In this document: positions 1 to 64,000 of the stretch, in pieces | How the letters are laid out: each line of letters opens with the position of its first letter | How positions within the stretch are numbered: the stretch's first letter is position 1 | Source of the DNA: Escherichia coli | Lineage (GTDB): Bacteria > Pseudomonadota > Gammaproteobacteria > Enterobacterales > Enterobacteriaceae | Assembly (NCBI RefSeq): GCF_022846255.1 | Contig: NZ_AP025682.1 | Reading direction: 5' to 3' (one strand) | Length of the DNA stretch: 64,000 bases | Notes under the pieces: generated by a model | What the model saw: only the letters and a program-made list of their open reading frames with translations | Database searches by the model: none | Told to the model about the DNA's origin: nothing | Program-made: the position numbers and the translations under genes

Positions 1-1
1 G

Positions 2-877
2 AAATATATCGCTCTCGATCTCTCGCTACCACTGGGCAACTGGTTTAGCGCAGGGATGACCCATCAAAACGGCTACACCATGGCAAACCTGTCAGCACGC
101 AAACAGTTTGATGAAGGAACCATTCGCACTGTTGGTGCCAATCTGTCACGAGCCATCTCCGGCGATACCGGTGATGACAAAACCCTCAGCGGTGGGGCGT
201 ATGCACAGTTCGACGCTCGTTACGCCAGCGGAACGCTGAACGTCAATAGCGCGGCGGACGGCTACATCAATACCAATTTGACCGCCAACGGCAGCGTCGG
301 CTGGCAGGGTAAAAACATCGCTGCCAGCGGGCGGACCGATGGCAACGCTGGGGTGATATTCGACACTGGCCTGGAGAACGATGGTCAGATCAGCGCCAAA
401 ATCAACGGGCGGATTTTCCCGCTTAACGGCAAGCGTAACTATCTCCCGCTCTCTCCCTATGGAAGATATGAGGTGGAGTTGCAGAACAGCAAAAACTCAC
501 TCGACAGTTACGATATCGTCAGCGGTCGCAAAAGTCATCTGACTCTCTATCCAGGCAATGTCGCTGTCATTGAGCCAGAGGTGAAGCAGATGGTTACCGT
601 CTCCGGTCGTATCCGTGCGGAAGACGGCACACTGCTGGCTAACGCACGGATTAACAACCATATCGGCCGAACCCGAACCGATGAAAACGGCGAGTTTGTC
701 ATGGACGTGGATAAGAAATACCCCACTATCGATTTTCGCTACAGTGGCAATAAAACCTGCGAAGTGGCACTGGAACTCAACCAGGCGCGCGGTGCCGTCT
801 GGGTCGGTGATGTGGTCTGCAGCGGCCTCTCATCGTGGGCGGCGGTGACGCAGACAGGAGAAGAGAATGAGAGTTAA
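2..877 (+). CDS. ecpC: Fimbrial usher EcpC (MatD/YagX), C-terminal part; start lies upstream of the window
   Basis: Frame is open from window start to stop at 877; followed directly by ecpD and ecpE in the conserved ecp order; sequence recognised as the usher C-terminus. Confidence 0.8.
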
Positions 878-2510
878 CCTACTGATAGCGATGATAATCT
901 TTGCGCTAATCTGGCCTGCAACCGCGCTCAGAGCGGCAGTGAGCAAAACAACCTGGGCGGATGCTCCGGCACGCGAGTTTGTGTTTGTCGAAAACAACTC
1001 AGACGACAACTTTTTCGTCACTCCTGGCGGGGCGCTGGATCCGCGCCTGACCGGTGCCAACCGCTGGACCGGTTTAAAATACAATGGTTCAGGAACCATC
1101 TATCAGCAAAGCCTCGGCTACATTGATAACGGTTACAACACCGGCCTTTATACCAACTGGAAGTTTGATATGTGGCTGGAAAATTCACCAGTTTCATCTC
1201 CTTTAACTGGCTTGCGCTGCATCAACTGGTACGCAGGGTGTAATATGACCACCAGTCTTATCCTGCCGCAAACCACCGACGCCAGTGGATTTTATGGCGC
1301 GACGGTGACCAGCGGCGGCGCGAAATGGATGCACGGCATGTTGTCAGACGCGTTTTACCAGTATCTGCAACAAATGCCCGTCGGCAGCAGCTTTACAATG
1401 ACCATCAATGCCTGCCAGACCTCTGTGAACTATGACGCCAGCAGCGGCGCACGCTGTAAGGATCAGGCCTCCGGCAACTGGTATGTTCGCAACGTCACCC
1501 ATACGAAAGCAGCAAATCTGCGGTTGATAAATACCCACTCGCTGGCGGAAGTATTTATCAACAGCGACGGAGTTCCGACTCTGGGCGAAGGGAACGCCGA
1601 CTGCCGGACGCAAACCATCGGCAGTCGTTCAGGATTAAGTTGTAAGATGGTTAACTATACCCTGCAAACAAACGGACTCAGCAACACCTCAATCCATATA
1701 TTCCCGGCGATCGCCAACTCGTCGTTAGCCTCGGCCGTCGGGGCGTACGATATGCAGTTCAGTCTGAATGGCAGTTCATGGAAACCGGTGAGCAATACTG
1801 CCTATTACTACACCTTCAACGAGATGAAGAGCGCAGACTCGATCTATGTTTTCTTCTCGAGCAACTTCTTTAAACAGATGGTGAACCTCGGGATCAGCGA
1901 TATCAACACCAAAGATCTATTCAACTTTCGCTTTCAGAACACCACATCACCGGAGTCTGGCTGGTATGAATTTTCTACCTCCAACACGCTGATTATCAAA
2001 CCCCGTGATTTCAGCATCAGTATTATCTCCGATGAATATACTCAGACACCGTCGCGGGAGGGATATGTCGGCAGCGGCGAGTCGGCACTCGATTTCGGCT
2101 ATATCGTAACCACCAGCGGTAAAACAGCTGCCGACGAAGTGCTGATCAAGGTGACCGGACCCGCGCAGGTGATTGGCGGGCGCTCCTATTGTGTCTTCAG
2201 CTCCGATGACGGTAAGGCTAAAGTACCGTTCCCGGCGACGCTTTCCTTTATTACCCGCAACGGAGCTACAAAAACCTACGATGCCGGGTGCGATGATAGC
2301 TGGCGGGATATGACCGATGCGCTGTGGTTGACCACACCGTGGACTGATATCTCTGGCGAAGTGGGGCAGATGGATAAGACCACAGTCAAATTTTCGATTC
2401 CAATGGATAACGCCATTTCTCTGCGTACGGTAGATGATAACGGCTGGTTTGGCGAAGTCAGCGCTTCAGGAGAGATTCATGTTCAGGCGACGTGGCGTAA
2501 CATTAACTAA
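867..2510 (+). CDS. ecpD: E. coli common pilus tip adhesin EcpD (YagW), 547 aa
   Basis: Full-length ORF with signal-peptide-like N-terminus ([20 protein letters not shown]); length and sequence match EcpD as I recall it. Confidence 0.9.
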
Positions 2511-3189
2511 GGCCCTGCTGACAGTGGTCTGTATGCTGGCGGCACCTTTGACACAGGCGATTTCGGTCGGCAATCTGACTTTTTCACTGCCGTCCGAGAC
2601 TGACTTTGTCAGCAAACGTGTCGTGAATAACAACAAAAGCGCGCGGATATACCGTATTGCCATCAGTGCTATTGATAGCCCGGGCAGCAGTGAATTGCGC
2701 ACCCGACCGGTGGATGGTGAACTACTTTTCGCCCCCCGCCAGCTGGCGTTGCAGGCTGGTGAGAGCGAGTATTTTAAATTTTACTATCATGGTCCACGGG
2801 ATAACCGCGAGCGCTACTACCGGGTCTCATTTCGCGAGGTCCCCACTCGTAACCTGACAAAACGCAGCCCAACCGGCGGTGAGGTCAGCACGGAGCCGGT
2901 GGTGGTGATGGATACCATTCTGGTAGTACGACCACGTCAGGTTCAGTTTAAATGGTCCTTCGATCAGGTGACCGGAACGGTAAGTAACACCGGCAACACG
3001 TGGTTTAAGCTACTGATTAAACCAGGATGTGATTCGACCGAAGAGGAAGGCGATGCCTGGTATCTACGTCCGGGAGACGTGGTTCATCAGCCTGAGTTAC
3101 GTCAGCCGGGGAATCATTATCTGGTCTATAACGACAAATTCATTAAGATTAGCGATTCCTGTCCGGCTAAGCCCCCTTCGGCGGACTAA
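2479..3189 (+). CDS. ecpE: Fimbrial chaperone EcpE (YagV), about 236 aa
   Basis: Start chosen at [14 protein letters not shown] (ORF track begins 15 codons earlier); overlaps ecpD end by 32 nt. Confidence 0.85.
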
Positions 3190-3501
3190 GACTTATCCAT
3201 CAGACGAGGGAAGAATTCCACCTCAGAGACTCAAAAATCGTTTAAATGATGTGGAAGCGATCGTCAATGTCACCTGTAACGATGAGCTTTCTCATATGCA
3301 CACCACAGTGTTCAGGAGACACGGAAAGGTACCAGGCGGCCTGCTAACGAGTGGTTTCTTCACTAATTAGGACGTAAAATCGGTAACGGCTGGAAATCAT
3401 TCAATACTCACACTATCGAAAGTACACCAGCCAACCGAGATACGTCCCTGCATACGACGTACCGCAGTTATCTTTACGATTTATAGCTGTACTGGTGAAT
3501 T

Positions 3502-3831
3502 ATGAGCAATCTGAATCCATGCATGACGTGTGGTGCCTGTTGTGCATTTTTCCGCGTCTCTTTTTACTGGGCCGAAGCCGACGATGCTGGCGGTACCATT
3601 CCCGCCAGGCTCACTGAACAAATATCCCCTTTTCACCGATGCATGAGCGGTACTAATCAGAAAAATCCCCGATGTATTGCCCTTGCAGGAACACCGGGCA
3701 AAAATGCCTGCTGCACGATATATGAAAATCGATCGTCCACATGCAGAGAATTCGCCATGTCTGGTGAGAACGGAGAAGTCAATGAGGCTTGCAATCGTGC
3801 AAGAGCTAAATACGGGCTAACACCGTTATAA
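3502..3831 (+). CDS. ykgJ: YkgJ, small Cys-rich protein (UPF0153, putative metal-binding), 109 aa
   Basis: Cys-rich motifs ([22 protein letters not shown]); K-12 neighbour of yagU and ecpE. Confidence 0.8.
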
Positions 3832-4079
3832 ATATACAATAATTAATTGCATTGCCCCGCCAGCTGTAATAGCGGGGCTTCGTTTTTCAGGGACAACAAA
3901 ACCTGAAACTTCTTCCATTTTCCAGCAACAATGCCTCTTCTTCTGTAGCGTTCTCCGGATCTACATCATCCTGAAGTAGCGCGATATGATCACTGACTGT
4001 CCGCATCAGAATATGAAAAGCAACGTTTTTAACCTATAAAAATGGCGCTATATTTGCGCCATTTTTATCATTCAAAGCA

Positions 4080-4694
4080 TTATCTATTTGAGCCTAAAGG
4101 GATCTCAGGATCTGGCTCATGGGTAATTCTGTTTCGTAAATCTCTGCGAATAATTTCAATAGACCAGAACCAGACTAAATGTCCAAAAATTTCAGAGACA
4201 TTCTCATACCACGGAAGCTCAAAGAGAGGTGGCGTAAGTCCCATGAGAGGGAATGAAATCATATGAACAAAAAGTTGCGCTAAAGCACCTGCCAGTAAGC
4301 CCTGCCAAAGTTTAATTTTCGGAAATACTTCGGCGACCACACAGTAACCAACGGCAAAAACTATCGAAAAGATTATGTGCGTTACACCAACCCAGTTAAA
4401 GACATGCCCGGCGAAGGTATAAACAGCCGAATTTGGATCTGTCAGTCCCAACCAATCCCGAAGAAAAATGTACGGAGGATTGAGAAAGTTACGGGAGCAA
4501 TCAATTTGGCCTGCAGCCCTGATTAATGATTCCGGACCACACGCTGCATTAAACATATCAACCGGACTACGTGGTGGCAATGGAACTTCTGCCCCCCACT
4601 TAACAAATGCGGAAACAACGCCAGCAATCAGCCCAATGAATGCAGCAAGACCATAACGTCTGCGGTTTGGTGGAGTTTGTTCAAATATATTCAT
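4080..4694 (-). CDS. yagU: Inner-membrane protein YagU (DUF1440), 204 aa
   Basis: Full-length ORF with hydrophobic segments; sequence recognised as YagU. Confidence 0.85.
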
Positions 4695-5082
4695 ATCTAC
4701 CCTGCTTGTACCATTATGTTATACACCTCTTTAGGAGTATTCATAAAACAAGGCAAATGTAAAGAACTGTATTGTTTTGTATAACCACATGGTTACCTAA
4801 TCGCCAATTAATATAAGCTCCATTATTTCTCCATATTTTTATGTTAGAAGTGACAAGGAGAAATGTAATGTTTCTCTCAGAGAATATAAATCATTCCTTT
4901 TGCCCACCTTAATGGTGGGCTTTTTTATGCAAAACCTGAACGTCCTGTGGTATTCCTCTGGCATAATGATTTTCGCGATTAACCAACAACCAGACCAGCA
5001 AAGACGCCACCACAAGCACAGCAACATCCATCAGGCTTGCCACACCCCATGCGTGCGGCTCAAAGCCGCCATGGCATATTAA

Positions 5083-5229
5083 TCCGCTTGCCATTTTCGA
5101 ACAGCTGATTGGTTTAGTCCGGTGTTTCCCTGCTTGCACTTAAAAATGAGCGGATGGGAAACTCTCGAAATGGTTCGTCGATATGCTCACCTCGCACCTA
5201 ATCACCTTACCGAACACGCACGGTAAATA
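5083..5229 (+). pseudogene. 3' remnant of a tyrosine-recombinase (phage-type integrase) gene, about 48 codons, no start
   Basis: Translates to ...[27 protein letters not shown], the typical integrase C-terminus with the RYAHL catalytic-Tyr region; bounded upstream by an in-frame stop; ends 85 bp from the thrW 3' end. Confidence 0.5.
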
Positions 5230-5314
5230 GATTCGATCCTGAACCCATCGGTCCCAAATCTGTCCCAATAAAAAATAAGGAAGGTATTAGTGATGTGTAA
5301 CTTATTGATTTAAA

Positions 5315-5390
5315 TGGTGCCGATAAGAGGAGTCGAACCTCCGACCTTCGCATTACGAATGCGCTGCTCTACCAACTGAGCTATATCGGC
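5315..5390 (-). tRNA. thrW: tRNA-Thr (anticodon CGU)
   Basis: Reverse complement reads GCCGATATAGCTCAGTTGGTAGAGCAGCGCATTCGTAATGCGAAGGTCGGAGGTTCGACTCCTCTTATCGGCACCA: cloverleaf-compatible, CGT anticodon, 3' CCA; sits next to proA as thrW does in K-12. Confidence 0.95.
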
Positions 5391-5504
5391 CCTGAAAGGA
5401 CATGTTCACGAACGTGAATCACGGTGGACAAGGTTAAAACTAACCGGGCGATGCGTCAATGGCCTTGTGAATCAAATGGCTACTTTTGCATCACCCGGTT
5501 TTAT

Positions 5505-6758
5505 TTACGCACGAATGGTGTAATCACCAATGCCGATCCACTTGTAAGTGGTCAGTGCTTCCAGCCCCATTGGGCCACGCGCGTGGAGTTTTTGTGTGCT
5601 TACCGCCACTTCCGCACCCAGTCCAAACTGGCCGCCGTCGGTAAACCGCGTAGAGGCGTTAACGTAAACAGCGGACGAATCCACTTCGTTAACAAAACGC
5701 TGGGCGTTGCGCATATCGCGGGTCAGGATCGCATCGGAGTGTTGTGTGCCGTGTTCACGAATATGGGCGATGGCATCGTCAAGATCGCTGACGATTTTGA
5801 CGTTCAAATCTAATGACAGAAACTCATCGTCATACTCTTCCGCTTTAACAGCCACCACCTTCGCGGGGCCTGTCTGCAACTGCGCCAGCGCAGCTGCATC
5901 TGCGTGTAATGTCACGCCGCTTTCCGCCATTTGTTTGCTTAATGCGGGCAGGAAGCTATCGGCGATGTTTTTATTTACCAGCAACGTTTCTACCGTATTA
6001 CATGTGCTCGGACGCTGAGTTTTCGCGTTGACAATTACTTTCAGGGCTTCAGCGATCTCTGCACTTTCATCAACGTAAATATGGCATACGCCTATACCGC
6101 CTGTGATCACCGGGATTGTCGACTGTTCGCGGCACAGCTTATGCAGCCCAGCGCCACCACGCGGGATCAGCATGTCGATGTATTTATCCATACGCAGCAT
6201 TTCACTGACCAGCGCGCGGTCAGGATTATCAATCGCCTGCACGGCACCCGCCGGTAAGCCACAGGATTTCAGGGCGTCCTGAATCACCGCCACCGTTGCA
6301 GCGTTAGTGCGACAGGTTTCTTTGCCGCCGCGCAGGATCACCGCGTTACCCGTTTTCAGGCACAGCGAAGCGACATCAACCGTCACGTTCGGGCGAGCTT
6401 CATAAATCACGCCAATCACCCCCAGCGGCACGCGACGGCGCTCCAGACGCAGACCACTGTCCAGTACGCCGCCATCGATTACCTGCCCCACCGGATCGGC
6501 GAGATTGCACACCTGGCGCACATCGTCGGCAATGCCTTTCAGCCGTGCGGGCGTCAGTGCCAGACGGTCAAGCATCGCTTCGCTAAGGCCATTGGCACGC
6601 GCGTCTGCAACATCCTGCGCGTTAGCGTTGAGGATACTTTCGCTTTGTGCTTCCAGTTCATCGGCGATTTTTTCCAGCACACGATTTTTTTCGCGGCTGG
6701 AGAGTTGCGCTAATTTATACGAGGCTTGCTTCGCGGCAATGCCCATTTGTTCCAGCAT
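5505..6758 (-). CDS. proA: Gamma-glutamyl phosphate reductase, 417 aa
   Basis: Full-length match to ProA ([38 protein letters not shown]...). Confidence 0.97.
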
Positions 6759-6769
6759 CGGCCAGCTCC

Positions 6770-7873
6770 TTAACGGGTAATCATGTCATCACGGTGAACG
6801 GCAACCGGGCCGTATTCATATCCCAGTATTGCATCAATTTCTTGCGAGTGGTGTCCGGCAATACGGCGTAATGCATCGCTGTTGTAACGACTGACGCCGT
6901 GGGCGATATCGCGACCTTCGAGGTTGCAAATACGGATGACTTCACCACGCGAGAAATTGCCAGTCACGCTTTTAATGCCTTTCGGCAACAGGGAGCTGCC
7001 GCGTTCAAGAATGGCGGCAGTTGCCCCTTCATCTACCGTGATTTCACCCGCTGGCGGCGCACCGAAAATCCAGCGTTTACGGTTTTCAAGCGGAGTTGCC
7101 TGGGCATGGAACAGCGTACCCACGGAAATGCCTTCCATCACATCACCAATAACGCCCGGCTTGCTGCCCGCGGCAATAATGGTGTCGATACCCGCACGGC
7201 AAGCCACGTCCGCGGCCTGCAATTTGGTACTCATGCCGCCAGTTCCGAGGCCTGAAACGCTATCACCGGCAATCGCGCGCAGTGCGTCATCAATGCCGTA
7301 CACATCTTTAATCAGTTCTGCCTGCGGATTGCTGCGCGGGTCAGCGGTATACAAACCTTTTTGATCGGTCAGCAGCAACAGTTTATCGGCACCCGCCAGA
7401 ATCGCCGCCAGCGCAGAAAGGTTATCGTTATCACCGACCTTAATCTCTGCCGTAGCGACAGCATCGTTCTCATTAATTACCGGAACGATATTGTTATCGA
7501 GCAACGCACGCAGGGTATCGCGGGCGTTCAGGAAGCGTTCACGATCTTCCATATCAGCACGGGTCAGCAACATCTGCCCGACATGAATGCCGTAAATTGA
7601 AAACAGCTGTTCCCACAGTTGAATCAGTCGACTCTGCCCTACCGCCGCCAGCAATTGTTTCGAGGCGATAGTCGCAGGTAGTTCCGGGTAACCCAGGTGC
7701 TCACGTCCGGCGGCAATCGCGCCCGACGTCACAATAACAATCCGATGCCCGGCGGCATGTAACTGCGCGCACTGGCGAACGAGTTCAACAATATGGGCAC
7801 GGTTCAGGCGGCGCGATCCGCCTGTTAGCACACTGGTGCCGAGTTTTACCACCAGCGTCTGGCTGTCACTCAT
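6770..7873 (-). CDS. proB: Glutamate 5-kinase, 367 aa
   Basis: Start set at [16 protein letters not shown] (ORF track extends 29 codons upstream); immediately upstream of proA. Confidence 0.95.
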
Positions 7874-8061
7874 GATTCTCTGCCATTCAATTTTAGGAAA
7901 AATGATATCAAACGAACGTTTTAGCAGGACTGTCGTCGGTTGCCAACCATCTGCGAGCAAAGCATGGCGTTTTGTTGCGCGGGATCAGCAAGCGTAGCGG
8001 CAGTTGTTTACGCTTTTATTACAGATTTAATAAATTACCACATTTTAAGAATATTATTAAT

Positions 8062-8086
8062 CTGTAATATATCTTTAACAATCTCA
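8062..8086 (+). promoter_or_regulatory. Candidate PhoB-binding Pho box of the phoE promoter
   Basis: CTGTAATATATCTTTAACAATCTCAG, two CTGTAAT/TTTAACA-like half sites about 75-100 nt upstream of the phoE start codon. Confidence 0.45.
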
Positions 8087-8160
8087 GGTTAAAAACTTTC
8101 CTGTTTTCAACGGGACTCTCCCGCTGAATATTCGCGCGTTAATTAAAATCAGGAATGAAA

Positions 8161-9216
8161 ATGAAAAAGAGCACTCTGGCATTAGTGGTGATGGGCATTG
8201 TGGCATCTGCATCCGTACAGGCCGCAGAAATATATAACAAAGACGGTAATAAACTGGATGTCTATGGCAAAGTTAAAGCCATGCATTATATGAGTGATAA
8301 CGACAGTAAAGATGGCGACCAGAGTTATATCCGTTTTGGTTTTAAAGGCGAAACACAAATTAACGATCAACTGACTGGTTATGGTCGTTGGGAAGCAGAG
8401 TTTGCCGGTAATAAAGCGGAGAGTGATACTGCACAGCAAAAAACACGTCTCGCTTTTGCCGGGTTGAAATATAAAGATTTGGGTTCTTTCGATTATGGTC
8501 GTAACCTGGGCGCGCTGTATGACGTGGAAGCCTGGACCGATATGTTCCCGGAATTTGGTGGCGACTCCTCCGCACAGACCGACAACTTTATGACCAAACG
8601 CGCCAGCGGTCTGGCGACGTATCGGAACACCGAATTCTTCGGCGTTATCGATGGCCTGAACTTAACCCTGCAATATCAAGGGAAAAACGAAAACCGCGAC
8701 GTTAAAAAGCAAAACGGCGATGGCTTCGGCACGTCATTGACATATGACTTTGGTGGCAGCGATTTCGCCATCAGTGGAGCCTATACCAACTCTGATCGCA
8801 CCAACGAGCAGAACCTGCAAAGCCGTGGCACAGGCAAGCGTGCAGAAGCATGGGCAACAGGTCTGAAATACGATGCCAATAATATTTATCTGGCAACTTT
8901 CTATTCTGAAACACGCAAAATGACGCCAATAACTGGCGGCTTTGCCAATAAGACACAGAACTTTGAAGCGGTCGCCCAATACCAGTTTGACTTTGGTCTG
9001 CGTCCGTCGCTGGGTTATGTCTTATCGAAAGGGAAAGATATTGAAGGAATCGGTGATGAAGATCTGGTCAATTATATCGATGTTGGTGCTACGTATTATT
9101 TCAACAAAAATATGTCGGCATTTGTTGATTATAAAATAAACCAACTGGATAGCGATAATAAGCTGAACATCAATAATGATGATATTGTCGCGGTTGGCAT
9201 GACCTATCAGTTTTAA
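8161..9216 (+). CDS. phoE: Phosphate-starvation outer membrane porin PhoE, 351 aa
   Basis: Start at [21 protein letters not shown] (signal peptide); C-terminal ...VAVGMTYQF typical of porins. Confidence 0.95.
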
Positions 9217-9223
9217 TGGATAT

Positions 9224-9246
9224 TGCCGGATGTGATGCATCCGGCA
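9224..9246. terminator. Hairpin between convergent phoE and crl, possible terminator
   Basis: GCCGGATG-tgatg-CATCCGGC perfect 8-bp stem; no strong U-run, so low confidence. Confidence 0.3.
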
Positions 9247-9254
9247 CATTTCAC

Positions 9255-9713
<459 letters not shown>

Positions 9714-10958
9714 TTAACACAACCGTTTTTCGATCCAGTCTGTGATTTCCTGAAGGCCTTTGTCAAAATTCCGATACACCGGGTTAAATGGGATCTCTAA
9801 TAATTTACCGTCAGCAGATGACGACGTGATTAAGCGTGAGTCCTCTTCCGGGCTGAACGGATCGTTCTTCCAGTAGCCTGATAACATTGGCGTTGGGCAG
9901 CGACGTCCCAGCAATCCTTGCACTTTTAATGAATAGCGATTCAACTCCACGCGCAACGCTTCATCGGAAGCATCATGCATCCCTAAACGACTGGCCAGAA
10001 CGTCAAGATACATTTCCGGCACCTGTTGCTGGCACTTAAAATCACTCAACAGGGTATGAACTACCGGACCAAGACAGGCAACCACTTTCAGACGCGGCGA
10101 TTCAAGGTATGCCAGACGCACGGCAACGTTAGCGCCGAAACGGAAACCAAAGGCCGCGACGCGAGTGTGATCCACCCACGGTACGTTAGGCAGCGCCTTT
10201 AAAACGTGCTGATGCAACAGGCTGGAGTCCTGGGTGAGCTTCCATTTTGAAGAAAAGCCCACCGACGGCATATCAATAGTCAGCATAGCAATGCCGCGCG
10301 GCGCAAAATAACGTTCATACAGGCTGTAATAGTCCGTCTGCATCGCATCCAGACCACCACACATTAATACTGTCGGGAACGGGCCATCGCCTTTCGGCAT
10401 ATGCAAAAAGCCGGTGATGGGCGCACCGCCGGGTACGGTAAACTCCATCTGCCGCATCGTGCCCGGCAGACGCTGAGCGGCCTCTTCATAGGCGCGGTTT
10501 GACAAAGCCTGCGCTTGCTCGGCCAGGTCATCTCCTTTCAGATGAGGATAGGCAGCAATGTTGTACAACGTAGCCGCATGCAGCCAGTGTCGACCGCTGA
10601 GTTGCGGATCTTCTTCCGCACAGGCTTTTTGTTGCCACACCATCGCCTGGGTAGCCCACTCATAAATCCAGTTGCCGCCGCGGTAGCCAATCACCGTATC
10701 GTATAAATCATCGTCGGTACGTTCGGCATCGCTCATCACAATACGCGCCTGGACATCGAGGATTTCACGTGGGTCAATGCCGCGCCAGATCCACATCAGA
10801 CGGTTAATCATGCGATACCAGTGAGGGATGGTTTTACCATCAAGGGCCGACTGCACAGGCAGTTGTGCGCCGTGACTAAAGCGGCGGACTAGCGTCGAGG
10901 TTTCAGGATGTTTAAAGCGGGGTTTGAACAGGGTTTCGCTCAGGTTTGCCTGTGTCAT
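9714..10958 (-). CDS. frsA: Esterase FrsA (alpha/beta hydrolase), 414 aa
   Basis: Full-length ORF recognised as FrsA. Confidence 0.93.
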
Positions 10959-11049
10959 GGATGCAGCCTCCAGAATACTTACTGGAAACTATTGTAACCC
11001 GCCTGAAGTTAAAAAGAACAACGCCCGGCAGTGCCAGGCGTTGAAAAGA

Positions 11050-11508
11050 TTAGCGACCGGAGATTGGCGGGACGAATACGACGCCCATATCCCACGGCTG
11101 TTCGATCCAGGTATTTTGCGGAATATCAACAACATAATCATCAACCAGCGGACGACCGGCCGGTTTTGCGAAGATGGTGACAAAGTGCGCTTTTGGATAC
11201 ATTTCACGAATCGCAACCGCAGTACCACCGGTATCTACCAGGTCATCAATAACGATGAAGCCTTCGCCATCGCCTTCTGCGCGTTTCAGCACTTTAAGCT
11301 CGCGCTGGTTGTCGTGATCGTAGCTGGAAATACAAACGGTATCGACATGACGAATACCCAGTTCACGCGCCAGTAACGCACCCGGTACCAGACCGCCACG
11401 GCTTACGGCAATAATGCCTTTCCATTGTTCAGAAGGCATCAGTCGGCTTGCGAGTTTACGTGCATGGATCTGCAACATGTCCCAGGTGACGATGTATTTT
11501 TCGCTCAT
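11050..11508 (-). CDS. gpt: Xanthine-guanine phosphoribosyltransferase, 152 aa
   Basis: Full-length match ([50 protein letters not shown]...). Confidence 0.97.
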
Positions 11509-11768
11509 GTGAAGTGTCCCAGCCTGTTTATCTACGGCTTAAAAAGTGTTCGAGGGGAAAATAGGTTGCGCGAGATTATAGAGATCTGGCGCACTAAAAA
11601 CCAGTATTTCACATGAGTCCGCGTCTTTTTACGCACTGCCTCTCCCTGACGCGGGATAAAGTGGTATTCTCAAACATATCTCGCAAGCCTGTCTTGTGTT
11701 GACAACATTTTCTGCTAACCCTGTGACCTGCAATACTGTTTTGCGGGTGATCGACAAGGAGACTTAAC

Positions 11769-13226
11769 GTGTCTGAACTGTCTCAATTATCTCCACAGCC
11801 GCTGTGGGATATTTTTGCCAAAATCTGTTCTATTCCTCACCCGTCCTATCATGAAGAGCAACTCGCTGAATACATTGTTGGTTGGGCAAAAGAGAAAGGT
11901 TTCCATGTCGAACGCGATCAGGTAGGTAATATCCTGATTCGTAAACCTGCTACCGCAGGTATGGAAAATCGTAAACCGGTCGTCTTGCAGGCCCACCTCG
12001 ATATGGTGCCGCAAAAAAATAACGACACCGTGCATGACTTCACCAAAGATCCTATCCAGCCTTATATTGATGGCGAATGGGTTAAAGCACGCGGCACCAC
12101 GCTGGGTGCGGATAACGGCATTGGTATGGCCTCTGCACTGGCGGTTCTGGCTGACGAAAACGTGGTTCACGGCCCGCTGGAAGTGCTGCTGACCATGACC
12201 GAAGAAGCCGGTATGGACGGTGCTTTTGGCTTACAGAGCAACTGGTTGCAGGCTGATATTCTGATTAACACCGACTCCGAAGAAGAAGGTGAAATCTACA
12301 TGGGTTGTGCGGGAGGTATCGACTTCACCTCCAACCTGCATTTAGATCGTGAAGCGGTTCCAGCTGGTTTTGAAACCTTCAAGTTAACCTTAAAAGGTCT
12401 GAAAGGCGGTCACTCCGGCGGTGAAATCCACGTTGGCCTGGGTAATGCCAACAAACTGTTGGTGCGCTTCCTGGCGGGTCATGCAGAAGAACTGGACCTG
12501 CGTCTTATTGATTTCAACGGCGGCACACTGCGTAACGCCATCCCGCGTGAAGCCTTTGCGACCATTGCTGTCGCAGCTGATAAAGTCGACACCCTGAAAT
12601 CTCTGGTGGATACCTATCAGGAGATCCTGAAAAACGAACTGGCAGAGAAAGAGAAAAATCTGGCATTGCTGCTGGACTCTGTTGCGAACGATAAAGCTGC
12701 CCTGATTGCGAAATCTCGCGATACCTTTATTCGTCTGCTGAACGCCACCCCGAACGGTGTGATCCGCAACTCCGACGTGGCAAAAGGTGTGGTCGAAACC
12801 TCCCTGAACGTCGGTGTGGTGACCATGACCGACAATAACGTAGAAATTCACTGCCTGATCCGTTCTCTGATCGACAGCGGTAAAGACTACGTAGTGAGCA
12901 TGCTGGATTCGCTGGGTAAACTGGCAGGTGCGAAAACCGAAGCAAAAGGCGCATATCCTGGCTGGCAGCCGGACGCTAACTCTCCGGTAATGCATCTGGT
13001 ACGTGAAACCTATCAGCGTCTGTTCAACAAAACGCCGAACATCCAGATTATCCACGCGGGCCTCGAATGTGGTCTGTTCAAAAAACCGTATCCGGAAATG
13101 GACATGGTGTCTATCGGGCCAACCATCACCGGTCCACACTCCCCGGATGAGCAAGTTCATATCGAAAGCGTTGGTCATTACTGGACGCTTCTGACTGAAC
13201 TGCTGAAAGAAATTCCGGCGAAGTAA
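11769..13226 (+). CDS. pepD: Cytosol non-specific dipeptidase (aminoacyl-histidine dipeptidase) PepD, 485 aa
   Basis: GTG start, full-length M20-family peptidase; divergent from gpt. Confidence 0.95.
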   Translation: MSELSQLSPQPLWDIFAKICSIPHPSYHEEQLAEYIVGWAKEKGFHVERDQVGNILIRKPATAGMENRKPVVLQAHLDMVPQKNNDTVHDFTKDPIQPYIDGEWVKARGTTLGADNGIGMASALAVLADENVVHGPLEVLLTMTEEAGMDGAFGLQSNWLQADILINTDSEEEGEIYMGCAGGIDFTSNLHLDREAVPAGFETFKLTLKGLKGGHSGGEIHVGLGNANKLLVRFLAGHAEELDLRLIDFNGGTLRNAIPREAFATIAVAADKVDTLKSLVDTYQEILKNELAEKEKNLALLLDSVANDKAALIAKSRDTFIRLLNATPNGVIRNSDVAKGVVETSLNVGVVTMTDNNVEIHCLIRSLIDSGKDYVVSMLDSLGKLAGAKTEAKGAYPGWQPDANSPVMHLVRETYQRLFNKTPNIQIIHAGLECGLFKKPYPEMDMVSIGPTITGPHSPDEQVHIESVGHYWTLLTELLKEIPAK

Positions 13227-13235
13227 TTATTTGAT

Positions 13236-13270
13236 TTGCTGCCGGATGGCGTTTAATCGCCTTCCGGCAG
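13236..13270. repeat. REP-like imperfect palindrome downstream of pepD
   Basis: CTGCCGGATGGCG-ttta-ATCGCCTTCCGGCAG, one mismatch in the stem. Confidence 0.4.
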
Positions 13271-13282
13271 TTTCATCCTTCA

Positions 13283-13897
13283 TTATCCTTCGATAAAAGC
13301 CATCCCTGTGAACGTTCGTCGCGGGTTGCCACGTTCAATCTGGTGATGGAACATTCGCCGCTGCGATTTCAGCGCCGCGCTATTTTCCTGTTGCTGTTGT
13401 TCCAGCTTCCAGGCAATCAGTAATCGCGCCAGCCGCTTGTTAGCATGCTGACTGCGCTCTGACTGAACCTTCACGCTAATACCGGATGCCAGATGCGTGG
13501 CGCGTACCGCCGAGTCGGTTTTATTGACATGTTGACCGCCCGGCCCCGACGAACGCAGCGTCTCATAACGGATCGCGTCGGATTGTTCCTGCTCATCAGC
13601 GGTAAAACGCCCAATGCCCAGAAACCAGTTTTTGCGCCCATGATGAGGCCGATACGGACTCGGACAAATCCACTGGATAGTGCCACACCAGCTTTCGCTT
13701 AGAGCCCATGCGTTATCGCCATCCAGAGAAATCAGCGCCGAACGCAGTGTGTCAGAGTAGCGACCCGTTTCTGTTTCCAGCACCGTTACCGCGACGTCCT
13801 GTCGGGTAGCTTCTTTAATCAGCCTGTCCAGTGCTTTTCTCACTGCGAGACAACATTCTTCCGGCCCCTGAGCAGAGGAGAGTTGTAGCAAGATCAT
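13283..13897 (-). CDS. prfH: Peptide chain release factor homologue PrfH (RF-H), about 204 aa, apparently intact
   Basis: Class-I release-factor-like sequence with the GGQ motif ([17 protein letters not shown]); start set at [16 protein letters not shown], where the ATG overlaps the rtcB-like stop (ATGA). Confidence 0.8.
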
Positions 13898-15045
13898 CCT
13901 TTTTTCCCTCCACTGTTTTTGAGCGTCAGCACCGGGCGCAGTCGCGCGACAGGAATAATTAACCCAGCCAGCACCAGACATTGCACCACGCTTTCAGCCG
14001 ATTTATAGGCTTGTGGCGCTTCTTCAAAGATGAGTTGTTTATCGCGACAAATTACCCGACTGCCAAGTTCAGTCCGCGAGAGTTGCGTCGCCGTGTATTT
14101 CGCTGCCAGACGCCCTTTACACTCGGTGCGCCCCCATTTACGCCCCGCCCCATGCGCCAGCGAGTGGAGCGTTTTTTCGTTCGCAACAGGTTTAACCAGC
14201 CAGGAGTAATCGCCGCGTGAACCGGGAATAATCACCAGACCGTTGTCATCCGGCGTGGCGCCTTTACGATGCAACCAGCCCTGTTGATCGCCGATTTGGC
14301 ACGCGCTAACAAAGTTATGCGCCACATCCAGAACCGGACTTCCGGTGGCCTTAACTTGTTGCATTATGCGCAAAGCGATCAGCTGGCGATTAATACGCGC
14401 AAACGCCAGCGCATCGTCATGTTCCGCAATATACCGTAGCGCGTCGTCACTGCCTTCAGGCAAACCATGATGCGAAAACGAGGCAATATGCCGCTGTAAA
14501 ATAGACTGCCCCAATCCCCTCGAGCCGCTATGAACCAGCAGTTGCAGATGCTGCGCATCCAGACCAGCCAGTGCAAACAGTTCCGCGTCGATAATTTGAT
14601 CAATCTGTTGCAGTTCTGCGAAGTGGTTACCGCCACCGATGGAGCCAAGCGAGTTGTGCCACGGATGCTGTGCAAATGCTGACGGCAGGTTTTCCTCCAG
14701 CCAGCTTTCTTCAGCAACGTCATCCAGATCTGATAATCGCTTTTCAAACTTATCGGCGTTGTATTTGCGAGCGAGAATATCTGTTTGCCATAGCGCCATG
14801 CCGCAGCCGATATCATTGCCGACCAGTGCCGGGTAAAAACGGCCTACGGAGAAGAACGCTGCGCCAATCGGGTAGCCGCGTCCGGGATGTAAATCTGGCA
14901 TCCCCACAACGCGCTGCATGTTGGGTAAATTTGCCGTGGTGTGTAATTGTTGGATCGCTAAACTCTCGATCCACAGGTCATCAGATGCGATGGTAAATAC
15001 CGCATCGGATAAGGGACGAATATATTTGCCCATGTACCATTCCAT
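13894..15045 (-). CDS. RtcB-family RNA ligase paralogue coupled to prfH (ykfJ region in K-12), 383 aa
   Basis: RtcB-like His/Cys-rich motifs ([22 protein letters not shown]); translationally coupled to prfH. Confidence 0.8.
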
Positions 15046-15222
15046 TTATGAATAAAAATCAGGAAATGGCAGACGAATCCAGGGCAAGAAAAAAGAATTA
15101 ATCCTGGAAAGGTCTGCAAAGAGTCATTGATAAAGGATTTGTCATGATTTACCTCCTTGCAGTTTGTGGAATAAGAAAACGCGCACATACTAGACGGGCG
15201 TTATTTTCATTGCAAGCTGGAT

Positions 15223-15675
15223 TTAATGTTGCGGTTTATATCGCATATAAAAATTAGTAAACCACGTTCCCCGGCATTCAACGCGCTGCTGCTTAACTGT
15301 CTGAAAACCATAACGTTCAAAAAAGGGTTTTGCGGTTATGCTGGCGTCCACCGTAAGTTCGGATTCAGACTTAATCAATGGTTTTAACAAAGCGCTGGCA
15401 ACTCCGCGTCGGGTGTATTCCGGTTCAACAAATAACATATCGATATAATGTCCAATGCGGGTAATAAAACCAACCGGTTGTGCATTAATAACTGCAACCC
15501 GCACTTGTGATTTCGCGAGTTTCTCCTTCCAGCGAGATTCGTCAATCTGCGCCCAGGCGGCAATTTGCTGTGGAGAATAGTGCTGACTCGCCGTCATCGT
15601 AACAGCTCGAAGGAAAATAGCGCATAGTTGCTGAAAATCACCAGGCTGATAGTTTCTTATTTGTATGTTATTCAT
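15223..15675 (-). CDS. yafP: GNAT-family acetyltransferase YafP, 150 aa
   Basis: Full-length ORF; last gene of the dinB-yafNOP operon. Confidence 0.9.
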   Translation of the reverse strand: MNNIQIRNYQPGDFQQLCAIFLRAVTMTASQHYSPQQIAAWAQIDESRWKEKLAKSQVRVAVINAQPVGFITRIGHYIDMLFVEPEYTRRGVASALLKPLIKSESELTVDASITAKPFFERYGFQTVKQQRVECRGTWFTNFYMRYKPQH

Positions 15676-15684
15676 AATATAAAT

Positions 15685-16083
15685 TCAAAAACGCATGCGA
15701 AACGCTTCTGCCATTTTCCCAATTTTATGCATTTGGTTGTTATCTCGAGCCAGTTTATGAGGTTCAGGTTTCAGAATGGCAATGAGCAACCATGCTTGCT
15801 CATCAAACGCACCCTGACAATATACCAAATGCGCTGCGTCATTCGTTCTGCTGAATTGGCGCAACTGTGGCGGAAATGGATTATTCACATTTGCCAGATG
15901 AATATGAGCAACTCGCTCAAATTTGATTAATGGCCAGGTAAACGAGTCGTCGTAGAGTGCATCGCGACCAAATATATCTGGCAAAACACCGTCACGCTTA
16001 TAGGAAATAAAATCCGCCGTTAACGCATCAAGTTCCTCTGCTGTAAGTTGCAGGCGAATAAGTTTTGTTTTGAATACCCGCAT
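15685..16083 (-). CDS. yafO: mRNA interferase toxin YafO, 132 aa
   Basis: Full-length ORF directly downstream of yafN, 2-nt gap. Confidence 0.9.
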   Translation of the reverse strand: MRVFKTKLIRLQLTAEELDALTADFISYKRDGVLPDIFGRDALYDDSFTWPLIKFERVAHIHLANVNNPFPPQLRQFSRTNDAAHLVYCQGAFDEQAWLLIAILKPEPHKLARDNNQMHKIGKMAEAFRMRF

Positions 16084-16085
16084 CC

Positions 16086-16379
16086 TTATTCCTTAAAGTC
16101 ATTGAAATCATCATCCGTCATATCATTAAGATATTGTTCAGCGCGGCGTGTAATTTCCTCTAATCTTGCGGCACTCGGACGGAAGCGCGCCTTAACCAGT
16201 TTTTTCTCCTCTTGTTCAGCAAGCATGTCCATTAACGCTTCAAATGCGCTGGCACTTAAGAGATATCCTGCGGGGCGATTATTAGAAAGAACCGCAACCG
16301 GTTGATCAATAAAGTATTTAGCTGGGTTTTTACGTAACTCAGTGATATTGACCGATTTTTCAGCGAGAATTCGATGCAT
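16086..16379 (-). CDS. yafN: Antitoxin YafN (Phd/YefM family), 97 aa
   Basis: Full-length ORF; typical antitoxin-before-toxin arrangement. Confidence 0.9.
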   Translation of the reverse strand: MHRILAEKSVNITELRKNPAKYFIDQPVAVLSNNRPAGYLLSASAFEALMDMLAEQEEKKLVKARFRPSAARLEEITRRAEQYLNDMTDDDFNDFKE

Positions 16380-16430
16380 ACAGTGATCCCCTCATAATAA
16401 TGCACATCAGAATATACATAATAGTATACA

Positions 16431-17486
16431 TCATAATCCCAGCACCAGTTGTCTTTCCATTTGAGGGTCAAGTAACGTCACATGCAGCCCCACCAGACGC
16501 ACACCGCGCCCGCCACGGCGTTCATCCCAGGTTTTACGCGCGGTGGCGATTAAGTCAGCTTTATTCAGCCGCGGCCAGACGTGCTCCTGAGTGGTTTGCT
16601 GAAAATCATCAAACTTTAATTTCACCCCCTGGCGAGCAATCAGTAAATCAGGTTTTACCTTTGCCAGACGGCGTTCAAGTTCAGGATACAGCCGCTCGAT
16701 AATCGCTTCACATTCAGACCAGTGATGAATATCTTCCGCCATCGTGCGTTCCACGCCGACGGATTTTCGCAACCGTTCACTGTTAACGTCGCGCTCGTCA
16801 ATCCCCTGACTACGCTCCCACAAAATGCGGCCAAATTTGCCAAAACGTTTGAGCAGAGTCACCAGATCACACTTTTGCACATCACCGCAGGTCCGCAGCC
16901 CCATCGCTTCCAGTTTTGCCGCCGAGACTTTGCCGACGCCGGGAATTTTTGCCAGCGGTAAGGTTTGCAGAAATGCCGGAACTTCTGCCGGCGTAATCAC
17001 AAACTGGCCGTTGGGTTTATTCATGTCGGAGGCGATTTTGGCGAGAAACTTGACCGGCGCAACGCCCGCAGACGCCGTCAGTTGCAGCTCGTTGAAGATC
17101 GTCTGGCGGATTTCCTGGGCGATGAGGGTCGCAGAACCGTGGCAATGGACGCTATCGGTGACATCGAGATAGGCTTCATCCAGTGATAACGGTTCAATGC
17201 GCGAGGTATAGCGCGAGAAAATTTCGCGGATATGATTTGAGGCTTCTTTGTAGGCGTCAAAGCGCCCTGGAAGCAAGGTGAGATGCGGGCATAATTTGAG
17301 CGCCATCCCTGTCGGCATAGCGCTACGTACGCCAAATTTACGCGCGGGATAATTGGCGGTGCTGATTACCCCCCGTCGTTCGCGGCTGCCGCCAATAGCA
17401 ATAGGGATATCGCGCAGGGCGGGATTGTCGCGCATCTCCACCGCTGCGAAAAAGCAGTCCATATCCACATGAATGATTTTACGCAT
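16431..17486 (-). CDS. dinB: DNA polymerase IV (Y-family translesion polymerase), 351 aa
   Basis: Full-length match ([46 protein letters not shown]...). Confidence 0.96.
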
Positions 17487-17500
17487 TGCTCACCTCTCAA

Positions 17501-17520
17501 CACTGGTAAAGTATACAGTG
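17501..17520 (-). promoter_or_regulatory. LexA (SOS) box of the dinB promoter
   Basis: CACTGGTAAAGTATACAGTG contains CTG-N10-CAG with a TATA core, 15 bp upstream of the dinB start. Confidence 0.7.
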
Positions 17521-17556
17521 ATTTCAGGGTTTGAGAAATGCGTAAAGATTCAGCAT

Positions 17557-18480
17557 TTAACGCGTTCGCTGCGAAAGCACCTGCTGCTTATCCAGCTTTT
17601 GCACCAGCGGCTGCACCACTTTATCCCCATGCTGACCAAAGTATTGATACAGCGTATCGGACGCGCTTTTAGTCAGCACCATAATCTCAATGCGCCGGTT
17701 GCCCGCGCTTTGCGGATTTTTCGCGTCCAGCAGCATCTGGTCCGCCATTGCGCTCACCTGCATCACTTTATCTTCCGGCATTCCTGCCTCTTCCAGCACC
17801 CGACGAGCCGAAAGCGCGCGGTCACCCGAAAGGTTCCAGTTGTTGTAGATATTGTTTTTGTAGGCCATCGCATCGGTATGCCCGGTAATAATAATTTTGT
17901 TATCGAGCGAGTCGAACACTGGCGCGAGCTCCACCAGCAGCGTTTTAAAGAACGGCATAATCTGCGCGCTGCCGCGTTCGAACATATTGCGATTCTGGTC
18001 GTCTTTAATCAGCACGCGTAATCCCTGCGGGACAATCTCCATCTCCAGATTCGCTTCCATATGCGCATCACGGGCAATGGTGTTGATGCTGGTTGCCAGC
18101 TCACCAAGCTCGGTGGCGGATTTCTTCTTCAGCAGCGCCGTTTTCTCGTTGACGTCGCGCGCTTTTTTCTCCGTCTCTTCCGGCACCGCCACGGTGGCAG
18201 GTTTTGACGGATGAGACGGGCTGATTTTATTTAACGGCGACAGCCCACCACCGTTAAAAATCGACTGCCCGTGCAGCGCGGCGATAATGCTTTCACGCTC
18301 GGATTTACTGACGCTATTGACAATCCACAGCGTCATAAATAGCGCCATCATCGCCAGGGTAAAGTCGGCGAACGCTACCTTCCACGCCCCGCCGTGGTGC
18401 CCGGCATGATTCTTTTTGATCTGCCGCCGGACGATGGTGGTTTTTGCCCCACGCTCGCGGCGGTTGCCCGTCTTTCTCAT
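17557..18480 (-). CDS. lafU: Lateral flagellar motor stator protein LafU (MotB-like, OmpA C-terminal domain); mbhA counterpart
   Basis: Single TM segment (WKVAFADFTLAMMALFMTLWIV) plus OmpA-like peptidoglycan-binding C-terminus; start set at MRKTGNRRE just after the lafT stop. Confidence 0.85.
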   Translation of the reverse strand: MRKTGNRRERGAKTTIVRRQIKKNHAGHHGGAWKVAFADFTLAMMALFMTLWIVNSVSKSERESIIAALHGQSIFNGGGLSPLNKISPSHPSKPATVAVPEETEKKARDVNEKTALLKKKSATELGELATSINTIARDAHMEANLEMEIVPQGLRVLIKDDQNRNMFERGSAQIMPFFKTLLVELAPVFDSLDNKIIITGHTDAMAYKNNIYNNWNLSGDRALSARRVLEEAGMPEDKVMQVSAMADQMLLDAKNPQSAGNRRIEIMVLTKSASDTLYQYFGQHGDKVVQPLVQKLDKQQVLSQRTR

Positions 18481-18482
18481 GC

Positions 18483-19346
18483 TTATTCTTGCTCCAGCAT
18501 CGCATTCACCCATGCATCGAGGTTGGCGAAGGTCGGTTTGGACGCCAGATGCAGCAGCTTACGCCCGGCGTCCACCGCCAGCAGCGTCGGTTTGCCGCCC
18601 GCCTGGGCCACCAGCACGGTACGCACACACTCCAGCAGCGAATGTTCCGCCCGCGCCTGCTGTTCCATGGCGTTGGCGAGCGGGTCCATCAGGCAGTAGC
18701 AAATAAACACGCCTAAAAATGTCCCCACCAGCGCTGCCGCCACTTTCAGGCCAATCAGGGCGATAGAACCGTCAATTGACTGCATGGTGATGATGATGCC
18801 CAGCACTGCCGCGCAAATACCAAATCCCGGCATCGCTTCGGCGGTCCGTTGCAGCGAGCGTGACGGCGTTAACAGCGACTCTTCAGCGGTGTCCAGCTCC
18901 TGATCGAGAATGCCTTCCAGTTCATGGGCGTCGATTTTACCCATCGCCATCAGGCGAAAGTTATCGGCAATAAAAGTCACCAGCCGCTTCTGGGTTAACA
19001 CCAGCGGGTATTTCTGGAAAACGGTACTCTCTTCCGGCTGCTCAATATGCTGATCCAACATCCGCAGACCGCCGTTTTGTACCATTTCAAGCAACTCATA
19101 CAGGCACATTAATAGCTGGCGCTGAAACTCCGGCCCGAGCTGTTTTTTACTGATCACGCCTTTAATTTGATGGGCAATCTCTTTCAGCACATGTTTCGGG
19201 TTCCCAATAATCATCGCCCCGAAACCCGCACCCAAAATAATGATCATTTCCGCCGGTTGCCAGATAGCCACTAATTGGCCGCCCGCTTCAAAATAACCGC
19301 CAAATACGCAGCCGAGCACCACCAGTAAACCTAATATTTTTTGCAT
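18483..19346 (-). CDS. lafT: Lateral flagellar motor stator protein LafT (MotA-like), 287 aa
   Basis: Four-TM MotA/TolQ/ExbB-type sequence immediately upstream of the MotB-like gene. Confidence 0.85.
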   Translation of the reverse strand: MQKILGLLVVLGCVFGGYFEAGGQLVAIWQPAEMIIILGAGFGAMIIGNPKHVLKEIAHQIKGVISKKQLGPEFQRQLLMCLYELLEMVQNGGLRMLDQHIEQPEESTVFQKYPLVLTQKRLVTFIADNFRLMAMGKIDAHELEGILDQELDTAEESLLTPSRSLQRTAEAMPGFGICAAVLGIIITMQSIDGSIALIGLKVAAALVGTFLGVFICYCLMDPLANAMEQQARAEHSLLECVRTVLVAQAGGKPTLLAVDAGRKLLHLASKPTFANLDAWVNAMLEQE

Positions 19347-19358
19347 GATTTCTTCACT

Positions 19359-20078
19359 TTAATTCGGATAGACAAAATCACGAATTTTCTGCGCGATCTG
19401 TTTATTCAGTTGACAAATTCGGGCCTCGGTTAGCCCTAATACCAGCGCAATCTCTTTGAGATTCATCTCATGCTGGTAATACATGGAGAGGATCAGTTGC
19501 TCTTTTTCGCTTAATTGTGAAAGCGCGTGTTGCAGCATTTTCTGCGTGACAAACTGATCTTCCAGGTCTCTGCCAGCAAGCGGAATACCCGGTCCTTCGC
19601 CGTTCAGCAGTTCGTCCAGGCTGGCGAGCGTTTCCGCCCCTTCCAGTTGCTGATATTCGAGATAATCTTCATGCGAGATCCCTTCCTCAGCCAGCTCCTG
19701 CCACTCCGGTTCGTGCCCCAGTTTTTTACGCGTTTCGCGAATCAGGTCTTTCATCTGATGATATTTCTGTCGCAGCTGGCGCGGTCGCCAGTCGAGAGCG
19801 CGCAGCTCATCCAGGATCGCACCGCGAATACGGTGCACGGCATAGCCCGCAAAACCTTCGTCCGGCAGCCCATAGCGACGAATGGCCTTCAACAGCCCCA
19901 TTAACGCCGTTTGTTCCATATCCTGACGGTCAATAATGCAATTACACTGCGGGGCAAGGTGCCGCACCACTTTACGCACCAACGGTAAATAGGCCTGCAA
20001 GTAGTGGCTCTCCTGCTGCGGGGTTAATACCGGCGCGGCAGCAAATTCTTCTGACTCGAATAATACGTCCTGTAGCAT
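19359..20078 (-). CDS. lafS: Lateral flagellar sigma-28 (FliA-family) LafS, 239 aa
   Basis: Sigma-70 family regions 2 and 4 recognisable (e.g. LKEIALVLGLTEARICQLNKQ HTH). Confidence 0.85.
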   Translation of the reverse strand: MLQDVLFESEEFAAAPVLTPQQESHYLQAYLPLVRKVVRHLAPQCNCIIDRQDMEQTALMGLLKAIRRYGLPDEGFAGYAVHRIRGAILDELRALDWRPRQLRQKYHQMKDLIRETRKKLGHEPEWQELAEEGISHEDYLEYQQLEGAETLASLDELLNGEGPGIPLAGRDLEDQFVTQKMLQHALSQLSEKEQLILSMYYQHEMNLKEIALVLGLTEARICQLNKQIAQKIRDFVYPN

Positions 20079-20097
20079 GTTTATATCCGCCTGGTGA

Positions 20098-20565
20098 TTA
20101 CTGGAAGACCACTTTTTTCACCAGTAAATCCTTATACGGTGCGCTCATTTTGCGACGCTGAAGATCTTTCTTTAACGCATCCGAAATCAGTTTGCGGATG
20201 GCAGATATTTTCATGCCGCGCAAATCTTCAAATTTCATTTCCGTCAGGCATTCAACTGCAATACTTTGATACAGAGGCTCCTGATGTTTTATTTTTTCCG
20301 CCTCTTTGTCACTGGCGACCACCATCACTAATTCCGCCGACAAATAATGATCCGCGCCGTTGTTGTCATGCAAAGTGACAATGGTTTCCGGCAGCGTCAC
20401 AAATACGCTCTTGCTCTCATCCAGAGCTTCCACCGATTCCGTTTGCGCGGCGGTAGTCGGTTTTCCTTTTCCGGCATAATGATGCCAGACACTCCATCCT
20501 GCTCCAGCGCCGACCACCAACGCCAGAACGGCGCTGACCACGCCTGCCACCACGATTTTCTTCAT
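20098..20565 (-). CDS. lafF: FliL-like basal-body-associated protein LafF, 155 aa
   Basis: N-terminal TM followed by FliL-like domain; position between the fliK-like gene and the sigma gene. Confidence 0.75.
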   Translation of the reverse strand: MKKIVVAGVVSAVLALVVGAGAGWSVWHHYAGKGKPTTAAQTESVEALDESKSVFVTLPETIVTLHDNNGADHYLSAELVMVVASDKEAEKIKHQEPLYQSIAVECLTEMKFEDLRGMKISAIRKLISDALKKDLQRRKMSAPYKDLLVKKVVFQ

Positions 20566-20572
20566 ATTGCCT

Positions 20573-21634
20573 TTACACTTTGATCAAAACGGATTCGTTC
20601 TGTTGAAATTGAGGCGCATCATCAAGCTGTAAGGCGGCACTCACCTCTTCCTGCTGATGGCCCGACTGTTGTTGCTGCTGCGACTGCCCTTCGGAGGAGA
20701 CCTGTACGTTCACCTCCATAAAATTTTGCGCCGTCAGATGCTGGCGGAGATCGTCGCTAAACTGCTGTAACGCGCGGCAAACTTCACTTTGGTTCGCGCC
20801 GATGTGCACCATCAGTTTGCCGTTGTCGAGTTGTACGGCGATCTCGAGCTTGCCAAGCGACGGTGGATCGAGACGGATGGTGGAGATCTGCTGTTGTTTG
20901 TTGAGCTGAAAGTGGATCTGATCTTTCAACAGCGTCGTCAGTTTTTCGCCCAGTTCGTCGATCGAAAGCGTGGCTGGTTTGGCGACAATCTCCTGATGAT
21001 CGCTGACCAGCTCCGGCGTCTTAACCTGCAACACCGCACGCGCAATAACCAGTTCGCTGTCCGACACTTTTTCCGTTTTACGCTCGACCTGCGGGCGCGC
21101 GTTCACACGGGTTAGTTCAGGTTTCGGGCGAGCTGGCTGTGTTGAGACGCGCGGCTGCGTCGGTGCAATGGCATGTAAATCTTCACTGGCGTAAGTCGCC
21201 AGTCTGGCCTGCTGTTCGGGTTTCGCCTGCGGCAACTGACCGATCAGCTCCTGCAACTGCGGCGGCAACGGCGTGAGTTCCTGCTGCTGCGTCGGGCGTT
21301 GCGCCGCGTTTTGCACCACCGCTTTCGTCAATTGCTGGATAACCGGCGATGTTGCGACGTTTCGCGGCTGCGGCGTGTCCTGATGCGGCGCGGCAGGTTG
21401 CGGAAGTAACAGCGCCATTAGCGCCTGCATCGCCACCGGATCGTTCTCCTGCGGGCGCGTCGCCTGTTGCTGACTGGTTTTTGCGCTATGAACGCGCTCC
21501 GCCACCGCCGCGACCGCCATTTTCGGCAGGGTAAACGCGGGCGCGTTTTCACTACTCACCGGCGGTAAAATATCCGCTTTCAGCGACGCCGTTTCCGCAA
21601 GTGTTCCGAGCGTGGCAAGCAATGCCGGATTCAT
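20573..21634 (-). CDS. lafE: Hook-length control protein LafE (FliK-like), 353 aa
   Basis: Pro/Gln-rich low-complexity middle and FliK-like C-terminal domain; conserved position. Confidence 0.7.
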   Translation of the reverse strand: MNPALLATLGTLAETASLKADILPPVSSENAPAFTLPKMAVAAVAERVHSAKTSQQQATRPQENDPVAMQALMALLLPQPAAPHQDTPQPRNVATSPVIQQLTKAVVQNAAQRPTQQQELTPLPPQLQELIGQLPQAKPEQQARLATYASEDLHAIAPTQPRVSTQPARPKPELTRVNARPQVERKTEKVSDSELVIARAVLQVKTPELVSDHQEIVAKPATLSIDELGEKLTTLLKDQIHFQLNKQQQISTIRLDPPSLGKLEIAVQLDNGKLMVHIGANQSEVCRALQQFSDDLRQHLTAQNFMEVNVQVSSEGQSQQQQQSGHQQEEVSAALQLDDAPQFQQNESVLIKV

Positions 21635-21942
21635 GACTTCTCCGAAAGTAAATTAACAATTGAGTAGGCCAGTACGCCTTCCTGATGCCGCTGATGCTGT
21701 TCCATACGCGCCTTCAACACTTCTGCACGCTGCTCGCGCCGTTTAATCAGGGCATTAAACGCGCCGTACAGCTGCGCCTTCACCGCACACAACTGCGCCG
21801 CGTCGGTTTCCGCCGCCACGTAATCGTGAAACTGGCGCATCAACTGCTGATGCAGTGCCGGAAGGCGTCGCCAGCGTTGCTTGTCGAGGGCTTCGTTCAT
21901 CGCTTCAACCAGCGCGAAAAGTTGCCTGCGTTGTTTTTCCAT
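21631..21942 (-). CDS. lafD: LafD, small helical protein in the FliT position (probable export chaperone)
   Basis: Start set at MEKQRRQL, 5 nt after the lafC stop (ORF track extends into lafC); function by position only. Confidence 0.55.
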   Translation of the reverse strand: MEKQRRQLFALVEAMNEALDKQRWRRLPALHQQLMRQFHDYVAAETDAAQLCAVKAQLYGAFNALIKRREQRAEVLKARMEQHQRHQEGVLAYSIVNLLSEKS

Positions 21943-21946
21943 CGTC

Positions 21947-22339
21947 TTAACCCAGCTTGCCCGAAAGCCCTTCCCAGCCTTCACGCAGGTTGCTTAAGAT
22001 CAGCATCACTTCATCGATTTTCTCTGCCGACAGTTCGCCGCTGGCCTCATACAAGCGATACACACAGTGGTCATAGAGGCGCGAAAGGTTGACCACCAGC
22101 TCGCCGCCAGTTTCAAACTCCAGCGAACTGGTGAGCGCATTGAGAATGTCGATGCATTTATTGATGCTCTGGGCTTTCTTCTCGAAACGCCGCCCTTCAA
22201 TATGGCTTTTGGCGCGTTCCAGCTCGTCCATCAGACCAGAAAACAGCACCAGCACCAGTTCCAGAGGCGATGCCGCCGCAGTACGCGCCGCGAGATCGAT
22301 CTCTTTATATTGCGAATAGCCGTCCTGTACTTGGTACAT
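21947..22339 (-). CDS. lafC: Flagellin-specific chaperone LafC (FliS-like), 130 aa
   Basis: FliS-like sequence (MYQVQDGYSQYKEIDLAARTAAASPLELVLVLFSGL...). Confidence 0.85.
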   Translation of the reverse strand: MYQVQDGYSQYKEIDLAARTAAASPLELVLVLFSGLMDELERAKSHIEGRRFEKKAQSINKCIDILNALTSSLEFETGGELVVNLSRLYDHCVYRLYEASGELSAEKIDEVMLILSNLREGWEGLSGKLG

Positions 22340-22361
22340 CTTTAGGGATATTCCTTCTGAG

Positions 22362-23678
22362 TTACGCGAATGCCGCCATGCTGGCTTTCATGGTGTACAC
22401 CTCGACCAGCGTGTTGGTGTACTCCTCGAGATAACGGTCGTAGTTGGCGTTATAGGTATCAGTAAGCTGATCGCCTTCGTCCTGAATTTTGCTCATCTGA
22501 TCGTCAATGTTCTGCTGGCGCAGGGTGATGATGCCGTTGCTGGAGTCCGTGTAGGTGTTAATCAGGTCGTCCATCTGTGCCACCATGCTGTTGTCGCCAA
22601 CGAAAATAGAGGTCAGACCGTCAGGATTTTTCGCCATTTCGTCGTTGAACTGGTCGGAGTCAATCTGTAAGTGGCCGTGAGAATCAAGCGTGATGCCATA
22701 GTCAACAATCGACACCCCGTTGTAGCTGGCATGGGCGATATCATCGAGCTGGTTCGCCAGTGAGCTGAGTCCGGCGTCACCCGCAAATACCCCGGCGCTG
22801 GTACTGTCATCACCGTGGGTGGTCAACGAATCAACCGTATCAATCAAGGTGTTATAAGCATCAACAAAGGTCTGTACTTTCTCCTGGCTGGCGCTGGAAT
22901 CTTCGCTGATGTTAAAGGTAGTGAGATCGCTGTCAGAATCGCTGACTTCGGTGAAAGTCATGGTGACGCCGGGGATCACATCATCAAAGGTATTGCTGCT
23001 ATTAGTGATCTCTGGCCCCGTGGCGCTGCCGAGATGAATAATCGCGTCCTGGGCGGAGGAAACATCCGTAGCAACAGGCGCGCTGGCGCTGTCGTTGCTG
23101 GCGTCATGCCCCGTTACGCTCACCGAAAATGCGCTCTGCGCCCCGGTGCTATCGGAGGTGAGCATAATCGTGGTGGTGCCGTCGGTTTTTACCAGTGCCG
23201 CCGACACGCCCGGATTGTCATCAGAGTCGTTAATCGCATTCACCAGTTCACTGGCGTCGATAAAACCGTCGCCGTCACCGTTCTGATCTGCCGCCGACAG
23301 ATCAATATCCATGGTGCTGTCGCCCATCGTCAGTTCGAAGGTGCCGGTAGCGGAAAAGGCGTCGTCGCCCATACTGAACGTGGTTTGCTGCCCCTGTGCC
23401 AGTTGCTCAACGAAAAATGAGTAGCTTCCCGCCTGCACCTGCGAGTTAGCGGAAACGGTCGCCGAGTCATTATTGCTGGTGGCGGCAAACGTCACCGGGC
23501 CGTCAGTATCGCTGTTCAGCGCGTCAACGGCGCTCTGAAAATCGCTCAACGCTGAGCTGAGCGAGTCCAGGCCGCTGCTTTCAGCATCCAGCTCGCTCTG
23601 CTTCTCCTGCAAATTGGCTGCCTGAGTGGCAACATCCGCATAAGCGATTTCTTGCGCAATGGTTCTTGGGTTGATCAT
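22362..23678 (-). CDS. lafB: Filament cap protein LafB (FliD / HAP2-like), 438 aa
   Basis: FliD-like N- and C-terminal heptad regions; first gene after a sigma54 promoter motif. Confidence 0.8.
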   Translation of the reverse strand: MINPRTIAQEIAYADVATQAANLQEKQSELDAESSGLDSLSSALSDFQSAVDALNSDTDGPVTFAATSNNDSATVSANSQVQAGSYSFFVEQLAQGQQTTFSMGDDAFSATGTFELTMGDSTMDIDLSAADQNGDGDGFIDASELVNAINDSDDNPGVSAALVKTDGTTTIMLTSDSTGAQSAFSVSVTGHDASNDSASAPVATDVSSAQDAIIHLGSATGPEITNSSNTFDDVIPGVTMTFTEVSDSDSDLTTFNISEDSSASQEKVQTFVDAYNTLIDTVDSLTTHGDDSTSAGVFAGDAGLSSLANQLDDIAHASYNGVSIVDYGITLDSHGHLQIDSDQFNDEMAKNPDGLTSIFVGDNSMVAQMDDLINTYTDSSNGIITLRQQNIDDQMSKIQDEGDQLTDTYNANYDRYLEEYTNTLVEVYTMKASMAAFA

Positions 23679-23710
23679 TGATGACTCCGGATAACGATGT
23701 CAGGTTATTG

Positions 23711-23725
23711 GCAAAAGGCGTGCCA
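23711..23725 (-). promoter_or_regulatory. Sigma54 (-24/-12) promoter motif upstream of lafB
   Basis: Minus strand reads TGGCACgccttTTGC, a perfect match to TGGCAC-N5-TTGC; predicted start site about 20 nt upstream of the lafB ATG, which has a GGAG Shine-Dalgarno. Confidence 0.6.
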
Positions 23726-23842
23726 ATAATTTTTATGTGAATAATCAATAAATTGAAAAAGGGGCGGAAATGGTGTTTCCGGTCTGGCGGAAAAAAGCCT
23801 GCCGCTGAAAGCACAACACCGCCCGCAGGCGGTGTTGTTCGT

Positions 23843-23873
<31 letters not shown>

Positions 23874-23883
23874 AAGTCCGCCA

Positions 23884-24798
23884 TTACTGCAGCAGGCTGG
23901 AAACCATGCTGGACATGCTGTTGGACTGTTTCAGCATGGTGATGCCGGTCTGCATCAGCACCTGCTGTTTAGTCATGTTGGACGCTTCCGTCGCGTAGTC
24001 GGTATCCATAATGTTACCGATAGCGACTTCGGTGTTGTCCTGCATACTGGTCAGGTTATTAGCGGTGTCGTTCAGACGGTTGATAGACGCCCCCAGCTTG
24101 GACTGGATCTGCGAAACATCATCCATCGCGGTAGAAATGCTGGTGATCATCTGGTTAGCCGAGCCAGACGCAGTCAGCTCAGTACCGCCAGAAACGCCTG
24201 CGGTGCCAGTGGTGTCAGCCTGATCCGCACTGAAGGAGTTGCTGATAGCAGAAAGATCCGTCACCAGGGTATTCAGCTGGCTTGAAATATTCACGGTCAT
24301 GGTGTCGGAAGATTCCGCGCCCACCTGGAAAGTTACTGCGCTCTGGAACAGACCGTCAGTACCGGTGTTGCTGGTACCGGAAACACCGAACAGGTTGGTG
24401 CCGCCGTAAGTGGTGTTTTGCAGCATGTCAGACATCTGCTGACCCAGTTCATCGTATTCGTCCTGCATCGCCTGCAGATCGTCGTCGCTGTAGGTGCCGT
24501 TCGCTGCCTGAGTTGACAGGTCTTTCATACGACCCAGCACATCAGACATTTCGTCGAACATGCTGTCAGCGGTTTGCAGCATCGCGGTGGCATCATTGAT
24601 GTTGCTCAGCGCCACACCCATACCGCTGGACTGTGCTGTCAGACGGTTAGCAATTTGTTTGCCTGCGGCGTCATCGGCAGAAGAGTTAATCCGGTTACCC
24701 GTTGCCAGGCGTTCCATAGATGTAGACAGAGAAGAGCTGCTTTTACTGATTGCATTAACGGCGGCCATTGAGGCGTTATTGGTGTTAATAGATAACAT
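23884..24798 (-). CDS. lafA: Lateral flagellin LafA, about 304 aa
   Basis: Conserved flagellin N-terminus (MLSINTNNASMAAVNAISKS...) and C-terminus (...LMQTGITMLKQSNSMSSMVSSLLQ); start at 24798 has an AAGGAG Shine-Dalgarno; short Ser/Thr-rich variable domain. Confidence 0.9.
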   Translation of the reverse strand: MLSINTNNASMAAVNAISKSSSSLSTSMERLATGNRINSSADDAAGKQIANRLTAQSSGMGVALSNINDATAMLQTADSMFDEMSDVLGRMKDLSTQAANGTYSDDDLQAMQDEYDELGQQMSDMLQNTTYGGTNLFGVSGTSNTGTDGLFQSAVTFQVGAESSDTMTVNISSQLNTLVTDLSAISNSFSADQADTTGTAGVSGGTELTASGSANQMITSISTAMDDVSQIQSKLGASINRLNDTANNLTSMQDNTEVAIGNIMDTDYATEASNMTKQQVLMQTGITMLKQSNSMSSMVSSLLQ

Positions 24799-25232
24799 GA
24801 TACTGCTCCTTGGGATTAATCGTTTTCGTTTCGATACCCTGTAAAAACGACACCTCAGGAGCAAACTTAAAATCGCCGTTAAAATTTTTTCGCCACGTAT
24901 TATCCGATGCCACTTTTAGCTAAAAAAAGCAGAGGTTAAATTCAGATAAAAAGATTATTAGCAATATCTGCCACATGGCCAGGAATCAAAATATGTCTTT
25001 ATCAAATGCTTGATATAGTTAAGATTGTCATCAATTAACGCGTTTTCTTCTCAATGTACTGATGCCAAAATTTACATTGCGTTGCAAATAGTACACGTTT
25101 AGCTATTGTGCCTGTCCTGTCATTTCGTTACATTTCCACGCCATATAGTGATTAAGAATAATCCTATTACCATAAAATATTAATTATCACGCAGAAAAAT
25201 CATCTTCTCAGGGACGTATAAGACTGTGCTTT

Positions 25233-26126
25233 ATGCAAAGCACTATCAGGAAACATTTATCCCTTGCTAAGGTAAACTCAACTATGAGTATTATTATCAA
25301 CAACTGGCGGATGGACCCGTCGCTTAATGCCTTAATACATTGCGAAACGGGTGAAACACGTCGTCTCGGCGAATACCATTTTATTTTGCTGGAAACATTA
25401 GCAAAAAATGCCGATGTGGTTTTATCGCGATCTTATTTATGTGCCGAAGTATGGAAGAACCGCATTGTCGGCGGTAACAGCCTGCCGACGGCGATCCACG
25501 CTCTGCGCGTTGCCATTGATGATGACGGCAAGCAACAGAACATTATTAAAACCATCCCGAAAAAAGGGTACCTGTGCAATAAAGAGTATGTGTCTTTGCC
25601 GGAGTCATCGCCTGCAGAAGCGCTGATTATTACCGACCAGATACAAGATACAGCCCCAGAAGAGATATCTTCGACAACACCGCCTGTACCTGTTAGAAAA
25701 AAACATAAAGGACTGATGGGGTTAGCGTTGGCCGCAGCTGTTATATTTATTGGCTCGACCGTGGGGTATTCACACTTGAAAAGTACACCTGACGCCCCGC
25801 AACTGGTAAAAGAGTCAATTAACAGTCCAAGAATAAAAATATTTCATTTAACTTCTGCTGGAGAAAATAATTCCGTACCGTTACTATCACAAACCCTCGC
25901 ACCAGGAAAAGACAAACTCGATAATTTATTGTCAGCGCATAATATGACAATGACAACCTATTATAAATATGTTCGTAACCGACTGGAGAGTGATATTGTT
26001 CTGCGCAACCAGTGCAATGGTAGCTGGCAATTAACCTTTAATGTGGAAGGTTGGCAGAACAGCGATATTAATAGCGCGATGTATCAGAATTTAGAGAAGT
26101 TGTTAAATACTGTGCAGAAATGCTGA
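25233..26126 (+). CDS. lafZ: LafZ, membrane-anchored ToxR/CadC-like winged-helix transcriptional regulator (alternative start at 25284)
   Basis: N-terminal OmpR/PhoB-type winged-helix region (about aa 20-110), single TM (LMGLALAAAVIFIGSTVGY), C-terminal presumably periplasmic domain; divergent from lafA. Confidence 0.65.
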   Translation: MQSTIRKHLSLAKVNSTMSIIINNWRMDPSLNALIHCETGETRRLGEYHFILLETLAKNADVVLSRSYLCAEVWKNRIVGGNSLPTAIHALRVAIDDDGKQQNIIKTIPKKGYLCNKEYVSLPESSPAEALIITDQIQDTAPEEISSTTPPVPVRKKHKGLMGLALAAAVIFIGSTVGYSHLKSTPDAPQLVKESINSPRIKIFHLTSAGENNSVPLLSQTLAPGKDKLDNLLSAHNMTMTTYYKYVRNRLESDIVLRNQCNGSWQLTFNVEGWQNSDINSAMYQNLEKLLNTVQKC

Positions 26127-26141
26127 TGAGTGCCAATATAT

Positions 26142-26178
26142 GCCGGATGCGACGCTAAACGCGTCTTATCCGGCCTAC
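26142..26178. repeat. REP element between lafZ and lafW
   Basis: GCCGGATGCGACGCTAAACGCGTCTTATCCGGCCTAC. Confidence 0.55.
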
Positions 26179-26184
26179 CGATAA

Positions 26185-27162
26185 TTACCCCAATAAATTC
26201 CTCACCGTCTGGCTGGAAATTCGCGCCTGACCGTTCACAGCCTGCAATAAAACCTGATAGTTATGATTGGCGCTATCAAGCACACCGCCGAGATTTTCCG
26301 ATGCCTGCACCGCGTTTTCCGTTTGCGGGAAGCGCGACATGCCGTCGATCAGCTGCCGCGCTTTTTCCTGCTGCACCGCCATCTTCGCGCGCTGCTGATT
26401 AATGTTTTCTAACGTCTGAGAAATCCCCGCCCCACCCTGTTGCAGGCTTTGCGCTAAGCGGTCCGCCTGTGACGGTTCGGCAAAGGTTTTTAGCGGCATA
26501 AACGCTGATTTATCACCATCGGTACGCACGCTTAAGGTTCGTTCGATATGGGGCCACTGTTTTTCAGTGGTGGAGAAGCTGATGCCATCGGCGTGTTGAT
26601 GCATCTGAACGCCCACGCGGCGCAGAGCGTTGGTCAGCCGCGTCTGATACTGCGCGGCGCTGTCATCCTCAGACAGCATCACCGCCGAAAGCTGAGTCTG
26701 CCGCCCGTCAGAGACGCTGAACATGCGCGTTCCCGGCGTGGGATTGTGTACCAGATTCGTCAGATCCGGCGAGTGAAAAGTCACCCGCGCTTCCCCCTGC
26801 AACACTGGCTGCAACTGGCGGTCCACCGCGCCGCCGGAAAGCGCGGTGCGTTTGTCCAGCATCTGCATCAGCGCTGAACTCTGCGCCTGCCCGCCCTTAC
26901 GCTGGCTGTGACGGTAATCGAGCAACTGCTGTTCCAGTTGCCCGAGATAGTGATCCGCCTGCTGCAACGTGGTGAGCTGATCGTTAAGCTGCACACTGTA
27001 ACGCTGCGGGCGAGTGGTAATCAGCGGCGAGGCCGGATATTCACTCGCCGTCGCCGGGAGTTTTTGCCGCACCGCCTGAGTGGGCGCAACGGTTGACGAC
27101 GATACCGCAGCGCTATGCGCGCCGCCGGTGGCGAGTGATGAAGATGTAAGTCCGACCTGCAT
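26185..27162 (-). CDS. lafW: LafW, lateral-flagellar-cluster protein of unknown function, 325 aa
   Basis: ORF directly downstream of lfgL; no domain recognisable by eye; name assigned by position in the Flag-2/lateral flagellar gene order. Confidence 0.5.
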   Translation of the reverse strand: MQVGLTSSSLATGGAHSAAVSSSTVAPTQAVRQKLPATASEYPASPLITTRPQRYSVQLNDQLTTLQQADHYLGQLEQQLLDYRHSQRKGGQAQSSALMQMLDKRTALSGGAVDRQLQPVLQGEARVTFHSPDLTNLVHNPTPGTRMFSVSDGRQTQLSAVMLSEDDSAAQYQTRLTNALRRVGVQMHQHADGISFSTTEKQWPHIERTLSVRTDGDKSAFMPLKTFAEPSQADRLAQSLQQGGAGISQTLENINQQRAKMAVQQEKARQLIDGMSRFPQTENAVQASENLGGVLDSANHNYQVLLQAVNGQARISSQTVRNLLG

Positions 27163-27178
27163 ACGGTTCCTGAAAGAG

Positions 27179-28108
27179 TTAGAGAACGCTGAATAAATTC
27201 AACTCACTCACTTTCGAGTAAGTCTTGAGGGTAGCTTCCATTGCCACTTCCAGTCCGGTAAAGGTGATCGACGCCGGGCCGTAATCGAGATCCTGTAAAG
27301 AACCAATCAACTCATCATTAGAGGTAGAAATATCGGTCTGCGCATCGCTCAGCATCGACATGGTGTTCTGCGTCTCGCCAAGCGACGCAATCGAGGCGTT
27401 GAGATCGTCCGAAGCGGTATCCACCACATCAACGGCGTTCTGAAGATCGCTCTGCACCTGCGGATCTGCCGGGTCAACATCCGGGTTTTGCAGCTCCTGC
27501 GACAGGGAATTAAGGGTGTTGAGCACGTCTAAATTACTGCCGAAGAAATCGCTCGCCGCCACGTTGGTATCCACTTCCACGCCGTTCGACACCGTAGTCT
27601 GACGATGGTCACTGTTACCCTGATAGCTATAGCTGTCGGTCACACCATCACCGTCATCATCCACAGCCACAATCGGCGGCTGATCGTTGATGGTGCCGCC
27701 AAAGACGTAATGCCCGTCTTCATCCTGATAGTTCAGCGCCGCGACCATTGATTCGGTGAGCGACTCAATATCCTGGCCGAGGCTTGCCAGCGAATCGGCG
27801 GTATTGGTGCCGTTCGCTGCTTCCAGCAGGTCGTCACGCACCGCCAGCAGGCTGTTGTTGACGCCATCAAGAATAGACTCCTGCTGGCTTAAGCCCGCCG
27901 ACGCGGAGTCGATATTGCTCTGATACTGTTCAATCGCCGACTGCTGGCGGTTTAACTGGGTGATGCGCGTGGCGGCGATTGGGTCATCCGACGGCTGCAA
28001 AATTTCCTTGCCGGTTGCCATCTGCTCGACCACATGCGCCAGAGAGCCGGAGAGATTATTAAAACTTTGCGTCATCGAGACGTAGGTTTGTTGGGTGGTT
28101 ACTCGCAT
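27179..28108 (-). CDS. lfgL: Hook-filament junction protein LfgL (FlgL / HAP3-like)
   Basis: Flagellin-like N-terminal segment (MRVTTQQTYVSMTQ...PSDDPIAATR); start set 8 codons inside the ORF-track start. Confidence 0.8.
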   Translation of the reverse strand: MRVTTQQTYVSMTQSFNNLSGSLAHVVEQMATGKEILQPSDDPIAATRITQLNRQQSAIEQYQSNIDSASAGLSQQESILDGVNNSLLAVRDDLLEAANGTNTADSLASLGQDIESLTESMVAALNYQDEDGHYVFGGTINDQPPIVAVDDDGDGVTDSYSYQGNSDHRQTTVSNGVEVDTNVAASDFFGSNLDVLNTLNSLSQELQNPDVDPADPQVQSDLQNAVDVVDTASDDLNASIASLGETQNTMSMLSDAQTDISTSNDELIGSLQDLDYGPASITFTGLEVAMEATLKTYSKVSELNLFSVL

Positions 28109-28122
28109 TTTCGCGCTCCCGC

Positions 28123-29499
28123 TTAGCTGCACATTTCCAGCACCGAATCGAAAATCTCGGCCCCGGCGGAAATGACTTTCAGATTGGCTTCATAAATTTG
28201 TTGATAGGTGATCAGGTTCACCGCCTCTTCGTCCATGCTGACGCCGCTGACGCTACTCTGCTGGTTTTGCGCTTCGGAATAGACATTGGACGCGGCATCG
28301 ACTTCCGTCTGGTTTTGCTGACTGTAAATGCCGATATTGCTGATGATTGACGAGCACGCCTGCCCGACCGTCACACTGCCGAGGTTGGCTATCTCCAGCG
28401 GTTCGGTGGAGATATTGATCAGCGCCTGCAGGTTGTCGCTGTTGCCGCTTTCGTCCGGTGAACTGGAAAACGCCAGCTCATCGGCAGTGATATCCGGGTT
28501 AACGGTCAGTGGGCCGTCGGCATTGCTGGCATCGTAAATAAACAGTGGCTCGCCGGGGTTACCGTTGAGATCGTAGCCCTGCGCCAGCTGGTTGTTGACC
28601 GCATCGGCGAACTGCGACGCCATGCTGTTGATGGTGTCGGTCAGCGGCGTCAGCACATCGTTTTGATAATCAAACAGTGCGCCTAATGAACCGCCAGTGT
28701 CGGTGGTCATCGTCGAGATGGTTCCGGCGAAGGTCAGCGTCATACTTGCTGTACCATCGGCGTTGGTTTCCAGCGCGATGGTCGAGCTTTGCTGCCCGCT
28801 CACCAGCGGCTGACCGTTTTTCAGGGTGACGTTGTAGTTGCCCTGGTCGTCAACATTGACCTGCACGTCCATCATTCCGCTCAGTTCTTCCACCATCTGA
28901 TCGCGGGCGTCGTACAGCGCGGAGGCGTTATCGCCGTTGGCTTCGGCCTGAGCGATTTGCTGGTTATAGCTGGCGATGCCGCTGGTCAGCGTATTGATTT
29001 GCGATACCATCGCCTGCTGCTGACTGATGATTTCCGTGCTTTGCGAGTCGATGTAATCCAGCGTGTTGTCGATGCGCAAGGACAGCGCCCCGGCTTCGCT
29101 GATCACCTGCTCGCGCAGGGCGGAATCATCGGGGCTGGTGGTCGCTTCGTTAAGGGCAGCGAAAAAGTTATCGAAGCCGCCGCTCAGACTGCTGTTATCG
29201 TCGCTCAGTACCGCTTCCAGTTGTGTGAGATACCCTTGTTGGGTGCTGTAATAGCCGTAATCGCTGGCGGCATACCATACCTGATTAACCTGATACTGGT
29301 TGGAGACGCGGCGAATACTGTCGACCTGCACGCCGTTACCGGCGCTGTTCGGCGAACCACCGCTGGCACCGATGGTGCTGATCTCCGCCACCTGGCGGGT
29401 GTAGCCCGTGGTCATGGCGTTAGCGGTGTTTTGCGCCGTGACGTTCAGCTCCACCTGCGCGGTTGATGCGCCGCTGTAGCCGATGTTAATCATGTCCAT
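28123..29499 (-). CDS. lfgK: Hook-associated protein 1 LfgK (FlgK-like), 458 aa
   Basis: FlgK-like N-terminus (NAMTTGYTRQ) and conserved C-terminal helix. Confidence 0.85.
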   Translation of the reverse strand: MDMINIGYSGASTAQVELNVTAQNTANAMTTGYTRQVAEISTIGASGGSPNSAGNGVQVDSIRRVSNQYQVNQVWYAASDYGYYSTQQGYLTQLEAVLSDDNSSLSGGFDNFFAALNEATTSPDDSALREQVISEAGALSLRIDNTLDYIDSQSTEIISQQQAMVSQINTLTSGIASYNQQIAQAEANGDNASALYDARDQMVEELSGMMDVQVNVDDQGNYNVTLKNGQPLVSGQQSSTIALETNADGTASMTLTFAGTISTMTTDTGGSLGALFDYQNDVLTPLTDTINSMASQFADAVNNQLAQGYDLNGNPGEPLFIYDASNADGPLTVNPDITADELAFSSSPDESGNSDNLQALINISTEPLEIANLGSVTVGQACSSIISNIGIYSQQNQTEVDAASNVYSEAQNQQSSVSGVSMDEEAVNLITYQQIYEANLKVISAGAEIFDSVLEMCS

Positions 29500-29571
29500 G
29501 TTGGGTCCTTACCGGTAAATCGTGCCGGTTAAAAGCGGCGTGAAGTTGGGGATTCTTAAGTGGATAATGGT

Positions 29572-29705
29572 GCGCGCTGATGCCCTCACCCCGGCCCTCT
29601 CCCACAGGGAGAGGGCGAAAACCTGCGCCATATTCACCTCCGCGCTCAATCGGTCCCCTCGCCCCTTTGGGGAGAGGGTTAGGGTGAGGGGCAAAGCGCG
29701 CCCCT
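29572..29705. repeat. ~130-bp compound palindromic intergenic repeat, copy A (two hairpin units), between lfgK and lfgJ
   Basis: CCCTCACCCCGGCCCTCTCCCacaGGGAGAGGGC ... TCCCCTCGCCCCTTTGGGGAGAGGGTTAGGGTGAGGGG; near-exact reverse complement of copy B at 38862..38993. Confidence 0.6.
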
Positions 29706-30004
29706 CATTTCCCCTTCGGCGACAACTGCTTCACAATCATCGCCGCAATCCCAATCCCGTGCTGCTGCGCCAGGGTGTTACACAACTCATCGTCATAAAA
29801 CCCCTGCATCATGCGCACCGAATCGCTGTTAAATGGGTTATCTTTCGAATCGAACAACTCGTTGGTTTTACGCATCTCTTTCAGCATGTTGCGTAAAAAA
29901 ATCGCCTCAAACTGTTCCGCGGCCTGCCTGATATCATTGGCCTGAACCTTCGGCCCCATTAACGCATCGCTGCCGTCAATCCCGCCGCTGCCGTTGATTT
30001 TCAT
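29705..30004 (-). CDS. lfgJ: Rod-binding protein LfgJ (FlgJ N-terminal-domain-like), 99 aa, no muramidase domain
   Basis: Short ORF in the flgJ position between flgI-like and flgK-like genes. Confidence 0.7.
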   Translation of the reverse strand: MKINGSGGIDGSDALMGPKVQANDIRQAAEQFEAIFLRNMLKEMRKTNELFDSKDNPFNSDSVRMMQGFYDDELCNTLAQQHGIGIAAMIVKQLSPKGK

Positions 30005-31119
30005 CAGATCACCTCCAGGTCGGCATCCAGCGCGCCCGCCTCATGCAGCGCCTGCAAAATCGACATAATGTCATCCGGCGTCGCGCCTAAACTGTTCAAC
30101 GCATTAACCAACGTTTTCAGGCTGCTCGACTCCGGCAAACTCACCACGCCCGGACGGGCATGATTCACCGCGATATTGCTCTGTGGCGTTACTGCCGTAC
30201 GCCCGCCCGCAAAGGCATTCGGTTGGCTGACGTTGCTGGTTTCGTTAATTGAGACAGTCAGGCTGCCATGCGACACCGCCGCCGCGTGCAGCGCGATGCC
30301 ATCGCCCATCACCACCGTACCGGTACGCGAGTTAAACACCACGCGGGCGCGGATTTTCTCCGCCTGCACCTGCACATCATCCAGTTGCGACATAAACGCC
30401 ACCCGCGCGCCGGGGCTGGTGGGCGCACGCACAGTGACGTTGGTGGAACTCTGCGCCGTGGCAATGCCGCCAAACGAGGCGTTGATCGCCGCCGCAATGT
30501 TGTTGGCGTCTTTAAACGACGGGCGTTTCAGGTTGAGCGTGATGGTGTCGCCCATCTGAAAATCGCTGGGGATCTCGCGCTCCACCGTCGCGCCGTTGGG
30601 AATTAACCCGGCGGTTGGCGTATTAACCGTTACGCTCGAACCGCTGGCCCCGGTGGCATTCATCCCGCCCACCACCACGCTGCCCTGCGCCAGCGCATAA
30701 ACTTCGCCATCCGCGCCGTGCAACTGGGTCAGCAACAAAGTGCCGCCACGAATACTTTTGGCATCGCCAATCGACGAAACGGTGACATCAATGGTCTGCC
30801 CGCGCGAGTACATCGGCGGCAGCGTGGCGCTCACCGCCACCGCGGCGACGTTTTTCACCTTCGGGTCGATTTTATTCGGCAGTTGCACGCCAAACTGGCG
30901 CAGCATATTGGTGATGGTCTGGTTGGTGAATTTGACCTGGTTTTTATCGCCCGTGCCGTCGAGGCCGACCACCAGGCTGTAGCCGACCAGTTGGTTTTCA
31001 CGCACGCCCTGTACGTTGACCAGCGATTCCAGCGATTGCGCCAGCGCCACGCCAGGTAGCGCCAGGCTCACGGTGATTACTGCGGCCTTTATCCAGTTTT
31101 GCATTGCACTCTCCGGCAT
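30004..31119 (-). CDS. lfgI: P-ring protein LfgI (FlgI-like), 371 aa
   Basis: Signal peptide followed by FlgI-like sequence (...[13 protein letters not shown]...). Confidence 0.9.
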
Positions 31120-31784
31120 TAAATCGGGAACAGAGGATGGTTAAACAGTCGCGTCAACCAGCCTGCGGCGTTGGCGTCGCTTAACGCGCCGCGTCCGGCA
31201 TAGGAGATGCGGGCATCGGCGATCCGCTGCGAGGAAACCGAGTTGTCGTTCTGGATGTCGTCGGCGCGCACCAGGCCGCTTAAGCGGATGTACTCATCGC
31301 CCTGGTTGAGGGTCAGCCATTTTTCGCCGCGAATTTCCAGGATGCCGTTAGGCTGCACCGCATGGACGGAAACGGTGATCTCCCCGCGCAGGCTGTTCTG
31401 CTGCTGGGAAGTGGCGCTGCCGTCAAAGTCGCGGTTGGCATCAATGGAGCCGGAAAGCTTATCTTTGGTGTGTCCAAAAATGGTCGGCGCGCCGATATCG
31501 ACGGTGTTGCTTTTGCCGAAGTTGGTTTTCGCCTGTTTGCTCGACTGGGTGGATTCTTCGAGGATCACCGTCAGGATATCGCCCACGCGGTAAGCCCGCC
31601 GGTCGGCAGTTAGCGACCAGTTGTAGCCGGTTTCAAACACGCCCCCGGCACGCCCGTCTGCCGGAGGCGGCGCTTCGGTGGTTGGTGGCGCAAAGTATGC
31701 GTCGTCTTTTTTGACCAGAATGGCCTGCGATTCACACCCGCTAAGCAGGGGAAGCAGCGCCACCAGCCAGAGATAATTTTTCAC
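31119..31784 (-). CDS. lfgH: L-ring lipoprotein LfgH (FlgH-like), about 221 aa
   Basis: GTG start chosen at [17 protein letters not shown] (lipobox LLSGC); the ORF-track N-terminal extension runs into a REP element. Confidence 0.85.
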
Positions 31785-31818
31785 GTTCTGCCTGTTTAAA
31801 TACAGTGAGTTATGTGCT

Positions 31819-31860
31819 CTTGTAGGTCGGATAAGACGCCTCAGCGTCGCATCCGACATT
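31819..31860. repeat. REP element between lfgG and lfgH
   Basis: GTAGGTCGGATAAGACGCCTCAGCGTCGCATCCGACAT. Confidence 0.55.
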
Positions 31861-31865
31861 TCGCC

Positions 31866-32651
31866 TTACAGCGTCTGGCTGATGTACTGCAACATATCGT
31901 CCGCTGCTGACACCATTTTGGCGTTCATCTCGTACGCGCGTTGCACCGTAATCATCGCCACCATTTCGTTGACGATATCCACGTTCGAGCCTTCGAGCGC
32001 GTTGTCCTGCAAGGTGCCAAGCCCATCTTCGCCCGGCACGCCTTCGGTCGGCTGACCGCTGGCGGCGGTTTCCAGATAGAGGTTGTCGCCCTCGGCGGAA
32101 AGCCCCGCCGGGTTGGCGAAGTTCACCAGCGTCAGTTGCCCTAACTCGGTCACGTCGCTGTCGCCGGGTAAGATCGCCGTCACCGTACCGTCCTCACCAA
32201 ACGCGACGTTGGTCGCCCCCGCCGGAACGTCGATTTCCGGCTGCAACGGCAAGCCCTGCGAGTTGGTCAGTACGCCGTCAGCGTTCACCTGCAAGTTGCC
32301 GTCGCGGGTATAAGCGATATCGCCGTTGGCCTTTTGCACCTGCAAAAATCCCAGCCCCATAATGGCGACATTCATCGCGTTGTCGGTGGTTTCGACGTTG
32401 CCTTCGGTGAAGGTTTTCTGAGTGCCGACAATGCGTACGCCGCTACCGAATTGCAGCCCGGTCGGCATAATGTTGTTCTGATCGAGCATCGCGCCCGGCG
32501 CTTCCTGGGTCTGGTAAAACAGATCCTGAAACATCACCCGGTCGCGCTTAAAGCCTGTGGTGTTAACGTTGGCGATGTTGTTGGCAATCGCGCTCATTTC
32601 AGCATCCTGCGCTGAGAGGCCGGTTTTGCTGATCCATAGTGCTGCGTTCAT
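31866..32651 (-). CDS. lfgG: Distal rod protein LfgG (FlgG-like), 261 aa
   Basis: Conserved rod/hook N-terminus (ISKTGLSAQDAEMSAIANNIANVNTTGFK) and C-terminus. Confidence 0.9.
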   Translation of the reverse strand: MNAALWISKTGLSAQDAEMSAIANNIANVNTTGFKRDRVMFQDLFYQTQEAPGAMLDQNNIMPTGLQFGSGVRIVGTQKTFTEGNVETTDNAMNVAIMGLGFLQVQKANGDIAYTRDGNLQVNADGVLTNSQGLPLQPEIDVPAGATNVAFGEDGTVTAILPGDSDVTELGQLTLVNFANPAGLSAEGDNLYLETAASGQPTEGVPGEDGLGTLQDNALEGSNVDIVNEMVAMITVQRAYEMNAKMVSAADDMLQYISQTL

Positions 32652-32686
32652 GGTGGTAAATTCCGTGTTATTTTTTGGCCGCGGTT

Positions 32687-32721
<35 letters not shown>

Positions 32722-32729
32722 ATGTGCGG

Positions 32730-33467
32730 TTACGAGCCGCGCAATAAGCGGTTGCCCGCGTCGCTGATATCTTCGGCGGTTTTCATCATCTTGATCTGCG
32801 CTTCGAACTGGCGGTTCATGGCGATGGACGACATCATCTCACTCACCGCCGAGACGTTGCTGCCCTCGAGAAAACCGCCGCTGACTTTGATGTTTTCATC
32901 GCGCTGGGCCGGAACGCCGTCGGCAGTCACCAGCATCCCTTCAGGATTTTTCGCCAGGTTAGCGACCGGAATATCCACCAGCTTCAGGCGGTCGATATCC
33001 ATCGTCGCGGTCACGTCGCCGTCATCGGGCGTCACCGACAGCGTGCCGTCGCTGCCAAAAGAGGCGATGGCGTTCGGCGGCAGAATAATCGGCCCGTTAT
33101 CCCCCAGCACCAGATTGCCGTCGATGGTCAGTTGCCCCTGGTCGTCCTGCTGAATGTTGCCGTTGCGGGTATAGACTTCGTTGCCGTTTTTATCCTGCAC
33201 CGCAATGTAACCCGCGCCCTGAATCGCCACGTCCAGCGGGCGTTCGGTTTTCTCCGCCACACCCGTGCTGTCGTTCACGCCGCTGGCCCCTTCCTGCGCC
33301 ATATAGCGAGTGTCGAAGCCGCCGCCTTTCACCTTGTCATTGGTCGCCATTGCCATATCGGCGCGAAAACCGTTGGTGTTGACGTTCGCCAGGTTGTTGG
33401 CGCTAATCTGCTGCTCATACAACGTCTGAGAAGCCCCGCTCAGGGCGGTATAAATCAAGCGATCCAT
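32730..33467 (-). CDS. lfgF: Proximal rod protein LfgF (FlgF-like), 245 aa
   Basis: Rod-protein N- and C-terminal conserved segments; position between flgE-like and flgG-like genes. Confidence 0.85.
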   Translation of the reverse strand: MDRLIYTALSGASQTLYEQQISANNLANVNTNGFRADMAMATNDKVKGGGFDTRYMAQEGASGVNDSTGVAEKTERPLDVAIQGAGYIAVQDKNGNEVYTRNGNIQQDDQGQLTIDGNLVLGDNGPIILPPNAIASFGSDGTLSVTPDDGDVTATMDIDRLKLVDIPVANLAKNPEGMLVTADGVPAQRDENIKVSGGFLEGSNVSAVSEMMSSIAMNRQFEAQIKMMKTAEDISDAGNRLLRGS

Positions 33468-34669
33468 TACATTGCCTGGAACAGCGCGTCATCGAGCTGC
33501 GTGCTGGTGGCGATCACTTTGGTGTTGGCCTGATAGTTACGCTGGGCGGTCATCAGGTTAACCAGTTCGCTGGTAATATCGACGTTAGAGCTCTCAAGCG
33601 CTCCCGACGTGAGCGTGCCGCAGGTTCCGGAACCGGGAACACCAATCAGTGGCGTGCCGGATTCCCCGGTTTGTACCCACGCGGTACCGCTTACGGCTTG
33701 CAGGCCGTCGTCGTTAGGGAAAGTCGCCAGCACCACCTGGCCCTGCAACATGCGCTCGCCGTTGCTGTAGGTGGCGTAAACTTTGCCATCGTCATCGACC
33801 TGCACACCGTTCTGAGTCGCGGAGGCGTAGCCGTCGGCGGCGTTGGTGGTGACAGAAAATTCAGAACCGTATTGCGTACAGGTGGAGTAATCGACGGTCA
33901 AATCGATGGGCGCGGCGGCGTCGGTCTGAAACTCAATGGTCTGCGGCGTGGTTGGCGAAGTCAGCTTCCCGGTGTTCGGGTCGAAGGTTAACGTCGTCGC
34001 CGGAACGCCGGTCTGCTGCTGACCGTCGAAGGTGTACTGCACTTCCCAGGTGTTGTCGCTGGTTTTGGTGAAGTACTGGCATACCGAGTGTTCGTTACCT
34101 AATGAGTCGTACACCGTGGTGGTGTAGCTGTCGGTGTACGAGCTGCTGTTGGTCGCGTCGAACGGTACGGTAGTGCGGTCGATAGCGTCGTCGCTGGCAT
34201 CGAAGTTGGCGGTAAAGGTCAGGCTGCTACTGGCCTGCGCCGGAATATTGCCAGTTTTGATCTGGATATCGGTGACTGTACCGGTTTGCAGAGTGCCCGT
34301 GTCATCGACCGGATAGCCCTGCAAATAAGCGCCCGAGGCGTTGACGATATAGCCGTTTTTGTCGGTTTCAAACGATCCAGCGCGGGTATAAGAAATGTTG
34401 CCCGCGCTGTCGCAGGTAACAAAAAAACCGTCGTCGTTAATCGCCAGATCCAGCGCGTTACCAGTGGAGACCAGCGAACCGCCGCGCGAAATACTTTGCG
34501 CGGTGCCCGCCACGCTGACGCCCATCGCCTGGCTTCCGGCATACATGGCGGAAAACTGGGTGGTCATCGACTTATAGCCCACCGTTCCGGCGTTAGCGAT
34601 GTTGTTACTGATCCCGTCGAGCTGTTCGTTAACGGCATTCAGCCCCGTTGCGGCAATTTCATAACTCAT
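33467..34669 (-). CDS. lfgE: Flagellar hook protein LfgE (FlgE-like), 400 aa
   Basis: FlgE-like termini (MSYEIAATGLNAVNEQLDGISNNIANAGTVGYK ... SNVDITSELVNLMTAQRNYQAN). Confidence 0.9.
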   Translation of the reverse strand: MSYEIAATGLNAVNEQLDGISNNIANAGTVGYKSMTTQFSAMYAGSQAMGVSVAGTAQSISRGGSLVSTGNALDLAINDDGFFVTCDSAGNISYTRAGSFETDKNGYIVNASGAYLQGYPVDDTGTLQTGTVTDIQIKTGNIPAQASSSLTFTANFDASDDAIDRTTVPFDATNSSSYTDSYTTTVYDSLGNEHSVCQYFTKTSDNTWEVQYTFDGQQQTGVPATTLTFDPNTGKLTSPTTPQTIEFQTDAAAPIDLTVDYSTCTQYGSEFSVTTNAADGYASATQNGVQVDDDGKVYATYSNGERMLQGQVVLATFPNDDGLQAVSGTAWVQTGESGTPLIGVPGSGTCGTLTSGALESSNVDITSELVNLMTAQRNYQANTKVIATSTQLDDALFQAM

Positions 34670-34692
34670 TGTTTCTTCCTGTTAATTGATTC

Positions 34693-35406
34693 TTACGCCA
34701 CATCACTGTCGGCATCGGGTACGCCAAACTGGCTAATCATGGTGAACGGCACTTCACCTACACCTGCAACGTTAAGTACCGGGGAGCTGCCGTCGAGCGG
34801 GATGCGCACATCTTCCACTTCGCCGGAGACTTCAATCGGTACCTCTTCTTCCCCGGTGTTGGTCACCACCGAGACGTCGTAATCGCCCGGCGGGATGCCG
34901 TAATCCGCCGGATTAATCGAGAAATCGACCTGGCCTGGCCCAACCGACGAACTCCCTTCCGGGATCAGCGAGACGGTGTAGTCATCGCCCGCAGCATCGG
35001 TAAAGTGGAGATCGGCGGTGGTACAGGCGTCATCCAGCGTGGCGCGACCGTTAATGGTCTGATCACTCACCTGCAAGGCGGTGGTCTGCACCATAATGTC
35101 GTCGCCCACCAGATTGCCGAGCGCCATCACCTGAATGTTGCTCATCAGCACCGCGTTGGTGTTGGCCTGCACGCTCATCTCTTCCATCATCGCCACCTGC
35201 GCCATCGAAGAAAGCTGGTCGATATATTCGGTGGCGTCAGTCGGGTCGGTCGGGTCCTGGTTTTGGATCTCAGCGACAAACAGCGTCAGGAAGGTATCGA
35301 CGGGCGAGCTATCGCTGCTACTTTGCGTGTCGCTGGCCGCCACGTTGTTGCTTTCCGCCGTGGCGGTCGGCTGCGGCGATTGCGCATTCAGCGCCAGGGT
35401 ATTCAT
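34693..35406 (-). CDS. lfgD: Hook capping/scaffold protein LfgD (FlgD-like), 237 aa
   Basis: Position and FlgD-like N-terminal region. Confidence 0.8.
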   Translation of the reverse strand: MNTLALNAQSPQPTATAESNNVAASDTQSSSDSSPVDTFLTLFVAEIQNQDPTDPTDATEYIDQLSSMAQVAMMEEMSVQANTNAVLMSNIQVMALGNLVGDDIMVQTTALQVSDQTINGRATLDDACTTADLHFTDAAGDDYTVSLIPEGSSSVGPGQVDFSINPADYGIPPGDYDVSVVTNTGEEEVPIEVSGEVEDVRIPLDGSSPVLNVAGVGEVPFTMISQFGVPDADSDVA

Positions 35407-35837
35407 CAGGCTTCTCCCAGTTTCAGCAGGCTTTGCTGCATACTTTTCACGTTGTTGAGCACATCGACATTGGTTTCAAAATCGCGCGAGGCCGACATCA
35501 TGTCCGCCATCTGTTCCACCACGTTGACGTCGGGATACCAGACATCCCCGTTAGCATCGGCGAGCGGCGAATGTGGTTCATAGCGTTTCACCGCCCCGCC
35601 GGTTTGCAGCACGTCCTGCACCTGCACGCTGGCACCGTCAATGGCGTGGCGATGCGTTCCCGCCAGCAAGCTGTTGTGATACACCGCCGCAAACACCGGG
35701 CTGCGCGCTTTATACGCCTGCGCCTCGCTGCTGGCGGGCGCATTGGCATTCGCCAGGTTACTGGCAACGGTATTCAGACGCAGCGTTTGCGCCGTCATCG
35801 CCGAGCCGGAAATCTGATAGATATCAGTAAATGACAT
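35406..35837 (-). CDS. lfgC: Proximal rod protein LfgC (FlgC-like), 143 aa, uninterrupted
   Basis: FlgC-like sequence (MSFTDIYQISGSAMTAQTLRLNTVASNLANANAP...); single ORF with no frameshift. Confidence 0.9.
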   Translation of the reverse strand: MSFTDIYQISGSAMTAQTLRLNTVASNLANANAPASSEAQAYKARSPVFAAVYHNSLLAGTHRHAIDGASVQVQDVLQTGGAVKRYEPHSPLADANGDVWYPDVNVVEQMADMMSASRDFETNVDVLNNVKSMQQSLLKLGEA

Positions 35838-35839
35838 GC

Positions 35840-36175
35840 TTATTTCCCTTCAATGGCCTCTCTGATGCCGCTGATTTGCAGATTCAGAAAGGTCAGACTG
35901 CTTTGATAATCCATACTATTTTGTGAAAACCGCGCCTGTTCGCTGTTCAGTTCCACGGTGTTGCCATCTTCCGACGGCTGCATCGGCACGCGGTACTGGA
36001 CATCCACCGCCGCGTTATTTGCCCGTTGCATCTCCCTGGCAAAATCAATATCTTTAGCCTTGAAATTTGGCGTATCGACGTTCGCCAGATTCGCAGTCAG
36101 TAGCTCGGTCCTCTCAAGACGTAACTTCACTGCCTGCGGATGCACTCCCAATGCCTGTTGAAAACTGATCCCCAT
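35840..36175 (-). CDS. lfgB: Proximal rod protein LfgB (FlgB-like), about 111 aa
   Basis: Start set at MGISFQQALG with an AGGAG Shine-Dalgarno; the longer ORF-track start would lie upstream of the predicted sigma54 start site. Confidence 0.85.
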   Translation of the reverse strand: MGISFQQALGVHPQAVKLRLERTELLTANLANVDTPNFKAKDIDFAREMQRANNAAVDVQYRVPMQPSEDGNTVELNSEQARFSQNSMDYQSSLTFLNLQISGIREAIEGK

Positions 36176-36211
36176 TTCTTGCGTCACTCCTGCTTCAATC
36201 CGCATACGCTA

Positions 36212-36228
36212 AGCAATCGCCGTGCCAT
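36212..36228 (-). promoter_or_regulatory. Sigma54 (-24/-12) promoter motif for the lfgB...L operon
   Basis: Minus strand reads TGGCACggcgaTTGCT, a perfect match to TGGCAC-N5-TTGCW, about 25 nt upstream of the lfgB start. Confidence 0.65.
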
Positions 36229-36256
36229 TTTTTAAGTGACTGATGAGAAAAGGTTT

Positions 36257-36994
36257 ATGAGTTTTCAATTTTGCAGGCGGAAGTTTTATTTCCTCCTGGC
36301 GCTGGCCTTACCGGGCTACGCCGCCGTCCATCCCGTGCAACATAGCGCGCGGGAACAAGTCAACGCCCAGGTGCTGAATGCCGCCAGCCAGCAGATTGAA
36401 TCGCTAGCGCAGCAGCGGCAGTGGCATGACTATCGCTACACCTTTAAGGTCTACATTCCCTCGCAGATTTCGACTGCCGCGCCCTGCGCTACGGCCCCCG
36501 GCGTCACGCTGACTTCGCCTGCGGAAATCGCTCTCAACCGGATGAACTTCACCGTCAGTTGCCCGCAAAGCTGGCAGATGAACGTCGCGGTGCGCCCGGA
36601 TGTTCTGGTACCGGTGGTGATGGCAAAGTCACTGGTTGCCCGCGATACGCCGCTCACGGCAAATGATGTGGAGCTGAAGCCCTACAACGTCAGCGCCCAG
36701 CGTCGCGATGTGTTGATGGAGCTTGATGACGCGATTGGTTTCAGCAGTAAACACGCGTTGCAGCCGGGCAGGCCAATCACCAAAGAAGAACTGATATCTC
36801 CGGTGCTGGTCGAGCGCGATCAACCGGTGATGATTGTTTACCAGAGCGCGGGGATCAGCGCCTCGCTGCCCGGCGTGGCGCTGAAAAATGGTCGTAAGGG
36901 CGAGATGGTGAAAGTGCGTAACGCCAGCAGCCAGCGGGTCATCAGCGCGATGGTGGCAGAAAGCGGCGTGGTGACGACGGTAAGCGCGGAGTAA
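36257..36994 (+). CDS. lfgA: P-ring assembly chaperone LfgA (FlgA-like); ORF-track start is 36236
   Basis: Signal-peptide-like N-terminus, FlgA-like C-terminal domain; divergent from lfgB as in flgA/flgB arrangements. Confidence 0.75.
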   Translation: MSFQFCRRKFYFLLALALPGYAAVHPVQHSAREQVNAQVLNAASQQIESLAQQRQWHDYRYTFKVYIPSQISTAAPCATAPGVTLTSPAEIALNRMNFTVSCPQSWQMNVAVRPDVLVPVVMAKSLVARDTPLTANDVELKPYNVSAQRRDVLMELDDAIGFSSKHALQPGRPITKEELISPVLVERDQPVMIVYQSAGISASLPGVALKNGRKGEMVKVRNASSQRVISAMVAESGVVTTVSAE

Positions 36995-37074
36995 TTTGCG
37001 CAGGCGATTAAAGTTTTGCCGCCTGTTAACCGCTTTACTGGAGTAACCCACCTAAATACCGAGACGAGGTTGCG

Positions 37075-37353
37075 ATGAAAATCACCCCGACTATGCCAGG
37101 CAATCGCCCGACAGCCACAACGGCTGGCTCCAGCCAGCCACGCAAAAGCACGGCGACCACCACCACGACGCAGAGCGCAGACGACATTACCCAGGCGGGA
37201 TTGCAGTCTGCCCAGCAAACGCTGAACGACCAGCAAGAGAGCGATATCGACAGCGATAAAGTGGCGCAAATGCAGGCGATGCTGGCGTCCGGCAGCCTGC
37301 AAGTGGACACCGAACAGTTAGCCAGCGACATGCTGAGTTTTTTCCAGAACTAA
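37075..37353 (+). CDS. lfgM: Anti-sigma-28 factor LfgM (FlgM-like), 92 aa
   Basis: Small ORF with FlgM-like C-terminus (VDTEQLASDMLSFF) in the flgA-flgM-flgN order. Confidence 0.7.
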   Translation: MKITPTMPGNRPTATTAGSSQPRKSTATTTTTQSADDITQAGLQSAQQTLNDQQESDIDSDKVAQMQAMLASGSLQVDTEQLASDMLSFFQN

Positions 37354-37365
37354 GAGGCCGATGAA

Positions 37366-37794
37366 GTGAGTATCCGGTTACAACAGGTGAAGGCGTTGTT
37401 GCAGGGCATTCGTGACGACGACGCACTGTACGATTCCCTGCGCGAACTTCTCCAGCGTCAGCGGATCTGCATGATTCGCCGCGCCAGCGAAGATCTGCTG
37501 GCGGTAAACGACGAGATAACGCAGCACTATGAACAGTTGCATGGGCATAGCCATCAGCGGCACAGCCTGCTGAAAATGCTTAATGTCAGTGTAAATCGTG
37601 ACGGTCTGGCGCAGGTTTTTGCCTGGCTTCCGGCTGTGCAAAAAGCAGCAGCACAACAGTTGTGGCAACGCCTTGAGCAAAAAGCGGAACGCTGCAAAGC
37701 CTACAACGACAAAAACGGCGAGCTGTTGATTCGCCAGTATGAATTTATTCAGTCTTTTTTAGGCGGCGAAACAGATTTTCTGTACCAGGAATAA
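37366..37794 (+). CDS. lfgN: Export chaperone LfgN (FlgN-like), 142 aa
   Basis: Helical ORF immediately downstream of the flgM-like gene. Confidence 0.7.
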   Translation: MSIRLQQVKALLQGIRDDDALYDSLRELLQRQRICMIRRASEDLLAVNDEITQHYEQLHGHSHQRHSLLKMLNVSVNRDGLAQVFAWLPAVQKAAAQQLWQRLEQKAERCKAYNDKNGELLIRQYEFIQSFLGGETDFLYQE

Positions 37795-37921
37795 CGACAA
37801 TTCCTTCCGCCATCGCGGAAACGGATTTTCCGCCTGATTCTCAATCCCTTGTTTTTGATTACAAAAATTCCCGGCACGCTTATTGCACATTCCGCAAAGT
37901 AATAAAGACTGGAAGCCACCT

Positions 37922-38851
37922 ATGAGTTTTATTGAATGTTACGAACCGGAATACGTGCGCAATTTTATGACGCAATATCCCGATTCGCCTTTGTACGTCC
38001 GCAAGGTCTGGAAGAATGAGATTCGCCAGAGCCTGGCATTGACCGATATTGAAAGTTGCAAAGCGGTGCTCAACGATGCCAGGGCCTTTGATTTACAGCT
38101 CACCTACCGCCCTGTGGAAGACAATGCCGCCGAGCTATCCGCGCGCGATGCGATAGTAAACCAGGCCATTTTGAGCACCCTTACGCTCCCCGATTTAACC
38201 CCGGAGCTTTCCCTGTATGCCGTCGGGATTTTGCTCTCCCGCGCCAGTAAAATGCCGGGCAGAGACGGAGATATTCTTGCCCGCTTGACGACGCTGCCAC
38301 AGGCGCTGGGGGATCATGCACAAAAAGGCACGCTACAGGCACAGTTCGCCCAACTCCCACCCGTGCCACAACTGGCGCGCCAACTGGTGACGCTGCTCGG
38401 GAGTTTTGCGTTTGACTGGTCGATTTTGCCGGAAAGCCCGCGCAAAGCCTCGCTACCGTTGCAGGTGACTTTGCTGACGTTGCATGACGCCAACAGCGAA
38501 GCTTTGTTGCAACAGCAGCTTAAGGTGCAGTGGCAAACCACCTGGCAACAGCATTTTGCCGCCGCGCCGTGGATGATGCGCAACTGGCTGATTTACCGAG
38601 TTTATCACGACGTGATTGGGCAGGCAGACGGAGCAGATTATTGCCCGCTGGTGTGTGATTTTTATCTCATCCGCACGTTAATCAGTTTATGGACGCTGGA
38701 TGGTTCTGCGCTGCGGCAGGAGGATATTTTCGCCCTCTTTGCCATGTTTGAACGCTGGCGGACCAGTGAAAATGCGCTGTTTATTCGCCAGCAAATTCAG
38801 TCGTTATGTGCCGCAGAGCCGCTGCTGTCAGCGTTTTCGCTGCTGACGTGA
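37922..38851 (+). CDS. Hypothetical protein, about 309 aa, no recognisable domain; first gene of the putative modification module
   Basis: ATG at 37922 with a GGAAG Shine-Dalgarno; same strand as, and upstream of, the multidomain glycosyltransferase. Confidence 0.55.
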   Translation: MSFIECYEPEYVRNFMTQYPDSPLYVRKVWKNEIRQSLALTDIESCKAVLNDARAFDLQLTYRPVEDNAAELSARDAIVNQAILSTLTLPDLTPELSLYAVGILLSRASKMPGRDGDILARLTTLPQALGDHAQKGTLQAQFAQLPPVPQLARQLVTLLGSFAFDWSILPESPRKASLPLQVTLLTLHDANSEALLQQQLKVQWQTTWQQHFAAAPWMMRNWLIYRVYHDVIGQADGADYCPLVCDFYLIRTLISLWTLDGSALRQEDIFALFAMFERWRTSENALFIRQQIQSLCAAEPLLSAFSLLT

Positions 38852-38861
38852 GTCGCTCTGT

Positions 38862-38993
38862 GCGCGCTTTGCCCCTCACCCTAACCCTCTCCCCAAAGGG
38901 GCGAGGGGACCGATCGAGCACGGTGTTAAAATCGGCGCTGGTTTTCTCCCTCTCCCTGTGGGAGGGGGTCGGGGTGAGGGCATCAGCGCGCAC
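38862..38993. repeat. ~130-bp compound palindromic intergenic repeat, copy B, inverted relative to copy A
   Basis: GCCCCTCACCCTAACCCTCTCCCCAAAGGGGCGAGGGGACCGATCG...CTCCCTCTCCCTGTGGGAGGGGGTCGGGGTGAGGG; reverse complement of 29572..29705. Confidence 0.6.
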
Positions 38994-39029
38994 ATTCATC
39001 ACATTCACCCATTAACTCACCCAGACACC

Positions 39030-41474
39030 ATGCCAACACCGACCATCATCAAAACACTCGCCACCCACCGCGAAAAACCGTTCGTCAGCGTCGTCACGCC
39101 AACCTGGAACCGCGGCGCATTCCTGCCGTACCTGCTTTATATGTACCGCTATCAGGACTACCCGGCAGACCGCCGCGAACTGGTCATCCTCGACGATTCC
39201 CCGCAAAGCCATCAACACATCATCGACCGCCTGACCAATGGCACGCCGGAGTCCTTCAACATCCGCTACATCCATCACCCGGAAAAACTGCCGCTGGGCA
39301 AAAAACGCAACATGCTCAACGAACTGGCGCGCGGCGAATACATCCTCTGCATGGACGATGACGACTACTACCCGGCAGATAAAATCTCTTACACCATCGC
39401 TATGATGCAAAAAAACCGGGCGCTCATCTCCGGTTCCGACCAGATCCCCATCTGGTACAGCCACATCAATCGCATCTTTCAAAGCCGCAGCTTCGGCCCG
39501 CATAACATCCTCAACGGCACCTTTTGCTATCACCGTAACTACCTGAAAAAGCACCGCTACGATGACGATTGCAATTTAGGCGAAGAGAAAAGTTTCACCG
39601 ACAATTTCAGCGCTAACCCGCTACAACTGCCCGGCGAGCGCACGATTTTGTGTATCTCGCACAGCCACAACACCTTTGATAAAGACTTTATCCTCGGGGC
39701 CAGCACGCCTGTAAACGCGGCGCTTACGGATATCGTCAGCGATCCGCTGCTACGCAACGCTTATCTGGGTCTGCATAACGCCACTCATTATCAGGCGATC
39801 CAGCATCAGGCGATCGATCAGATCGTTCTGCTGAATCTGGATAAACGCCCGGATCGCTTACAGCAGATCCGTGAAGAACTGACATTGCTGCATATTCCGC
39901 CTGAGAAGATCACCCGCCTTGCCGCCAGTGAAAATGAAAACGGTCAACGGGGCCGCCAGCAATCACACTTGCAGGCGCTGCATCTGGCGCAACAGCACGG
40001 CTGGCAAAACTATCTGCTGCTGGAAGATGACGCGGTTATTCTCAAACAGGAGAAACATATTCAGGTGCTGAACGCGCTGCTGGCGAGCCTGGCGAAAATT
40101 CCCTGGCAGGTGATGATCCTCGGCGGCGAAATTTCGCAGGGAACGATGCTAAAAAGTTTGCCTGGGCTGGTGCACGCGCGGGACTGCCGCAAAGTGTGCG
40201 CTTATCTGGTGAACAGCCGCTACTACCTGCAGCTGGCGCAGCAGATGAACAACGATGAGCATTCGCTGGAAGGCGGCTGGCAGCCGCTGCTGCGCACCGA
40301 CAAATGGCTGGCCTGTTACCCGAGCCTTTGTTATCAGCGACCGGGCTTTAGTGATATCGAGAAAAAAGCGACTGATAACATTAACCACTACTTCAATAAG
40401 TTACCCGTAGCCACCAAGCCATCTACATTACCTATCGCCGATACCATCGGCTTTTTTATGGAAACCTCATTCCACTACGCGCTCTACCGCCCAATCATCA
40501 CTGCCCTACAGGCGCAAGGACAAAGCTGCACGCTGGTGATCAACGACCGCGTGTTTAAACCGTTTCTGGATGAAATGCTGAATACGTTAAAAAGCATCGA
40601 CGATCCACAGCTCAAAGGAATGCGCTTATCGGAAATGCAGGCACACGGTCAGCGAGTAAAATGCCTGGTCAGCCCCTATCACACGCCTGCGCTCAGTGGC
40701 CTTTCCCCCCTGAACATTCGCGCCATGTACGGCTTAGCCAAAGAAACGTGGAACCACGCCGACTGGAACCGTTTTTATCAGCGCATTTTGTGTTACAGCC
40801 ACTACAGTCAGCGGGCGCTGGCACATTTCGGCAGCGCAAAAGTGGTCGGCAACCCACGCTTCGACGCCTGGCATAACGGCACGTTCGACCGCGCTCTGCC
40901 GGAAAATATCCAACCCGATTCCCGTAAACCTACGGTGCTCTATGCCCCCACGTTTGGCGCATTAAGCTCCCTGCTCCACTGGGCAGAAAAATTGGGGCGT
41001 TTGAGCGGCGATGTGAACCTGATTTGCAAACTGCACCACGGCACCTGCTCGCGCCCGGAAGAAGCCGCATCGCTGGCACTGGCGCGCAGGCATTTAAAAC
41101 AGCGCACCGACTCTGCCCGCCACACGCTGGCGCTACTGGCAAAGGCCGATTACGTGCTCACCGATAACAGCGGGTTTATTTTCGATGCTATCCACGTTGA
41201 TAAACGGGTGATCCTGCTCGACTTTCCGGGCATGACGGAACTGCTCGACGGTGAGAAAAGCTACTCCACGGCAGAGAGCGCCGACCAGCGAATCCGCGAA
41301 ATATTGCCGGTGGCTCATGATGTTGCGGAACTGCGTTACTTATTGTCAGAGGTATTTGACTGGGGGGCGGTTCAGACGCGGCTTACGGAAATTCGCCATC
41401 ACTATTGCGATGCGTTTATGGATGGCAAGGCGGGAGAACGAGCGGCGTTGGTGATTGTGGAGGCGTTGGGGTAA
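39030..41474 (+). CDS. Three-domain glycosyltransferase, about 814 aa: GT2-like + GT25-like + TagB/TagF-like CDP-glycerol glycerophosphotransferase (domain calls by motif)
   Basis: GT-A signatures (VSVVTPTWNRG, VILDDSP, CMDDDDYYPADK); GT25-like block (LLNLDKRPDRLQQI...LLLEDDAVIL); TagF-like block (VLYAPTFG...LTDNSGFIFDAIHVDKRVILL); start codon uncertain (39030 ATG vs 38958 GTG inside the repeat). Confidence 0.75.
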   Translation: MPTPTIIKTLATHREKPFVSVVTPTWNRGAFLPYLLYMYRYQDYPADRRELVILDDSPQSHQHIIDRLTNGTPESFNIRYIHHPEKLPLGKKRNMLNELARGEYILCMDDDDYYPADKISYTIAMMQKNRALISGSDQIPIWYSHINRIFQSRSFGPHNILNGTFCYHRNYLKKHRYDDDCNLGEEKSFTDNFSANPLQLPGERTILCISHSHNTFDKDFILGASTPVNAALTDIVSDPLLRNAYLGLHNATHYQAIQHQAIDQIVLLNLDKRPDRLQQIREELTLLHIPPEKITRLAASENENGQRGRQQSHLQALHLAQQHGWQNYLLLEDDAVILKQEKHIQVLNALLASLAKIPWQVMILGGEISQGTMLKSLPGLVHARDCRKVCAYLVNSRYYLQLAQQMNNDEHSLEGGWQPLLRTDKWLACYPSLCYQRPGFSDIEKKATDNINHYFNKLPVATKPSTLPIADTIGFFMETSFHYALYRPIITALQAQGQSCTLVINDRVFKPFLDEMLNTLKSIDDPQLKGMRLSEMQAHGQRVKCLVSPYHTPALSGLSPLNIRAMYGLAKETWNHADWNRFYQRILCYSHYSQRALAHFGSAKVVGNPRFDAWHNGTFDRALPENIQPDSRKPTVLYAPTFGALSSLLHWAEKLGRLSGDVNLICKLHHGTCSRPEEAASLALARRHLKQRTDSARHTLALLAKADYVLTDNSGFIFDAIHVDKRVILLDFPGMTELLDGEKSYSTAESADQRIREILPVAHDVAELRYLLSEVFDWGAVQTRLTEIRHHYCDAFMDGKAGERAALVIVEALG

Positions 41475-41484
41475 ACCGCGCAAG

Positions 41485-41566
41485 TGCCTGATGCGCTTCG
41501 CTTATCAGGCCTACGGATCGATCACGTCTTGTAGGCAGATAAGGCGTTTACGCCGCATCCGGAAAG
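41485..41566. repeat. Pair of REP elements downstream of the glycosyltransferase gene
   Basis: GCCTGATGCGCTTCGCTTATCAGGCCTAC and GTAGGCAGATAAGGCGTTTACGCCGCATCCGG. Confidence 0.6.
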
Positions 41567-41583
41567 AAACAAACATCTCTGTG

Positions 41584-41988
41584 TTAGTACTTTATATAAT
41601 TCCCCCTAATCACCTCAATGATCCCCGTCGTCGATACCGACGGCGTACGGGGAAAATAGACCACCTCACAGATACACGAGAAATCGTCAAACTTCCCTGC
41701 CCAGTCATCACCCATCACCAAAATATCCGCACTGTACCCCCACAGATATTCCGCTTTCTGCGCCAGCGACTCCTCCAGAAATACGCCATCCACGCACGCC
41801 AGCCCGGCGATGATCGACATGCGGTCATCCTGATGGTAAACCGGTGCTCTGCCCTTTTTGGCGATATTTAAGGCGTCGGACGATACGCCGACCAGCAGCC
41901 GTTCGCCCAGCGTGCGGGCGCGTTGTAAAAGGCGCAGATGACCGACATGAAACACATCGAAGGTGCCGAAGGTGATGACCGTTTTCAT
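41584..41988 (-). CDS. TagD-like cytidylyltransferase (glycerol-3-phosphate cytidylyltransferase family), about 134 aa
   Basis: Nucleotidyltransferase HxGH-type motif (ITFGTFDVFHVGHLRLL) and size matching TagD/TarD-type enzymes; start set at MKTVITFG, 2 nt after the lfiJ stop. Confidence 0.75.
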   Translation of the reverse strand: MKTVITFGTFDVFHVGHLRLLQRARTLGERLLVGVSSDALNIAKKGRAPVYHQDDRMSIIAGLACVDGVFLEESLAQKAEYLWGYSADILVMGDDWAGKFDDFSCICEVVYFPRTPSVSTTGIIEVIRGNYIKY

Positions 41989-41990
41989 GG

Positions 41991-42425
41991 CTACTCCGCT
42001 AATTTGTGCCGTAGCCAGCACTGAACGGCGATATCATCCACCGCTTTTTGCGCTTTCGCCGTGGCACTTTCATGCTGCTCGCGGCGTTTGTCATCCAGCG
42101 TCAGGGCCACCACTTTCTCTTCGCACGCCGCCGCCGTCAGGTTTTTCTGCATTCGCGTAGCCTTGATGTTAGCCAGCGTTTTTTCCTGCTCCTGCCAGGC
42201 GATCACCTTGCGTAAGGTGCCTTTGTAGCCGCTGACGTTTTTCAGCGATTCCACCGACGCCGCCGCGTCCGCAGACGTTTTCTCCACCAGGTAGCCTAAC
42301 GCTTTGATATTGTTGTCATAGCCCGCGCAGATCTGTTTTTGCTTTGCCAGTTCGACGGTTTTGTCTTTGACCGATTTATCCCGCAGGCGCTGCAACTGCG
42401 CCAGAGTGTCGATGATTTGTCGCAT
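41991..42425 (-). CDS. lfiJ: Export chaperone-like LfiJ (FliJ-like), 144 aa
   Basis: Coiled-coil ORF immediately downstream of the fliI-like ATPase. Confidence 0.75.
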   Translation of the reverse strand: MRQIIDTLAQLQRLRDKSVKDKTVELAKQKQICAGYDNNIKALGYLVEKTSADAAASVESLKNVSGYKGTLRKVIAWQEQEKTLANIKATRMQKNLTAAACEEKVVALTLDDKRREQHESATAKAQKAVDDIAVQCWLRHKLAE

Positions 42426-42427
42426 GG

Positions 42428-43768
42428 TTATTGCCCTTCTGCCTTTTTGCCGTTGGGAAAGAGGATTTGCAGGCGGCTTTGCACCAGTTCGAGGGAAGCG
42501 GGTTCGTGCATCTCCTGGCGCAAAAATCGCTCGATAGCCGGGAACATTTTCACCGCTTTGTCGACGCTGGCGTCGGCACCTGCCACGTAGCCCCCGAGCG
42601 GGATCAGCGGTTTGATCTCCATATAGGCGGCGTAGTTTTGTTTCATCGCACGGGCGGATTGCTGATGTTCCGGGCTGGTGACCTGGTTCATGCAGCGGCT
42701 GATCGACTGGCCGATATCAATAGCCGGATAGTGCCCCGCTTCCGCCAGTTTGCGGGTTAATACGATATGTCCGTCCAGCACTGCGCGGGCGCAGTCGACT
42801 ATTGGATCTTGCTGGTCGTCGCCTTCCGCCAGCACGGTGTAGATGGCGGTCATCGATCCTGCGCTTTCGCTGTTGCCTGCGCTCTCGACCAGTTTGGGGA
42901 TCATGCCGAATGCCGATGGCGGATAGCCTTTGGTGGCGGGCGGTTCGCCGAGTGAAAGAGCAATTTCCCGCTGAGCCATGGCGTAGCGGGTCAGGGAATC
43001 CACCAGCAGTAAAACGTGATGCCCGCGGTCGCGAAACCAGGCGGCGATGGAGTGGCACAGTTCGGTGGCTTTCAGGCGCATCAGCGGCGATTCATCGGCA
43101 GGCGCGACAACAACGATAGACTTTGCCAGCCCGTCCGCGCCCAGCGAATGGTCAATAAACTCTTTCACTTCGCGCCCGCGTTCGCCAATCAACCCGACCA
43201 CCACAATGTCGGCTTTGGTCTGGCGGGTGATCATCCCCAGCAGCACGCTTTTCCCGACGCCGCTGCCCGCCATCAGCCCGACACGCTGGCCTTTGCCGAT
43301 GGTCAGCAGGCCGTTAATCGCTTTCACGCCCACGTCCAGCGGTTCGTCCACTGAACGGCGGGTTAAGGGATTGACCGAGGGTGGCAGCGGCGGCAGAAGG
43401 TCGTTGCCGTTCAGGCGGCCTTTGCCATCCAGCGGTTCGCCGAGACCGTTAACCACGCGGCCTAACCAGCTTTCGCCAATCAGGATGTCGTGGGCTTTTT
43501 CTTCCGGGAAGACGCGTGCGCCTGCCATCAGGCCGACCGGCTGTTTAAACGGCATTAAGTAGGTGATGTCGCGATTAAAGCCCACGGCCTGCGCGTCGAT
43601 CAGCGTGTGATTGGCGCTTTCGATGCGGCACAGTTGCCCGGTCATTAGCGGGCAGCCGACGCTCTCCAGCAGAATGCCGTTCAGGCGCACCAGCCGCCCG
43701 GCGACGCGGGCCAGCGGGATCGACTCCAGCGAGCGCAGGGCGTTATCGAAAGCAGAAAAATCACTCAC
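42428..43768 (-). CDS. lfiI: Flagellar export ATPase LfiI (FliI-like), 446 aa
   Basis: Walker A (GLMAGSGVGKS) and F1-ATPase-like fold signatures. Confidence 0.92.
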   Translation of the reverse strand: MSDFSAFDNALRSLESIPLARVAGRLVRLNGILLESVGCPLMTGQLCRIESANHTLIDAQAVGFNRDITYLMPFKQPVGLMAGARVFPEEKAHDILIGESWLGRVVNGLGEPLDGKGRLNGNDLLPPLPPSVNPLTRRSVDEPLDVGVKAINGLLTIGKGQRVGLMAGSGVGKSVLLGMITRQTKADIVVVGLIGERGREVKEFIDHSLGADGLAKSIVVVAPADESPLMRLKATELCHSIAAWFRDRGHHVLLLVDSLTRYAMAQREIALSLGEPPATKGYPPSAFGMIPKLVESAGNSESAGSMTAIYTVLAEGDDQQDPIVDCARAVLDGHIVLTRKLAEAGHYPAIDIGQSISRCMNQVTSPEHQQSARAMKQNYAAYMEIKPLIPLGGYVAGADASVDKAVKMFPAIERFLRQEMHEPASLELVQSRLQILFPNGKKAEGQ

Positions 43769-44471
43769 CCTGTGACTCCGGCGTCAGCGTCTCTTGCAGC
43801 GCGGTCATGCATTGTTCAAGGCGATGCTCACAGCCGATATCCAGTTCAGATTTGTCGGTAATCACTCGGCATTCGCCTGGCGGCAGATCCGGCGAAGGCG
43901 TCAGCCCCCATTCGCTGACTTTTTCCGGCACCGCGTCGCGCAGGCGGTTAAACTCTTCTGTACTCAGCATCACTTGCAGGGTCTCCGGCATCGCCGGGAA
44001 GGCCGCCAGCGCCTCTTCCACCAGCGCCAGTAACTGCGTCGGTTGCAGCGCCAGTTCGCAGCGGATCACCTGGCGGGTGACTTTTTCCACCAGTTGCAGC
44101 AAATCTTCCCGCTGTTTGCGTTCGATATGGGCGAGAAAGTCGTTCACTTTTCCGCTGATGGCTTCCAGCGGCTGCGCCGCCTCAACAAACTGTTTGCGTC
44201 CTTCCTGCTGCCCGGCGAGGCTGCCTTCGGTGTAGCCCTGACGTCGCCCCTCGACAAAACCTTGTTGATGACCTTCGCTAAAGCCCTGCTCCTGACCTTC
44301 GGTCATTCCCTGAGCAAACCCTTTTTGCAGCCCTTCCTGAAAACCGTCCATCAACTGACGCTGGTAATCGGCGGCGCTGATACTGGCAGTAAGCGGTTCT
44401 CCGGTCACCGCACGCTGGCGCGGCGGGAAGCGGTGCAGGCGATAGCGCCCGCGCAGTGTTTCAATGGTCAT
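43761..44471 (-). CDS. lfiH: Export ATPase regulator LfiH (FliH-like), 236 aa
   Basis: Position between fliG-like and fliI-like genes; overlaps lfiI by 8 nt. Confidence 0.75.
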   Translation of the reverse strand: MTIETLRGRYRLHRFPPRQRAVTGEPLTASISAADYQRQLMDGFQEGLQKGFAQGMTEGQEQGFSEGHQQGFVEGRRQGYTEGSLAGQQEGRKQFVEAAQPLEAISGKVNDFLAHIERKQREDLLQLVEKVTRQVIRCELALQPTQLLALVEEALAAFPAMPETLQVMLSTEEFNRLRDAVPEKVSEWGLTPSPDLPPGECRVITDKSELDIGCEHRLEQCMTALQETLTPESQGE

Positions 44472-44474
44472 GGG

Positions 44475-45485
44475 TTACTCCGCCGTCTGTTCCGCAAAGA
44501 GCTGTAGCTGAATTTCGCCCGCTTCTTCCAGCTCACGGGCGATGCCCATGATTTCGCGGCGGATCTGTTCGATACGGCTAACCGGCACCGGACCCAGACG
44601 CGCGGTGATCGCTTCCAGTTGCTGCGCCTGACGTTTTGGCATTACCGCGTAAATCGAGCGGCGCAGCAGGGCTTCGGTGCCTTTCAGCGCCACCGCCCAG
44701 TCTTCCATCGGCACTTCGTCAAGCAGACGCCGACGCACTTCTTCGTTCTGGCGGCTGAGGATAAAGAAGTCGTACATCTCATCCTGGATCTGCCCCAACA
44801 CCTCTTCGTCGCGTTCGCGCATCTGGTCGAGGATCACCTGCTGATTGCCCTGGAAGCGGTTGACGATATCCGCCGCCTGTTTGATGCCTTTTACCTTCGA
44901 GCCATGTTCCGAAAGTACCGACAGGCCACGTTCAATCAGGCGGTCCAGCTCATCCACCACGTCGCGGTTGACGTCGTTGAGTTTCGCCACCCGATAGAGT
45001 ATTTCGTTTTGCACCGATTCGTTGAGATAAGAGAGCACCGCTGCCGAGATTTCCGGCGTCAGAAACGCGAGGAACACCGCCTGCAATTGCAGATGTTCTT
45101 CGGAAATCAGCATCGCCAGCTGGCGTGGTTCTACCCATTGCAGGCGCGCCATCCGCGAGCGGATCTCATCGCCATAGATGCCGTTGATCACGCTGCTGGC
45201 GATCTCGGTGCCCAGCGCCTTGTTAAGAATGCCCTGCAACATGGAGCGCGATGCGCCGTTGATCCCGCTCTGTTCGCGGAACTCATCAAAGAAGTTATTG
45301 ATCACCTTGCGCGCCATGCTGGTTTTGACGCCGGAAAGCCGCGCCATGTTTTCGCTCAGGCGCACCACTTCTTCGCGGCTGAGTTTTTGCATCACCGTCG
45401 CCGCCGCCTCTTCGCCCAGACACAGCAACAGGATCGCCGCCTGTTCCAGGTAGCTGTTGCTCTTATTTGTTGTCAATTCGCTCAT
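44475..45485 (-). CDS. lfiG: Rotor/switch protein LfiG (FliG-like), 336 aa
   Basis: FliG-like sequence and position after the fliF-like gene. Confidence 0.85.
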   Translation of the reverse strand: MSELTTNKSNSYLEQAAILLLCLGEEAAATVMQKLSREEVVRLSENMARLSGVKTSMARKVINNFFDEFREQSGINGASRSMLQGILNKALGTEIASSVINGIYGDEIRSRMARLQWVEPRQLAMLISEEHLQLQAVFLAFLTPEISAAVLSYLNESVQNEILYRVAKLNDVNRDVVDELDRLIERGLSVLSEHGSKVKGIKQAADIVNRFQGNQQVILDQMRERDEEVLGQIQDEMYDFFILSRQNEEVRRRLLDEVPMEDWAVALKGTEALLRRSIYAVMPKRQAQQLEAITARLGPVPVSRIEQIRREIMGIARELEEAGEIQLQLFAEQTAE

Positions 45486-47109
45486 TGCTGGTGATCCATT
45501 GTCTGAGAACTTCGGCTACGCGATCGGTGTCGCTCATGGCCAGTTTTTGCAGGAACTCGAGTTTCACTTCGAGGCCAGAACTTTGTGACGGCAGGCTGTC
45601 ATCGCCGGGTAGCGACGGCAGGTCGACGTTTTTGCGCTCTTCTTCCGGCATGGCAATCCACGGTTCGCTGACGGCTTCCGGTTCTGGTGTGATAACCGGC
45701 GCACGTACCGCCGTCAGCCGTTTCATCAACGGACGCACCACGAAAAACAGCAGCAACAGCGCCAGCAGGCCGCAGCCAATCAGCCGCACCCAGGCCAGTA
45801 CGCTGTCATCTTTCCACAGTGGAATAACCGGTCCGACAGGCACCGCCTGCGGTACAAAGTTGAGTAACGATAAGGAGAGATTGTCACCACGCTGGGCGTC
45901 GATCCCGGCGGCATTGTTCAGCAGTGCGGTCAGTTGCGCAGTCTGCTCCGGCTTCCAGTTTTTCAGCACCGGGGCGTTTTGATTGAGCACCACCGCCACG
46001 TTGAGGCGTTTCACCGCAAAACCAGGATGCTGAATATGCTGGACGCTGCGGTCGTAAGAGTAATCGCGCTTGCTTTCGCTGTGTTTGGATAACGCTTCCG
46101 GCGAGCGATTTTCTTCCGTACCGTTGGTCATCTGATTCGCCGCAACCGGCGGGCGGTTGCTGAGCGAACCGGGCACGCCCATCGCCACCTGATTGGTGTC
46201 GCTGTCCAGCACGCTCTCTTCGCGGTTGATTTTCGGCGAGTCGCCGTAGTGTTCCTGGGTTTCGTCAATGGTGCTGAGATCGAGATCCGGCATCACGCTG
46301 ACGCGGTAATTCCCGCTGCCGACCAGCGAATCCAGCACGTTCGCCACGCTGGCGCGGGTTTTGTCCTGGATGTCTTTAAGGATCTGATCGCGTTTACGCG
46401 TTGCGGCAGAAACCGCCTCGCCCGCGCCGATGTCGTCGGTCAGCAGATTTCCCGCCTGATCGACGACGCTGACTTTGCTGGCGTGCAGCCCCGGAATACT
46501 ACCGGAAACCAGATGCACGATGGCGTTCACCTGGTCCATATTCAGCTTCGCGCCGTAGTGCAGGCGCACCACCACCGAGGCGCTGTTTTGCGGCTCATCG
46601 CTGACCACAAACGAACTTTCTTCGTTAAGCGCCAGATGCACCCGCGCACTCTCCACCGCGTCCAGCGACATAATGCTCTGCGCCAGCTCCCCTTCGAGGC
46701 TGCGTTTGTAGCGCACGTTCTGCACGAACTGGCTGCTGCCGAGCACTTCGTCTTTGTCCATCAGCTCGTAGCCGCTGGGCAATATCGCCTGCACGCCTTT
46801 GGCGGCAAGGGTCATGCGCGTTTTCGACAGTTCATCTTCCGGCACCAGTATCTGCCCGCTTTGCGGGTCGATGCGGTAGCTGAGCTTTTCGCCATCCAGC
46901 ACGGTGACAATCTGCGACACGGGCAGATTTTCCTGGCGTCCGTAGAGCGAAACGTAGCCGCGATTACCGGTCCACAGCACGCTGACGATAATCGCCGTCA
47001 CCGCCACGGCAAGCCCCACTCCCGCCATCAACGCCCAGCGTTTGTTATCTACGAGACGCAGTCGAAACGCCGGAAACGCCTGGGTTAACTTCTTTATTTG
47101 TGCATTCAT
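45463..47109 (-). CDS. lfiF: MS-ring protein LfiF (FliF-like), 548 aa
   Basis: N-terminal TM, large periplasmic region, C-terminal TM; size typical of FliF. Confidence 0.85.
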   Translation of the reverse strand: MNAQIKKLTQAFPAFRLRLVDNKRWALMAGVGLAVAVTAIIVSVLWTGNRGYVSLYGRQENLPVSQIVTVLDGEKLSYRIDPQSGQILVPEDELSKTRMTLAAKGVQAILPSGYELMDKDEVLGSSQFVQNVRYKRSLEGELAQSIMSLDAVESARVHLALNEESSFVVSDEPQNSASVVVRLHYGAKLNMDQVNAIVHLVSGSIPGLHASKVSVVDQAGNLLTDDIGAGEAVSAATRKRDQILKDIQDKTRASVANVLDSLVGSGNYRVSVMPDLDLSTIDETQEHYGDSPKINREESVLDSDTNQVAMGVPGSLSNRPPVAANQMTNGTEENRSPEALSKHSESKRDYSYDRSVQHIQHPGFAVKRLNVAVVLNQNAPVLKNWKPEQTAQLTALLNNAAGIDAQRGDNLSLSLLNFVPQAVPVGPVIPLWKDDSVLAWVRLIGCGLLALLLLFFVVRPLMKRLTAVRAPVITPEPEAVSEPWIAMPEEERKNVDLPSLPGDDSLPSQSSGLEVKLEFLQKLAMSDTDRVAEVLRQWITSNERIDNK

Positions 47110-47113
47110 AGGG

Positions 47114-47455
47114 TTATATCGACATACTCATCAGGTCGTTAAACCCGGTGGCGATTTTATTGCGCACCTGCACCAGCGCGGAGAAAGAGAGCGACGCCTG
47201 CTGGCTGGCGATCATCGCACCTGCTAAATCATCACTTTTGCCCGTGTCGATAGCTGTTTGCTGCTGCTCCGCCACCTGCTGGAACTGGTCAACGTGACCG
47301 AGCGCGCCGGACATAATGCGGTTAAACGAAACGTCCGGGTCGGTGGAACTGAAGGTCATGGCGGGCAGCACCGGTGCCTGGGCGTTGGCCTGCATCCGCT
47401 GCACGTCCTGCATGATTTGCGCCTGCATGGTGCTGTTGATTGTGGTAATGCTCAT
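47114..47455 (-). CDS. lfiE: Hook-basal body protein LfiE (FliE-like), 113 aa
   Basis: Small ORF with FliE-like C-terminus; 14 nt downstream of lafK. Confidence 0.75.
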   Translation of the reverse strand: MSITTINSTMQAQIMQDVQRMQANAQAPVLPAMTFSSTDPDVSFNRIMSGALGHVDQFQQVAEQQQTAIDTGKSDDLAGAMIASQQASLSFSALVQVRNKIATGFNDLMSMSI

Positions 47456-47469
47456 TTTTAACTTCCGGG

Positions 47470-48456
47470 TCAGGAGAAAACTTCGATACCGTGCTTGCGC
47501 ATGGAGGCCAGTCGATAGCGCAGTGCGCGCGGGGTAATGCCTAACAGGTCGGCAATTTTGCTGCGGTTGCCCTGATATTTACGCATCAGGTCGGCGATAT
47601 ATTGATACTGCGCACTTCGTCCGGCCTGGCCTAAATCGCTGGTTTCCGCAACAGATACGGAGGGCTGAACAGGCCATTGCAGTTCACTGTGATCGGCAAC
47701 GTCTATTTCCGGCAGGCCTAAGGCATCCGGGAAAATCACGCCGTCGCGGTTTAAAATCATTCCCCGCTGAATGGCGTTCTCCAGCTGACGCACGTTGCCG
47801 GGCCAGCGGTAATTGAGCAGCGCCCGGCGGGTAGATTCTGAAAGGGTGATATTTTTCACCAGCACCGTGGAGTATTTTTTAATAAATGACTCTGCCAATG
47901 GAATAATATCGTTCAGACGTTCACGCAGCGGCGGCATGGTAATAGGAATTACCGCCAGACGATAATAGAGATCTTCACGAAAACGCCCGGCGGCAACTTC
48001 CTGTTCAAGGTTTTTATTGGTACAGGCAATCAGGCGAAAATTGAGTTTAATTTGTCGGTTGCTGCCTAATCGCTCAACCTGTTGTTCCTGCAACACGCGT
48101 AATATTTTGGCCTGAAGCGCCAGCGGCATATCGCCAATTTCATCGAGTAATAAGGTGCCGTTATTCGCCAGTTCCATTTTTCCTGGCACGCTGGCAATTG
48201 CGCCGGTAAATGCACCTTTGTCGTAGCCAAATAAGGTAGATTCCAGCATATTTTCCGGGATCGCCGCGCAGTTCACGCCGACATAGGGTGCGCTTTCATT
48301 TTCACCAAAGGCTACGGTGTGAATATATTTTGCCACGCACTCTTTGCCCGCGCCGGTTTCGCCCTGAATGAGCACCGGCACGTTAAATGCGGCGACACGC
48401 TTTGCCAGAGTAAAAGCGTTAATGCTGGAAGCGGCAGTTGCAATAAGTTCAGACAT
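47470..48456 (-). CDS. lafK: Sigma54-dependent transcriptional activator LafK, 328 aa, AAA+ domain plus C-terminal HTH, no receiver domain
   Basis: Walker A GETGAGKE, GAFTGA motif (ESTLFGYDKGAFTGA), Walker B LLLDEIGDMP, FREDLYYRL, C-terminal HTH (NRSKIADLLGITPRALRYRL); in-frame stop 25 codons upstream of the ATG. Confidence 0.85.
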   Translation of the reverse strand: MSELIATAASSINAFTLAKRVAAFNVPVLIQGETGAGKECVAKYIHTVAFGENESAPYVGVNCAAIPENMLESTLFGYDKGAFTGAIASVPGKMELANNGTLLLDEIGDMPLALQAKILRVLQEQQVERLGSNRQIKLNFRLIACTNKNLEQEVAAGRFREDLYYRLAVIPITMPPLRERLNDIIPLAESFIKKYSTVLVKNITLSESTRRALLNYRWPGNVRQLENAIQRGMILNRDGVIFPDALGLPEIDVADHSELQWPVQPSVSVAETSDLGQAGRSAQYQYIADLMRKYQGNRSKIADLLGITPRALRYRLASMRKHGIEVFS

Positions 48457-48584
48457 AGGGTGAACGATATAAGTAGCGACATTAATCAGGATGTTCTGAA
48501 GCGTATCACCGGTGGGATTAACAAGTTCGAATTAAACGATAATAAAAATATTATTTGTTTATAAACAATGAGTTATAACCGCAG

Positions 48585-48662
48585 GCCGGATAAAGCGTTT
48601 ACGCCGCATCCGGCAATCGTGCACCGGTGCCTGATGCGACGCTGCGCGTCTTATCAGGCCTA
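48585..48662. repeat. Pair of REP elements in the lafK-lfiM divergent intergenic region
   Basis: GCCGGATAAAGCGTTTACGCCGCATCCGGC and GCCTGATGCGACGCTGCGCGTCTTATCAGGCCTAC. Confidence 0.6.
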
Positions 48663-48842
48663 CAGTTCGTGCAATGTTTTATGACGATGCCCTATATCTC
48701 GCCCGTTAATAATTTAATTATTTTTTCACCCTATTAATAATTTGCCCCTTTCACTCCCCCTCTATTTAATACCTCACCTTGTGTCACTGCCGGATTTGCG
48801 TGCACAAAATCGCCCATACCATTACAGCAGAGAAAGTAAGCC

Positions 48843-49694
48843 ATGCTGAAGTACAGTAAAACGCCAGGCATCTTTAAATTAGAAGGTAATCGGCTCGGAC
48901 GCCCCTACCATCGCCTGCCGACCCTGTTTACGGGGAATTTTGACGTGATTGATTCGCATCTGGGCAGCTACTTTCTCAAAAAGCATCGCAGCAATATCAC
49001 CTTAAAAAAGATTGGCTGCGAAATGGATATTATTAATAAAAACGCCGAACTGATGGTTTCCCAGGTCGGGCATCTGGCGTTTGATATTGATCGCTCCTTA
49101 TTGTTAATGCTGCTGGGCAATTTTTATGGTCTGGAGTCCTCTCTCGAAGAGGCGAAAGACCATAATGGCCTGCCGACCAAAACCGAAACGCGGTTAAAAA
49201 ACCGCCTCGCGCTGGATATCTGCACGCTGATTTTTAATCTGCAAACCTCCGGTATTGCGCTGAAATTAAAGATGGACAGCAGCACGGTAATTACCCACTG
49301 GGCGTATCAATTAACCTTTACCCTTGCGGGCGATGAAGAGAGCAGCTTTCGTATTTTGCTCGACGACGCCCACACCGATTTTATTTTAAATCTGATCCGC
49401 CACAGCGAGCACAGTAAACCGCAGCAGGTGGCGAAATCGGTCAATAAACCGGCCCTGATTAAAGAAATCATCCGCTCCCTGCCGTTGACTCTGAACGTCA
49501 AAATCGCCGAGCTATCGATGAATGTCGCCGATCTGGCGCAGATAAAAGCCGGGGATATTTTACCCATTTCGCTGGGAGAAACGTTCCCGGTGGCGATTGG
49601 GCAATCTGAATTATTTAGCGCCCTGATTGTGGAAGACAAAGACAAACTGTTTTTGTCGGAGCTGGCGGGCAAGAATGAGAATAGCCATGAGTAA
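48843..49694 (+). CDS. lfiM: Switch protein LfiM (FliM-like), 283 aa
   Basis: FliM-like middle domain; first gene of the lfiMNPQR-lfhBA operon. Confidence 0.8.
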   Translation: MLKYSKTPGIFKLEGNRLGRPYHRLPTLFTGNFDVIDSHLGSYFLKKHRSNITLKKIGCEMDIINKNAELMVSQVGHLAFDIDRSLLLMLLGNFYGLESSLEEAKDHNGLPTKTETRLKNRLALDICTLIFNLQTSGIALKLKMDSSTVITHWAYQLTFTLAGDEESSFRILLDDAHTDFILNLIRHSEHSKPQQVAKSVNKPALIKEIIRSLPLTLNVKIAELSMNVADLAQIKAGDILPISLGETFPVAIGQSELFSALIVEDKDKLFLSELAGKNENSHE

Positions 49695-50058
49695 GCAAGA
49701 AGATATTTTAGCCGGGGATTTTGGCCTCACCGATGAAGTTGCGCCTGTCGCCAAATCCGCCGACGCCGAAACGCTGGTCACCCGCCTGGAAGACCGATTT
49801 TCCGACTCGATGACGCTACTGAAACGCATTCCGGTGACCTTAACGCTGGAAGTGTCGTCGGTGGAAATCATGTTAGCCGACCTGCTTAACATCGACGACG
49901 ACACGGTGATTGAACTGGATAAACTCGCCGGGGAGCCGCTGGATATTAAAGTGAACAATATCCTGCTGGGCAAAGCGGAAGTGGTGGTGGTCAACGAGAA
50001 GTACGGCCTGCGCGTGCTGGAATTTAACACCCGCGATATCAACGACCTGGCACCATGA
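49687..50058 (+). CDS. lfiN: Switch protein LfiN (FliN-like), about 123 aa
   Basis: SpoA/FliN-like C-terminus (VIELDKLAGEPLDIKVNNILLGKAEVVVVNEKYGLRVLE); start at MSKQEDIL overlaps the lfiM stop. Confidence 0.8.
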   Translation: MSKQEDILAGDFGLTDEVAPVAKSADAETLVTRLEDRFSDSMTLLKRIPVTLTLEVSSVEIMLADLLNIDDDTVIELDKLAGEPLDIKVNNILLGKAEVVVVNEKYGLRVLEFNTRDINDLAP

Positions 50059-50807
50059 AACGCCGTACTCAACTGACGCTGGGCCTGGCGCTGCTGGCGC
50101 TCGCCCCGCTGGCGCTCGCCCAGGGCGGCGATATCGCGCTGCTTAACGTGGTGACCCACGGCAACACTCAGGAGTACAGCGTCAAAATTCAGGTACTGAT
50201 TCTGATGACCCTCGTCGGTTTGCTGCCGACGATGGTGCTGATGATGACCTGCTTTACGCGCTTTATTATCGTGCTGTCGCTGCTGCGCCAGGCGCTGGGG
50301 CTGCAACAAACGCCGCCGAACCGCATTCTGATTGGTATTGCGCTCTCACTCACCCTGCTGGTAATGCGCCCCATCTGGCTCAATATTTACGACCACGCGG
50401 TAGTGCCGTTTGAAAACGATCAGATTACCCTGACAGATGCGTTAAGCACCGCCGCGACGCCGCTGAAACGCTTTATGCTGGCGCAGACCGACAAAAAAGC
50501 GATGGCGCAAATCATGACCATCGGCGGCGCGAAGGGCAATGCCGCCGACCAGGATCTCTCCATCGTGGTGCCCGCCTATGTACTGAGCGAGCTGAAAACC
50601 GCCTTCCAGATTGGCTTTATGATTTACATCCCGTTTCTGGTTATCGACCTGATTGTCGCCAGCGTATTGATGGCGATGGGGATGATGATGCTGTCGCCGC
50701 TGATTGTTTCGCTACCCTTTAAACTGATGCTGTTTGTGCTGATTGACGGCTGGTCGCTGACCATCGGCACGCTCACCACCAGCATTCGCGGGCTGGGGCT
50801 GGGCTGA
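50055..50807 (+). CDS. lfiP: Export apparatus protein LfiP (FliP-like), 250 aa
   Basis: Signal peptide plus conserved FliP TM core. Confidence 0.9.
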   Translation: MKRRTQLTLGLALLALAPLALAQGGDIALLNVVTHGNTQEYSVKIQVLILMTLVGLLPTMVLMMTCFTRFIIVLSLLRQALGLQQTPPNRILIGIALSLTLLVMRPIWLNIYDHAVVPFENDQITLTDALSTAATPLKRFMLAQTDKKAMAQIMTIGGAKGNAADQDLSIVVPAYVLSELKTAFQIGFMIYIPFLVIDLIVASVLMAMGMMMLSPLIVSLPFKLMLFVLIDGWSLTIGTLTTSIRGLGLG

Positions 50808-50809
50808 TT

Positions 50810-51082
50810 ATGTTGACCGTAGACGTAGCCGCCGACATTGTCGCCAGCGGCATTAAAGTAGTGATTTTGCTGGTTTCGGTACTGGTGGTGCCAAGCCTGC
50901 TGGTCGGCCTGCTGGTGAGCGTGTTCCAGGCGGTGACGCAGATTAACGAACAGACCCTGAGCTTTTTGCCAAGGCTGATTGTCACGCTGGTGGTGCTGGG
51001 CATGTGCGGCAAATGGATGATTATCCAGTTGCATGATCTCTGCATTCACCTGTTTACCCAGGCCGCGTTGCTGGTTCATTGA
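50810..51082 (+). CDS. lfiQ: Export apparatus protein LfiQ (FliQ-like), 90 aa
   Basis: Two-TM small protein with FliQ-like sequence. Confidence 0.85.
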   Translation: MLTVDVAADIVASGIKVVILLVSVLVVPSLLVGLLVSVFQAVTQINEQTLSFLPRLIVTLVVLGMCGKWMIIQLHDLCIHLFTQAALLVH

Positions 51083-51083
51083 G

Positions 51084-51866
51084 ATGCGCACAAGCGACGT
51101 TACGCAACTGATGGATCTGGCGCTGGGGCTGTGGTTTCCCTTCGTGCGCATTATGGCGTTTCTGCGCTATATGCCGGTGCTGGATAACAGCGCCCTGACC
51201 GCGCGCGTGCGGATTATTTTGTCGCTGGCGCTGGCGATCATCATCACGCCGTTGATCCCCCATCCCATTCCCCACGACCTGCTTTCGCTCAATAGCCTGA
51301 TCCTGACGGTAGAGCAAATTTTATGGGGCATGTTGTTCGGGCTGATGTTTCAGTTTCTGTTTCTGGCGCTGCAACTGGCCGGGCAAATTCTCTCGTTCAA
51401 TATGGGGATGAGCATGGCGGTGATGAACGACCCGAGCAGCGGCGCATCGACCACTGTGCTGGCAGAGTTAATTAACGTTTACGCGATCCTGCTGTTTTTT
51501 GCCATGGACGGGCATCTGCTGCTGGTAAGCGTGCTGTATAAGGGTTTCACCTACTGGCCGATTGGCAACGCCCTGCATCCGCAAACCCTGCGCACCATCG
51601 CGCTGGCCTTTAGCTGGGTGCTGGCGTCGGCATCGCTGCTGGCGCTGCCGACCACTTTTATCATGCTGATTGTGCAGGGCTGCTTTGGCCTGCTCAACCG
51701 CATTGCGCCGCCGCTGAACCTTTTTTCTCTTGGCTTTCCTATCAACATGCTGGCGGGGCTGGTCTGCTTCGCCACCCTGCTCTACAACCTGCCGGATCAC
51801 TATCTGCATCTGGCGAATTTTGTGTTGCAGCAACTCGACGCGCTGAAAGGTCACTATGGCGGATAG
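51084..51866 (+). CDS. lfiR: Export apparatus protein LfiR (FliR-like), about 260 aa
   Basis: Polytopic membrane protein; start set at ATG 51084 just after the lfiQ stop. Confidence 0.85.
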   Translation: MRTSDVTQLMDLALGLWFPFVRIMAFLRYMPVLDNSALTARVRIILSLALAIIITPLIPHPIPHDLLSLNSLILTVEQILWGMLFGLMFQFLFLALQLAGQILSFNMGMSMAVMNDPSSGASTTVLAELINVYAILLFFAMDGHLLLVSVLYKGFTYWPIGNALHPQTLRTIALAFSWVLASASLLALPTTFIMLIVQGCFGLLNRIAPPLNLFSLGFPINMLAGLVCFATLLYNLPDHYLHLANFVLQQLDALKGHYGG

Positions 51867-52995
51867 CAGCAGCGAAGAAAAAACAGAGAAACCCTCGGCG
51901 CAAAAGCTGCGTAAAGCGCGTGAAGAGGGGCAGCTACCGCGCTCGAAGGATATGGGGCTGGCGGCGAGCCTGTTTGCAGCGTTTGTGGTGATCTCCAGTA
52001 GTTTTCCGTGGTATGCCGATTTTGTGCGCGAGAGTTTTATCAGCGTGCATCAGTACGCACAGGAGATTAATAACCCGCAGGTGATCGGTCAGTTTCTGCG
52101 CCATCACCTGTTAATTCTCGGCAAGTTTATCCTTACGTTGCTGCCGATGCCCGCCGCCGCACTGCTCTCCTCACTGGTGCCCGGCGGCTGGCTGTTTCTG
52201 CCGAAAAAAATCCTCCCGGATTTCAGCAAAATCAGCCCGTTAAAAGGCATTGGGCGACTGTTTTCCAGCGAACATCTGGCGGAAACGGGGAAGATGACAG
52301 TGAAGTCGGTGGTGGTGCTGGTAATGCTGTGGGTAAGCCTGCGCAATAACTTTGCCGCCTTTCTCGGCCTGCAGGCGCTGCCGTTCAAACTGGCGATGAA
52401 TGATGGATTATCGCTCTACGCCAGCGTGATGCGCAACTTTGTCATCCTGTTTATCTTCTTTGCGTTAATCGACGTGCCGCTGGCGAAAGCCCTGTTCACC
52501 AAAGGGCTGAAGATGACCAAGCAGGAGCTGAAAGAAGAGTACAAAAATCAGGAAGGCAAGCCGGAAGTGAAGGCGCGCGTGCGGCGGCTGCAACGGCAAC
52601 TGGCGATGGGGCAAATTCGCAAAGTGGTGCCGAAAGCCAACGTGGTGATCACCAACCCGACCCACTACGCCGTGGCGTTACAGTATGACTCATCACGTGC
52701 CGCCGCACCGTTTGTGGTGGCGAAAGGCACCGATGAAATCGCCCTCTATATTCGCCAGGTCGCCACTGAAAATCAGGTGGAAGTGGTGGAGTTCCCGCGA
52801 CTCGCGCGCTCGGTTTACTACACCACCCAGGTGAACCAGCAAATTCCGTTTCAGCTTTACCGGGCCATCGCCCACGTTCTGACCTACATCCTGCAAATGA
52901 AACACTGGCGCGAGGGCGCACAGCCGCGCCCGGCCCTGAACAGACATATTTCCATTCCCAAAGAGGTACTTAAACTGGATGGCGAAAACAACTAA
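51856..52995 (+). CDS. lfhB: Export apparatus protein LfhB (FlhB-like), 379 aa
   Basis: FlhB-like sequence including the NPTH autocleavage motif (VVITNPTHYAVAL). Confidence 0.9.
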   Translation: MADSSSEEKTEKPSAQKLRKAREEGQLPRSKDMGLAASLFAAFVVISSSFPWYADFVRESFISVHQYAQEINNPQVIGQFLRHHLLILGKFILTLLPMPAAALLSSLVPGGWLFLPKKILPDFSKISPLKGIGRLFSSEHLAETGKMTVKSVVVLVMLWVSLRNNFAAFLGLQALPFKLAMNDGLSLYASVMRNFVILFIFFALIDVPLAKALFTKGLKMTKQELKEEYKNQEGKPEVKARVRRLQRQLAMGQIRKVVPKANVVITNPTHYAVALQYDSSRAAAPFVVAKGTDEIALYIRQVATENQVEVVEFPRLARSVYYTTQVNQQIPFQLYRAIAHVLTYILQMKHWREGAQPRPALNRHISIPKEVLKLDGENN

Positions 52996-55072
52996 ATCGT
53001 TCCTCGCGCCGCTGCGCGGCGGCAATCTCGGCGTGCCGTTGGTGATCCTGTGTATTCTGGCGATGGTTATTCTGCCGCTGCCGCCTGCGCTGCTGGATAT
53101 TCTGTTCACCTTCAACATTGTGCTGGCGGTGATGGTGCTGCTGGTGGCCGTGTCGGCGAAAAGGCCGCTGGAATTCAGCCTGTTCCCGACCATTTTGCTG
53201 ATCACCACCTTAATGCGTCTGACGCTTAACGTTGCTTCTACGCGCGTGGTGCTGCTACACGGGCATCTCGGCGCGGGCGCGGCGGGTAAGGTGATTGAGT
53301 CGTTTGGTCAGGTGGTGATTGGCGGCAACTTTGTCGTCGGTTTCGTGGTATTTATCATCCTGATGATCATCAACTTTATCGTCGTAACCAAGGGGGCCGA
53401 GCGTATTTCCGAGGTTTCTGCCCGCTTTACCCTGGACGCGATGCCCGGCAAACAGATGGCGATTGACGCCGATCTTAACGCCGGGTTGATCAACCAGACG
53501 CAGGCGCAAACCCGGCGTAAAGATGTCGCCAGCGAGGCCGATTTCTACGGCGCAATGGACGGGGCATCAAAATTTGTGCGCGGGGACGCCATCGCCGGGA
53601 TGATGATTCTGGCGATCAACCTGATCGGCGGCGTCTGTATCGGCATCTTCAAATACAACCTGAGCGCCGACGCCGCCTTCCAGCAATATGTGCTGATGAC
53701 TATCGGCGATGGGCTGGTGGCGCAAATCCCTTCCCTGCTGCTCTCCACCGCGGCGGCGATTATCGTCACCCGCGTCAGCGATAACGGTGATATCGCCCAT
53801 GACGTGCGTAATCAGTTGCTGGCAAGCCCGTCGGTTCTCTACACCGCCACTGGAATTATGTTCGTGCTGGCGGTGGTGCCGGGAATGCCGCATTTCCCGT
53901 TCCTGATGTTCAGCGCCCTGCTTGGTTTTACCGGCTGGCGGATGAGCAAGCGCCCGCAAGCGGCGGAGGCGGAAGAGAAAAGCCTCGAAACGCTAACCCG
54001 TACGATGACAGAAACCAGCGAGCAACAGGTCAGTTGGGAAACTATTCCGCTGATCGAACCTATCAGTTTAAGCCTCGGCTACAAACTGGTGGCGCTGGTG
54101 GATAAAGCGCAGGGCAACCCGCTCACCCAGCGTATTCGCGGCGTACGTCAGGTGATTTCCGACGGCAACGGCGTGCTGCTGCCGGAGATCCGTATTCGGG
54201 AAAACTTCCGTCTCAAGCCCAGCCAGTACGCCATTTTCATCAACGGCATTAAGGCTGATGAAGCGGATATTCCGGCGGATAAACTGATGGCCCTGCCCTC
54301 CAGCGAAACCTACGGCGAGATTGACGGCGTACTGGGGAATGACCCGGCATATGGGATGCCGGTCACCTGGATTCAGCCTGCGCAGAAAGCGAAGGCGCTG
54401 AATATGGGGTATCAGGTGATCGACAGCGCCAGCGTGATTGCCACCCATGTGAACAAGATTGTGCGCAGCTATATTCCTGACCTCTTTAACTATGACGATA
54501 TTACGCAGTTGCATAACCGCCTGTCGTCGATGGCACCGCGACTGGCGGAAGATTTGAGCGCGGCACTCAATTACAGCCAATTGCTGAAAGTGTACCGGGC
54601 GCTGCTGACCGAAGGCGTTTCCCTGCGCGATATCGTCACCATCGCCACCGTGCTGGTCGCCAGTAGTGCGGTGACCAAAGATCATATTCTGCTGGCGGCA
54701 GATGTGCGCCTGGCGCTGCGGCGCAGCATTACCCATCCGTTCGTTCGCAAGCAGGAGCTGACGGTGTATACGCTGAATAATGAGCTGGAAAATCTGCTGA
54801 CCAACGTGGTGAATCAGGCGCAACAGGCCGGCAAAGTGATGCTCGACAGCGTGCCAGTGGACCCGAATATGCTCAACCAGTTCCAGAGTACGATGCCGCA
54901 GGTAAAAGAGCAGATGAAAGCGGCGGGGAAAGATCCGGTGCTGCTGGTGCCTCCGCAGCTGCGCCCTTTGCTGGCGCGCTATGCAAGGTTGTTTGCGCCG
55001 GGGCTGCATGTGCTGTCGTATAACGAAGTGCCGGATGAGTTGGAGTTGAAGATAATGGGGGCGTTGAGTTGA
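52979..55072 (+). CDS. lfhA: Export gate protein LfhA (FlhA-like; fhiA counterpart), 697 aa
   Basis: FlhA-like N-terminal TM domain and large cytoplasmic domain, full length. Confidence 0.92.
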   Translation: MAKTTKSFLAPLRGGNLGVPLVILCILAMVILPLPPALLDILFTFNIVLAVMVLLVAVSAKRPLEFSLFPTILLITTLMRLTLNVASTRVVLLHGHLGAGAAGKVIESFGQVVIGGNFVVGFVVFIILMIINFIVVTKGAERISEVSARFTLDAMPGKQMAIDADLNAGLINQTQAQTRRKDVASEADFYGAMDGASKFVRGDAIAGMMILAINLIGGVCIGIFKYNLSADAAFQQYVLMTIGDGLVAQIPSLLLSTAAAIIVTRVSDNGDIAHDVRNQLLASPSVLYTATGIMFVLAVVPGMPHFPFLMFSALLGFTGWRMSKRPQAAEAEEKSLETLTRTMTETSEQQVSWETIPLIEPISLSLGYKLVALVDKAQGNPLTQRIRGVRQVISDGNGVLLPEIRIRENFRLKPSQYAIFINGIKADEADIPADKLMALPSSETYGEIDGVLGNDPAYGMPVTWIQPAQKAKALNMGYQVIDSASVIATHVNKIVRSYIPDLFNYDDITQLHNRLSSMAPRLAEDLSAALNYSQLLKVYRALLTEGVSLRDIVTIATVLVASSAVTKDHILLAADVRLALRRSITHPFVRKQELTVYTLNNELENLLTNVVNQAQQAGKVMLDSVPVDPNMLNQFQSTMPQVKEQMKAAGKDPVLLVPPQLRPLLARYARLFAPGLHVLSYNEVPDELELKIMGALS

Positions 55073-55102
55073 TGGGGGAGACTATATAAGGTCTCGGACT
55101 GT

Positions 55103-55127
55103 CCCCTCGCCCCTTTGGGGCGAGGGA
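55103..55127. repeat. Perfect hairpin repeat unit between convergent lfhA and yafL
   Basis: CCCCTCGCCCC-ttt-GGGGCGAGGG; related to units of the compound repeat at 29572 and 38862; no U-run, so not called a terminator. Confidence 0.4.
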
Positions 55128-55169
55128 GAAAAACGTGTACGACTTTAACTTTTTCGCAGTATTGCCGTC

Positions 55170-55928
55170 CTACAAAATCGTCTCTTCCGTCAAAATCCGC
55201 CGCGCGCCTAAAAAATGATCCTGCCAGAAAGGTTCAGCTAACCGGCTTATCCGAATGGTTTCGCCGGTACGTGGTGACTCGATAAACTGACCGTCTCCCA
55301 GATACACCCCCATATGATCGGCTATCTCGCGGCTGTGAATATGGAAAAACAGCAAATCTCCCCGGCGCAGGTCGTTATTCGCCACAATCGTTGCCCGACG
55401 GTAGTGGTACATCTCATTGGCCGTGCGCGGGAGCTTAGCCTCAAGGATCTTGTTGTAGGCATAAAAAACCAACCCGCTACAGTCGAAGCCTTTATCAGGC
55501 CGCGTGCCCCCCCAGATATAAGGCTTACCTAGCTGCTGCTCCAGGCGGTGAATCGCCACTTCGGTGATGTTATGTAGATGGTCGCTGCTTAAGAAATGAT
55601 TATTCTCCACCAACGCCTGCCAGCGTCTGTCACTCGCCTTGAGCGGCGCAGGAAACCATTCTGGATGCTGTTTTATCTGCTCCCGATTATGCTGGCGCAG
55701 CGCCCTTCTGCTTTTGGCATTGCCTTCCACAATATAGCTGGCCTGCTTTTTCAGATGGGTTTGGTACTGTTTTAATAAACGCGCACGGTTTTGCATCCGC
55801 TGGCGGGCGGCGTAGCTAAAAGAGATATGTGATGTGGTGGCGCTGGCGAGTAAAGGGAGCAAAACGCATAACGAAAACACGCCTGGATGCAGAAATCTGC
55901 CGTGCAAGAACGAAGACATGAAGGACAT
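55170..55928 (-). CDS. yafL: NlpC/P60-family peptidoglycan endopeptidase YafL, 252 aa
   Basis: Signal peptide; catalytic Cys context (GFDCSGLVFYAY) and His (DHMGVYLG). Confidence 0.85.
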   Translation of the reverse strand: MSFMSSFLHGRFLHPGVFSLCVLLPLLASATTSHISFSYAARQRMQNRARLLKQYQTHLKKQASYIVEGNAKSRRALRQHNREQIKQHPEWFPAPLKASDRRWQALVENNHFLSSDHLHNITEVAIHRLEQQLGKPYIWGGTRPDKGFDCSGLVFYAYNKILEAKLPRTANEMYHYRRATIVANNDLRRGDLLFFHIHSREIADHMGVYLGDGQFIESPRTGETIRISRLAEPFWQDHFLGARRILTEETIL

Positions 55929-56230
55929 AAACCAGCTGAATGAAGGTGAGAATTTTAAAAGACCGGAGGAGTAAACGGGATTATTAATTGCTTATTTGCA
56001 TATTACTATTGCGGTTTCATAATCTTAGGAAATAAGAAATAAATCTACAATCCATGCGCTTTTCGGACTCTTGAAAACTGCCCCTGTGCTAAATTTGTAA
56101 ACCCTGCGCCGACAGGCTTGCGTAAAACTCTTTTGGTGATAATGTGAGCCTTCCAAATCCAGACTATTCCGATTTGGGATTCATTTTGCCGTCCTGGCGT
56201 GTGTAACCGTTTTATCAAGGAATAAGCAGT

Positions 56231-56971
56231 ATGCGTAAAATCGCATTAATTCTTGCGATGTTGTTGATCCCGTGCGTTTCGTTTGCCGGTTTGCTGGGCA
56301 GCAGTAGCTCGACCACGCCAGTGAGCAAAGAGTATAAGCAGCAGTTGATGGGATCCCCTGTCTACATCCAGATCTTCAAGGAAGAACATACGCTCGATCT
56401 CTACGTCAAAATGGGCGAGCAATATCAACTGCTCGACAGCTATAAAATCTGTAAATATTCCGGCGGCTTAGGGCCAAAACAGCGTCAGGGCGATTTCAAA
56501 AGCCCGGAAGGGTTTTATAGCGTCCAGCGTAATCAGTTAAAACCAGACAGCCGTTACTACAAAGCGATTAATATTGGATTCCCAAACGCCTATGACCGTG
56601 CGCATGGTTATGAAGGGAAATACCTGATGATTCACGGCGATTGTGTTTCCATCGGCTGCTACGCGATGACCAATCAGGGTATTGATGAGATCTTCCAGTT
56701 CGTTACTGGTGCGCTGGTGTTTGGTCAGCCGAGCGTGCAAGTGAGTATTTATCCGTTCCGCATGACCGACGCCAATATGAAGCGCCATAAATATTCCAAC
56801 TTTAAGGACTTCTGGGAGCAACTGAAGCCGGGCTACGACTACTTTGAGCAAACCCGTAAGCCACCGACCGTTTCTGTGGTCAATGGCCGTTACGTGGTCA
56901 GCAAGCCGTTAAGCCACGAAGTTGTGCAGCCACAACTGGCATCAAACTACACGCTCCCCGAGGCAAAATAA
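56231..56971 (+). CDS. yafK: L,D-transpeptidase-family protein YafK, 246 aa
   Basis: Signal peptide; YkuD-like catalytic region ([12 protein letters not shown]). Confidence 0.9.
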
Positions 56972-57709
56972 GCGCCATTCACCTGGCATAATCTTTTGCC
57001 AGGTTTCATTGCCCGTCAGCGGCTGTGTCGCAATCACCGTGACCACATCATTCGGTGTGGTCTGCGAGCTGAAGTCGATTTCCACATCCTGATCCAGCAA
57101 CGTTGCCACGCCAAACGGCGCGCGGCGGGTGATCCAGTGTAAATTAGTCGAGCAATACGCCATTACATAGCGCCCATCCGAAAGTAGCATGTTGAAAACG
57201 CCCTTCTGCCGCAGTTCATCCGCCAGTGAGGCGATATATTTAAACACTGCCGCCATGTTGCCCGGTGTGCGCGGGTAACGCTGCGTTAATTTATGCAGGA
57301 GCCAGCAAAAGGCTTTTTCGCTATCGGTTTCACCGACCGGGCGGAAGTTGCCGGTTTCCAGTGATTTGTAGCCCGTCAGTTGTCCATTATGGGCATAAGT
57401 CCAGTTACGCCCCCATAACTCGCGGGTAAACGGGTGAGTATTTTCCAGCGCCACCTCGCCCCGATTAGCCTGGCGAATATGAGCCACCACCGAACAGGAT
57501 TTTATCGGGTAGTCCTGGACAAGTTTGGCGATGGGGGAATTAAAGCTGGGTTGCGGATCTTTAAATGTGCGACAGCCTTTACCTTCGTAAAAGGTAATGC
57601 CCCAGCCATCTTTATGTGGCCCGGTTCCACCACCACGCTGTACAAGTCCGGTGAAACTAAAGCAGATATCGGTAGGGACATTGGCGCTCATCCCGAGCAA
57701 TTCGCACAT
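56942..57709 (-). CDS. yafJ: Class II glutamine amidotransferase YafJ, about 255 aa
   Basis: N-terminal MCELLGMS (catalytic Cys2) with a GGAGG Shine-Dalgarno; ORF track starts 5 codons earlier. Confidence 0.88.
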
Positions 57710-57784
57710 GGGTAACCTCCACAACAGCGGGAGCGCATGGCCCCCGGCGAAGATTGATTAAAAAGTAAAAAGGTGCAGGCTGTT

Positions 57785-57815
57785 ACCCTCACCCCGGCCC
57801 TCTCCCTGAAAGGGA
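57785..57815. repeat. Single unit of the CCCTCACCCCGGCCCTCTCCC-type palindromic repeat upstream of gmhA
   Basis: CCCTCACCCCGGCCCTCTCCCTGAAAGGGAGA. Confidence 0.4.
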
Positions 57816-57824
57816 GAAAAGACC

Positions 57825-58403
57825 TTACTTAACCATCTCTTTTTCAATTAACTGGATCAGGATATGGATCACTTTAATGTGGATCTCCTGAATGCGGTCG
57901 GCATAACCAAAGTGCGGAACGCGAATTTCAATATCCGCCGTGCCAGCCATTTTGCCGCCGTCTTTACCGGTCAGGGTGATCACTTTCATCCCCTTCTCAC
58001 GCGCCGCCGCGATCGCTTTGATCACGTTTGCAGAGTTACCGGAAGTGGAGATCCCCAGCAGTACATCGCCTTCGCGACCTACCGCTTCAACGTAACGGGA
58101 GAAAATATCATTGAAACCAAAATCATTACCGACGCAGGAAATATGGCTGACGTCAGAAATGGCAATCGCCGGGTAGCCCGGACGGTTTTCACGGTAGCGA
58201 CCGGTCAACTCTTCGGCAAAGTGCATGGCGTCGCAATGGGAGCCGCCGTTGCCACAGGAAAGCACTTTGCCACCGGCTTTAAAGCTGTCTGCTAACAGGA
58301 CCGCCGCGCGCTGAATGGCGTGAATATTGGCGTCATCTTTTAAAAAGTTAGCCAGCGTTTCCGCCGCTTCGTTCAGTTCATTACGAATAAGATCCTGGTA
58401 CAT
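57825..58403 (-). CDS. gmhA: Phosphoheptose isomerase (sedoheptulose-7-phosphate isomerase), 192 aa
   Basis: Start at [24 protein letters not shown] (ORF track extends 54 codons upstream); SIS domain. Confidence 0.95.
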
Positions 58404-58642
58404 GAGGATATCCTTCAGCATAAATGTAATAGACAAAATGCAGTGTACCGGATACCGCCAAAAGCGAGAAGTACGGGCAGGTGCTATGACCAGGACTTTT
58501 TGACCTGAAGTGCGGATAAAAACAGCAACAATGTGAGCTTTGTTGTAATTATATTGTAAACACATTGCTAAATATTTTCACATCCACTACAACCATATCA
58601 TCACAAGTGGTCAGACCTCCTACAAGTAAGGGGCTTTTCGTT

Positions 58643-61087
58643 ATGATGATTTTGAGTATTCTCGCTACGGTTGTCCTGCTCGGCGCATTGTTCTATCACC
58701 GCGTGAGCTTATTTATCAGCAGTCTGATTTTGCTCGCCTGGACAGCCGTCCTCGGCGTTGCTGGTCTGTGGTCGGCGTGGGTACTAGTGCCTCTGGCCAT
58801 TATCCTCGTGCCATTTAACTTTGCGCCTATGCGTAAGTCGATGATTTCCGCACCGGTATTTCGCGGTTTCCGTAAGGTGATGCCGCCGATGTCGCGCACT
58901 GAGAAAGAAGCGATTGATGCGGGCACCACCTGGTGGGAGGGCGACTTGTTCCAGGGCAAGCCGGACTGGAAAAAGCTGCATAACTATCCGCAGCCGCGCC
59001 TGACCGCTGAAGAACAAGCGTTTCTCGACGGCCCGGTAGAAGAAGCCTGCCGGATGGCGAATGATTTCCAGATTACTCATGAGCTGGCGGACCTGCCGCC
59101 GGAGTTGTGGGCGTACCTTAAAGAGCATCGTTTCTTCGCGATGATCATCAAAAAAGAGTACGGTGGGCTGGAGTTCTCGGCTTATGCCCAATCTCGTGTG
59201 CTGCAAAAACTCTCCGGCGTGAGCGGGATCCTGGCAATTACCGTCGGCGTGCCGAACTCATTAGGCCCGGGCGAGCTGCTGCAACATTACGGCACTGACG
59301 AGCAGAAAAATCACTATCTGCCGCGTCTGGCGCGTGGTCAGGAGATCCCTTGCTTTGCACTGACCAGCCCCGAAGCGGGTTCCGATGCGGGCGCGATTCC
59401 GGATACCGGGATTGTCTGCATGGGCGAATGGCAGGGCCAGCAGGTGCTGGGGATGCGTCTGACCTGGAACAAACGCTACATTACGCTGGCACCGATTGCG
59501 ACCGTGCTTGGTCTGGCGTTTAAACTCTCCGACCCGGAGAAATTACTCGGCGGTGCAGAAGATTTAGGTATTACCTGTGCGCTGATCCCGACCACCACGC
59601 CGGGCGTGGAAATTGGTCGTCGCCACTTCCCGCTGAACGTACCGTTCCAGAACGGACCGACGCGCGGTAAAGATGTGTTCGTGCCGATCGATTACATCAT
59701 CGGCGGGCCGAAAATGGCCGGGCAAGGCTGGCGGATGCTGGTGGAGTGCCTCTCGGTAGGCCGCGGCATCACCCTGCCTTCCAACTCAACCGGCGGCGTG
59801 AAATCGGTAGCGCTGGCAACGGGTGCGTATGCGCACATTCGCCGTCAGTTCAAAATTTCTATTGGTAAGATGGAAGGGATTGAAGAGCCGCTGGCGCGTA
59901 TTGCCGGTAATGCCTATGTAATGGATGCTGCGGCATCGCTGATTACCTACGGCATTATGCTCGGTGAAAAACCCGCCGTGCTGTCGGCTATCGTTAAGTA
60001 TCACTGTACCCACCGCGGGCAGCAGTCGATTATTGATGCGATGGATATCACTGGTGGCAAAGGCATTATGCTCGGGCAGAGCAACTTCCTGGCCCGTGCT
60101 TACCAGGGGGCACCGATTGCCATCACCGTTGAAGGGGCAAATATTCTGACCCGTAGCATGATGATCTTCGGTCAGGGGGCGATTCGTTGCCATCCGTACG
60201 TGCTGGAAGAGATGGAAGCGGCGAAGAACAATGACGTTAACGCGTTCGATAAACTGCTGTTCAAACATATCGGTCACGTCGGTAGCAACAAAGTTCGCAG
60301 CTTCTGGCTGGGCCTGACGCGCGGTTTAACCAGCAGCACGCCAACCGGCGACGCCACTAAACGCTACTATCAGCATCTGAACCGCCTGAGTGCCAACCTC
60401 GCCCTGCTTTCTGATGTCTCGATGGCGGTGCTGGGCGGCAGCCTGAAACGTCGTGAGCGCATCTCGGCCCGTCTGGGGGATATTTTAAGCCAGCTTTACC
60501 TCGCCTCTGCCGTTCTGAAGCGTTATGACGACGAAGGCCGTAATGAAGCCGATCTGCCGCTGGTGCACTGGGGCGTACAGGATGCGCTGTATCAGGCAGA
60601 ACAGGCGATGGACGATTTACTGCAAAACTTCCCGAACCGTGTGGTTGCCGGGCTGCTGAATGTGGTGATCTTCCCGACCGGACGTCATTACCTGGCACCG
60701 TCTGACAAGCTGGATCATAAAGTGGCGAAGATTTTACAAGTACCGAACGCCACTCGTTCACGTATTGGTCGCGGTCAGTACCTGACGCCGAGCGAGCATA
60801 ACCCGGTTGGTTTACTGGAAGAGGCGCTGGTGGATGTGATTGCCGCCGACCCGATTCATCAGCGGATCTGTAAAGAGTTGGGTAAAAACCTGCCGTTTAC
60901 CCGTCTGGATGAACTGGCGCACAACGCGCTGGCGAAGGGGCTGATTGATAAAGATGAAGCCGCTATTCTGGTGAAAGCTGAAGAAAGCCGTCTGCGTAGT
61001 ATTAACGTTGATGACTTTGATCCAGAAGAGCTGGCGACGAAGCCGGTAAAGTTGCCGGAGAAAGTGCGGAAAGTTGAAGCCGCGTAA
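58643..61087 (+). CDS. fadE: Acyl-CoA dehydrogenase FadE, 814 aa
   Basis: Start at [24 protein letters not shown] (ORF track extends 26 codons upstream); N-terminal membrane segment plus ACAD domains. Confidence 0.95.
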
Positions 61088-61095
61088 TTGAATAA

Positions 61096-61120
61096 CGGAG
61101 CCTTTCGGCTCCGTTTTTTT
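61096..61120 (+). terminator. Rho-independent terminator downstream of fadE
   Basis: CGGAGCC-tttc-GGCTCCG hairpin followed by TTTTTTT. Confidence 0.7.
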
Positions 61121-61129
61121 ATCGGCTAA

Positions 61130-61603
61130 TTATTTAAAATTAAAGCCATCCGGATGGTTTTCCAGGCTGCCGGTCAACGCCGCGAACAGCACCGTTTTAC
61201 CATCAATAGAAAGCGCATCGTTCACATTCAACCAGGTGAGTTTCTCTTGCGACGTTTTCTCATCAATGGTCGAGAACAGCCCCGTCATCTGATTAGATTT
61301 CTCGGACCACATCACAGCGATACGTTGCGAGCCACAGTCATGCGGTTTGCACGCGCTCATCACCTGATACGTCTCATCTCCCAACGTTACGGTTTGTGCA
61401 GGGGTATAAGTACCGCCTTTCATCACCCAGGCCGGCAGCTTATGCCCTTGCACCATCTGATTAAACGCCGCTTTGGTGGTTTCGCCCTTTGCAAGACTGC
61501 TAATGGTTAAATCATCCTGCGCCATTGCACTGGTGGCGATGACCAGAGCGGCGACTGTCGTTATTGCCTTAAACATCATTCCTCCCGGGCTTATCCTGCC
61601 CAT
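61130..61603 (-). CDS. ivy: Inhibitor of vertebrate lysozyme Ivy, 157 aa
   Basis: Signal peptide plus the conserved CKPHDC loop. Confidence 0.93.
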   Translation of the reverse strand: MGRISPGGMMFKAITTVAALVIATSAMAQDDLTISSLAKGETTKAAFNQMVQGHKLPAWVMKGGTYTPAQTVTLGDETYQVMSACKPHDCGSQRIAVMWSEKSNQMTGLFSTIDEKTSQEKLTWLNVNDALSIDGKTVLFAALTGSLENHPDGFNFK

Positions 61604-61756
61604 GTGATTAACTCCCTAAAGCCTGGCGATAACACGATAATTTGCAAATCAGATATTTCCAATATCAGCATTTGTTATCAATTTATTCTGCGCTAAGGCA
61701 ACTGCCTGATAAGGTGTTAGAGTTATAAAACCCTTCGCATAAAGGAGTTGTACACC

Positions 61757-62527
61757 GTGCCTGGTTTGAAGATTACGCTTTTGCAGCAACCACTGGTGTG
61801 GATGGATGGTCCTGCCAACCTGCGCCATTTTGATCGTCAACTGGAAGGTATTACCGGGCGCGATGTGATCGTTCTACCGGAGATGTTTACCAGCGGCTTT
61901 GCCATGGAAGCGGCAGCTTCGTCGCTAGCACAAGATGACGTAGTGAACTGGATGACAGTCAAAGCGCAGCAGTGCAATGCGCTGATTGCAGGCAGTGTTG
62001 CATTACAAACGGAGTCTGGTTCGGTTAACCGCTTTTTGCTGGTTGAGCCGGGCGGCACGGTACATTTTTATGATAAGCGTCATCTGTTCCGCATGGCAGA
62101 TGAGCATCTACATTATAAAGCGGGCAATGCGCGAGTGATTGTGGAATGGCGCGGCTGGCGTATTTTGCCGCTGGTGTGCTACGACTTACGTTTTCCGGTG
62201 TGGTCGCGCAATCTCAACGATTATGACCTCGCCCTGTACGTCGCCAACTGGCCTGCTCCGCGCTCTCTACACTGGCAGGCATTGCTGACAGCCCGCGCGA
62301 TTGAGAATCAGGCGTATGTGGCGGGATGCAATCGCGTCGGCAGCGATGGCAACGGCTGCCATTATCGTGGTGACAGCCGGGTGATTAATCCGCAAGGCGA
62401 GATTATCGCTACTGCCGACGCGCATCAGGCAACGCGCATTGATGCGGAGCTGTCGATGATGGCATTGCGGGAATATAGAGAAAAGTTTCCGGCATGGCGG
62501 GATGCGGATGAGTTTAGGTTGTGGTGA
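61757..62527 (+). CDS. yafV: Nitrilase-superfamily omega-amidase YafV, about 256 aa
   Basis: GTG start 9 nt after an AAGGAG Shine-Dalgarno; carbon-nitrogen hydrolase catalytic Cys context (LPLVCYDLRFP). Confidence 0.88.
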   Translation: MPGLKITLLQQPLVWMDGPANLRHFDRQLEGITGRDVIVLPEMFTSGFAMEAAASSLAQDDVVNWMTVKAQQCNALIAGSVALQTESGSVNRFLLVEPGGTVHFYDKRHLFRMADEHLHYKAGNARVIVEWRGWRILPLVCYDLRFPVWSRNLNDYDLALYVANWPAPRSLHWQALLTARAIENQAYVAGCNRVGSDGNGCHYRGDSRVINPQGEIIATADAHQATRIDAELSMMALREYREKFPAWRDADEFRLW

Positions 62528-62529
62528 GT

Positions 62530-63765
62530 GGGTGTTGTGTTTAGGGCCGGGGAGAGTCAGGGTAAGACTACGAAAGCCCGCTCCCAGCAAGGACTGACGC
62601 CAGGTAGTTTCTGTCCATGGCTGCTTTTCGCATCTTACGTCTTAACCCTGCCTTGAATACATTATCATTCGTTAAAATATTAATAGCGATGTGCCGTATC
62701 CCTGAAAATAATTCTGCTGCATTTCCTCTTCTTATTTTGCAGTCGTCTTCATTCATTACCACGTCCAGACGCCAGTGCAGCTTATTCTCCACGTGCCAGT
62801 GGTTTCGGATTGCTGTGGCGAACTTCTCTGCGGTTAAATCAGCAGAACTGATATAATATCTGACCGTCATTTCTGGCTCTTTCTTTTGTTCTGCTATTAT
62901 TGACCGAAAGGAGACTGCCACGCATAATTTCTTCAGACCTTTCCATTCAAACATGAAATCAATAAGTTCATCAGGGACATCGCAAACAATGTGAAGACGG
63001 ATTTCTTCTCTGCCGTGACTTTTTTCACTAATTGCGTAACTGTCATGCTCTGGATTATTTAATTCTTTCAGTGGGAATTTTTCCTCAAAGGCTTTATTAA
63101 GCCGCCCCTGATTTCCTTTTACAGCGAATAAATAATCACCGCCCTGTTTTTGTATCTTCTCTGCGATATCTTTCTGGCAACCCATCGCATCAGTTGTGAT
63201 AATTTTTCCTTTAATATCCAACATGTTAAGAAGTTCATGGATAGCTGTGATCTCATTGGATTTCTCATCCGTCCTGATCTGTCCGATGACCAGACTGTGC
63301 ATTGTTGAGAACGCACTAATGACATGAATCGCTCCCCTGCGGCGACTCTTGTCATAAGAATGCCGGAGCGTTTTTCCATCAATTGCAATAACGTCTTTAT
63401 CATCTGAAGAATGGCAGTCACGCATCCAGTTAATAAAGCACTCGTGAAATTTTGCAGGACTGATACAGGATACAACTCTGGCAATGGTATCGTGAACAGG
63501 AATACCATTTTCAAAATCACCATATTGCTTCAAAAAATCGAGATGTGTTTCCCCAAAATCCTCTATATCTTCCCAGCCTTCTGCACCAGAAATAACGGCA
63601 CAAATAGTCAACAGTAGAATACCCGATAATTTATGTTCCACTTTCCAGGCTTGTCTGTAATCGGGGATAATAGAAATATGTTCCATCAATTTTTTAAGTT
63701 CCATTTTGTTCTACTTAATTATGTAAGGAGTATTTGATCATGTATACGCAATAAAAAACAGCTTC
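62530..63765 (-). mobile_element. ISAs1-family (H-repeat) insertion element, complete copy
   Basis: About 1.2-kb unit carrying an intact transposase ORF; its first ~240 bp (62537..62780) is repeated almost identically at 63770..64000, the start of a second tandem copy. Confidence 0.7.
62568..63704 (-). CDS. ISAs1-family transposase (H-repeat-associated protein, YhhI/YafF-like), 378 aa, intact
   Basis: Full-length ORF ([59 protein letters not shown]...). Confidence 0.85.
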
Positions 63766-63781
63766 AGGTAACAGGGCAAGA

Positions 63782-64000
63782 TTACGAAAGCCCGCTCCCC
63801 GCAAGGACTGACGCCAGATAGTTTCTGTCCATGGCTGCTTTTCGCATCTTACGTCTTAACCCTGCCTTGAATACCTTATCATTCGTCAAAATATTAATAG
63901 CGATGTGCCGTATCCCTGAAAATAATTCTGCTGCATTTCCTCTTCTTATTTTGCAGTCGTCTTCATTCATTACCACGTCCAGACGCCAGTGCAGCTTATT
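63782..64000 (-). CDS. Second ISAs1-family transposase gene, 3' part only (continues past window end)
   Basis: Encoded C-terminus differs by one residue from the last 64 aa of the first copy. Confidence 0.7.

Follow-up and report, generated by a model that had tools for sequence, protein, structure and literature searches.

What does an additional gene do directly behind the gene for a hook–filament junction protein? In flagella, the junction and the cap are generally described as built from three hook-associated proteins (HAPs), FlgK, FlgL and FliD. Lateral (Flag-2-type) systems hold an additional protein, always alongside flgL in the loci examined, that is under purifying selection and joins a flagellin-like predicted fold to a degenerate N-terminus. 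Should it prove structural, a very well studied machine would gain a part, and LafW would show how a flagellin-fold protein can function while lacking one of the pair of terminal helices that axial proteins are generally taken to need for assembly. Should it prove regulatory, it would be a flagellin mimic that controls late export. We examined this protein in a window of 64,000 nucleotides, the whole stretch of Escherichia coli DNA analysed here.

The lafW gene and its transcription unit

By its sequence, the protein encoded in the window is LafW, already known from the Flag-2 locus of E. coli. Along its full length it shares 96% identity with P0001, the main cluster in E. coli (325 aa, 4363 member sequences), which is named ‘flagellar hook-associated protein [E. 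coli]’, and 95% with P0015 (‘lateral flagellar putative hook associated protein’). In the closest genome this ORF is part of the PGAP annotation, and Yersinia members of the family carry the name lafW. The name LafW in the Flag-2 locus is said to come from Ren et al. 2005, and the label ‘putative hook-associated protein’ has been in use since 2005. The gene has served as a marker (De Maayer et al. 2020, PMC6993521). Some members bear the automatic UniProt names ‘Flagellin’ or ‘Flagellar hook-associated protein’. The latter label, as it stands in the databases, is a hypothesis because no detectable sequence domain lies behind it.

Is lafW a functioning gene? In codon-aligned orthologs dN/dS is 0.06–0.16 overall, with values of 0.06–0.09 inside Escherichia/Pseudocitrobacter (dS 0.24–0.39) and of about 0.15 against Citrobacter. 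We conclude that lafW is a real gene under purifying selection. The region is found in 1276 of 5426 complete E. coli genomes, a further sign that the ORF is more than chance. Many E. coli have lost Flag-2 or carry it in degraded form; shortened alleles of 214–263 aa occur (P0011, P0014, P0015, P0017, P0039), and P0020 is a deletion chimera FlgL::LafW. Such losses and shortened alleles would fit a decaying or functionless ORF of a cryptic locus. However, the window allele is full length, its cluster is large, dN/dS is low and the family spans two proteobacterial classes with fixed synteny. LafW is also present in the Budvicia and Pragia loci (L028, L031), genera in which flag-1 is absent, yet which are described as motile (PMC6993521). 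We regard decay as hardly credible. A spurious ORF or pseudogene is contradicted outright by dN/dS and conservation.

The order of genes in the window is lfgK–lfgL–lafW on the minus strand, lafZ on the plus strand, then lafA. This agrees with the order in the literature, lafWZABCDEFSTU: lafW opens cluster 3, with lfgL immediately ahead of it and lafZ/lafA following. An AGGA sequence sits 5 nt ahead of the lafW ATG, as read directly from the spacer, and in five loci the spacer from flgL to the lafW homolog measures 9–72 nt. (PGAP starts lfgL later, at 309 codons plus stop.) No sigma-70-like promoter and no convincing terminator turned up in scans of the region between lfgL and lafW; the sole terminator-like match lies inside the 3′ end of lfgL and has only 3 G–C pairs, and shuffled sequences give more such matches than the region does. 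The 16-nt gap, the Shine–Dalgarno sequence and the absence of a terminator support the cotranscription of lafW with the hook-associated genes, of which it is the final cistron (lfgB...K-L operon). The ORF of 325 aa, its 16-nt distance from lfgL and its place in the same operon had all been given in an earlier note on this DNA; the data bear them out, and place the gene on the minus strand.

Where might this transcript begin and end? The pattern TAAGnnT-N10-13-GnCGnTTT has two sites in the 64 kb, one upstream of lfgK and one upstream of lafA (24844–24869), where 0.14 are expected; this count is post hoc because the pattern was built from those same two sites. The motif is found again at both syntenic positions in Escherichia, Pseudocitrobacter, Citrobacter, Budvicia and Lelliottia loci. 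At the other end, where lafW and lafZ converge, a hairpin lying between the two genes is probably the 3′ end of the lafW transcript; its GCCGGATGCGACGC...GCGTCTTATCCGGCCTA resembles the REP elements of E. coli. The coordinates of these features, and of the parts of the protein discussed below, are collected in table 1.

Table 1. Features of lafW and its surroundings, with positions in the window.
Feature	Position	Strand	Basis or remark
REP-like hairpin between convergent lafW and lafZ ends	26139..26177	.	17-nt arms, 82% complementary, 5-nt loop
lafW CDS, 325 codons + stop	26185..27162	-	ATG ORF list and translation
LafW codons 232–325, C-terminal helices (CD1/CD0-like), end ...NYQxLxQAVNGQAxxSxxTVRNLLG	26188..26469	-	AF2 H232–241, H247–276, H282–300, H302–313, H317–324, pLDDT 73–98
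LafW codons 110–231, conserved alpha/beta domain between helices, flagellin D2 position	26470..26835	-	AF2, pLDDT ~97
LafW codons 54–109, N-terminal helices of D1-like bundle	26836..27003	-	AF2 H54–87, H93–109, pLDDT 91–98
LafW codons 1–53, Ala/Ser/Pro/Thr-rich N-terminal region, predicted disordered	27004..27162	-	In the place of a flagellin N-terminal D0 helix
lfgL–lafW spacer, 16 nt, with Shine–Dalgarno AGGA	27163..27178	-	Read from sequence
lfgL (lateral HAP3/FlgL), immediately upstream of lafW in operon	27179..28132	-	TIGR02550 1.3e-57, over curated cut-off; Pfam Flagellin_N 1.3e-14; PGAP flgL
lfgK (lateral HAP1/FlgK), opens putative late lfgK–lfgL–lafW unit	28123..29499	-	Pfam FlgK_D1 2.9e-64, Flg_bbr_C 1.6e-10; PGAP flgK
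Promoter-like motif TAAGAAT-N12-GCCGCTTT, upstream of lfgK	29532..29558	-	Candidate LafS (sigma-28-type) late promoter, function inferred

Distribution of the family and its coupling to flgL

The LafW family comprises 246 clusters at 50% identity (E<=1e-3), drawn from the gamma- and betaproteobacteria, and most of the clusters listed are 310–385 aa long. Its taxa include Escherichia, Citrobacter, Yersinia, Pantoea, Pseudomonas/Stutzerimonas, Burkholderia, Trinickia, Rubrivivax, Paludibacterium and Parazoarcus; the carriers are free-living soil and water bacteria, and enterics too. One of them, Stutzerimonas stutzeri, produces lateral flagella. Word-indexed protein searches with wide LafW alignments returned mostly close relatives, among them zero members from Vibrio or Aeromonas and no bridging protein with Flagellin Pfam domains. 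The family has so far stood outside all Pfam and NCBIfam models.

How constant is the position behind flgL? A LafW homolog lies directly after flgL in all of the 87 lateral (Flag-2-type) loci examined, namely in 7 of 7 context look-ups, on the same strand, and likewise in 80 of 80 loci retrieved via FlgL, these being the best 80 of 296 FlgL by similarity to the query and hence a biased sample of lateral systems with Vibrio and Aeromonas outside it. The genes downstream vary among loci. LafW pairs strictly with flgL, and not with lafA, lafC or lafS. The specificity for lateral clusters that had been proposed for this ORF is therefore upheld, LafW being missing from none of these loci; the searches gave no homology to an unrelated housekeeping protein.

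Predicted fold and parts of the protein

Does LafW resemble any known flagellar protein in sequence? A Pfam scan found nothing at E 0.05 (the cut-off was 25 bits, the top score 13.8), and NCBIfam gave no match either. Flagellin_N (PF00669) and Flagellin_C (PF00700) had no match at E<=1 in the window protein or in 44 family members, and the Pfam domains FlgK_D1, Flg_bbr_C, FliD_N and FliD_C, present in the neighbours lfgK and lafB, are not in LafW. That the protein has no recognisable domain, as the earlier note stated, is what these scans show as well. FlgL and flagellin share an N-terminal helix and a ‘PSDDP’ region; LafW has neither. Flagellins start with ‘MAQVINTNSLSL’, which the LafW start, ‘MQVGLNTSSLS’, resembles over a stretch too short for a test.

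Searched against the PDB, the single LafW sequence gave only noise. With an enterobacterial LafW profile the best matches were the flagellins 8sug, 5wk6, 9n8b and 4nx9 (E 0.03–0.1; 0.034 for 8sug and 5wk6), C-terminus on C-terminus, and a second profile matched the flagellin 5wju (E 0.052), again with the extreme C-terminus aligned. In these searches the final ~85–120 residues of LafW align end-to-end with the C-terminal helices of flagellin, at a marginal E of 0.03–0.05. With the deepest profile (120 sequences, mainly from betaproteobacteria and Pseudomonas) the flagellin matches were gone. Using hhalign, a profile of 192 LafW sequences compared with the cognate FlgL (84 sequences) or LafA (16) reached a probability below 1%, against 98.6% for the FlgL–LafA control; shallow alignments were likewise not significant against FlgL and LafA. 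Because of these comparisons we do not claim sequence homology between LafW and flagellin or FlgL. Among 4230 local ORFs, the best non-self matches of LafW are FlgK, FlgL and LafA.

The fold is another matter. A confident AlphaFold2 (AF2) model of LafW (pLDDT 85.7) begins with some 53 disordered residues rich in Pro, Ala and Ser; the remainder is made up of a helical bundle, an alpha/beta insert that is conserved, and helices at the C-terminus. In a Foldseek search of the PDB, each of the ten top matches to this model is a flagellin (E 1.9e-7 to 4e-4), and FlgL and FliD come next; the matches to FliD and FlgK are weak (E 0.05–0.5). The ten are flagellins with a compact outer domain: FliC of Pseudomonas aeruginosa (4nx9/8sug), FlaA/B/D of Vibrio cholerae and p5 of Sphingomonas (2zbi/3k8w). 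Their alignments extend over 280–440 columns and therefore take in the inserted alpha/beta domain. The model has a D1-type bundle with a domain inserted between its N- and C-terminal helices, and the order of parts, helix, inserted domain, helices, is the same in LafW and in the compact flagellins. At about 0.26, however, the TM-scores against flagellins indicate that the arrangement of the domains differs. We conclude that LafW is predicted to have a fold of the flagellin/HAP superfamily. Structure prediction had been proposed as a check on this protein, and here it points to a flagellin-like fold.

How, then, does LafW differ from the members of that superfamily? From FlgL (HAP3) it is set apart by its conserved alpha/beta insert. 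From flagellins it differs in lacking the N-terminal D0 helix (ND0), in its inserted domain, which is conserved where that of flagellin is hypervariable, and in its apparent transcription from a HAP operon, flagellin being the abundant filament subunit. The scores of LafW against FliD (HAP2) and against the T3SS needle-tip protein IpaD are not significant, and a genuine FliD (lafB, 22362–23678) is already encoded in the cluster. Helicobacter pylori HP1076, a FliS co-chaperone with a flagellin-like helical bundle (3k1i), is a chain of 119 residues that aligns with the helical part of LafW only; nothing in it corresponds to the inserted domain, it scores the same as designed helical bundles, and only one of 44 LafW members has a Pfam hit for it.

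Could LafW be an enzyme-like accessory instead? The gene between flgL_L and lafA of Plesiomonas shigelloides (349 aa) was called maf-5, with ‘minimal similarity’ (PMC4481668), which together with the lysine-N-methylase and glycosyltransferase encoded in the window locus might suggest a Maf-like factor for modification of the lateral flagellin. Yet classical Maf domains are missing from the Plesiomonas protein by the authors’ own statement (PMC4481668), the Maf Pfam family matches neither LafW nor 43 relatives, and by Foldseek the fold is flagellin-like, not Maf-like. We consider the suggestion very improbable and, as LafW has no Maf or other catalogued domain, we reject it.

The N-terminal residues 1–53 are coil in both models (pLDDT 43–58 in the deep-alignment model, 30–35 in the first), and neither model has an N-terminal D0 helix. 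Across the family this region is 20–83 aa long, poorly conserved and rich in A (17.5%), S (10.6%) and P (10.5%); the motif ‘MQVGLxT(S/T)SLS’ at its start is kept in Enterobacterales. The maximum Kyte–Doolittle value of any 19-residue window is 0.71, and with no hydrophobic segment LafW has neither a Sec signal nor a TM helix. This rules it out as a Sec-exported or membrane protein. LafW is also nearly cysteine-free. On its composition and predicted disorder, the region is a candidate flagellar type III export signal.

The next segment, codons 54–109, carries the motif RYSVQLNDQLTxLQQADxYLxxLE, with Q67 nearly invariant (at least 90% in the 120-sequence alignment). In HMM comparison it matches, weakly and collinearly, the N-terminal D1 helix of flagellin from Bacillus subtilis, and there is another weak match to FlgL 58–89 (hhalign P 0.04); the two registers are about 10 residues apart. 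In the AF2 model the alpha/beta insert consists of strands 126–130, 144–151, 156–163, 186–190, 193–199 and 211–214 and helices 132–139, 169–182 and 203–209. Near-invariant within it, among 120 sequences, are F129, E144, L180, G184, F196, E200, W203, G214 and G216. Codons 232–325 have the lowest dN of LafW within Enterobacterales, and the final 15 residues are among the most conserved in the family. It is helices 302–313 and 317–324 (pLDDT 78–85) that match the flagellin C-terminus, marginally. The protein had been described as without flagellin-like terminal helices; this stands for the proline-rich coil of the N-terminus, but neither the C-terminal half nor the overall fold agrees with it.

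Possible roles of LafW

What role might such a protein play? The reading that we favour, at somewhat short of even confidence, is that LafW is a low-copy, late-exported accessory at the hook–filament junction or the filament base. From the gene order and the predicted fold, LafW would be made in low copy alongside the junction proteins LfgK and LfgL, and the lateral flagellar type III apparatus would export it as a late substrate. Its disordered N-terminus, the absence of a signal peptide and the near absence of cysteine are compatible with export. It may then work outside the cell as an accessory, a ‘fourth HAP’ placed at the junction or where the filament makes its first turns, docking via its D1-like bundle and conserved C-terminal helix and displaying the alpha/beta domain. 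Without ND0, LafW alone would probably not form a regular 11-protofilament lattice layer.

Several observations speak against a role at the junction. Axial proteins (rod, hook, junction, filament and cap) as a rule enter the structure via terminal helices at both ends, and LafW, unlike them, has no N-terminal helix. Its conserved blocks include the inserted domain, whereas the outer domains of flagellins are variable. The sequence similarity between LafW and flagellin is below the usual thresholds. A more specific proposal is a possible one that we hold with less confidence: judging from the model, LafW could be a flagellin-fold, axial-family component without the N-terminal D0 helix, exported to form a new low-copy layer or a cap-like adaptor at the lateral hook–filament junction, a fourth hook-associated protein that would be conserved in all gamma- and betaproteobacteria with this lineage of FlgL.

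Might LafW act inside the cell instead? As a cytoplasmic flagellin mimic or regulator, its C-terminal helices would attach to the export gate or to one of the export chaperones (LafC/FliS, LfgN/FlgN) and so time or limit the export or translation of LafA; without ND0 it could not polymerise. In Salmonella it is the C-terminal part of FliC that binds FliS, and that of FlgK/L that binds FlgN, and the conserved C-terminal segment of LafW aligns with the flagellin C-terminus. The missing N-terminal D0 helix and the conservation, rather than variability, of the inserted domain also fit. LafW could even be exported after hook completion, as a checkpoint in the manner of FlgM. However, its full-length Foldseek matches are flagellins with an outer domain, not small chaperone-type bundles; the cluster already encodes the anti-sigma factor lfgM and the chaperones lfgN, lafC and lafD; and, as noted above, flgL is its strict partner where lafA, lafC and lafS are not. 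On these grounds we think a cytoplasmic role unlikely.

If LafW is exported, must it remain on the flagellum? By analogy with Campylobacter FlaC it might be a secreted, non-structural flagellin paralog, released via the lateral apparatus to the medium or to surfaces and functioning outside the flagellum. The flagellin-like fold with its atypical terminus would suit such a protein, as would the disordered N-terminus, the lack of a Sec signal and of almost all cysteine, and an inserted domain that could serve as a binding module. We rate this as quite improbable: no known adhesin or effector domain is matched by LafW, its expression is from the low-output HAP operon with no strong promoter of its own, and the tight, universal coupling to flgL, in enterics and in free-living bacteria of soil and water alike, points to a function within the assembly of the flagellum itself. 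FlaC of C. jejuni is reported to be a secreted, non-filament flagellin homolog that uses flagellar export (PMC5466977); like LafW, it departs from the filament-forming architecture. The descriptions of the two proteins nevertheless set them apart: FlaC keeps both flagellin termini and has lost the central domains, and LafW is the reverse, with a degenerate N-terminus and a conserved central domain.

The lafW gene and its transcription unit

The window is the E. coli Flag-2 (lateral flagellar) locus, and its ORFs around lafW include lfgK, lfgJ-B, lafZ (a winged-helix regulator gene convergent with lafW), lafA (NCBIfam lateral flagellin match, 3.4e-201), lafB/FliD, lafC/FliS and lafE/FliK. ORF listing and sequence bear out the 325-residue ORF of the earlier note, which had left its minus strand unstated, as well as the spacer of exactly 16 nt after lfgL; within this spacer an AGGA stands five bases 5' of the lafW ATG. 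A promoter scan detected no sigma-70-like promoter between lfgL and lafW, and no convincing terminator lies there: the sole terminator-like match is a weak stem within the lfgL 3' end, such matches being rarer in this region than in shuffled sequence. The operon shared with the hook-associated genes, as originally proposed, is thus upheld.

Features of the window and of LafW (residue rows: deep AlphaFold2 model)
Feature	Position	Strand	Description and basis
lafW	26185-27162	minus	ATG start, 325 codons; ORF listing and translation
lfgL	27179-28132	minus	FlgL by TIGR02550 (1.3e-57) and Flagellin_N (1.3e-14)
Promoter-like motif upstream of lafA	24844-24869	minus	pattern search
Promoter-like motif upstream of lfgK	29532-29558	minus	pattern search
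REP-like hairpin	26139-26177		3' of lafW stop; 17-nt arms, 5-nt loop; GCCGGATGCGACGC...GCGTCTTATCCGGCCTA
Palindrome arms, 35 nt	29569-29603 and 29670-29704		lfgJ-lfgK region; shorter perfect hairpins besides
dinB-yafN-yafO-yafP	13283-17486		PGAP names, closest genome
Lysine-N-methylase and large glycosyltransferase	37883-38851, 38958-41474	plus	PGAP names, closest genome
LafW coil	residues 1-53		pLDDT 43-58
LafW helices	residues 54-87, 93-109		pLDDT 91-98
LafW alpha/beta domain	residues ~112-230		pLDDT ~97
LafW helices	residues 232-241, 247-276, 282-300, 302-313, 317-324		pLDDT 73-98

When might this operon be expressed? In a post hoc search, the pattern TAAGnnT-N10-13-GnCGnTTT occurred only twice in the 64-kb window, with a spacing of N11-12, upstream of lafA and of lfgK. 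It recurs at the same two syntenic sites in Escherichia, Pseudocitrobacter, Citrobacter, Budvicia and Lelliottia loci, none of which was used to derive it; among the loci retrieved through their FlgL, both sites are occupied in L008-L027, L031, L075 and L084. The motif partly resembles the enteric sigma-28 consensus, and the two sites are probably late promoters of the sigma-28-type factor LafS. Because of this partial likeness and of the motif's presence before both genes, we suggest that lfgK-lfgL-lafW is also transcribed as a late unit together with the flagellin gene, as is flgKL in Salmonella.

The genes lafZ and lafW converge, with stop codons at 26126 and 26185, and the REP-like hairpin sits exactly between the two; it may be a common transcript end or stabiliser for both. 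The lfgJ-lfgK intergenic region (29500-29704, ~205 nt) is full of GC-rich palindromic repeats; they lie just 5' of the promoter-like motif and have the look of an E. coli intergenic repeat element that was inserted there.

In codon alignments of orthologs, the dN/dS of lafW is 0.06-0.09 when it is compared with Escherichia and Pseudocitrobacter alleles (dS 0.24-0.39) and about 0.15 with Citrobacter. It is a real, constrained gene; the notion of a functionless ORF is contradicted by the data and we give it next to no credence. Of 5426 complete E. coli genomes, 1276 have the lafW region. Both the allele in the window and the dominant cluster, which numbers 4363 member sequences, are full length. 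Several E. coli lineages carry a frameshift-truncated LafW of 250-252 residues, missing the C-terminal ~80, and in one isolate an in-frame deletion has created the chimera FlgL(1-66)::LafW(100-325) (protein P0020).

The name 'lateral flagellar putative hook associated protein' sits on one of the truncated alleles, while PGAP labels lafW "flagellar hook-associated protein" or "hypothetical protein". Comparative genomic studies, citing Ren et al. 2005, treat LafW as a putative hook-associated protein without a flag-1 counterpart and use it as a marker gene (PMC6993521, PMC7526173). We found no functional data in the literature consulted, where mentions of LafW are confined to comparative genomics; the usual "hook-associated" label of this already named gene is a guess.

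The LafW family and its position after flgL

In an exhaustive profile search of sequences clustered at 50% identity, 246 clusters matched at E<=1e-3, 133 of them at E<=1e-10; the listed members are mostly 310-385 residues long and matched across most of their length. The Enterobacterales members come from Escherichia, Citrobacter, Yersinia pestis/pseudotuberculosis, Pantoea, Rosenbergiella, Tatumella, Mangrovibacter, Ewingella and Leminorella. Beyond the published accounts and database labels consulted, the family extends to Pseudomonas/Stutzerimonas (Aquipseudomonas alcaligenes, Metapseudomonas otitidis and many Stutzerimonas, all Pseudomonadales) and to the betaproteobacteria (Burkholderia oklahomensis, B. 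dolosa, B. lata, Trinickia, Rubrivivax, Paludibacterium and Parazoarcus).

The homolog was the gene right after flgL in all seven genomic context look-ups, separated from it by 9-72 nt in the five loci with a gene table that gives the spacing. This adjacency is kept in Rubrivivax, Trinickia and P. alcaligenes, where the following genes are non-flagellar. A LafW homolog also lay immediately 3' on the same strand (E 1e-64 to 1e-104) in 80/80 loci retrieved via FlgL; being the best 80 of 296 FlgL matches (37-98% identical to that of the window), these sample the query-nearest FlgL lineage rather than all lateral systems, with Vibrio and Aeromonas outside. In the loci examined the position is invariant, which again goes beyond the accounts and labels consulted and agrees with the lateral-system specificity first suggested for LafW.

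For V. parahaemolyticus, lateral region 1 is cited as spanning VPA0264-VPA0275, one gene beyond what flgB-L requires, and in Plesiomonas (P. shigelloides) a 349-residue gene after flgL_L was named maf-5 although it lacks Maf domains (PMC4481668). VPA0275 and maf-5, known here from literature descriptions alone, may be LafW counterparts. That LafW itself is a Maf-like modification factor we consider highly improbable.

Two more distant Enterobacterales loci carry an extra ORF of 158-172 residues between lafW and lafZ, overlapping the lafZ start (L001 9019-9537 and L003 9035-9511, both on the minus strand). It has no Pfam match and is missing from E. coli; its place of insertion is the VR2 integration spot (PMC6993521). 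Another locus, L024 (CACSKA010000002.1), is labelled 'Chryseobacterium sp. 18061' and holds an Enterobacteriaceae-type Flag-2 locus whose FlgL, 69% identical to that of the window, is followed by LafW; the assembly behind this record is probably contaminated or mislabelled.

Predicted fold and likeness to flagellins

Searches of Pfam and NCBIfam matched no family, in keeping with the absence of a recognisable domain noted before. What fold might LafW adopt? AlphaFold2 gave a pLDDT of 71.7 from a 19-sequence alignment, and 85.7 (pTM 0.74) from 120 diverse sequences; the two models agree in overall plan. No hydrophobic segment was found (maximum 19-residue hydropathy 0.71), nor any Sec or TM signal. 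Across the family, the N-terminal region is rich in Ala/Ser/Pro/Thr (Pro 10.5%) and ranges from 20 to 83 residues, and cysteine is almost missing. Conservation falls on the first long helix (RYSVQLNDQLTxLQQADxYL), on F129, E144, L180, G184, F196, E200, W203, G214 and G216 of the alpha/beta core and on the last ~15 residues; the variable parts are the N-terminus and helices 231-300.

The ten best Foldseek matches of the model in the PDB are all flagellins (prob >=0.99, alignments of 280-440 columns), led by P. aeruginosa FliC 4nx9 (E 1.9e-7) and including V. cholerae FlaA/B/D, Stenotrophomonas, Sphingomonas p5 and the P. aeruginosa filament. FlgL, FliD-FliC and FliD rank next; the first non-flagellar match is IpaD, at E 0.13. 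However, TM-scores to these flagellins are low (~0.26), and the domains must therefore be arranged differently.

Profile searches gave mixed results. The enterobacterial profile has as its five best PDB matches the P. aeruginosa and Vibrio flagellins already met with Foldseek (E 0.03-0.1), LafW 213-332 aligning with the extreme flagellin C-terminus. A 44-sequence profile matched B. subtilis flagellin best (E 0.052), in three collinear stretches (N-terminal D1 helix, D1 hairpin region and C-terminal helices), and among 4230 local ORFs the best non-self matches were FlgK, FlgL and LafA (E 0.002-1). On the other hand, no family member scanned matched Pfam Flagellin_N or Flagellin_C, the deepest profile lost the flagellin signal in the PDB, and in hhalign the alignments of the cognate FlgL and LafA matched LafW with a probability below 1%, compared with 98.6% for the FlgL-LafA control. 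At this level the evidence for kinship is weak, and by sequence LafW fails the definition of the flagellin family. Since the fold matches but the sequence evidence is mixed, we describe LafW as having a predicted flagellin-superfamily fold and as probably a very remote flagellin homolog. The earlier view that it lacks flagellin-like terminal helices stands only for the N-terminus, modelled as coil. A flagellin-like fold with a degenerate N-terminus, as modelled, is likewise absent from the accounts and labels consulted.

Possible role of LafW

Operon position, conservation, predicted fold and the absence of Sec/TM signals are established for LafW; beyond these we infer. Our tentative preference is for an accessory protein that is exported in low copy and acts at the hook-filament junction or filament base. 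LafW would leave the cell as a late flagellar type III substrate, which its disordered N-terminus, lack of cysteine and flagellin-like C-terminal helices fit. That lafW is co-transcribed with the junction protein genes and not driven by a strong promoter to itself argues for low copy number, and the strict coupling to flgL for action at or beside the junction, where the bundle and C-terminal helix of LafW would serve for docking.

What speaks most against this reading is that the LafW model has no N-terminal D0 helix, on which, as far as is known, axial proteins rely for assembly; this makes a regular LafW lattice layer unlikely. The same absence favours the main rival, a cytoplasmic flagellin mimic that would bind the export gate or chaperones of the FliS or FlgN type and thereby time flagellin export; weak similarities of LafW to FliS and its co-chaperone HP1076 are compatible with this reading but non-specific, and we think it unlikely. 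More doubtful still is a paralog that, like FlaC, would be secreted and play no structural part.

On its lafU side the locus adjoins dinB-yafN-yafO-yafP, which is where Flag-2 usually sits in the E. coli chromosome. The lfgN-lfi variable region encodes the lysine-N-methylase and large glycosyltransferase of the table, which suggests that the lateral flagellin is modified.

Follow-up and report, generated by a model that had tools for sequence, protein, structure and literature searches.

LfgJ, a single-domain FlgJ homolog in the Flag-2 flagellar island of Escherichia coli, and candidate sources of a peptidoglycan-opening activity

The 64-kb stretch of Escherichia coli DNA that was analyzed here in full (the window) contains a Flag-2 island, which encodes a secondary, lateral-type flagellar system and is bordered by dinB-yafNOP on one side and by yafL-dpaA(yafK)-yafJ-gmhA-fadE-ivy on the other. 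When the window was compared to 5426 complete E. coli genomes, no identical match was found, and the best DNA identity was approximately 96-97%. All of its Flag-2 genes match their RefSeq counterparts in length, so the cluster looks intact. Within it, lfgJ (29705..30004, minus strand) is an ORF with an ATG start that encodes a 99-aa, single-domain FlgJ homolog of the rod-binding/rod-cap scaffold type, assigned by its ORF, its Pfam match, its alignment to FlgJ, and its conservation. It follows lfgI (30004..31119, minus strand), the gene for the 371-aa P-ring protein (PF02119 FlgI, E 1e-133), whose stop codon overlaps the lfgJ start codon in the sequence TGATG at 30002-30006. The next gene downstream, separated from lfgJ by 205 bp, is lfgK (28123..29499, minus strand; PF22638 and PF06429), which encodes hook-filament junction protein 1. 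The order lfgI, lfgJ, lfgK thus places lfgJ in the position of a flgJ gene, and the same flgI-flgJ-flgK order is present in four related loci that were inspected gene by gene (L003, L004, L005, and L084).

Contiguous ORFs on the same strand, carrying RefSeq names from lfgB to lfgJ, occupy 29705..36205 (minus strand). Upstream of lfgB, a motif scan identified a sigma-54 -24/-12 promoter motif, TGGCACGGCGATTGCT (36212..36227, minus strand), which is the sole zero-mismatch sigma-54 match in the window. Given the contiguous ORFs and the position of this motif, lfgJ is most likely the final gene of an lfgBCDEFGHIJ operon. A scan for flagellar sigma-28 promoters, in which 3 mismatches were allowed, gave output too noisy for interpretation.

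Using Pfam, Rod-binding (PF10135) was identified as the sole match of LfgJ, at 53.7 bits (E 3e-14). The match exceeds the gathering cut-off of 25.1 bits, covers profile positions 1-51 of 51, and spans LfgJ residues 42-93, which correspond to 29726..29881 (minus strand) when coordinates are derived from the residue numbers. The C-terminus of the protein lies only 6 residues past this domain, and neither PF01832 Glucosaminidase nor SLT was found in LfgJ by the Pfam scan. On TIGR02541, the 294-position FlgJ equivalog model, LfgJ covers positions 21-90 only and scores 67.5 bits, below the cut-off of 193, which leaves it outside the dual-domain FlgJ family. Similarity to K-12 FlgJ (313 aa) by BLASTP, at 36% identity, is likewise limited to FlgJ residues 30-101. 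The first-pass annotation had described LfgJ as a 99-aa protein that comprises the rod-binding part of FlgJ and lacks the muramidase domain; the domain search bears this description out, with Rod-binding alone and no complete hydrolase domain. The protein is named 'rod-binding protein' in RefSeq. Its best NCBIfam models are 97-140 positions long, yet they are titled 'peptidoglycan hydrolase', and automated naming can therefore mislead by implying that the protein is an enzyme. No Sec-type signal peptide is present in the translation.

The short form is widespread among close relatives. In a database of 5.8 billion proteins, close homologs of LfgJ in Escherichia, Citrobacter, Leclercia, Scandinavium, Dryocola, and Pseudescherichia are 99-106 aa in length, and throughout the Enterobacteriaceae the length is 99-105 aa. 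The nearest of the more distant relatives, at 46-52% identity, measure 103-132 aa, and the two whose genomic contexts were examined (P0108 and P0113) both reside in syntenic Flag-2 clusters. Strong conservation across 24 sequences is seen in the core AAEQFEAIFLRNMLKEMRK...DDxL...GIGIAxMIVKQLSP, and the median pairwise dN/dS of lfgJ, calculated for 95 pairs across genera, is 0.15. The gene is confirmed to be real and conserved, and its hydrolase-less form is under purifying selection.

These values bear on the idea that lfgJ is the relic, now in decay, of a cryptic and non-functional cluster, in which case the absent domain would be without functional meaning. The idea draws on reports that most E. 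coli have lost Flag-2 by deletion, that the cluster of strain 042 is frameshifted, and that Flag-2 flagella have never been demonstrated in Escherichia (PMC6993521). However, it is at odds with the dN/dS across genera and the near-constant length in the Enterobacteriaceae, with the intact state of all cluster genes in the window, and with the occurrence of the short form in species reported to be motile with Flag-2 alone, and we consider it highly improbable.

The spacer between lfgJ and lfgK contains a palindromic repeat element of ~136 bp (29569..29704, no strand assigned), which was recognized by its inverted arms and by the recurrence of its core. The element abuts the lfgJ stop codon; its 35-nt inverted arms are 77% complementary, and its core motif recurs at 38885-38907 and 55104-55126, where 0 recurrences are expected by chance. 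In most other Enterobacterales the lfgJ-lfgK spacer is 63-100 bp in length, and in Tatumella and Rosenbergiella it is ~0 bp. Because the spacer of these relatives measures 0-100 bp, it offers no space for a second domain, and the short lfgJ does not reflect a recent truncation; the palindromic repeat is a lineage-specific insertion and not what is left of a lost domain. We also considered whether a remnant of the muramidase domain persists 3' of lfgJ or elsewhere in the 64 kb, and rejected it. No FlgJ C-domain was detected in the 64-kb window by tblastn with either full-length K-12 FlgJ or its C-terminal part (best E 0.39, at an unrelated place), nor was one detected by an HMM of this domain, built from K-12 FlgJ and 51 FlgJ C-termini, in a search of all stop-to-stop frames of the 64 kb with the --max setting (best E 4), and the spacer itself consists of the palindromic repeat rather than of decayed coding DNA.

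Turning to the remainder of the island, no SLT, glucosaminidase, or peptidase genes were found inside it by Pfam analysis of the non-standard genes, by HMM, or by phmmer, and every non-standard gene of the Flag-2 cluster in the window was assigned to something other than a hydrolase. One of these, lafW (26185..27162, minus strand), encodes a protein without a match to Pfam or to PDB sequences. In its AF2 model (pLDDT 71), a central alpha/beta domain is combined with long helices at the termini, and the N-terminus is disordered; the best Foldseek matches to this model are flagellins, FlgL, and FliD. In Comamonas, a weak homolog of LafW coexists with a stand-alone glucosaminidase. On the basis of the model and of this co-occurrence, LafW was rejected as a hidden hydrolase; it is, as modeled, an axial protein of the hook-associated-like type, which agrees with an earlier guess by others (PMC6993521). 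A second ORF (37922..38851, plus strand), located directly after lfgN, occupies the same position as a glucosaminidase gene of beta-proteobacterial relatives (see below) and could have been a non-homologous substitute for it. This candidate was also rejected. Its homologs are titled lysine-N-methylase and carry a precomputed PF27117 assignment, which identifies it as a FliB-like lysine-N-methylase; the translation is without a signal peptide and has no similarity to the Comamonas glucosaminidase. The remaining two non-standard genes of the cluster encode a family-2 glycosyltransferase and a cytidylyltransferase.

The sole peptidoglycan-active genes in the window are two core genes that flank the island: yafL (55170..55928, minus strand; PF00877), which encodes an NlpC/P60 (C40) peptidase, and yafK (56231..56971, plus strand; PF03734; RefSeq name dpaA), which encodes a YkuD-family amidase. 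The first-pass annotation had placed this pair beside lfhA at 55170..56971 and had remarked that both genes are also present in K-12. Both statements are correct; its proposal that the two are candidate hydrolases for Flag-2 did not hold up. Proximity speaks for YafL and/or YafK as suppliers of the wall opening, with yafL beginning 98 bp past the lfhA stop (55072) and yafK lying ~1.2 kb from the end of lfhA. In addition, peptidase-type modules are said to be fused to FlgJ in some delta-proteobacteria, reportedly in work by Nambu from 2006. Distribution and orientation argue otherwise. Of 5426 E. coli genomes, 5424 contain the yafL-yafK pair, as compared to 1250 that contain the lfgJ region, and the pair is retained in K-12 despite the deletion of Flag-2. 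Transcription of yafL is convergent with that of lfhA, with a hairpin between them at 55104-55126 (also one of the sites of the palindrome core), and yafK is transcribed divergently from yafL. A motif scan found no sigma-54 motif in the yafL-yafK intergenic region, in contrast to the perfect one before lfgB, and neither co-occurrence nor co-regulation with Flag-2 was seen for the pair. In K-12, dinJ-yafQ and rayT intervene between yafL/yafK and lfhA, and the adjacency is therefore variable; it is an effect of the island insertion site and not a linkage. With regard to activity, YafK (DpaA) is described in the literature as detaching Lpp (Braun's lipoprotein) from peptidoglycan, a cleavage of the Lpp-peptidoglycan link rather than of glycan strands or cross-links and one that does not open the mesh; YafL is given there as an uncharacterized member of the endopeptidase set. 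As enzymes for Flag-2, YafL and YafK are weak, poorly supported candidates from outside the flagellar system, and we regard their involvement as very unlikely.

To place LfgJ among its relatives, we surveyed flagellar loci using FlgI as the anchor, with one genome per species, and analyzed the gene that follows flgI and the flanking 10 kb in both directions. An ORF of the Rod-binding type adjoins the FlgI match in 71 of 76 FlgI-anchored loci. Each of the 31 Enterobacterales loci whose FlgI is related (from Escherichia, Citrobacter, Pseudocitrobacter, Phytobacter, Enterobacter, Pseudescherichia, Leminorella, Rahnella, Rosenbergiella, and Tatumella) carries a Rod-binding-only homolog of 99-124 aa at the same position, and in none of them did phmmer or hmmsearch identify an SLT or glucosaminidase ORF within 10 kb of lfgI. 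The SLT search used the SLT parts of the Pseudomonas otitidis and Parazoarcus FlgJ proteins as phmmer queries, a single-sequence approach that distant lytic transglycosylase families would escape.

Three other arrangements were observed among the related loci. In 12 beta-proteobacterial loci, a group that includes Comamonas, Ideonella, Aquincola, Craterilacuibacter, and Methyloversatilis, a short FlgJ is accompanied by a separate ORF that is recognized by the FlgJ C-domain profile, lies ~7 kb upstream of flgI, and measures 214-270 aa, a range for which the start codons are uncertain. Both of the stand-alone ORFs that were scanned by Pfam (Comamonas and Craterilacuibacter) contain PF01832 Glucosaminidase; the two that were translated keep the FlgJ-type ALESGWG motif and lack an obvious signal peptide. 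The Comamonas gene lies directly 3' of flgN. Judged by its sequences, this arrangement is a split FlgJ. In Pseudomonas otitidis and Parazoarcus communis, FlgJ is a protein of 324-338 aa in which Rod-binding is fused to SLT (PF01464). Finally, Plesiomonas shigelloides has a lateral cluster that shares synteny with the window and reportedly functions in swarming (PMC6993521); the lateral FlgJ encoded there comprises Rod-binding and Glucosaminidase in 328 aa. Glucosaminidase is also present in 47 of the 56 longest close relatives of LfgJ, and SLT in 4-5 of them. These syntenic relatives support the view that a lytic activity normally accompanies this flagellar type.

In a neighbor-joining tree of FlgI, which is rough and without bootstrap, the hydrolase-less Enterobacterales form one clade, the group of beta-proteobacterial and SLT-fusion loci is its sister, and Plesiomonas lies outside. 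The hydrolase-less state appears to be confined to this one Enterobacterales clade, and the simplest reading would be that the lytic module was lost once, at the base of the clade.

With LfgJ reduced to its rod-binding part and no enzyme recognized in the cluster, an enzyme, if rod penetration needs lysis, has to come from elsewhere. We favor, at a probability of roughly 0.55, the reading that LfgJ serves as a rod cap or scaffold only and that the wall is opened by enzymes from outside the island, most likely housekeeping lytic transglycosylases. LfgJ would be produced within the sigma-54-driven operon in translational coupling to lfgI and, as it is without a Sec signal peptide, would presumably be exported by the Flag-2 type III apparatus. 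It may then cap the growing rod and subsequently be displaced, as enteric FlgJ does with its N-terminal domain. The half with enzymatic activity would have been lost from the Enterobacterales Flag-2 lineage with no replacement in the locus, and the opening in the peptidoglycan would be made by enzymes encoded outside the island, probably housekeeping lytic transglycosylases that act at the rod tip or are brought to it, as with other single-domain FlgJ proteins. Of the genome, the search covered the 64-kb window, and a dedicated enzyme may be encoded beyond it.

An enzyme from outside the island might instead be the glucosaminidase of the primary flag-1 FlgJ, which is encoded elsewhere in the genome and could also open the wall for Flag-2 rods; loss of the domain from LfgJ would then be tolerated because the cell already has this activity. 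Most Flag-2 carriers also have flag-1 (PMC6993521), the loss maps to the Enterobacterales, where a dual-domain flag-1 FlgJ is the rule (K-12 flgJ), and Plesiomonas, which is without flag-1 (PMC7526173), keeps a dual-domain lateral FlgJ, all of which would fit such sharing. However, motility with Flag-2 and without flag-1 has been reported for Tatumella ptyseos, Budvicia, and Pragia (PMC6993521). For T. ptyseos the report concerns ATCC 33301, and its Flag-2 locus encodes a short LfgJ of 124 aa with no hydrolase within 10 kb, so that the enzyme need not be the primary FlgJ. Moreover, FlgJ works within its own rod cap, and with 36% identity between LfgJ and the FlgJ N-domain, docking of FlgJ on the Flag-2 rod is not assured; the beta-proteobacterial relatives, for their part, use a cluster-encoded rather than a borrowed enzyme. 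We therefore consider a contribution of the primary FlgJ unlikely.

It is also conceivable that no dedicated enzyme is involved and that Flag-2 rods pass through gaps left by normal peptidoglycan growth, the enzymatic domain being dispensable. A hydrolase was not found in the Flag-2 locus, which is in line with such passage, and prolonged incubation is reported to restore swimming to Salmonella flgJ mutants, a result from which, as relayed in the citing text, it was concluded that muramidase activity is not an absolute requirement (Hirano 2001, cited in PMC8781033). A dedicated enzyme is thus not strictly required, and the first-pass claim that the single-domain LfgJ implies a separate hydrolase was too strongly worded, although its substance is supported by the lack of a recognizable enzyme in the cluster and by the presence of one in the relatives. 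On the other hand, every other examined branch of this flagellar family keeps a linked lytic module, which argues for its usefulness; the rod is reported to exceed the peptidoglycan mesh in width (PMC8517470); and other single-domain systems use a specific lytic transglycosylase (PMC7277832, PMC8517470). Passage through pre-existing gaps seems to us improbable, and we return to the reading in which housekeeping lytic transglycosylases open the wall.

A more specific form of this reading, which we put forward tentatively as a possibility with the odds against it, is that LfgJ has gained the ability to recruit a particular housekeeping lytic transglycosylase to the rod tip, the lineage having lost its own wall-cutting module while its sisters keep theirs. 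If true, recruitment by LfgJ would constitute a previously unrecognized link between general wall-turnover enzymes and flagellar assembly in enterobacteria.

Single-domain FlgJ proteins are already well described, and Flag-2 LfgJ fits the known pattern. It is usually in alpha-, delta-, and epsilon-proteobacteria and in spirochetes that they are described, and the dual-domain form is said to be that of beta- and gamma-proteobacteria (PMC8517470); Flag-2 is a clear gamma-proteobacterial exception with no linked enzyme. FlgJ is unmentioned in the two De Maayer 2020 comparative papers, and the one on flag-2 is also without the terms muramidase, peptidoglycan, and hydrolase. What is usefully added here is the view of four arrangements together within one flagellar family. 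The Flag-2 family may be a convenient system in which to study how a rod passes through peptidoglycan without a dedicated enzyme and which housekeeping enzymes substitute for it. The biological stakes are modest because a function of Flag-2 in Escherichia is undemonstrated.

Comparison to the flag-1 FlgJ of E. coli and Salmonella shows likeness in the N-terminus, which is the part homologous to LfgJ, and in the position of the gene after flgI. Unlike flag-1 FlgJ, which joins Rod-binding to a GH73 glucosaminidase, LfgJ is without an equivalent of FlgJ residues 102-313, the catalytic domain included. The Plesiomonas lateral cluster has its layout in common with the window (fliHIJ, flgNMA, flgB-I, flgJ, flgKL, and then the flagellin genes), and its FlgI is 63% identical to that of the window. 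Its LfgJ, which is said to resemble V. parahaemolyticus LfgJ VPA0272 (PMC4481668), continues into Glucosaminidase, in contrast to the LfgJ of the window, which stops after the Rod-binding domain. The beta-proteobacterial clusters resemble the window in that a Rod-binding-only FlgJ follows a FlgI 55-60% identical to LfgI and a LafW-like gene follows flgL; they differ in the gene after flgN, which encodes the glucosaminidase in Comamonas and the lysine-N-methylase in the window. The secondary clusters of P. otitidis and Parazoarcus share with the window a Rod-binding N-terminus encoded next to flgI, their FlgI having 58-59% identity to that of the window, and their FlgJ carries in addition a C-terminal SLT (PF01464) that is absent from LfgJ.

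Among the single-domain systems, LfgJ is like the FlgJ proteins of R. sphaeroides and B. burgdorferi in comprising the scaffold part only and in adjoining flgI and flgK. Like the SltF-type systems, the window encodes a FlgJ without an enzymatic domain; an in-cluster lytic transglycosylase or glucosaminidase of the kind that would complete the likeness was not found in the window by phmmer or hmmsearch. The enzyme gene of R. sphaeroides lies within the flagellar flgG operon, in contrast to the Flag-2 locus, in which no lytic gene was found. In Borrelia, the single-domain FlgJ has a role in hook and filament assembly and not in rod assembly (PMC8517470), so that the term 'rod cap' for LfgJ is an extrapolation. 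With respect to the source of the lytic activity, the single-domain FlgJ of R. sphaeroides works with a separate lytic transglycosylase, SltF (PMC7277832), and that of B. burgdorferi is paired with another, BB0259/LTaseBb (PMC8517470), and Caulobacter PleA is a further precedent for a separate flagellar lytic transglycosylase (PMC8781033).

In the related flagellar loci of other genomes that we surveyed with FlgI as the anchor (L-numbers), a single-domain FlgJ can be accompanied by a separately encoded putative hydrolase. In beta-proteobacterial loci FlgJ is split, with a short protein consisting only of the Rod-binding domain encoded after flgI and a stand-alone ORF resembling a glucosaminidase some 7 kb upstream of it, as in L039 (3016-3828) and L044 (3570-4328); the same arrangement was recorded in ten further loci (L037, L040, L041 and L045-L051). 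PF01832 was confirmed by Pfam in both of the stand-alone ORFs that were scanned, and in Comamonas the glucosaminidase gene directly follows flgN. The two stand-alone proteins that we translated have no obvious signal peptide and carry a long, apparently disordered N-terminal region, which together suggest from sequence that these proteins are exported via the flagellar apparatus. In another variant, the glucosaminidase is replaced by an SLT lytic transglycosylase domain fused to the Rod-binding domain, as found in Pseudomonas otitidis (L042, 11057-12031) and Parazoarcus communis (L043, 11092-12108) and in 4-5 of the 56 longest close LfgJ relatives in the protein library. The NCBIfam models NF009349, NF009350, NF009351 and NF009352 span 97-140 positions and cover the rod-binding part only, yet they are named 'peptidoglycan hydrolase', a name that would mislabel single-domain proteins as enzymes.

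The spacer between lfgJ and lfgK is filled by a palindromic repeat element of ~136 bp (29569-29704), with 35-nt imperfect inverted arms and the core CCCTCGCCCCTTTGGGGAGAGGG, that runs right up to the lfgJ stop codon and gives rise to a spurious 61-aa ORF (29509..29694). Further copies of the core lie 3' of the lysine-N-methylase gene (38885-38907) and between lfhA and yafL (55104-55126). A 901-bp query containing the element matched 5167 of 5426 E. coli genomes at a median of 5 places per genome, and it is therefore a multi-copy intergenic element, which may be boxC-like.

A perfect sigma-54 -24/-12 motif is present upstream of lfgB (36212-36227, minus strand), and one with a single mismatch upstream of the filament-cap gene (23710-23725, minus strand); both are consistent with control by the sigma-54 activator LafK (47470..48456). 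The Flag-2-specific protein LafW (26185-27162, minus strand) is modelled with a disordered N-terminus, long helices at both ends and an alpha/beta domain in the middle, and its best structural matches are flagellins, FlgL and FliD. LafW is probably an additional axial or junction protein, and a weak homologue of it lies 3' of flgL in Comamonas.

In E. coli E700025 (L001), the lfgA-lfgM interval encodes a cytosine methyltransferase and a type II restriction endonuclease, and the lafZ-lafW interval a RelE/ParE toxin-antitoxin pair. Relative to that island, the window lacks the former at 36994-37075 and the latter at 26126-26185, so that cargo varies among otherwise similar islands. Outside these positions, prfH (RF-1 domain; 13283-13981) and an RtcB-family ligase gene (13894-15045), both on the minus strand, are apparently intact in the window and are pseudogenes in K-12 (ykfJ, prfH) and E700025. 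Also on the minus strand is ivy, encoding an inhibitor of C-type lysozyme (61130-61603), 6 kb from the island. The window's right end holds, on the same strand, an intact DDE transposase that carries a DDE_Tnp_1-associated domain (62568-63704); near the matching position in E. coli NY1601 an ISAs1-family transposase is annotated.

Among 5426 complete E. coli genomes, even the closest shares only ~95-97% DNA identity with the window, core flanking genes included, so that a divergent Escherichia lineage is its probable source. The FlgI proteins of Escherichia whittamii, Escherichia sp. E1V33 and Pseudocitrobacter vendiensis (L006, L007, L009, L027) share 99% identity with that of the window, a hint that Flag-2 has been exchanged across genera.

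Follow-up and report, generated by a model that had tools for sequence, protein, structure and literature searches.

The Flag-2 locus and its rod/hook genes

The stretch of Escherichia coli DNA analyzed here (contig NZ_AP025682.1, 64,000 nucleotides, hereafter the window) contains an intact Flag-2 (lateral-type) flagellar locus. Of 5426 complete E. coli genomes, 1279 have this second flagellar system, and the lfgA-lfgB region of the window is 95-99% identical to them. The rod/hook genes lie on the minus strand, where family matches identify homologs of FlgB, FlgC, FlgD, and FlgE. The first of them is lfgB (35840-36175), encoding a 111-amino-acid homolog of the flagellar proximal rod protein FlgB, and it is followed by lfgC to lfgL (27179-35837), which by gene order and family matches specify further rod components, the hook cap, the hook, the L and P rings, and hook-associated proteins. 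The genes lfgF to lfgL were placed by the agreement of their ORF positions with the annotated orthologous locus of E. coli WL297, and tight spacing suggests that lfgB-lfgL form a single operon. No disrupted gene was seen among the rod/hook operon genes in the ORF list. The lfgC gene (35406-35837, minus strand) is intact and encodes 143 amino acids; a frameshift in this gene has been reported for strain 042 (PMC4578781). On the plus strand, divergent from lfgB, lie lfgA (36257-36994), a homolog of the P-ring chaperone gene flgA recognized by family match and WL297 orthology, and the genes for FlgM and FlgN homologs. The intergenic region between lfgA and lfgB (36176-36256) measures 81 bp.

The locus also encodes the sigma-54 enhancer-binding protein LafK (328 amino acids; 47470-48456, minus strand). 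LafK matches the Sigma54_activat (1.9e-64) and AAA_lid_14 domains and ends in a Fis-type HTH_8 domain; a Walker A motif (GETGAGKE) and a GAFTGA loop are present and an N-terminal sensor domain is absent. It shares 48% identity with LafK of Vibrio campbellii, the C-terminal HTH being strongly conserved. In V. campbellii the protein (444 amino acids) has ~120 additional N-terminal residues that form a receiver-like domain, whereas the E. coli protein starts at the AAA+ domain, and a comparison of the two sequences suggests that the control of LafK activity may differ between E. coli and Vibrio. No other sigma-54 activator was found in the Flag-2 genes examined. A further regulator encoded in the locus is LafZ, a ToxR/OmpR-like protein with a winged-helix Trans_reg_C domain. 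The gene for sigma-54 itself, rpoN, is carried by E. coli outside the window. The intergenic region between lafK and lfiM spans 386 bp and contains GC-rich palindromes of the REP/BIME type at 48560-48680 (e.g., gccggataa...ccggc and gcctgatgcgacgc...cttatcaggcctac); a strong sigma-54 site is absent from this region.

The flagellar genes and their surroundings differ in how closely they follow other E. coli genomes. The ecp operon that flanks the locus (56-3100) is 99.9% identical to E. coli, while the top identity of the 1-kb lfgC-lfgB-lfgA region tested was 97.8% among complete E. coli genomes, and the LfgB protein is 100% identical in Escherichia whittamii and Pseudocitrobacter vendiensis. 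Because the flagellar region is less identical than the ecp flank and its LfgB is the LfgB of other species, sequence comparison suggests that the Flag-2 region (17557-55072) is a divergent or horizontally exchanged allele. Flag-2 is often called cryptic or non-functional in E. coli, and for this reason the lfgB promoter described below may be used only rarely.

The -24/-12 element upstream of lfgB

Read on the minus strand from 36227 to 36212, the lfgA-lfgB intergenic region carries the sigma-54 element TGGCAC-GGCGA-TTGCT (TGGCACGGCGATTGCT), preceded by an A-tract (aaaaaTGGCACGGCGATTGCTtagcg in its longer reading). The -24 GG occupies 36225-36226 and the -12 GC 36213-36214. The initial annotation had placed an exact -24/-12 match at 36212-36228; the sequence is as it described, but the motif occupies 36212-36227, the interval having taken in one A too many. 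The element is intergenic and oriented toward lfgB, with its 3' end 36 nt and the -12 C 38 nt before the ATG at 36175. The FlgB, FlgC, FlgD, and FlgE homologs downstream and the conservation described below both bear out the assignment of this site as the sigma-54 promoter of the lfgB rod/hook operon.

The exact pattern TGGCAC-N5-TTGCW occurs once in the window, both strands considered, and that occurrence is the lfgB site. Taken alone, an exact match is only mildly improbable, with a mean of 0.10 matches per shuffled window and at least one match in 10 of 100 shuffles. The looser pattern TGGCAC-N5-TTGC has two matches, one at lfgB and the other at 23711-23725 before lafB, a number reached in 3 of 100 shuffles. 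In a weighted scan of the whole window for YTGGCACG-N4-TTGCW, in which the GG and GC were required and the maximum was 23.5, the lfgB site (ATGGCACGGCGATTGCTT, GG and GC 10 bp apart) ranked first with 22.5, and the next ranks were taken by two more intergenic, correctly oriented sites. It is the intergenic position and orientation of the match, its top rank in the scan and its conservation across genera that make it decisive.

This conservation was seen at two scales. When nine lfgA-lfgB intergenic sequences from eight genera were aligned, TGGCA and TTGC did not vary, whereas the mean identity per column was 62%. A survey in which one genome per species was scanned yielded 80 loci encoding an LfgB relative, and 79 of these had, 31-89 nt before lfgB, a sigma-54 site with a score of 20 or more out of 23.5. 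When 72 distinct Enterobacterales sequences were anchored on the -12 C, TGGCA and TTGC reached 2.0 bits, with the GG/GC core invariant in all 72, and the neighboring positions held 0-0.5 bits. Related loci share ancestry, so that such raw counts overstate independence; the true signal lies in invariant arms set against a free spacer and flanks. As judged from these alignments there is a clear phylogenetic footprint at the lfgB promoter, and chance is excluded. A functionless chance match, for which the 10 shuffles of 100 might have spoken, is effectively refuted by the cross-species conservation, in addition to the correct position and orientation of the site and the second match before lafB, and we give this reading a negligible probability.

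A different origin for lfgB transcription would be a sigma-70 class 2 promoter responding to FlhDC or another activator, with the sigma-54 motif a mere vestige. The divergent flgA/flgB layout does mirror that of Flag-1, in which both operons are driven by FlhDC and sigma-70. The likeness extends to operon content, but the sigma factor and activator assigned to the two systems differ. In a simple scan of 35800-36700 for -35/-10 pairs alone, which is a weak test, no sigma-70 pair was found on the lfgB strand; the 81-bp intergenic region held none, and the only match lay on the other strand inside lfgB. Furthermore, a vestigial motif would be expected to drift, whereas in more than 70 species the core of this one stays the same and the positions beside it drift. 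We therefore regard a sigma-70 promoter as very improbable here.

The sigma-54 element also bears on where lfgB begins. In sigma-54 promoters, the C of the GC element is taken as -12, and by this rule transcription is predicted to start at ~36201 (36199-36202, minus strand). The 5' UTR would then be ~26 nt long and hold a GGAG at 36187-36190, whose 11-nt distance to the lfgB ATG is a long Shine-Dalgarno spacing that we count against our preferred explanation. The motif had initially been described as lying ~25 nt before the lfgB start; this does not hold for the end of the motif, which is 36 nt away, but does hold for the predicted transcription start. The mechanical ORF opens ten codons further upstream, at an ATG (36205-36203) that falls at -4 to -2 relative to this start. 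Since its ATG precedes the predicted transcript, the ten-codon N-terminal extension (36176-36205) is probably untranslated. Homologs from several genera agree, with 16 of 16 beginning at the methionine equivalent to ATG 36175 and the extension found in none, and the PGAP annotation of E. coli WL297 likewise uses the short start. The earlier suggestion that the motif helps to pick the correct lfgB start codon is thus borne out.

The lfgB sigma-54 site is not new. TGGCAC-N5-TTGC has already been reported upstream of lfgB and lafB in strain PCN033 (Liu et al., 2015; PMC4578781). Locus and motif are the same as here, and the two reported sites are exactly the two TGGCAC-N5-TTGC matches of the window. 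That report is a one-sentence remark on the motif and does not include a conservation analysis, the promoter in variable region 1 (VR1), the start-codon argument or the dyad treated below. The PCN033 prediction is said to follow that of Ren et al. in 2005 on strain 042.

The upstream dyad and the composite promoters

The nine-sequence intergenic alignment also brought out an invariant GGAA...TTCC. In the window this is the inverted repeat GGAAATAAAACTTCC (GGAA-N7-TTCC) at 36279-36293, inside codons 8-13 near the 5' end of lfgA, with its center 73 nt upstream of the -12 C (~-85). On account of its recurrence, conservation and codon usage we consider it a candidate LafK upstream activating sequence. 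The window contains four copies of GGAA-N7-TTCC where 1.06 would be expected, and 2 of 100 shuffles reached that number. Three of the four precede the three best sigma-54 sites, at 73 (lfgB), 62 (lafB), and 62 (VR1) nt from the -12 C. The fourth exact copy (32224-32238) lies inside lfgG and has no sigma-54 partner at the expected spacing; as about one copy is expected, it is probably due to chance, an internal regulatory site being the alternative.

The second composite promoter (23710-23780, minus strand) consists of the sigma-54 site TGGCACGCCTTTTGCC at 23710-23725 and the dyad GGAAACACCATTTCC at 23766-23780, and stands upstream of lafB (22362-23678, minus strand), which encodes a FliD homolog. 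The third (37817-37887, plus strand) consists of the dyad GGAAACGGATTTTCC at 37817-37831 and the sigma-54 site CGGCACGCTTATTGCA at 37872-37887. It precedes the genes of VR1, an ORF for a FliB-like (flagellin lysine-N-methylase-like) protein with an ATG at 37922 and an 838-amino-acid glycosyltransferase, and loci of Escherichia and Citrobacter have kept this module. The mechanical start of the FliB-like ORF, a TTG at 37883, overlaps the promoter, and the PGAP-type ATG at 37922 fits better. The lafB and VR1 dyads are non-coding, and all three promoter-linked copies extend to GGAAA-N5-(T/C)TTCCGCC.

A relaxed composite search of the window, allowing up to one dyad mismatch, a sigma-54 score of at least 17 and a spacing of 60-78, returned no further convincing composite promoter. 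The extra matches that it gave inside lfiI and lfiJ were rejected as weak and within coding sequence. The lafK-lfiE, lfiM-lfhA, and lfgAMN operons showed no strong sigma-54 site or comparable module in this search, which agrees with published accounts of lateral operons that do not depend on LafK (PMC3930126, PMC4481668). A sigma-28 consensus scan was also made and dropped, as it gave only noise of 2-3 mismatches. The lfgAMN promoter was not identified; a sigma-54 closed complex at lfgB would sit ~30 nt from the lfgA ATG, and interference or coupling between the divergent lfgA and lfgB units is possible.

Between the dyad and the -24 element of lfgB lies an IHF-like element (CATCAGTCACTTA, 36233-36245, minus strand) followed by an A-tract. 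Compared with the IHF consensus WATCAANNNNTTR, the matching sequence between dyad and promoter has no mismatch at lafB, where the perfect consensus AATCAATAAATTG is found, one at VR1 and two at lfgB. The two mismatches at lfgB are a point against our preferred explanation. The element is moderately conserved (~1 bit at -33 to -17), and IHF binding at this site is putative.

The dyad keeps its distance from the promoter over a wide range of relatives. Across 81 loci (1.63 Mb), dyad-promoter distances fall at 62-63 nt (17 cases) and 70-77 nt (66 cases), two peaks about one helical turn apart, and outside these almost no dyads occur within 300 nt on either side. In each of the 73 Enterobacterales lfgB loci a dyad precedes the -12 C by 73-77 nt. 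Of 80 promoter regions scored, 62 have an exact copy, and these 62 are all from Enterobacterales; the other Enterobacterales loci have a single mismatch, mostly the final C to A. The arms hold ~2 bits, against 0-0.2 bits for the five positions in the center, and a perfect match appeared in none of 1600 shuffles. Beyond the Enterobacterales, the lateral flgB of V. campbellii has the sigma-54 site TGGCATGCATCTTGT and an exact dyad 63 nt upstream, the sole copy in a 5.4-kb locus. This places V. campbellii, a close relative of V. parahaemolyticus, in the 62-63 spacing class, as opposed to the 73-77 class of E. coli lfgB. The scan upstream of lfgB found an exact dyad 129 nt upstream in Serpens and Pseudomonas flexibilis, and the Methylomonas, Neptuniibacter, and Spongiibacteraceae loci have sigma-54-like sites with no dyad at that position. 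The flgB of a V. breoganii plasmid lacked both a good sigma-54 site and the dyad. The only Aeromonas match obtained, from A. caviae, was the polar flgB beside a cheR-like gene and served as a negative control; its sigma-54 promoter has no dyad.

With the lfgB copy lying within lfgA codons, in a frame that is constant in 72 of 73 loci, its conservation might be thought to reflect the N-terminus of the LfgA protein, that is, an R-K-x-x-F motif of the signal peptide, and not a site in DNA. The codons speak against this. The first dyad codon is CGG, AGG, GGG, GTG, TGG, ATG, or CTG, so that the residue varies (R, G, V, W, M, or L) and the third base is always G, with arginine encoded only by the rare CGG and AGG. 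Phenylalanine is encoded by TTC in all 72 cases and never by TTT, and the codon after it keeps a C in its first position while the residue is R, P, or L. Because synonymous and amino-acid-changing positions are both fixed, the constraint on the dyad at lfgB, read from these codons, is on DNA and not on the LfgA protein. The same dyad is moreover non-coding at lafB and VR1, and recurs at the Vibrio lateral flgB. An explanation through LfgA is therefore quite unlikely.

No description of a LafK binding site was found in the literature searched, a limited collection. On sequence grounds the dyad is a plausible candidate LafK enhancer. We rate the chances as even that GGAA-N7-TTCC (extended GCGGAAA-N5-TTTCCGC) is a previously undescribed LafK enhancer, phased at ~-74 or ~-85, which defines a three-operon regulon, is common to Vibrio and constrains the codons of lfgA. 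For a sigma-54 activator, a site centered at ~-85 or ~-74 is near to the promoter and would need a sharp bend, a further point that we count against our preferred explanation.

Proposed LafK-dependent activation of the Flag-2 operons

Orthologous operons give the experimental setting for this promoter. The flgB2 (VPA0264) promoter of V. parahaemolyticus carries ATGGCACGTATCTTGT and its fragment is shifted by RpoN in EMSA, and deletion of rpoN lowers flgB2CD expression (PMC9817140). The flgB2/flgBL operon is orthologous to that of lfgB and belongs to class 2 of the LafK/sigma-54 hierarchy; its sigma-54 site is like that of E. coli, except that the -12 element reads TTGT in Vibrio and TTGC in E. 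coli. In A. hydrophila, the activity of the lateral PflgB, which is orthologous to the E. coli lfgB promoter, was 970 Miller units and dropped to 20 when lafK was mutated, a reporter demonstration of LafK dependence in that species (PMC5013049). The E. coli locus shows the features of the LafK-dependent class 2 model, namely a lateral-type flgB operon, Flag-2 gene content and order, and lafK in the same locus. The literature searched, again a limited collection, yielded no rpoN tests of E. coli Flag-2 and no transcript, start-site, RpoN-binding or LafK-binding data. The proposal in the initial annotation that LafK controls the rod/hook operon is plausible by sequence and by analogy, in view of an intact LafK, the rpoN and lafK dependence of orthologs, and a conserved dyad at enhancer distance.

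PspF of E. coli, another activator composed of an AAA+ domain and an HTH domain with no sensor domain, has an upstream dyad near the sigma-54 pspA promoter with an IHF site between the two. It is held in check by PspA, and LafK is not known to have a PspA-like partner. The likeness between the two lies in the AAA+ and HTH architecture and in the layout of dyad, IHF site and promoter; they differ in regulon, recognition sequence and control. LafK has been classed together with PspF and HrpR/S in type Ic, the activators without a sensor domain (PMC3162934).

We propose, with a probability of roughly 0.8, that the motif is a functional RpoN promoter of lfgBCDEFGHIJKL that is remodeled by LafK, with the dyad as docking site and an IHF-like bend between them, and that three operons are controlled together. 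A closed complex would form as RpoN holoenzyme binds to the -24 GG and -12 GC at 36212-36227. LafK, as a dimer or oligomer, would dock at the dyad ~85 nt upstream, inside the first codons of lfgA, and a bend assisted by IHF or the A-tract at the A/T-rich element just upstream of -24 would bridge it to the holoenzyme on the same helical face. LafK would then use ATP to open the promoter, with transcription near 36201 occurring only upon this remodeling. With a shift of one helical turn, this architecture would also drive lafB (the filament cap gene) with its downstream genes and the VR1 genes, so that LafK may switch on all three operons (lfgB-L, lafB, and VR1) together. We infer the dependence on RpoN and LafK, the start site, the binding of LafK to the dyad, and the involvement of IHF.

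A genuine sigma-54 promoter could also be served by an activator other than LafK, for instance a chromosomal one acting from solution or from another site, with the dyad binding a repressor or LafZ. LafZ, with its Trans_reg_C domain, is indeed encoded in the locus, and LafK is only a candidate for the protein that binds the dyad; regulators besides LafK act on the lateral genes of V. parahaemolyticus and A. hydrophila (PMC3930126, PMC4481668), and in Aeromonas LafK has been reported not to be a strict master regulator (PMC4481668). However, the Flag-2 genes examined include no sigma-54 activator but LafK, and the dyad and sigma-54 site co-occur only at Flag-2 promoters, at helically phased distances. 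The symmetry of the dyad suits a dimeric Fis-type HTH and not an OmpR-type binder of direct repeats. In addition, PflgB activity is abolished in the Aeromonas lafK mutant (PMC5013049), and the polar flgB promoter has no dyad. Another activator is thus improbable, though it is the strongest of the competing explanations.

The promoter supports a wiring of Flag-2, through RpoN and LafK, like that of the lateral flagella of Vibrio and Aeromonas and unlike that of the primary FlhDC system, a view already present in the literature, and its position also fixes the start codon of lfgB. What is gained here is a composite signature of dyad, IHF-like element and -24/-12 box at fixed spacing, which predicts LafK-activated Flag-2 operons, including the flagellin-modification genes of VR1. 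The signature offers targets for mutagenesis, EMSA and reporter studies of Flag-2 expression in E. coli. If the dyad is the LafK enhancer, enterobacterial Flag-2 would have a three-operon LafK regulon whose enhancer is shared with the lateral flagella of Vibrio.

Follow-up and report, generated by a model that had tools for sequence, protein, structure and literature searches.

Flagellin glycans of C. difficile (Type A) and P. aeruginosa (b-type) provide the closest experimentally tested analogues of the locus described here. In C. difficile, the TagF-like enzyme FtaD moves a CDP-activated phospho-alcohol onto the O-GlcNAc of flagellin, and PA1091 of P. aeruginosa fuses a glycosyltransferase with a TagF-like domain (bioRxiv 10.64898/2026.02.12.704994; PMC10714395). 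In the Enterobacterales, De Maayer, Pillay and Coutinho described variable region 1 (VR1) of the Flag-2 locus, which lies between lfiJ and lfgN (BMC Genomics 2020, 21:100; PMC6993521). Their catalogue records LafV in 342 of 592 loci, GT2-1 (828 aa) in 222 strains of 8 genera, and TagD (133 aa) in 235 strains, and teichoic-acid-type glycopolymers were suggested from genome comparisons to be part of the Flag-2 flagellin glycan. No report of a Flag-2 flagellin glycan was found in the literature searched.

A 64,000-nt stretch of E. coli DNA (the window) was analyzed here. Three genes that a sequence-only reading had placed between flgN-like and fliJ-like genes are all present, and they are the known VR1 of the E. 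coli Flag-2 (lateral flagellar) locus. The novelty implied by that reading does not hold, since both the genes and the idea of a teichoic-acid-like glycan were already contained in the 2020 study. The left border is formed by lfgN (37366..37794, + strand), encoding a FlgN-like chaperone; its orthologues match Pfam FlgN, and the E. coli orthologue is annotated by PGAP as flagellar protein FlgN. The + strand then carries lafV (37922..38851; 309 aa) and a transferase gene (39030..41474; 814 aa). On the - strand lie tagD (41584..41988), encoding a CTP:glycerol-3-phosphate cytidylyltransferase-like protein of 134 aa, and lfiJ (41991..42425; FliJ, TIGR02473 55.5 bits, above cut-off), which forms the right border. 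The three module ORFs are intact in the window, as are all the flagellar ORFs that were inspected, and Flag-2 as a whole appears intact. Only 2 nt separate the fliJ stop from the tagD ATG; tagD closes the lfiE-J operon, and it continues to adjoin fliJ in other VR1 loci where further genes have been inserted.

A sigma-54-type promoter-like site (CGGCAC-N5-TTGCA; 37872..37887, + strand) was found 35 nt upstream of the lafV ATG. The site is a consensus match alone, conserved in the two E. coli loci L001 and L002 (ST131); across the whole window, such sites are no more numerous than expected by chance. A perfect site is located at 36212-36227 (- strand), in front of lfgB. Transcription of lafV and the transferase gene may start from the sigma-54-type promoter, and since tagD is terminal in the lfiE-J operon, all three genes would be switched on together with the early flagellar genes.

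We propose that the module carries out a cytoplasmic post-translational modification of the lateral flagellin LafA, most likely a sugar capped by glycerol-phosphate (probability about 0.6). The gene for this presumed acceptor, lafA (23884..24798, - strand; NF033376 LafA, 667 bits), is part of the same locus but lies 13 kb from the module, rather than next to it as had been claimed. The Ser/Thr-rich region ascribed to the flagellin was confirmed: central residues 130-230 of LafA are 34% Ser+Thr. This region contains no Lys, and all six Lys residues (19, 47, 92, 234, 277 and 290) fall in the conserved terminal regions. Under the proposed mechanism, the GT2 and/or the GT25-like domain of the 814-aa protein would place one or two sugars on Ser/Thr in the exposed central part of LafA before export. 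TagD would convert CTP and glycerol-3-phosphate to CDP-glycerol, from which the TagF-like domain would transfer glycerol-phosphate (+154 Da) to the flagellin-bound sugar through a phosphodiester. The glycerol-phosphate step would thus be a post-glycosylation modification, like that shown biochemically for C. difficile FtaD.

The 814-aa protein combines three transferase domains (GT2, GT25-like GT-A and TagF-like phosphotransferase). The motifs previously quoted for it are present (MDDDD 108-112, NLDKRPDR 269-276, LEDDAV 331-336 and YAPTFG 638-643). The three-domain reading stood directly in Pfam for GT2 only; the GT25-like and TagF-like regions fell short of significance there and were recovered through relatives, PDB profiles, fold and a stand-alone homologue. 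Likewise, of the four families expected for the two proteins, Glycos_transf_2 and CTP_transf_like were found, while Glyco_transf_25 and a significant Glyphos_transf match were not obtained in the 814-aa protein itself. The first domain, a GT2-type GT-A (39078..39734, + strand; aa ~17-235; LDDS 54-57, DDDD 109-112), matches PF00535 with E 1.1e-17 and has PDB profile matches to PglI and TarS. Residues D55, D56 and D109-D111 are invariant among 21 homologues; the AF2 model is poor over this domain. The second, GT25-like GT-A domain (39807..40409, + strand; aa ~260-460; EDD 332-334) gave no Pfam GT25 match at E<=10, and 2 of the 21 relatives match PF01755, the better one at E 5e-6. Foldseek ranks human ColGalT1 first for this domain (E 5.7e-13), and a stand-alone GT25-like protein from Leminorella VR1 shares 33% identity with it (E 4e-38). 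E332, D333 and D334 are invariant in the 21 homologues.

The third, TagF-like domain (40431..41471, + strand; aa ~468-814) carries GNPRFD 607-612, KLHHG 667-671 and TDNSGFIFD 711-719 in addition to YAPTFG. Glyphos_transf (PF04464) reached E 0.005, not significant by Pfam, whereas 7 of the 21 relatives match it at E<=0.001. Profile comparison with the PDB returned Cps3D (1.1e-11), TarL (3e-9) and TagF (2e-7), and Foldseek matched the fold to TagF 3l7j (E 3e-9). In the alignment, the KLHH His falls on TagF H584. No equivalent of the catalytic His444 of TagF could be mapped, the aligned region reading SPYHTP in the 814-aa protein and LWHG in a stand-alone relative.

A GT-A domain and a TagF-like domain in one polypeptide are also the architecture of Cps1B, Cps12B and CslB (PMC5974469). 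Cps3D, the best PDB match of the TagF-like profile, is a capsule polymerase; the GT2 domain is similar (E 6.5e-9) to TarS, an enzyme that glycosylates polyol-phosphate; and glycopolymers were the proposal of De Maayer et al. (PMC6993521). By this evidence the protein could alternate sugar and glycerol-phosphate transfer, building a teichoic-acid-like poly(glycosyl-glycerol-phosphate) on flagellin or another primer instead of a single cap. We regard such a polymerase as unlikely. TPR or oligomerization domains are missing, as are kps-type export genes, and FtaD, the sole characterized flagellar TagF-like enzyme, adds a single unit. In addition, a product carried on unfolded flagellin must fit the narrow flagellar export channel, from which we infer that short glycans are favored.

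The coupling of a cytidylyltransferase with a glycerophosphotransferase, the logic on which the original proposal was built, was strengthened by a census of 63 complete VR1 loci from different species. Thirty-one loci carry tagD and all 31 also carry a TagF-like domain, with tagD never occurring without one (Fisher p = 2e-8, in a test that ignores phylogeny). In some of these 31 loci the partner is a fused domain that keeps the YAPT[FY]G, KLHH and TD[NS]SGF motifs intact; in the others it is a separate protein of 354-457 aa. In Paramixta the gene order is GT (478 aa)-FliB_C-TagD-separate TagF-like, a Rosetta-stone arrangement. Five fused proteins from loci without tagD (L010, L012, L013, L029 and L037) have degenerate TagF motifs; the exception is L035, a MAG with a fused protein with intact motifs in a VR1 without tagD.

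Flag-2 is reported to be cryptic in some strains, such as E. coli 042. The region is kept in 1,269 of 5,426 complete genomes, and the transferase gene is broken in strains LCP17S3_I1 (internal stop) and A25 (ISEc13 insertion). These losses would be expected if the module and the whole of Flag-2 were unexpressed or functionless in E. coli, with no modification being made, a reading to which we give the same low weight as to the polymerase. Against it, the ORFs are intact in the window, the catalytic motifs of the module proteins are invariant across genera, and the GC3 of the module genes matches that of neighboring flagellar genes. Further, the decay of TagF motifs where tagD has been lost implies selection where both are kept.

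The repeats said to bracket the module both exist, but both lie inside it and are ordinary dispersed intergenic repeats of E. coli. The first, a compound inverted repeat resembling boxC (38859..38994, unstranded), lies between lafV and the transferase gene and has 35-nt arms (38859-38893 and 38960-38994) that are 80% complementary. The element at 38860-38993 has matches in approximately 5,000 E. coli genomes, several per genome (median 5); a further copy of its boxC-like core lies at 29594 of the window, and the repeat is missing at the same position in ST131. The second, a REP pair or BIME (41485..41566, unstranded), separates the convergent transferase gene and tagD. The REP core occurs four times in the window (23848, 32688, 41538 and 48589), and ST131 has three unannotated ORFs where the pair stands here. 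Since the module GC (0.548) equals that of the rest of Flag-2 (0.55-0.56), there is no cassette signature, and the proposed acquisition as a repeat-bracketed cassette is not supported.

The 134-aa protein is predicted to be a TagD-like CTP:glycerol-3-phosphate cytidylyltransferase, in agreement with the earlier assignment and its motif FGTFDVFHVGH. Its alignments with B. subtilis TagD 1coz (E about 1e-32 to 8e-32) and S. aureus TagD (E 1e-27) span the full length, whereas ethanolamine- and choline-phosphate cytidylyltransferases match at only 1e-17 to 1e-6. Pfam CTP_transf_like is matched as well (E 5e-17). HxGH (HVGH, 14-17), GDDW and RTxxxSTT (RTPSVSTT, 114-121) are all kept. Its TIGR01518 score of 112.7 bits is below the NCBIfam equivalog cut-off of 165.4, and at the position of the glycerol-3-phosphate-binding Lys46 it reads KKGR where TagD has KQKK, with KK-x-R in place of K-Q-K-K across the whole Flag-2 TagD clade. 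Related VR1 cassettes encode IspD-like enzymes with HAD and methyltransferase partners (Fta-like CDP-amino-acid chemistry), and such Fta-like cassettes adjoin this core glycosyltransferase at Flag-2 loci elsewhere and at Fla2 loci of Burkholderia (L004, L005, L049 and L064). TagF-like domains can also be promiscuous, those of capsule polymerases moving hexose-phosphate instead of glycerol-phosphate (PMC5974469). These features leave a slim chance, lower than that of the polymerase, that the TagD-like enzyme activates another phospho-alcohol or a sugar-phosphate, which the TagF-like domain would then move. However, the TagD alignments and retained motifs argue for glycerol-3-phosphate, and the E. 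coli module is without accessory genes for an unusual phospho-donor.

The 309-aa protein, previously called unknown, is the FliB_C-family protein LafV. Its homologues are all 309-315 aa long with PF27117, the FliB C-terminal domain, as their only domain, and it scores 37.8 bits against NCBIfam FliB (cut-off 85; E 1.6e-9), over profile positions 106-363 only. Salmonella FliB is a lysine-N-methylase whose C-terminal two-thirds (PF27117) is homologous to LafV, and both are encoded in flagellar loci. The N-terminal CX4CX3CC [4Fe-4S] motif of FliB is essential for methyl transfer (PMC8598068). This motif is absent from LafV, which has Cys at 6, 46, 241, 245 and 296 without a Cys cluster, and its AF2 model (pLDDT 92) revealed no solved structural relative and no methyltransferase fold. 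A FliB_C gene adjoins the core (two-domain) glycosyltransferase gene in 71 of 75 loci. That LafV is nonetheless a true flagellin lysine-N-methylase independent of the glycosylation genes, as its weak FliB homology and the name used by PGAP and De Maayer et al. (PMC6993521) would have it, is as improbable as a different donor, given the missing catalytic motif, an exposed LafA region without lysine and this near-constant company of a glycosyltransferase. More probably, LafV partners the transferase, either to recognize flagellin or as an accessory protein.

The VR1 of De Maayer et al. is the same thing as the module here. In their catalogue, GT2-1 is described by pfam00535 only and TagB-type enzymes are counted separately, in 65 strains (PMC6993521); the catalogue is thus without the fused TagF-like partner of TagD, the GT25-like domain and the absence of the FliB Fe-S motif from LafV. 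New evidence for the glycerol-phosphate logic comes from the occurrence of tagD only alongside a TagF-like domain and from the TagF motifs of fused proteins, which are mostly degenerate in loci without tagD.

The TagD/TagF (TarD/TarF/TarL) enzymes of Gram-positive wall teichoic acid share with the module a TagD that is homologous from end to end, the motifs GxPRxD, YAPT(W/F), (K/R)xH and TDxSxxxFD, and a GT-B-like fold. In contrast, the module lies in a Gram-negative flagellar operon, its presumed acceptor is a glycoprotein, and it is without a membrane-association domain, lipid-linked acceptor machinery and TagA/TagB/TagO or TagGH genes. Group 2 capsule polymerases (Cps1B, Cps3D, Cps7D, CslB and Bcs3) are likewise Gram-negative multi-domain proteins combining GT-A or GT-B with TagF-like domains; their own features are TPR domains, kps loci and long polymers, and for some of their TagF-like domains UDP-hexose is the source of the hexose-phosphate transferred (PMC5974469).

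Human ColGalT1/GLT25D1 (GT25), a protein O-glycosyltransferase with tandem GT-A domains of which the second is catalytic, is the best structural match of the 814-aa model (identity 10-12%) and also a weak sequence match; the poorly modeled N-terminal domain keeps the TM-score low. The first GT-A domain of ColGalT1 is non-catalytic, whereas both GT-A domains of the 814-aa protein keep acidic DxD-type motifs. The Maf/nonulosonic-acid systems of Aeromonas and Plesiomonas also modify a lateral flagellin on central-domain Ser/Thr. Neither a Maf homologue nor genes for making pseudaminic or legionaminic acid turned up among those Flag-2 ORFs of the window that were examined, and the chemistry is entirely different, as had been anticipated.

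The C. difficile Type A (CD0240 with FtaABCD) and P. aeruginosa b-type (PA1088-PA1091, FgtA) systems combine, as is proposed for the module, a flagellin O-glycosyltransferase, a TagF-like phosphotransferase and a dedicated nucleotidyltransferase for the donor, and PA1091 shares the glycosyltransferase-TagF-like fusion of the 814-aa protein. Their donor is CDP-N-methyl-threonine, made through HAD, IspD-like and methyltransferase enzymes, whereas the TagD-type enzyme of E. coli, without a methyltransferase or HAD gene, predicts CDP-glycerol. The E. coli system further differs from both by the additional GT25-like GT-A domain of its transferase and by a FliB_C partner.

The second (lateral) flagellar locus, Flag-2, looks complete in the window and adjoins dinB, with a pepD-proBA-dinB flank that is 98.2-98.5% identical to Escherichia coli chromosomes. 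Its genes include lafU (17557-18513), a motA-like gene (18483-19346), a sigma-28-type factor gene (19359-20078), fliD (22362-23678) and the lateral flagellin gene lafA (23884-24798), together with further Flag-2 genes running from lfgL to lfgB, lfgA, lfgM and lfgN, then fliJ, fliI, fliH, fliG and fliF. The sequence-only reading had placed three ORFs between lfgN (37366-37794, plus strand) and fliJ (41991-42425, minus strand), and its coordinates matched those recovered here exactly: lafV (37922-38851, plus strand, 309 aa), a transferase gene (39030-41474, plus strand, 814 aa) and tagD (41584-41988, minus strand, 134 aa). All of the motifs it had quoted were found in the proteins. These three genes, hereafter the module, occupy the first variable region of Flag-2 (VR1), which was present at at least 80% coverage in 1,269 of 5,426 complete E. 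coli genomes, where its annotation is routine. Strain K-12 has no Flag-2. The module is decaying in some E. coli lineages, as the transferase gene is a pseudogene with an internal stop in strain LCP17S3_I1 (locus L001, 4730-7174) and the match to the transferase region is broken by the IS4-like element ISEc13 in strain A25. Elsewhere in the locus, a 297-aa ORF (25233-26126, plus strand) lies between lafA and the ORF at 26185-27162, at the position where the literature puts the second Flag-2 variable region (VR2); it gave weak CadC/OmpR-type winged-helix matches only (E 1e-8).

The module had also been read as a cassette acquired between bracketing repeats. The repeats themselves, an inverted repeat at 38859-38994 and a REP pair at 41485-41566, are real, but they do not bracket the module, since they sit between its first and second and its second and third genes. 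The REP core occurs in four copies in the window, all in Flag-2 intergenic regions, and a boxC-like core has a further copy at 29594. More than 5,000 E. coli genomes matched the 38859-38994 element, with a median of five places per genome; the element is missing from the ST131 O25b:H4 locus (L002). GC content was 0.548 in the module, 0.55-0.56 in the rest of Flag-2 and 0.50 in the chromosomal flanks, and module GC3 was within the range of the neighboring flagellar genes. Because the repeats lie within the module, recur throughout Flag-2 and elsewhere in the genome and are missing in other strains, and because GC and GC3 show no break, a cassette marked by flanking repeats was rejected; what forms the island is the entire Flag-2 locus, not the module. 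In the ST131 locus (6022-8431), the interval from the transferase gene to tagD has no REP pair and contains instead three small unannotated ORFs of 133, 182 and 115 aa that lack an NCBIfam match. A search of the repeat at 38848-39005 found no structured RNA; the sole match, to a plant miRNA model, was below threshold at 27.5 bits (gathering score 90) and was discarded as a chance resemblance to a hairpin.

The 814-aa protein had been described as a fusion of three transferase domains. Pfam profiles supported the GT2 part of this description and were not significant for the GT25 and Glyphos_transf parts, so that the profile check suggested in the sequence-only reading would, on a strict view, have half failed; both of these domains are nonetheless real. 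The GT2 domain was unambiguous (PF00535, E 1.1e-17, residues 20-134), with D55/D56 and D109-D111 invariant among 21 homologues. For the middle, GT25-like domain, PF01755 gave no match in this protein even at E<=10, although two of the 21 homologues matched it at E<=0.001 (best E 5.4e-6). The top PDB match of the AlphaFold model by Foldseek was the GT25 enzyme ColGalT1 (E 5.7e-13). A stand-alone 223-aa protein encoded in the Leminorella VR1, which has a weak PF01755 match of its own, shares 33% identity (E 4e-38) with the middle domain. Residues E332, D333 and D334 and N269/D271/R273/D275/R276 were invariant or nearly so. The model was confident from residue 260 on and poor in the GT2 domain (AF2 pLDDT <50 at residues 103-137 and 155-206), so the likeness to the tandem GT-A arrangement of ColGalT1 rests mainly on the GT25-like domain.

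Evidence for the C-terminal, TagF-like domain was of the same kind. The Glyphos_transf profile PF04464 was not significant in the 814-aa protein (E 0.0053, 16.2 bits, residues 605-728), while seven of the 21 homologues matched it at E<=0.001 (best 5e-8). A phmmer search of the C-terminal 350 aa against the PDB returned nothing at E<=10, and a family profile, built from the C-terminal domain together with two stand-alone relatives, was needed; this profile matched the capsule polymerase Cps3D (1.1e-11), TarL (3.1e-9) and TagF (1.8e-7). Foldseek of the model likewise matched TagF (3l7j, E 3.1e-9, TM(target) 0.57), as well as TarL and Bcs3. All of the TagF-family motifs were found (GNPRFD, YAPTFG, KLHHG at 667-671 and TDNSGFIFD), and the equivalent of TagF H584 is present as the KLHHG histidine, which aligned with TagF 'MHY', TarL 'KMHP' and Cps3D 'GHH'. 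For the second catalytic histidine of TagF, H444, the sequence alignment was ambiguous, the candidate equivalents being the non-conserved H550 and H576 of WNHADWN, with a conservation of at least 90%. One homologue is named by NCBI 'bifunctional glycosyltransferase family 2 protein/CDP-glycerol:glycerophosphate glycerophosphotransferase'.

By sequence comparison, the 134-aa protein is a TagD-type cytidylyltransferase. The CTP_transf_like match expected of it was obtained with Pfam (E 5e-17), and it aligned end to end with Bacillus subtilis TagD (1coz, E 7.7e-32, residues 1-129 versus 1-128) and Staphylococcus aureus TarD (2b7l, E 8.5e-27), whereas ethanolamine- and choline-phosphate cytidylyltransferases matched far more weakly. 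The NCBIfam model TIGR01518 scored 112.7 bits, which is below its equivalog cut-off of 165.4, yet was still the top family by a wide margin. The nucleotide-binding motifs of TagD are kept as HVGH at 14-17 (HxGH) and RTPSVSTT at 114-121 (RTxGISTT), both conserved across 34 Flag-2 TagD sequences, and GDDW is kept too. The only motif departure is KKGR at 44-47 in place of the KQKK of TagD, in which Lys44 and Lys46 bind the glycerol-phosphate (structure 1N1D). Here K44 is kept, and Gly takes position 46 between K45 and R47; because the KK-x-R signature was found in 34/34 extracted Flag-2 TagD sequences, it is a mark of the clade rather than of decay. As the sequence-only reading stated, tagD is convergent with the transferase gene. 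Its ATG lies on the minus strand two bases past the fliJ stop codon, which makes tagD the last cistron of the fliE-J operon, and this adjacency to fliJ holds in other genera even where 3-5 kb of extra genes separate the transferase gene and tagD. An Escherichia sp. E1V33 locus (L019, 12559-14556) has two tagD copies, one frameshifted into two overlapping fragments beside the transferase gene and the other intact beside fliJ.

The relationship between tagD and the TagF-like domain was examined in a census of VR1 loci. Loci were fetched from one genome per species (67 loci), loci from protein look-ups were added, all ORFs were scanned with HMMs built from our own alignments, and the 63 loci holding both borders (FlgN and FliJ) were counted. 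Both tagD and a TagF-like domain were present in 31 of the 63 loci and neither in 20; 12 had a TagF-like domain without tagD, and tagD was never found without a TagF-like domain (0/63). The association (Fisher p = 2e-8, uncorrected for phylogeny) recurred in several gene arrangements. In Escherichia, Pseudocitrobacter, Citrobacter, Enterobacter and Pseudescherichia, the TagF-like domain of tagD loci is fused to the transferase with its motifs intact, and Erwinia, Rahnella, Cedecea, Buttiauxella, C. sedlakii and some Enterobacter encode it as a separate protein of 354-457 aa. The Paramixta order, GT (478 aa)-FliB_C-TagD-TagF-like (414 aa), is an unfused version of the E. coli arrangement. Among the 12 loci with a TagF-like domain and no tagD, five encode fused proteins with degenerate TagF motifs, such as YAPSLD/LLHND/SDDDAR in Leminorella, YAPKLD/VMQHG/GDNRAL in Atlantibacter and YVPAAG/TLPPA/TDRCEV in an Enterobacter. 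Three others carry Fta-like cassettes (a methyltransferase-TagF fusion plus HAD and IspD-like proteins), three encode other large TagF-containing proteins, and one, a metagenome-assembled genome (L035), has intact motifs. Where a KpsS/KpsC-like domain replaces the C-terminal domain (L003 and L024), tagD is absent. Collectively, these data are indirect evidence for a CDP-glycerol-dependent transfer of glycerol-phosphate in which TagD would feed the TagF-like domain, and for this pairing the census is the strongest evidence short of experiments.

In Citrobacter youngae (L021, 12576-15965), two further proteins are encoded between the fused transferase and tagD, one of 698 aa with a GT9 heptosyltransferase-like domain and one of 418 aa that gave a weak methyltransferase match, and the glycan built on this same chassis may therefore be more elaborate. 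A Plesiomonas sp. MAG (L006, 6001-13618) has its fused three-domain homologue (841 aa, 38% identity) by motB, outside the VR1 context; in place of tagD, the neighboring genes encode an NTP_transferase, a glutamine amidotransferase and a PEP-utilizing (PPDK-like) enzyme of 1,011 aa, a set that may supply a different activated donor. A Lelliottia sp. locus (L009, 9594-11010) has an AbiEi/AbiEii toxin-antitoxin (abortive infection) pair inserted within VR1. A contig labelled Chryseobacterium sp. 18061 (L031, CACSKA010000002.1) contains an enterobacterial Flag-2 VR1 with a layout almost identical to that of Citrobacter sp. 18056 from the same study (L030), which probably reflects mislabelling or contamination of the assembly and not a transfer to a Bacteroidota genome.

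The 309-aa protein, which had been left as unknown, was identified as LafV, called 'lysine-N-methylase' in PGAP naming. That name is doubtful. LafV scored 37.8 bits against the FliB model NF038110 (cut-off 85), covering profile positions 106-363 of 373 only, and 94 of 94 homologues were about 310 aa and carried PF27117 (FliB_C) only. FliB requires an Fe-S cysteine motif and does not modify the conserved terminal regions of flagellin (PMC8598068). The N-terminal CX4CX3CC motif of FliB is absent from LafV, whose five cysteines are at 6, 46, 241, 245 and 296, and its very confident model (pLDDT 92) matched no solved structure and showed no methyltransferase fold. The presumed substrate also argues against the name, since residues 93-233 of LafA hold no lysine and all six of its lysines are within the conserved terminal regions. 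The FliB_C gene adjoins the core, two-domain glycosyltransferase gene in 71 of 75 loci, including the Fla2 locus of Burkholderia oklahomensis, and this gene neighborhood suggests that LafV works with the transferase. PF27117-only proteins are probably misannotated as 'lysine-N-methylase', and the family may act alongside glycosyltransferases as their partner.

A sigma-54-type site (CGGCAC-N5-TTGCA, 37872-37887), identified by consensus match only, precedes the lafV ATG by 35 nt, and two other E. coli loci conserve it. Similar sites lie directly upstream of lfgB (36212-36227, minus strand; perfect consensus) and of the fliD-like gene (23710-23725, minus strand; one mismatch). The six sites found in the window were not above chance overall (3.6 expected), and their positions alone are suggestive. 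Expression in lateral flagellar regulation is LafK-dependent, which the lafV site would fit.

The observation in the sequence-only reading was thus real and, the cassette argument aside, its interpretation largely sound, and the hypothesis that it restated is a published one. De Maayer et al. 2020 set VR1 between lfiJ and lfgN, counted LafV in 342/592 loci, the transferase, as GT2-1 (828 aa), in 222 strains, TagD in 235 strains and TagB1-8 in 65 strains, and proposed teichoic-acid-type glycopolymers within the Flag-2 flagellin glycan (PMC6993521). The additions here are incremental: TagD's 'missing' TagB partner lies within GT2-1 as a fused domain; the presence of tagD tracks the integrity of the TagF motifs; the core pair of two-domain glycosyltransferase and FliB_C is constant, with TagD/TagF-like, Fta-like or KpsS-like cassettes added to it; and LafV is probably not a lysine methylase. 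The searched literature contained no experimental work on Flag-2 flagellin glycans or flagellin glycerol-phosphate, and showed glycerol-phosphate-capped glycan chemistry for no flagellin.

In the proposed mechanism, one or both GT-A domains would attach a sugar to Ser/Thr of the LafA central region, which is 34% Ser+Thr, in the cytoplasm before export; TagD would synthesize CDP-glycerol; and the TagF-like domain would transfer glycerol-phosphate onto the LafA-bound sugar. The direct precedent is the Clostridioides difficile TagF-like enzyme FtaD, which in vitro transfers N-methyl-threonine-phosphate from CDP-N-methyl-threonine to the O-GlcNAc of FliC (bioRxiv 10.64898/2026.02.12.704994; PMC10714395). 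Were the prediction correct, the lateral flagella of E. coli and of many Citrobacter and Enterobacter strains would be decorated with an anionic, glycerol-phosphate-capped glycan, with possible effects on swarming, adhesion to surfaces, recognition by phages and antibodies, and innate immune sensing, and the recently solved C. difficile logic, in which a TagF-like enzyme moves a CDP-activated phospho-group to a flagellin sugar, would extend to a second donor. The census predicts that loss of tagD would remove exactly 154 Da. Practical limits are that genes and glycan hypothesis are already in print and that Flag-2 is difficult to express in E. coli. A bolder proposal, which we regard as unlikely, is that the three-domain enzyme, with LafV as flagellin-recognition subunit, would assemble on LafA itself a teichoic-acid-like oligomer or polymer of glycosyl-glycerol-phosphate, and that the core pair with FliB_C would be a universal flagellin-glycosylation chassis for interchangeable TagD/TagF-like, Fta-like and KpsS-like cassettes. 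No flagellin before LafA would have borne glycerol-phosphate, and FliB_C, a large and mis-annotated family, would gain a new, non-methylase role.

The main mechanistic rival to capping is a polymerizing mode like that of the GT-A/TagF-like capsule polymerases (PMC5974469); the TagF-like capsule polymerase Cps3D gave the C-terminal profile its lowest E-value among the three PDB matches named. Unlike the TagF-like group 2 capsule polymerases, the module lacks a TPR domain, none being found in the transferase model or by Pfam, and its neighbors are flagellar, with no kps capsule locus. Transfer of a phospho-group to a flagellin-bound sugar has its counterparts in the Type A/b-type systems (Fta and PA1088-1091). 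The module differs from Fta in having a TagD-type enzyme in place of FtaA (HAD), FtaB (NTP_transferase-type) and FtaC (methyltransferase), which make CDP-N-methyl-threonine (bioRxiv 10.64898/2026.02.12.704994; PMC10714395), and Fta-type genes adjoin the same core glycosyltransferase in four of the comparison loci (L004, L005, L049 and L064). Pseudomonas aeruginosa PA1091 is a fusion of glycosyltransferase and TagF-like domains (bioRxiv 10.64898/2026.02.12.704994; PMC10714395), as is the transferase of the module, and the glycosyltransferase, TagF-like domain and CDP-donor nucleotidyltransferase of the Type A/b-type systems are all predicted in it.
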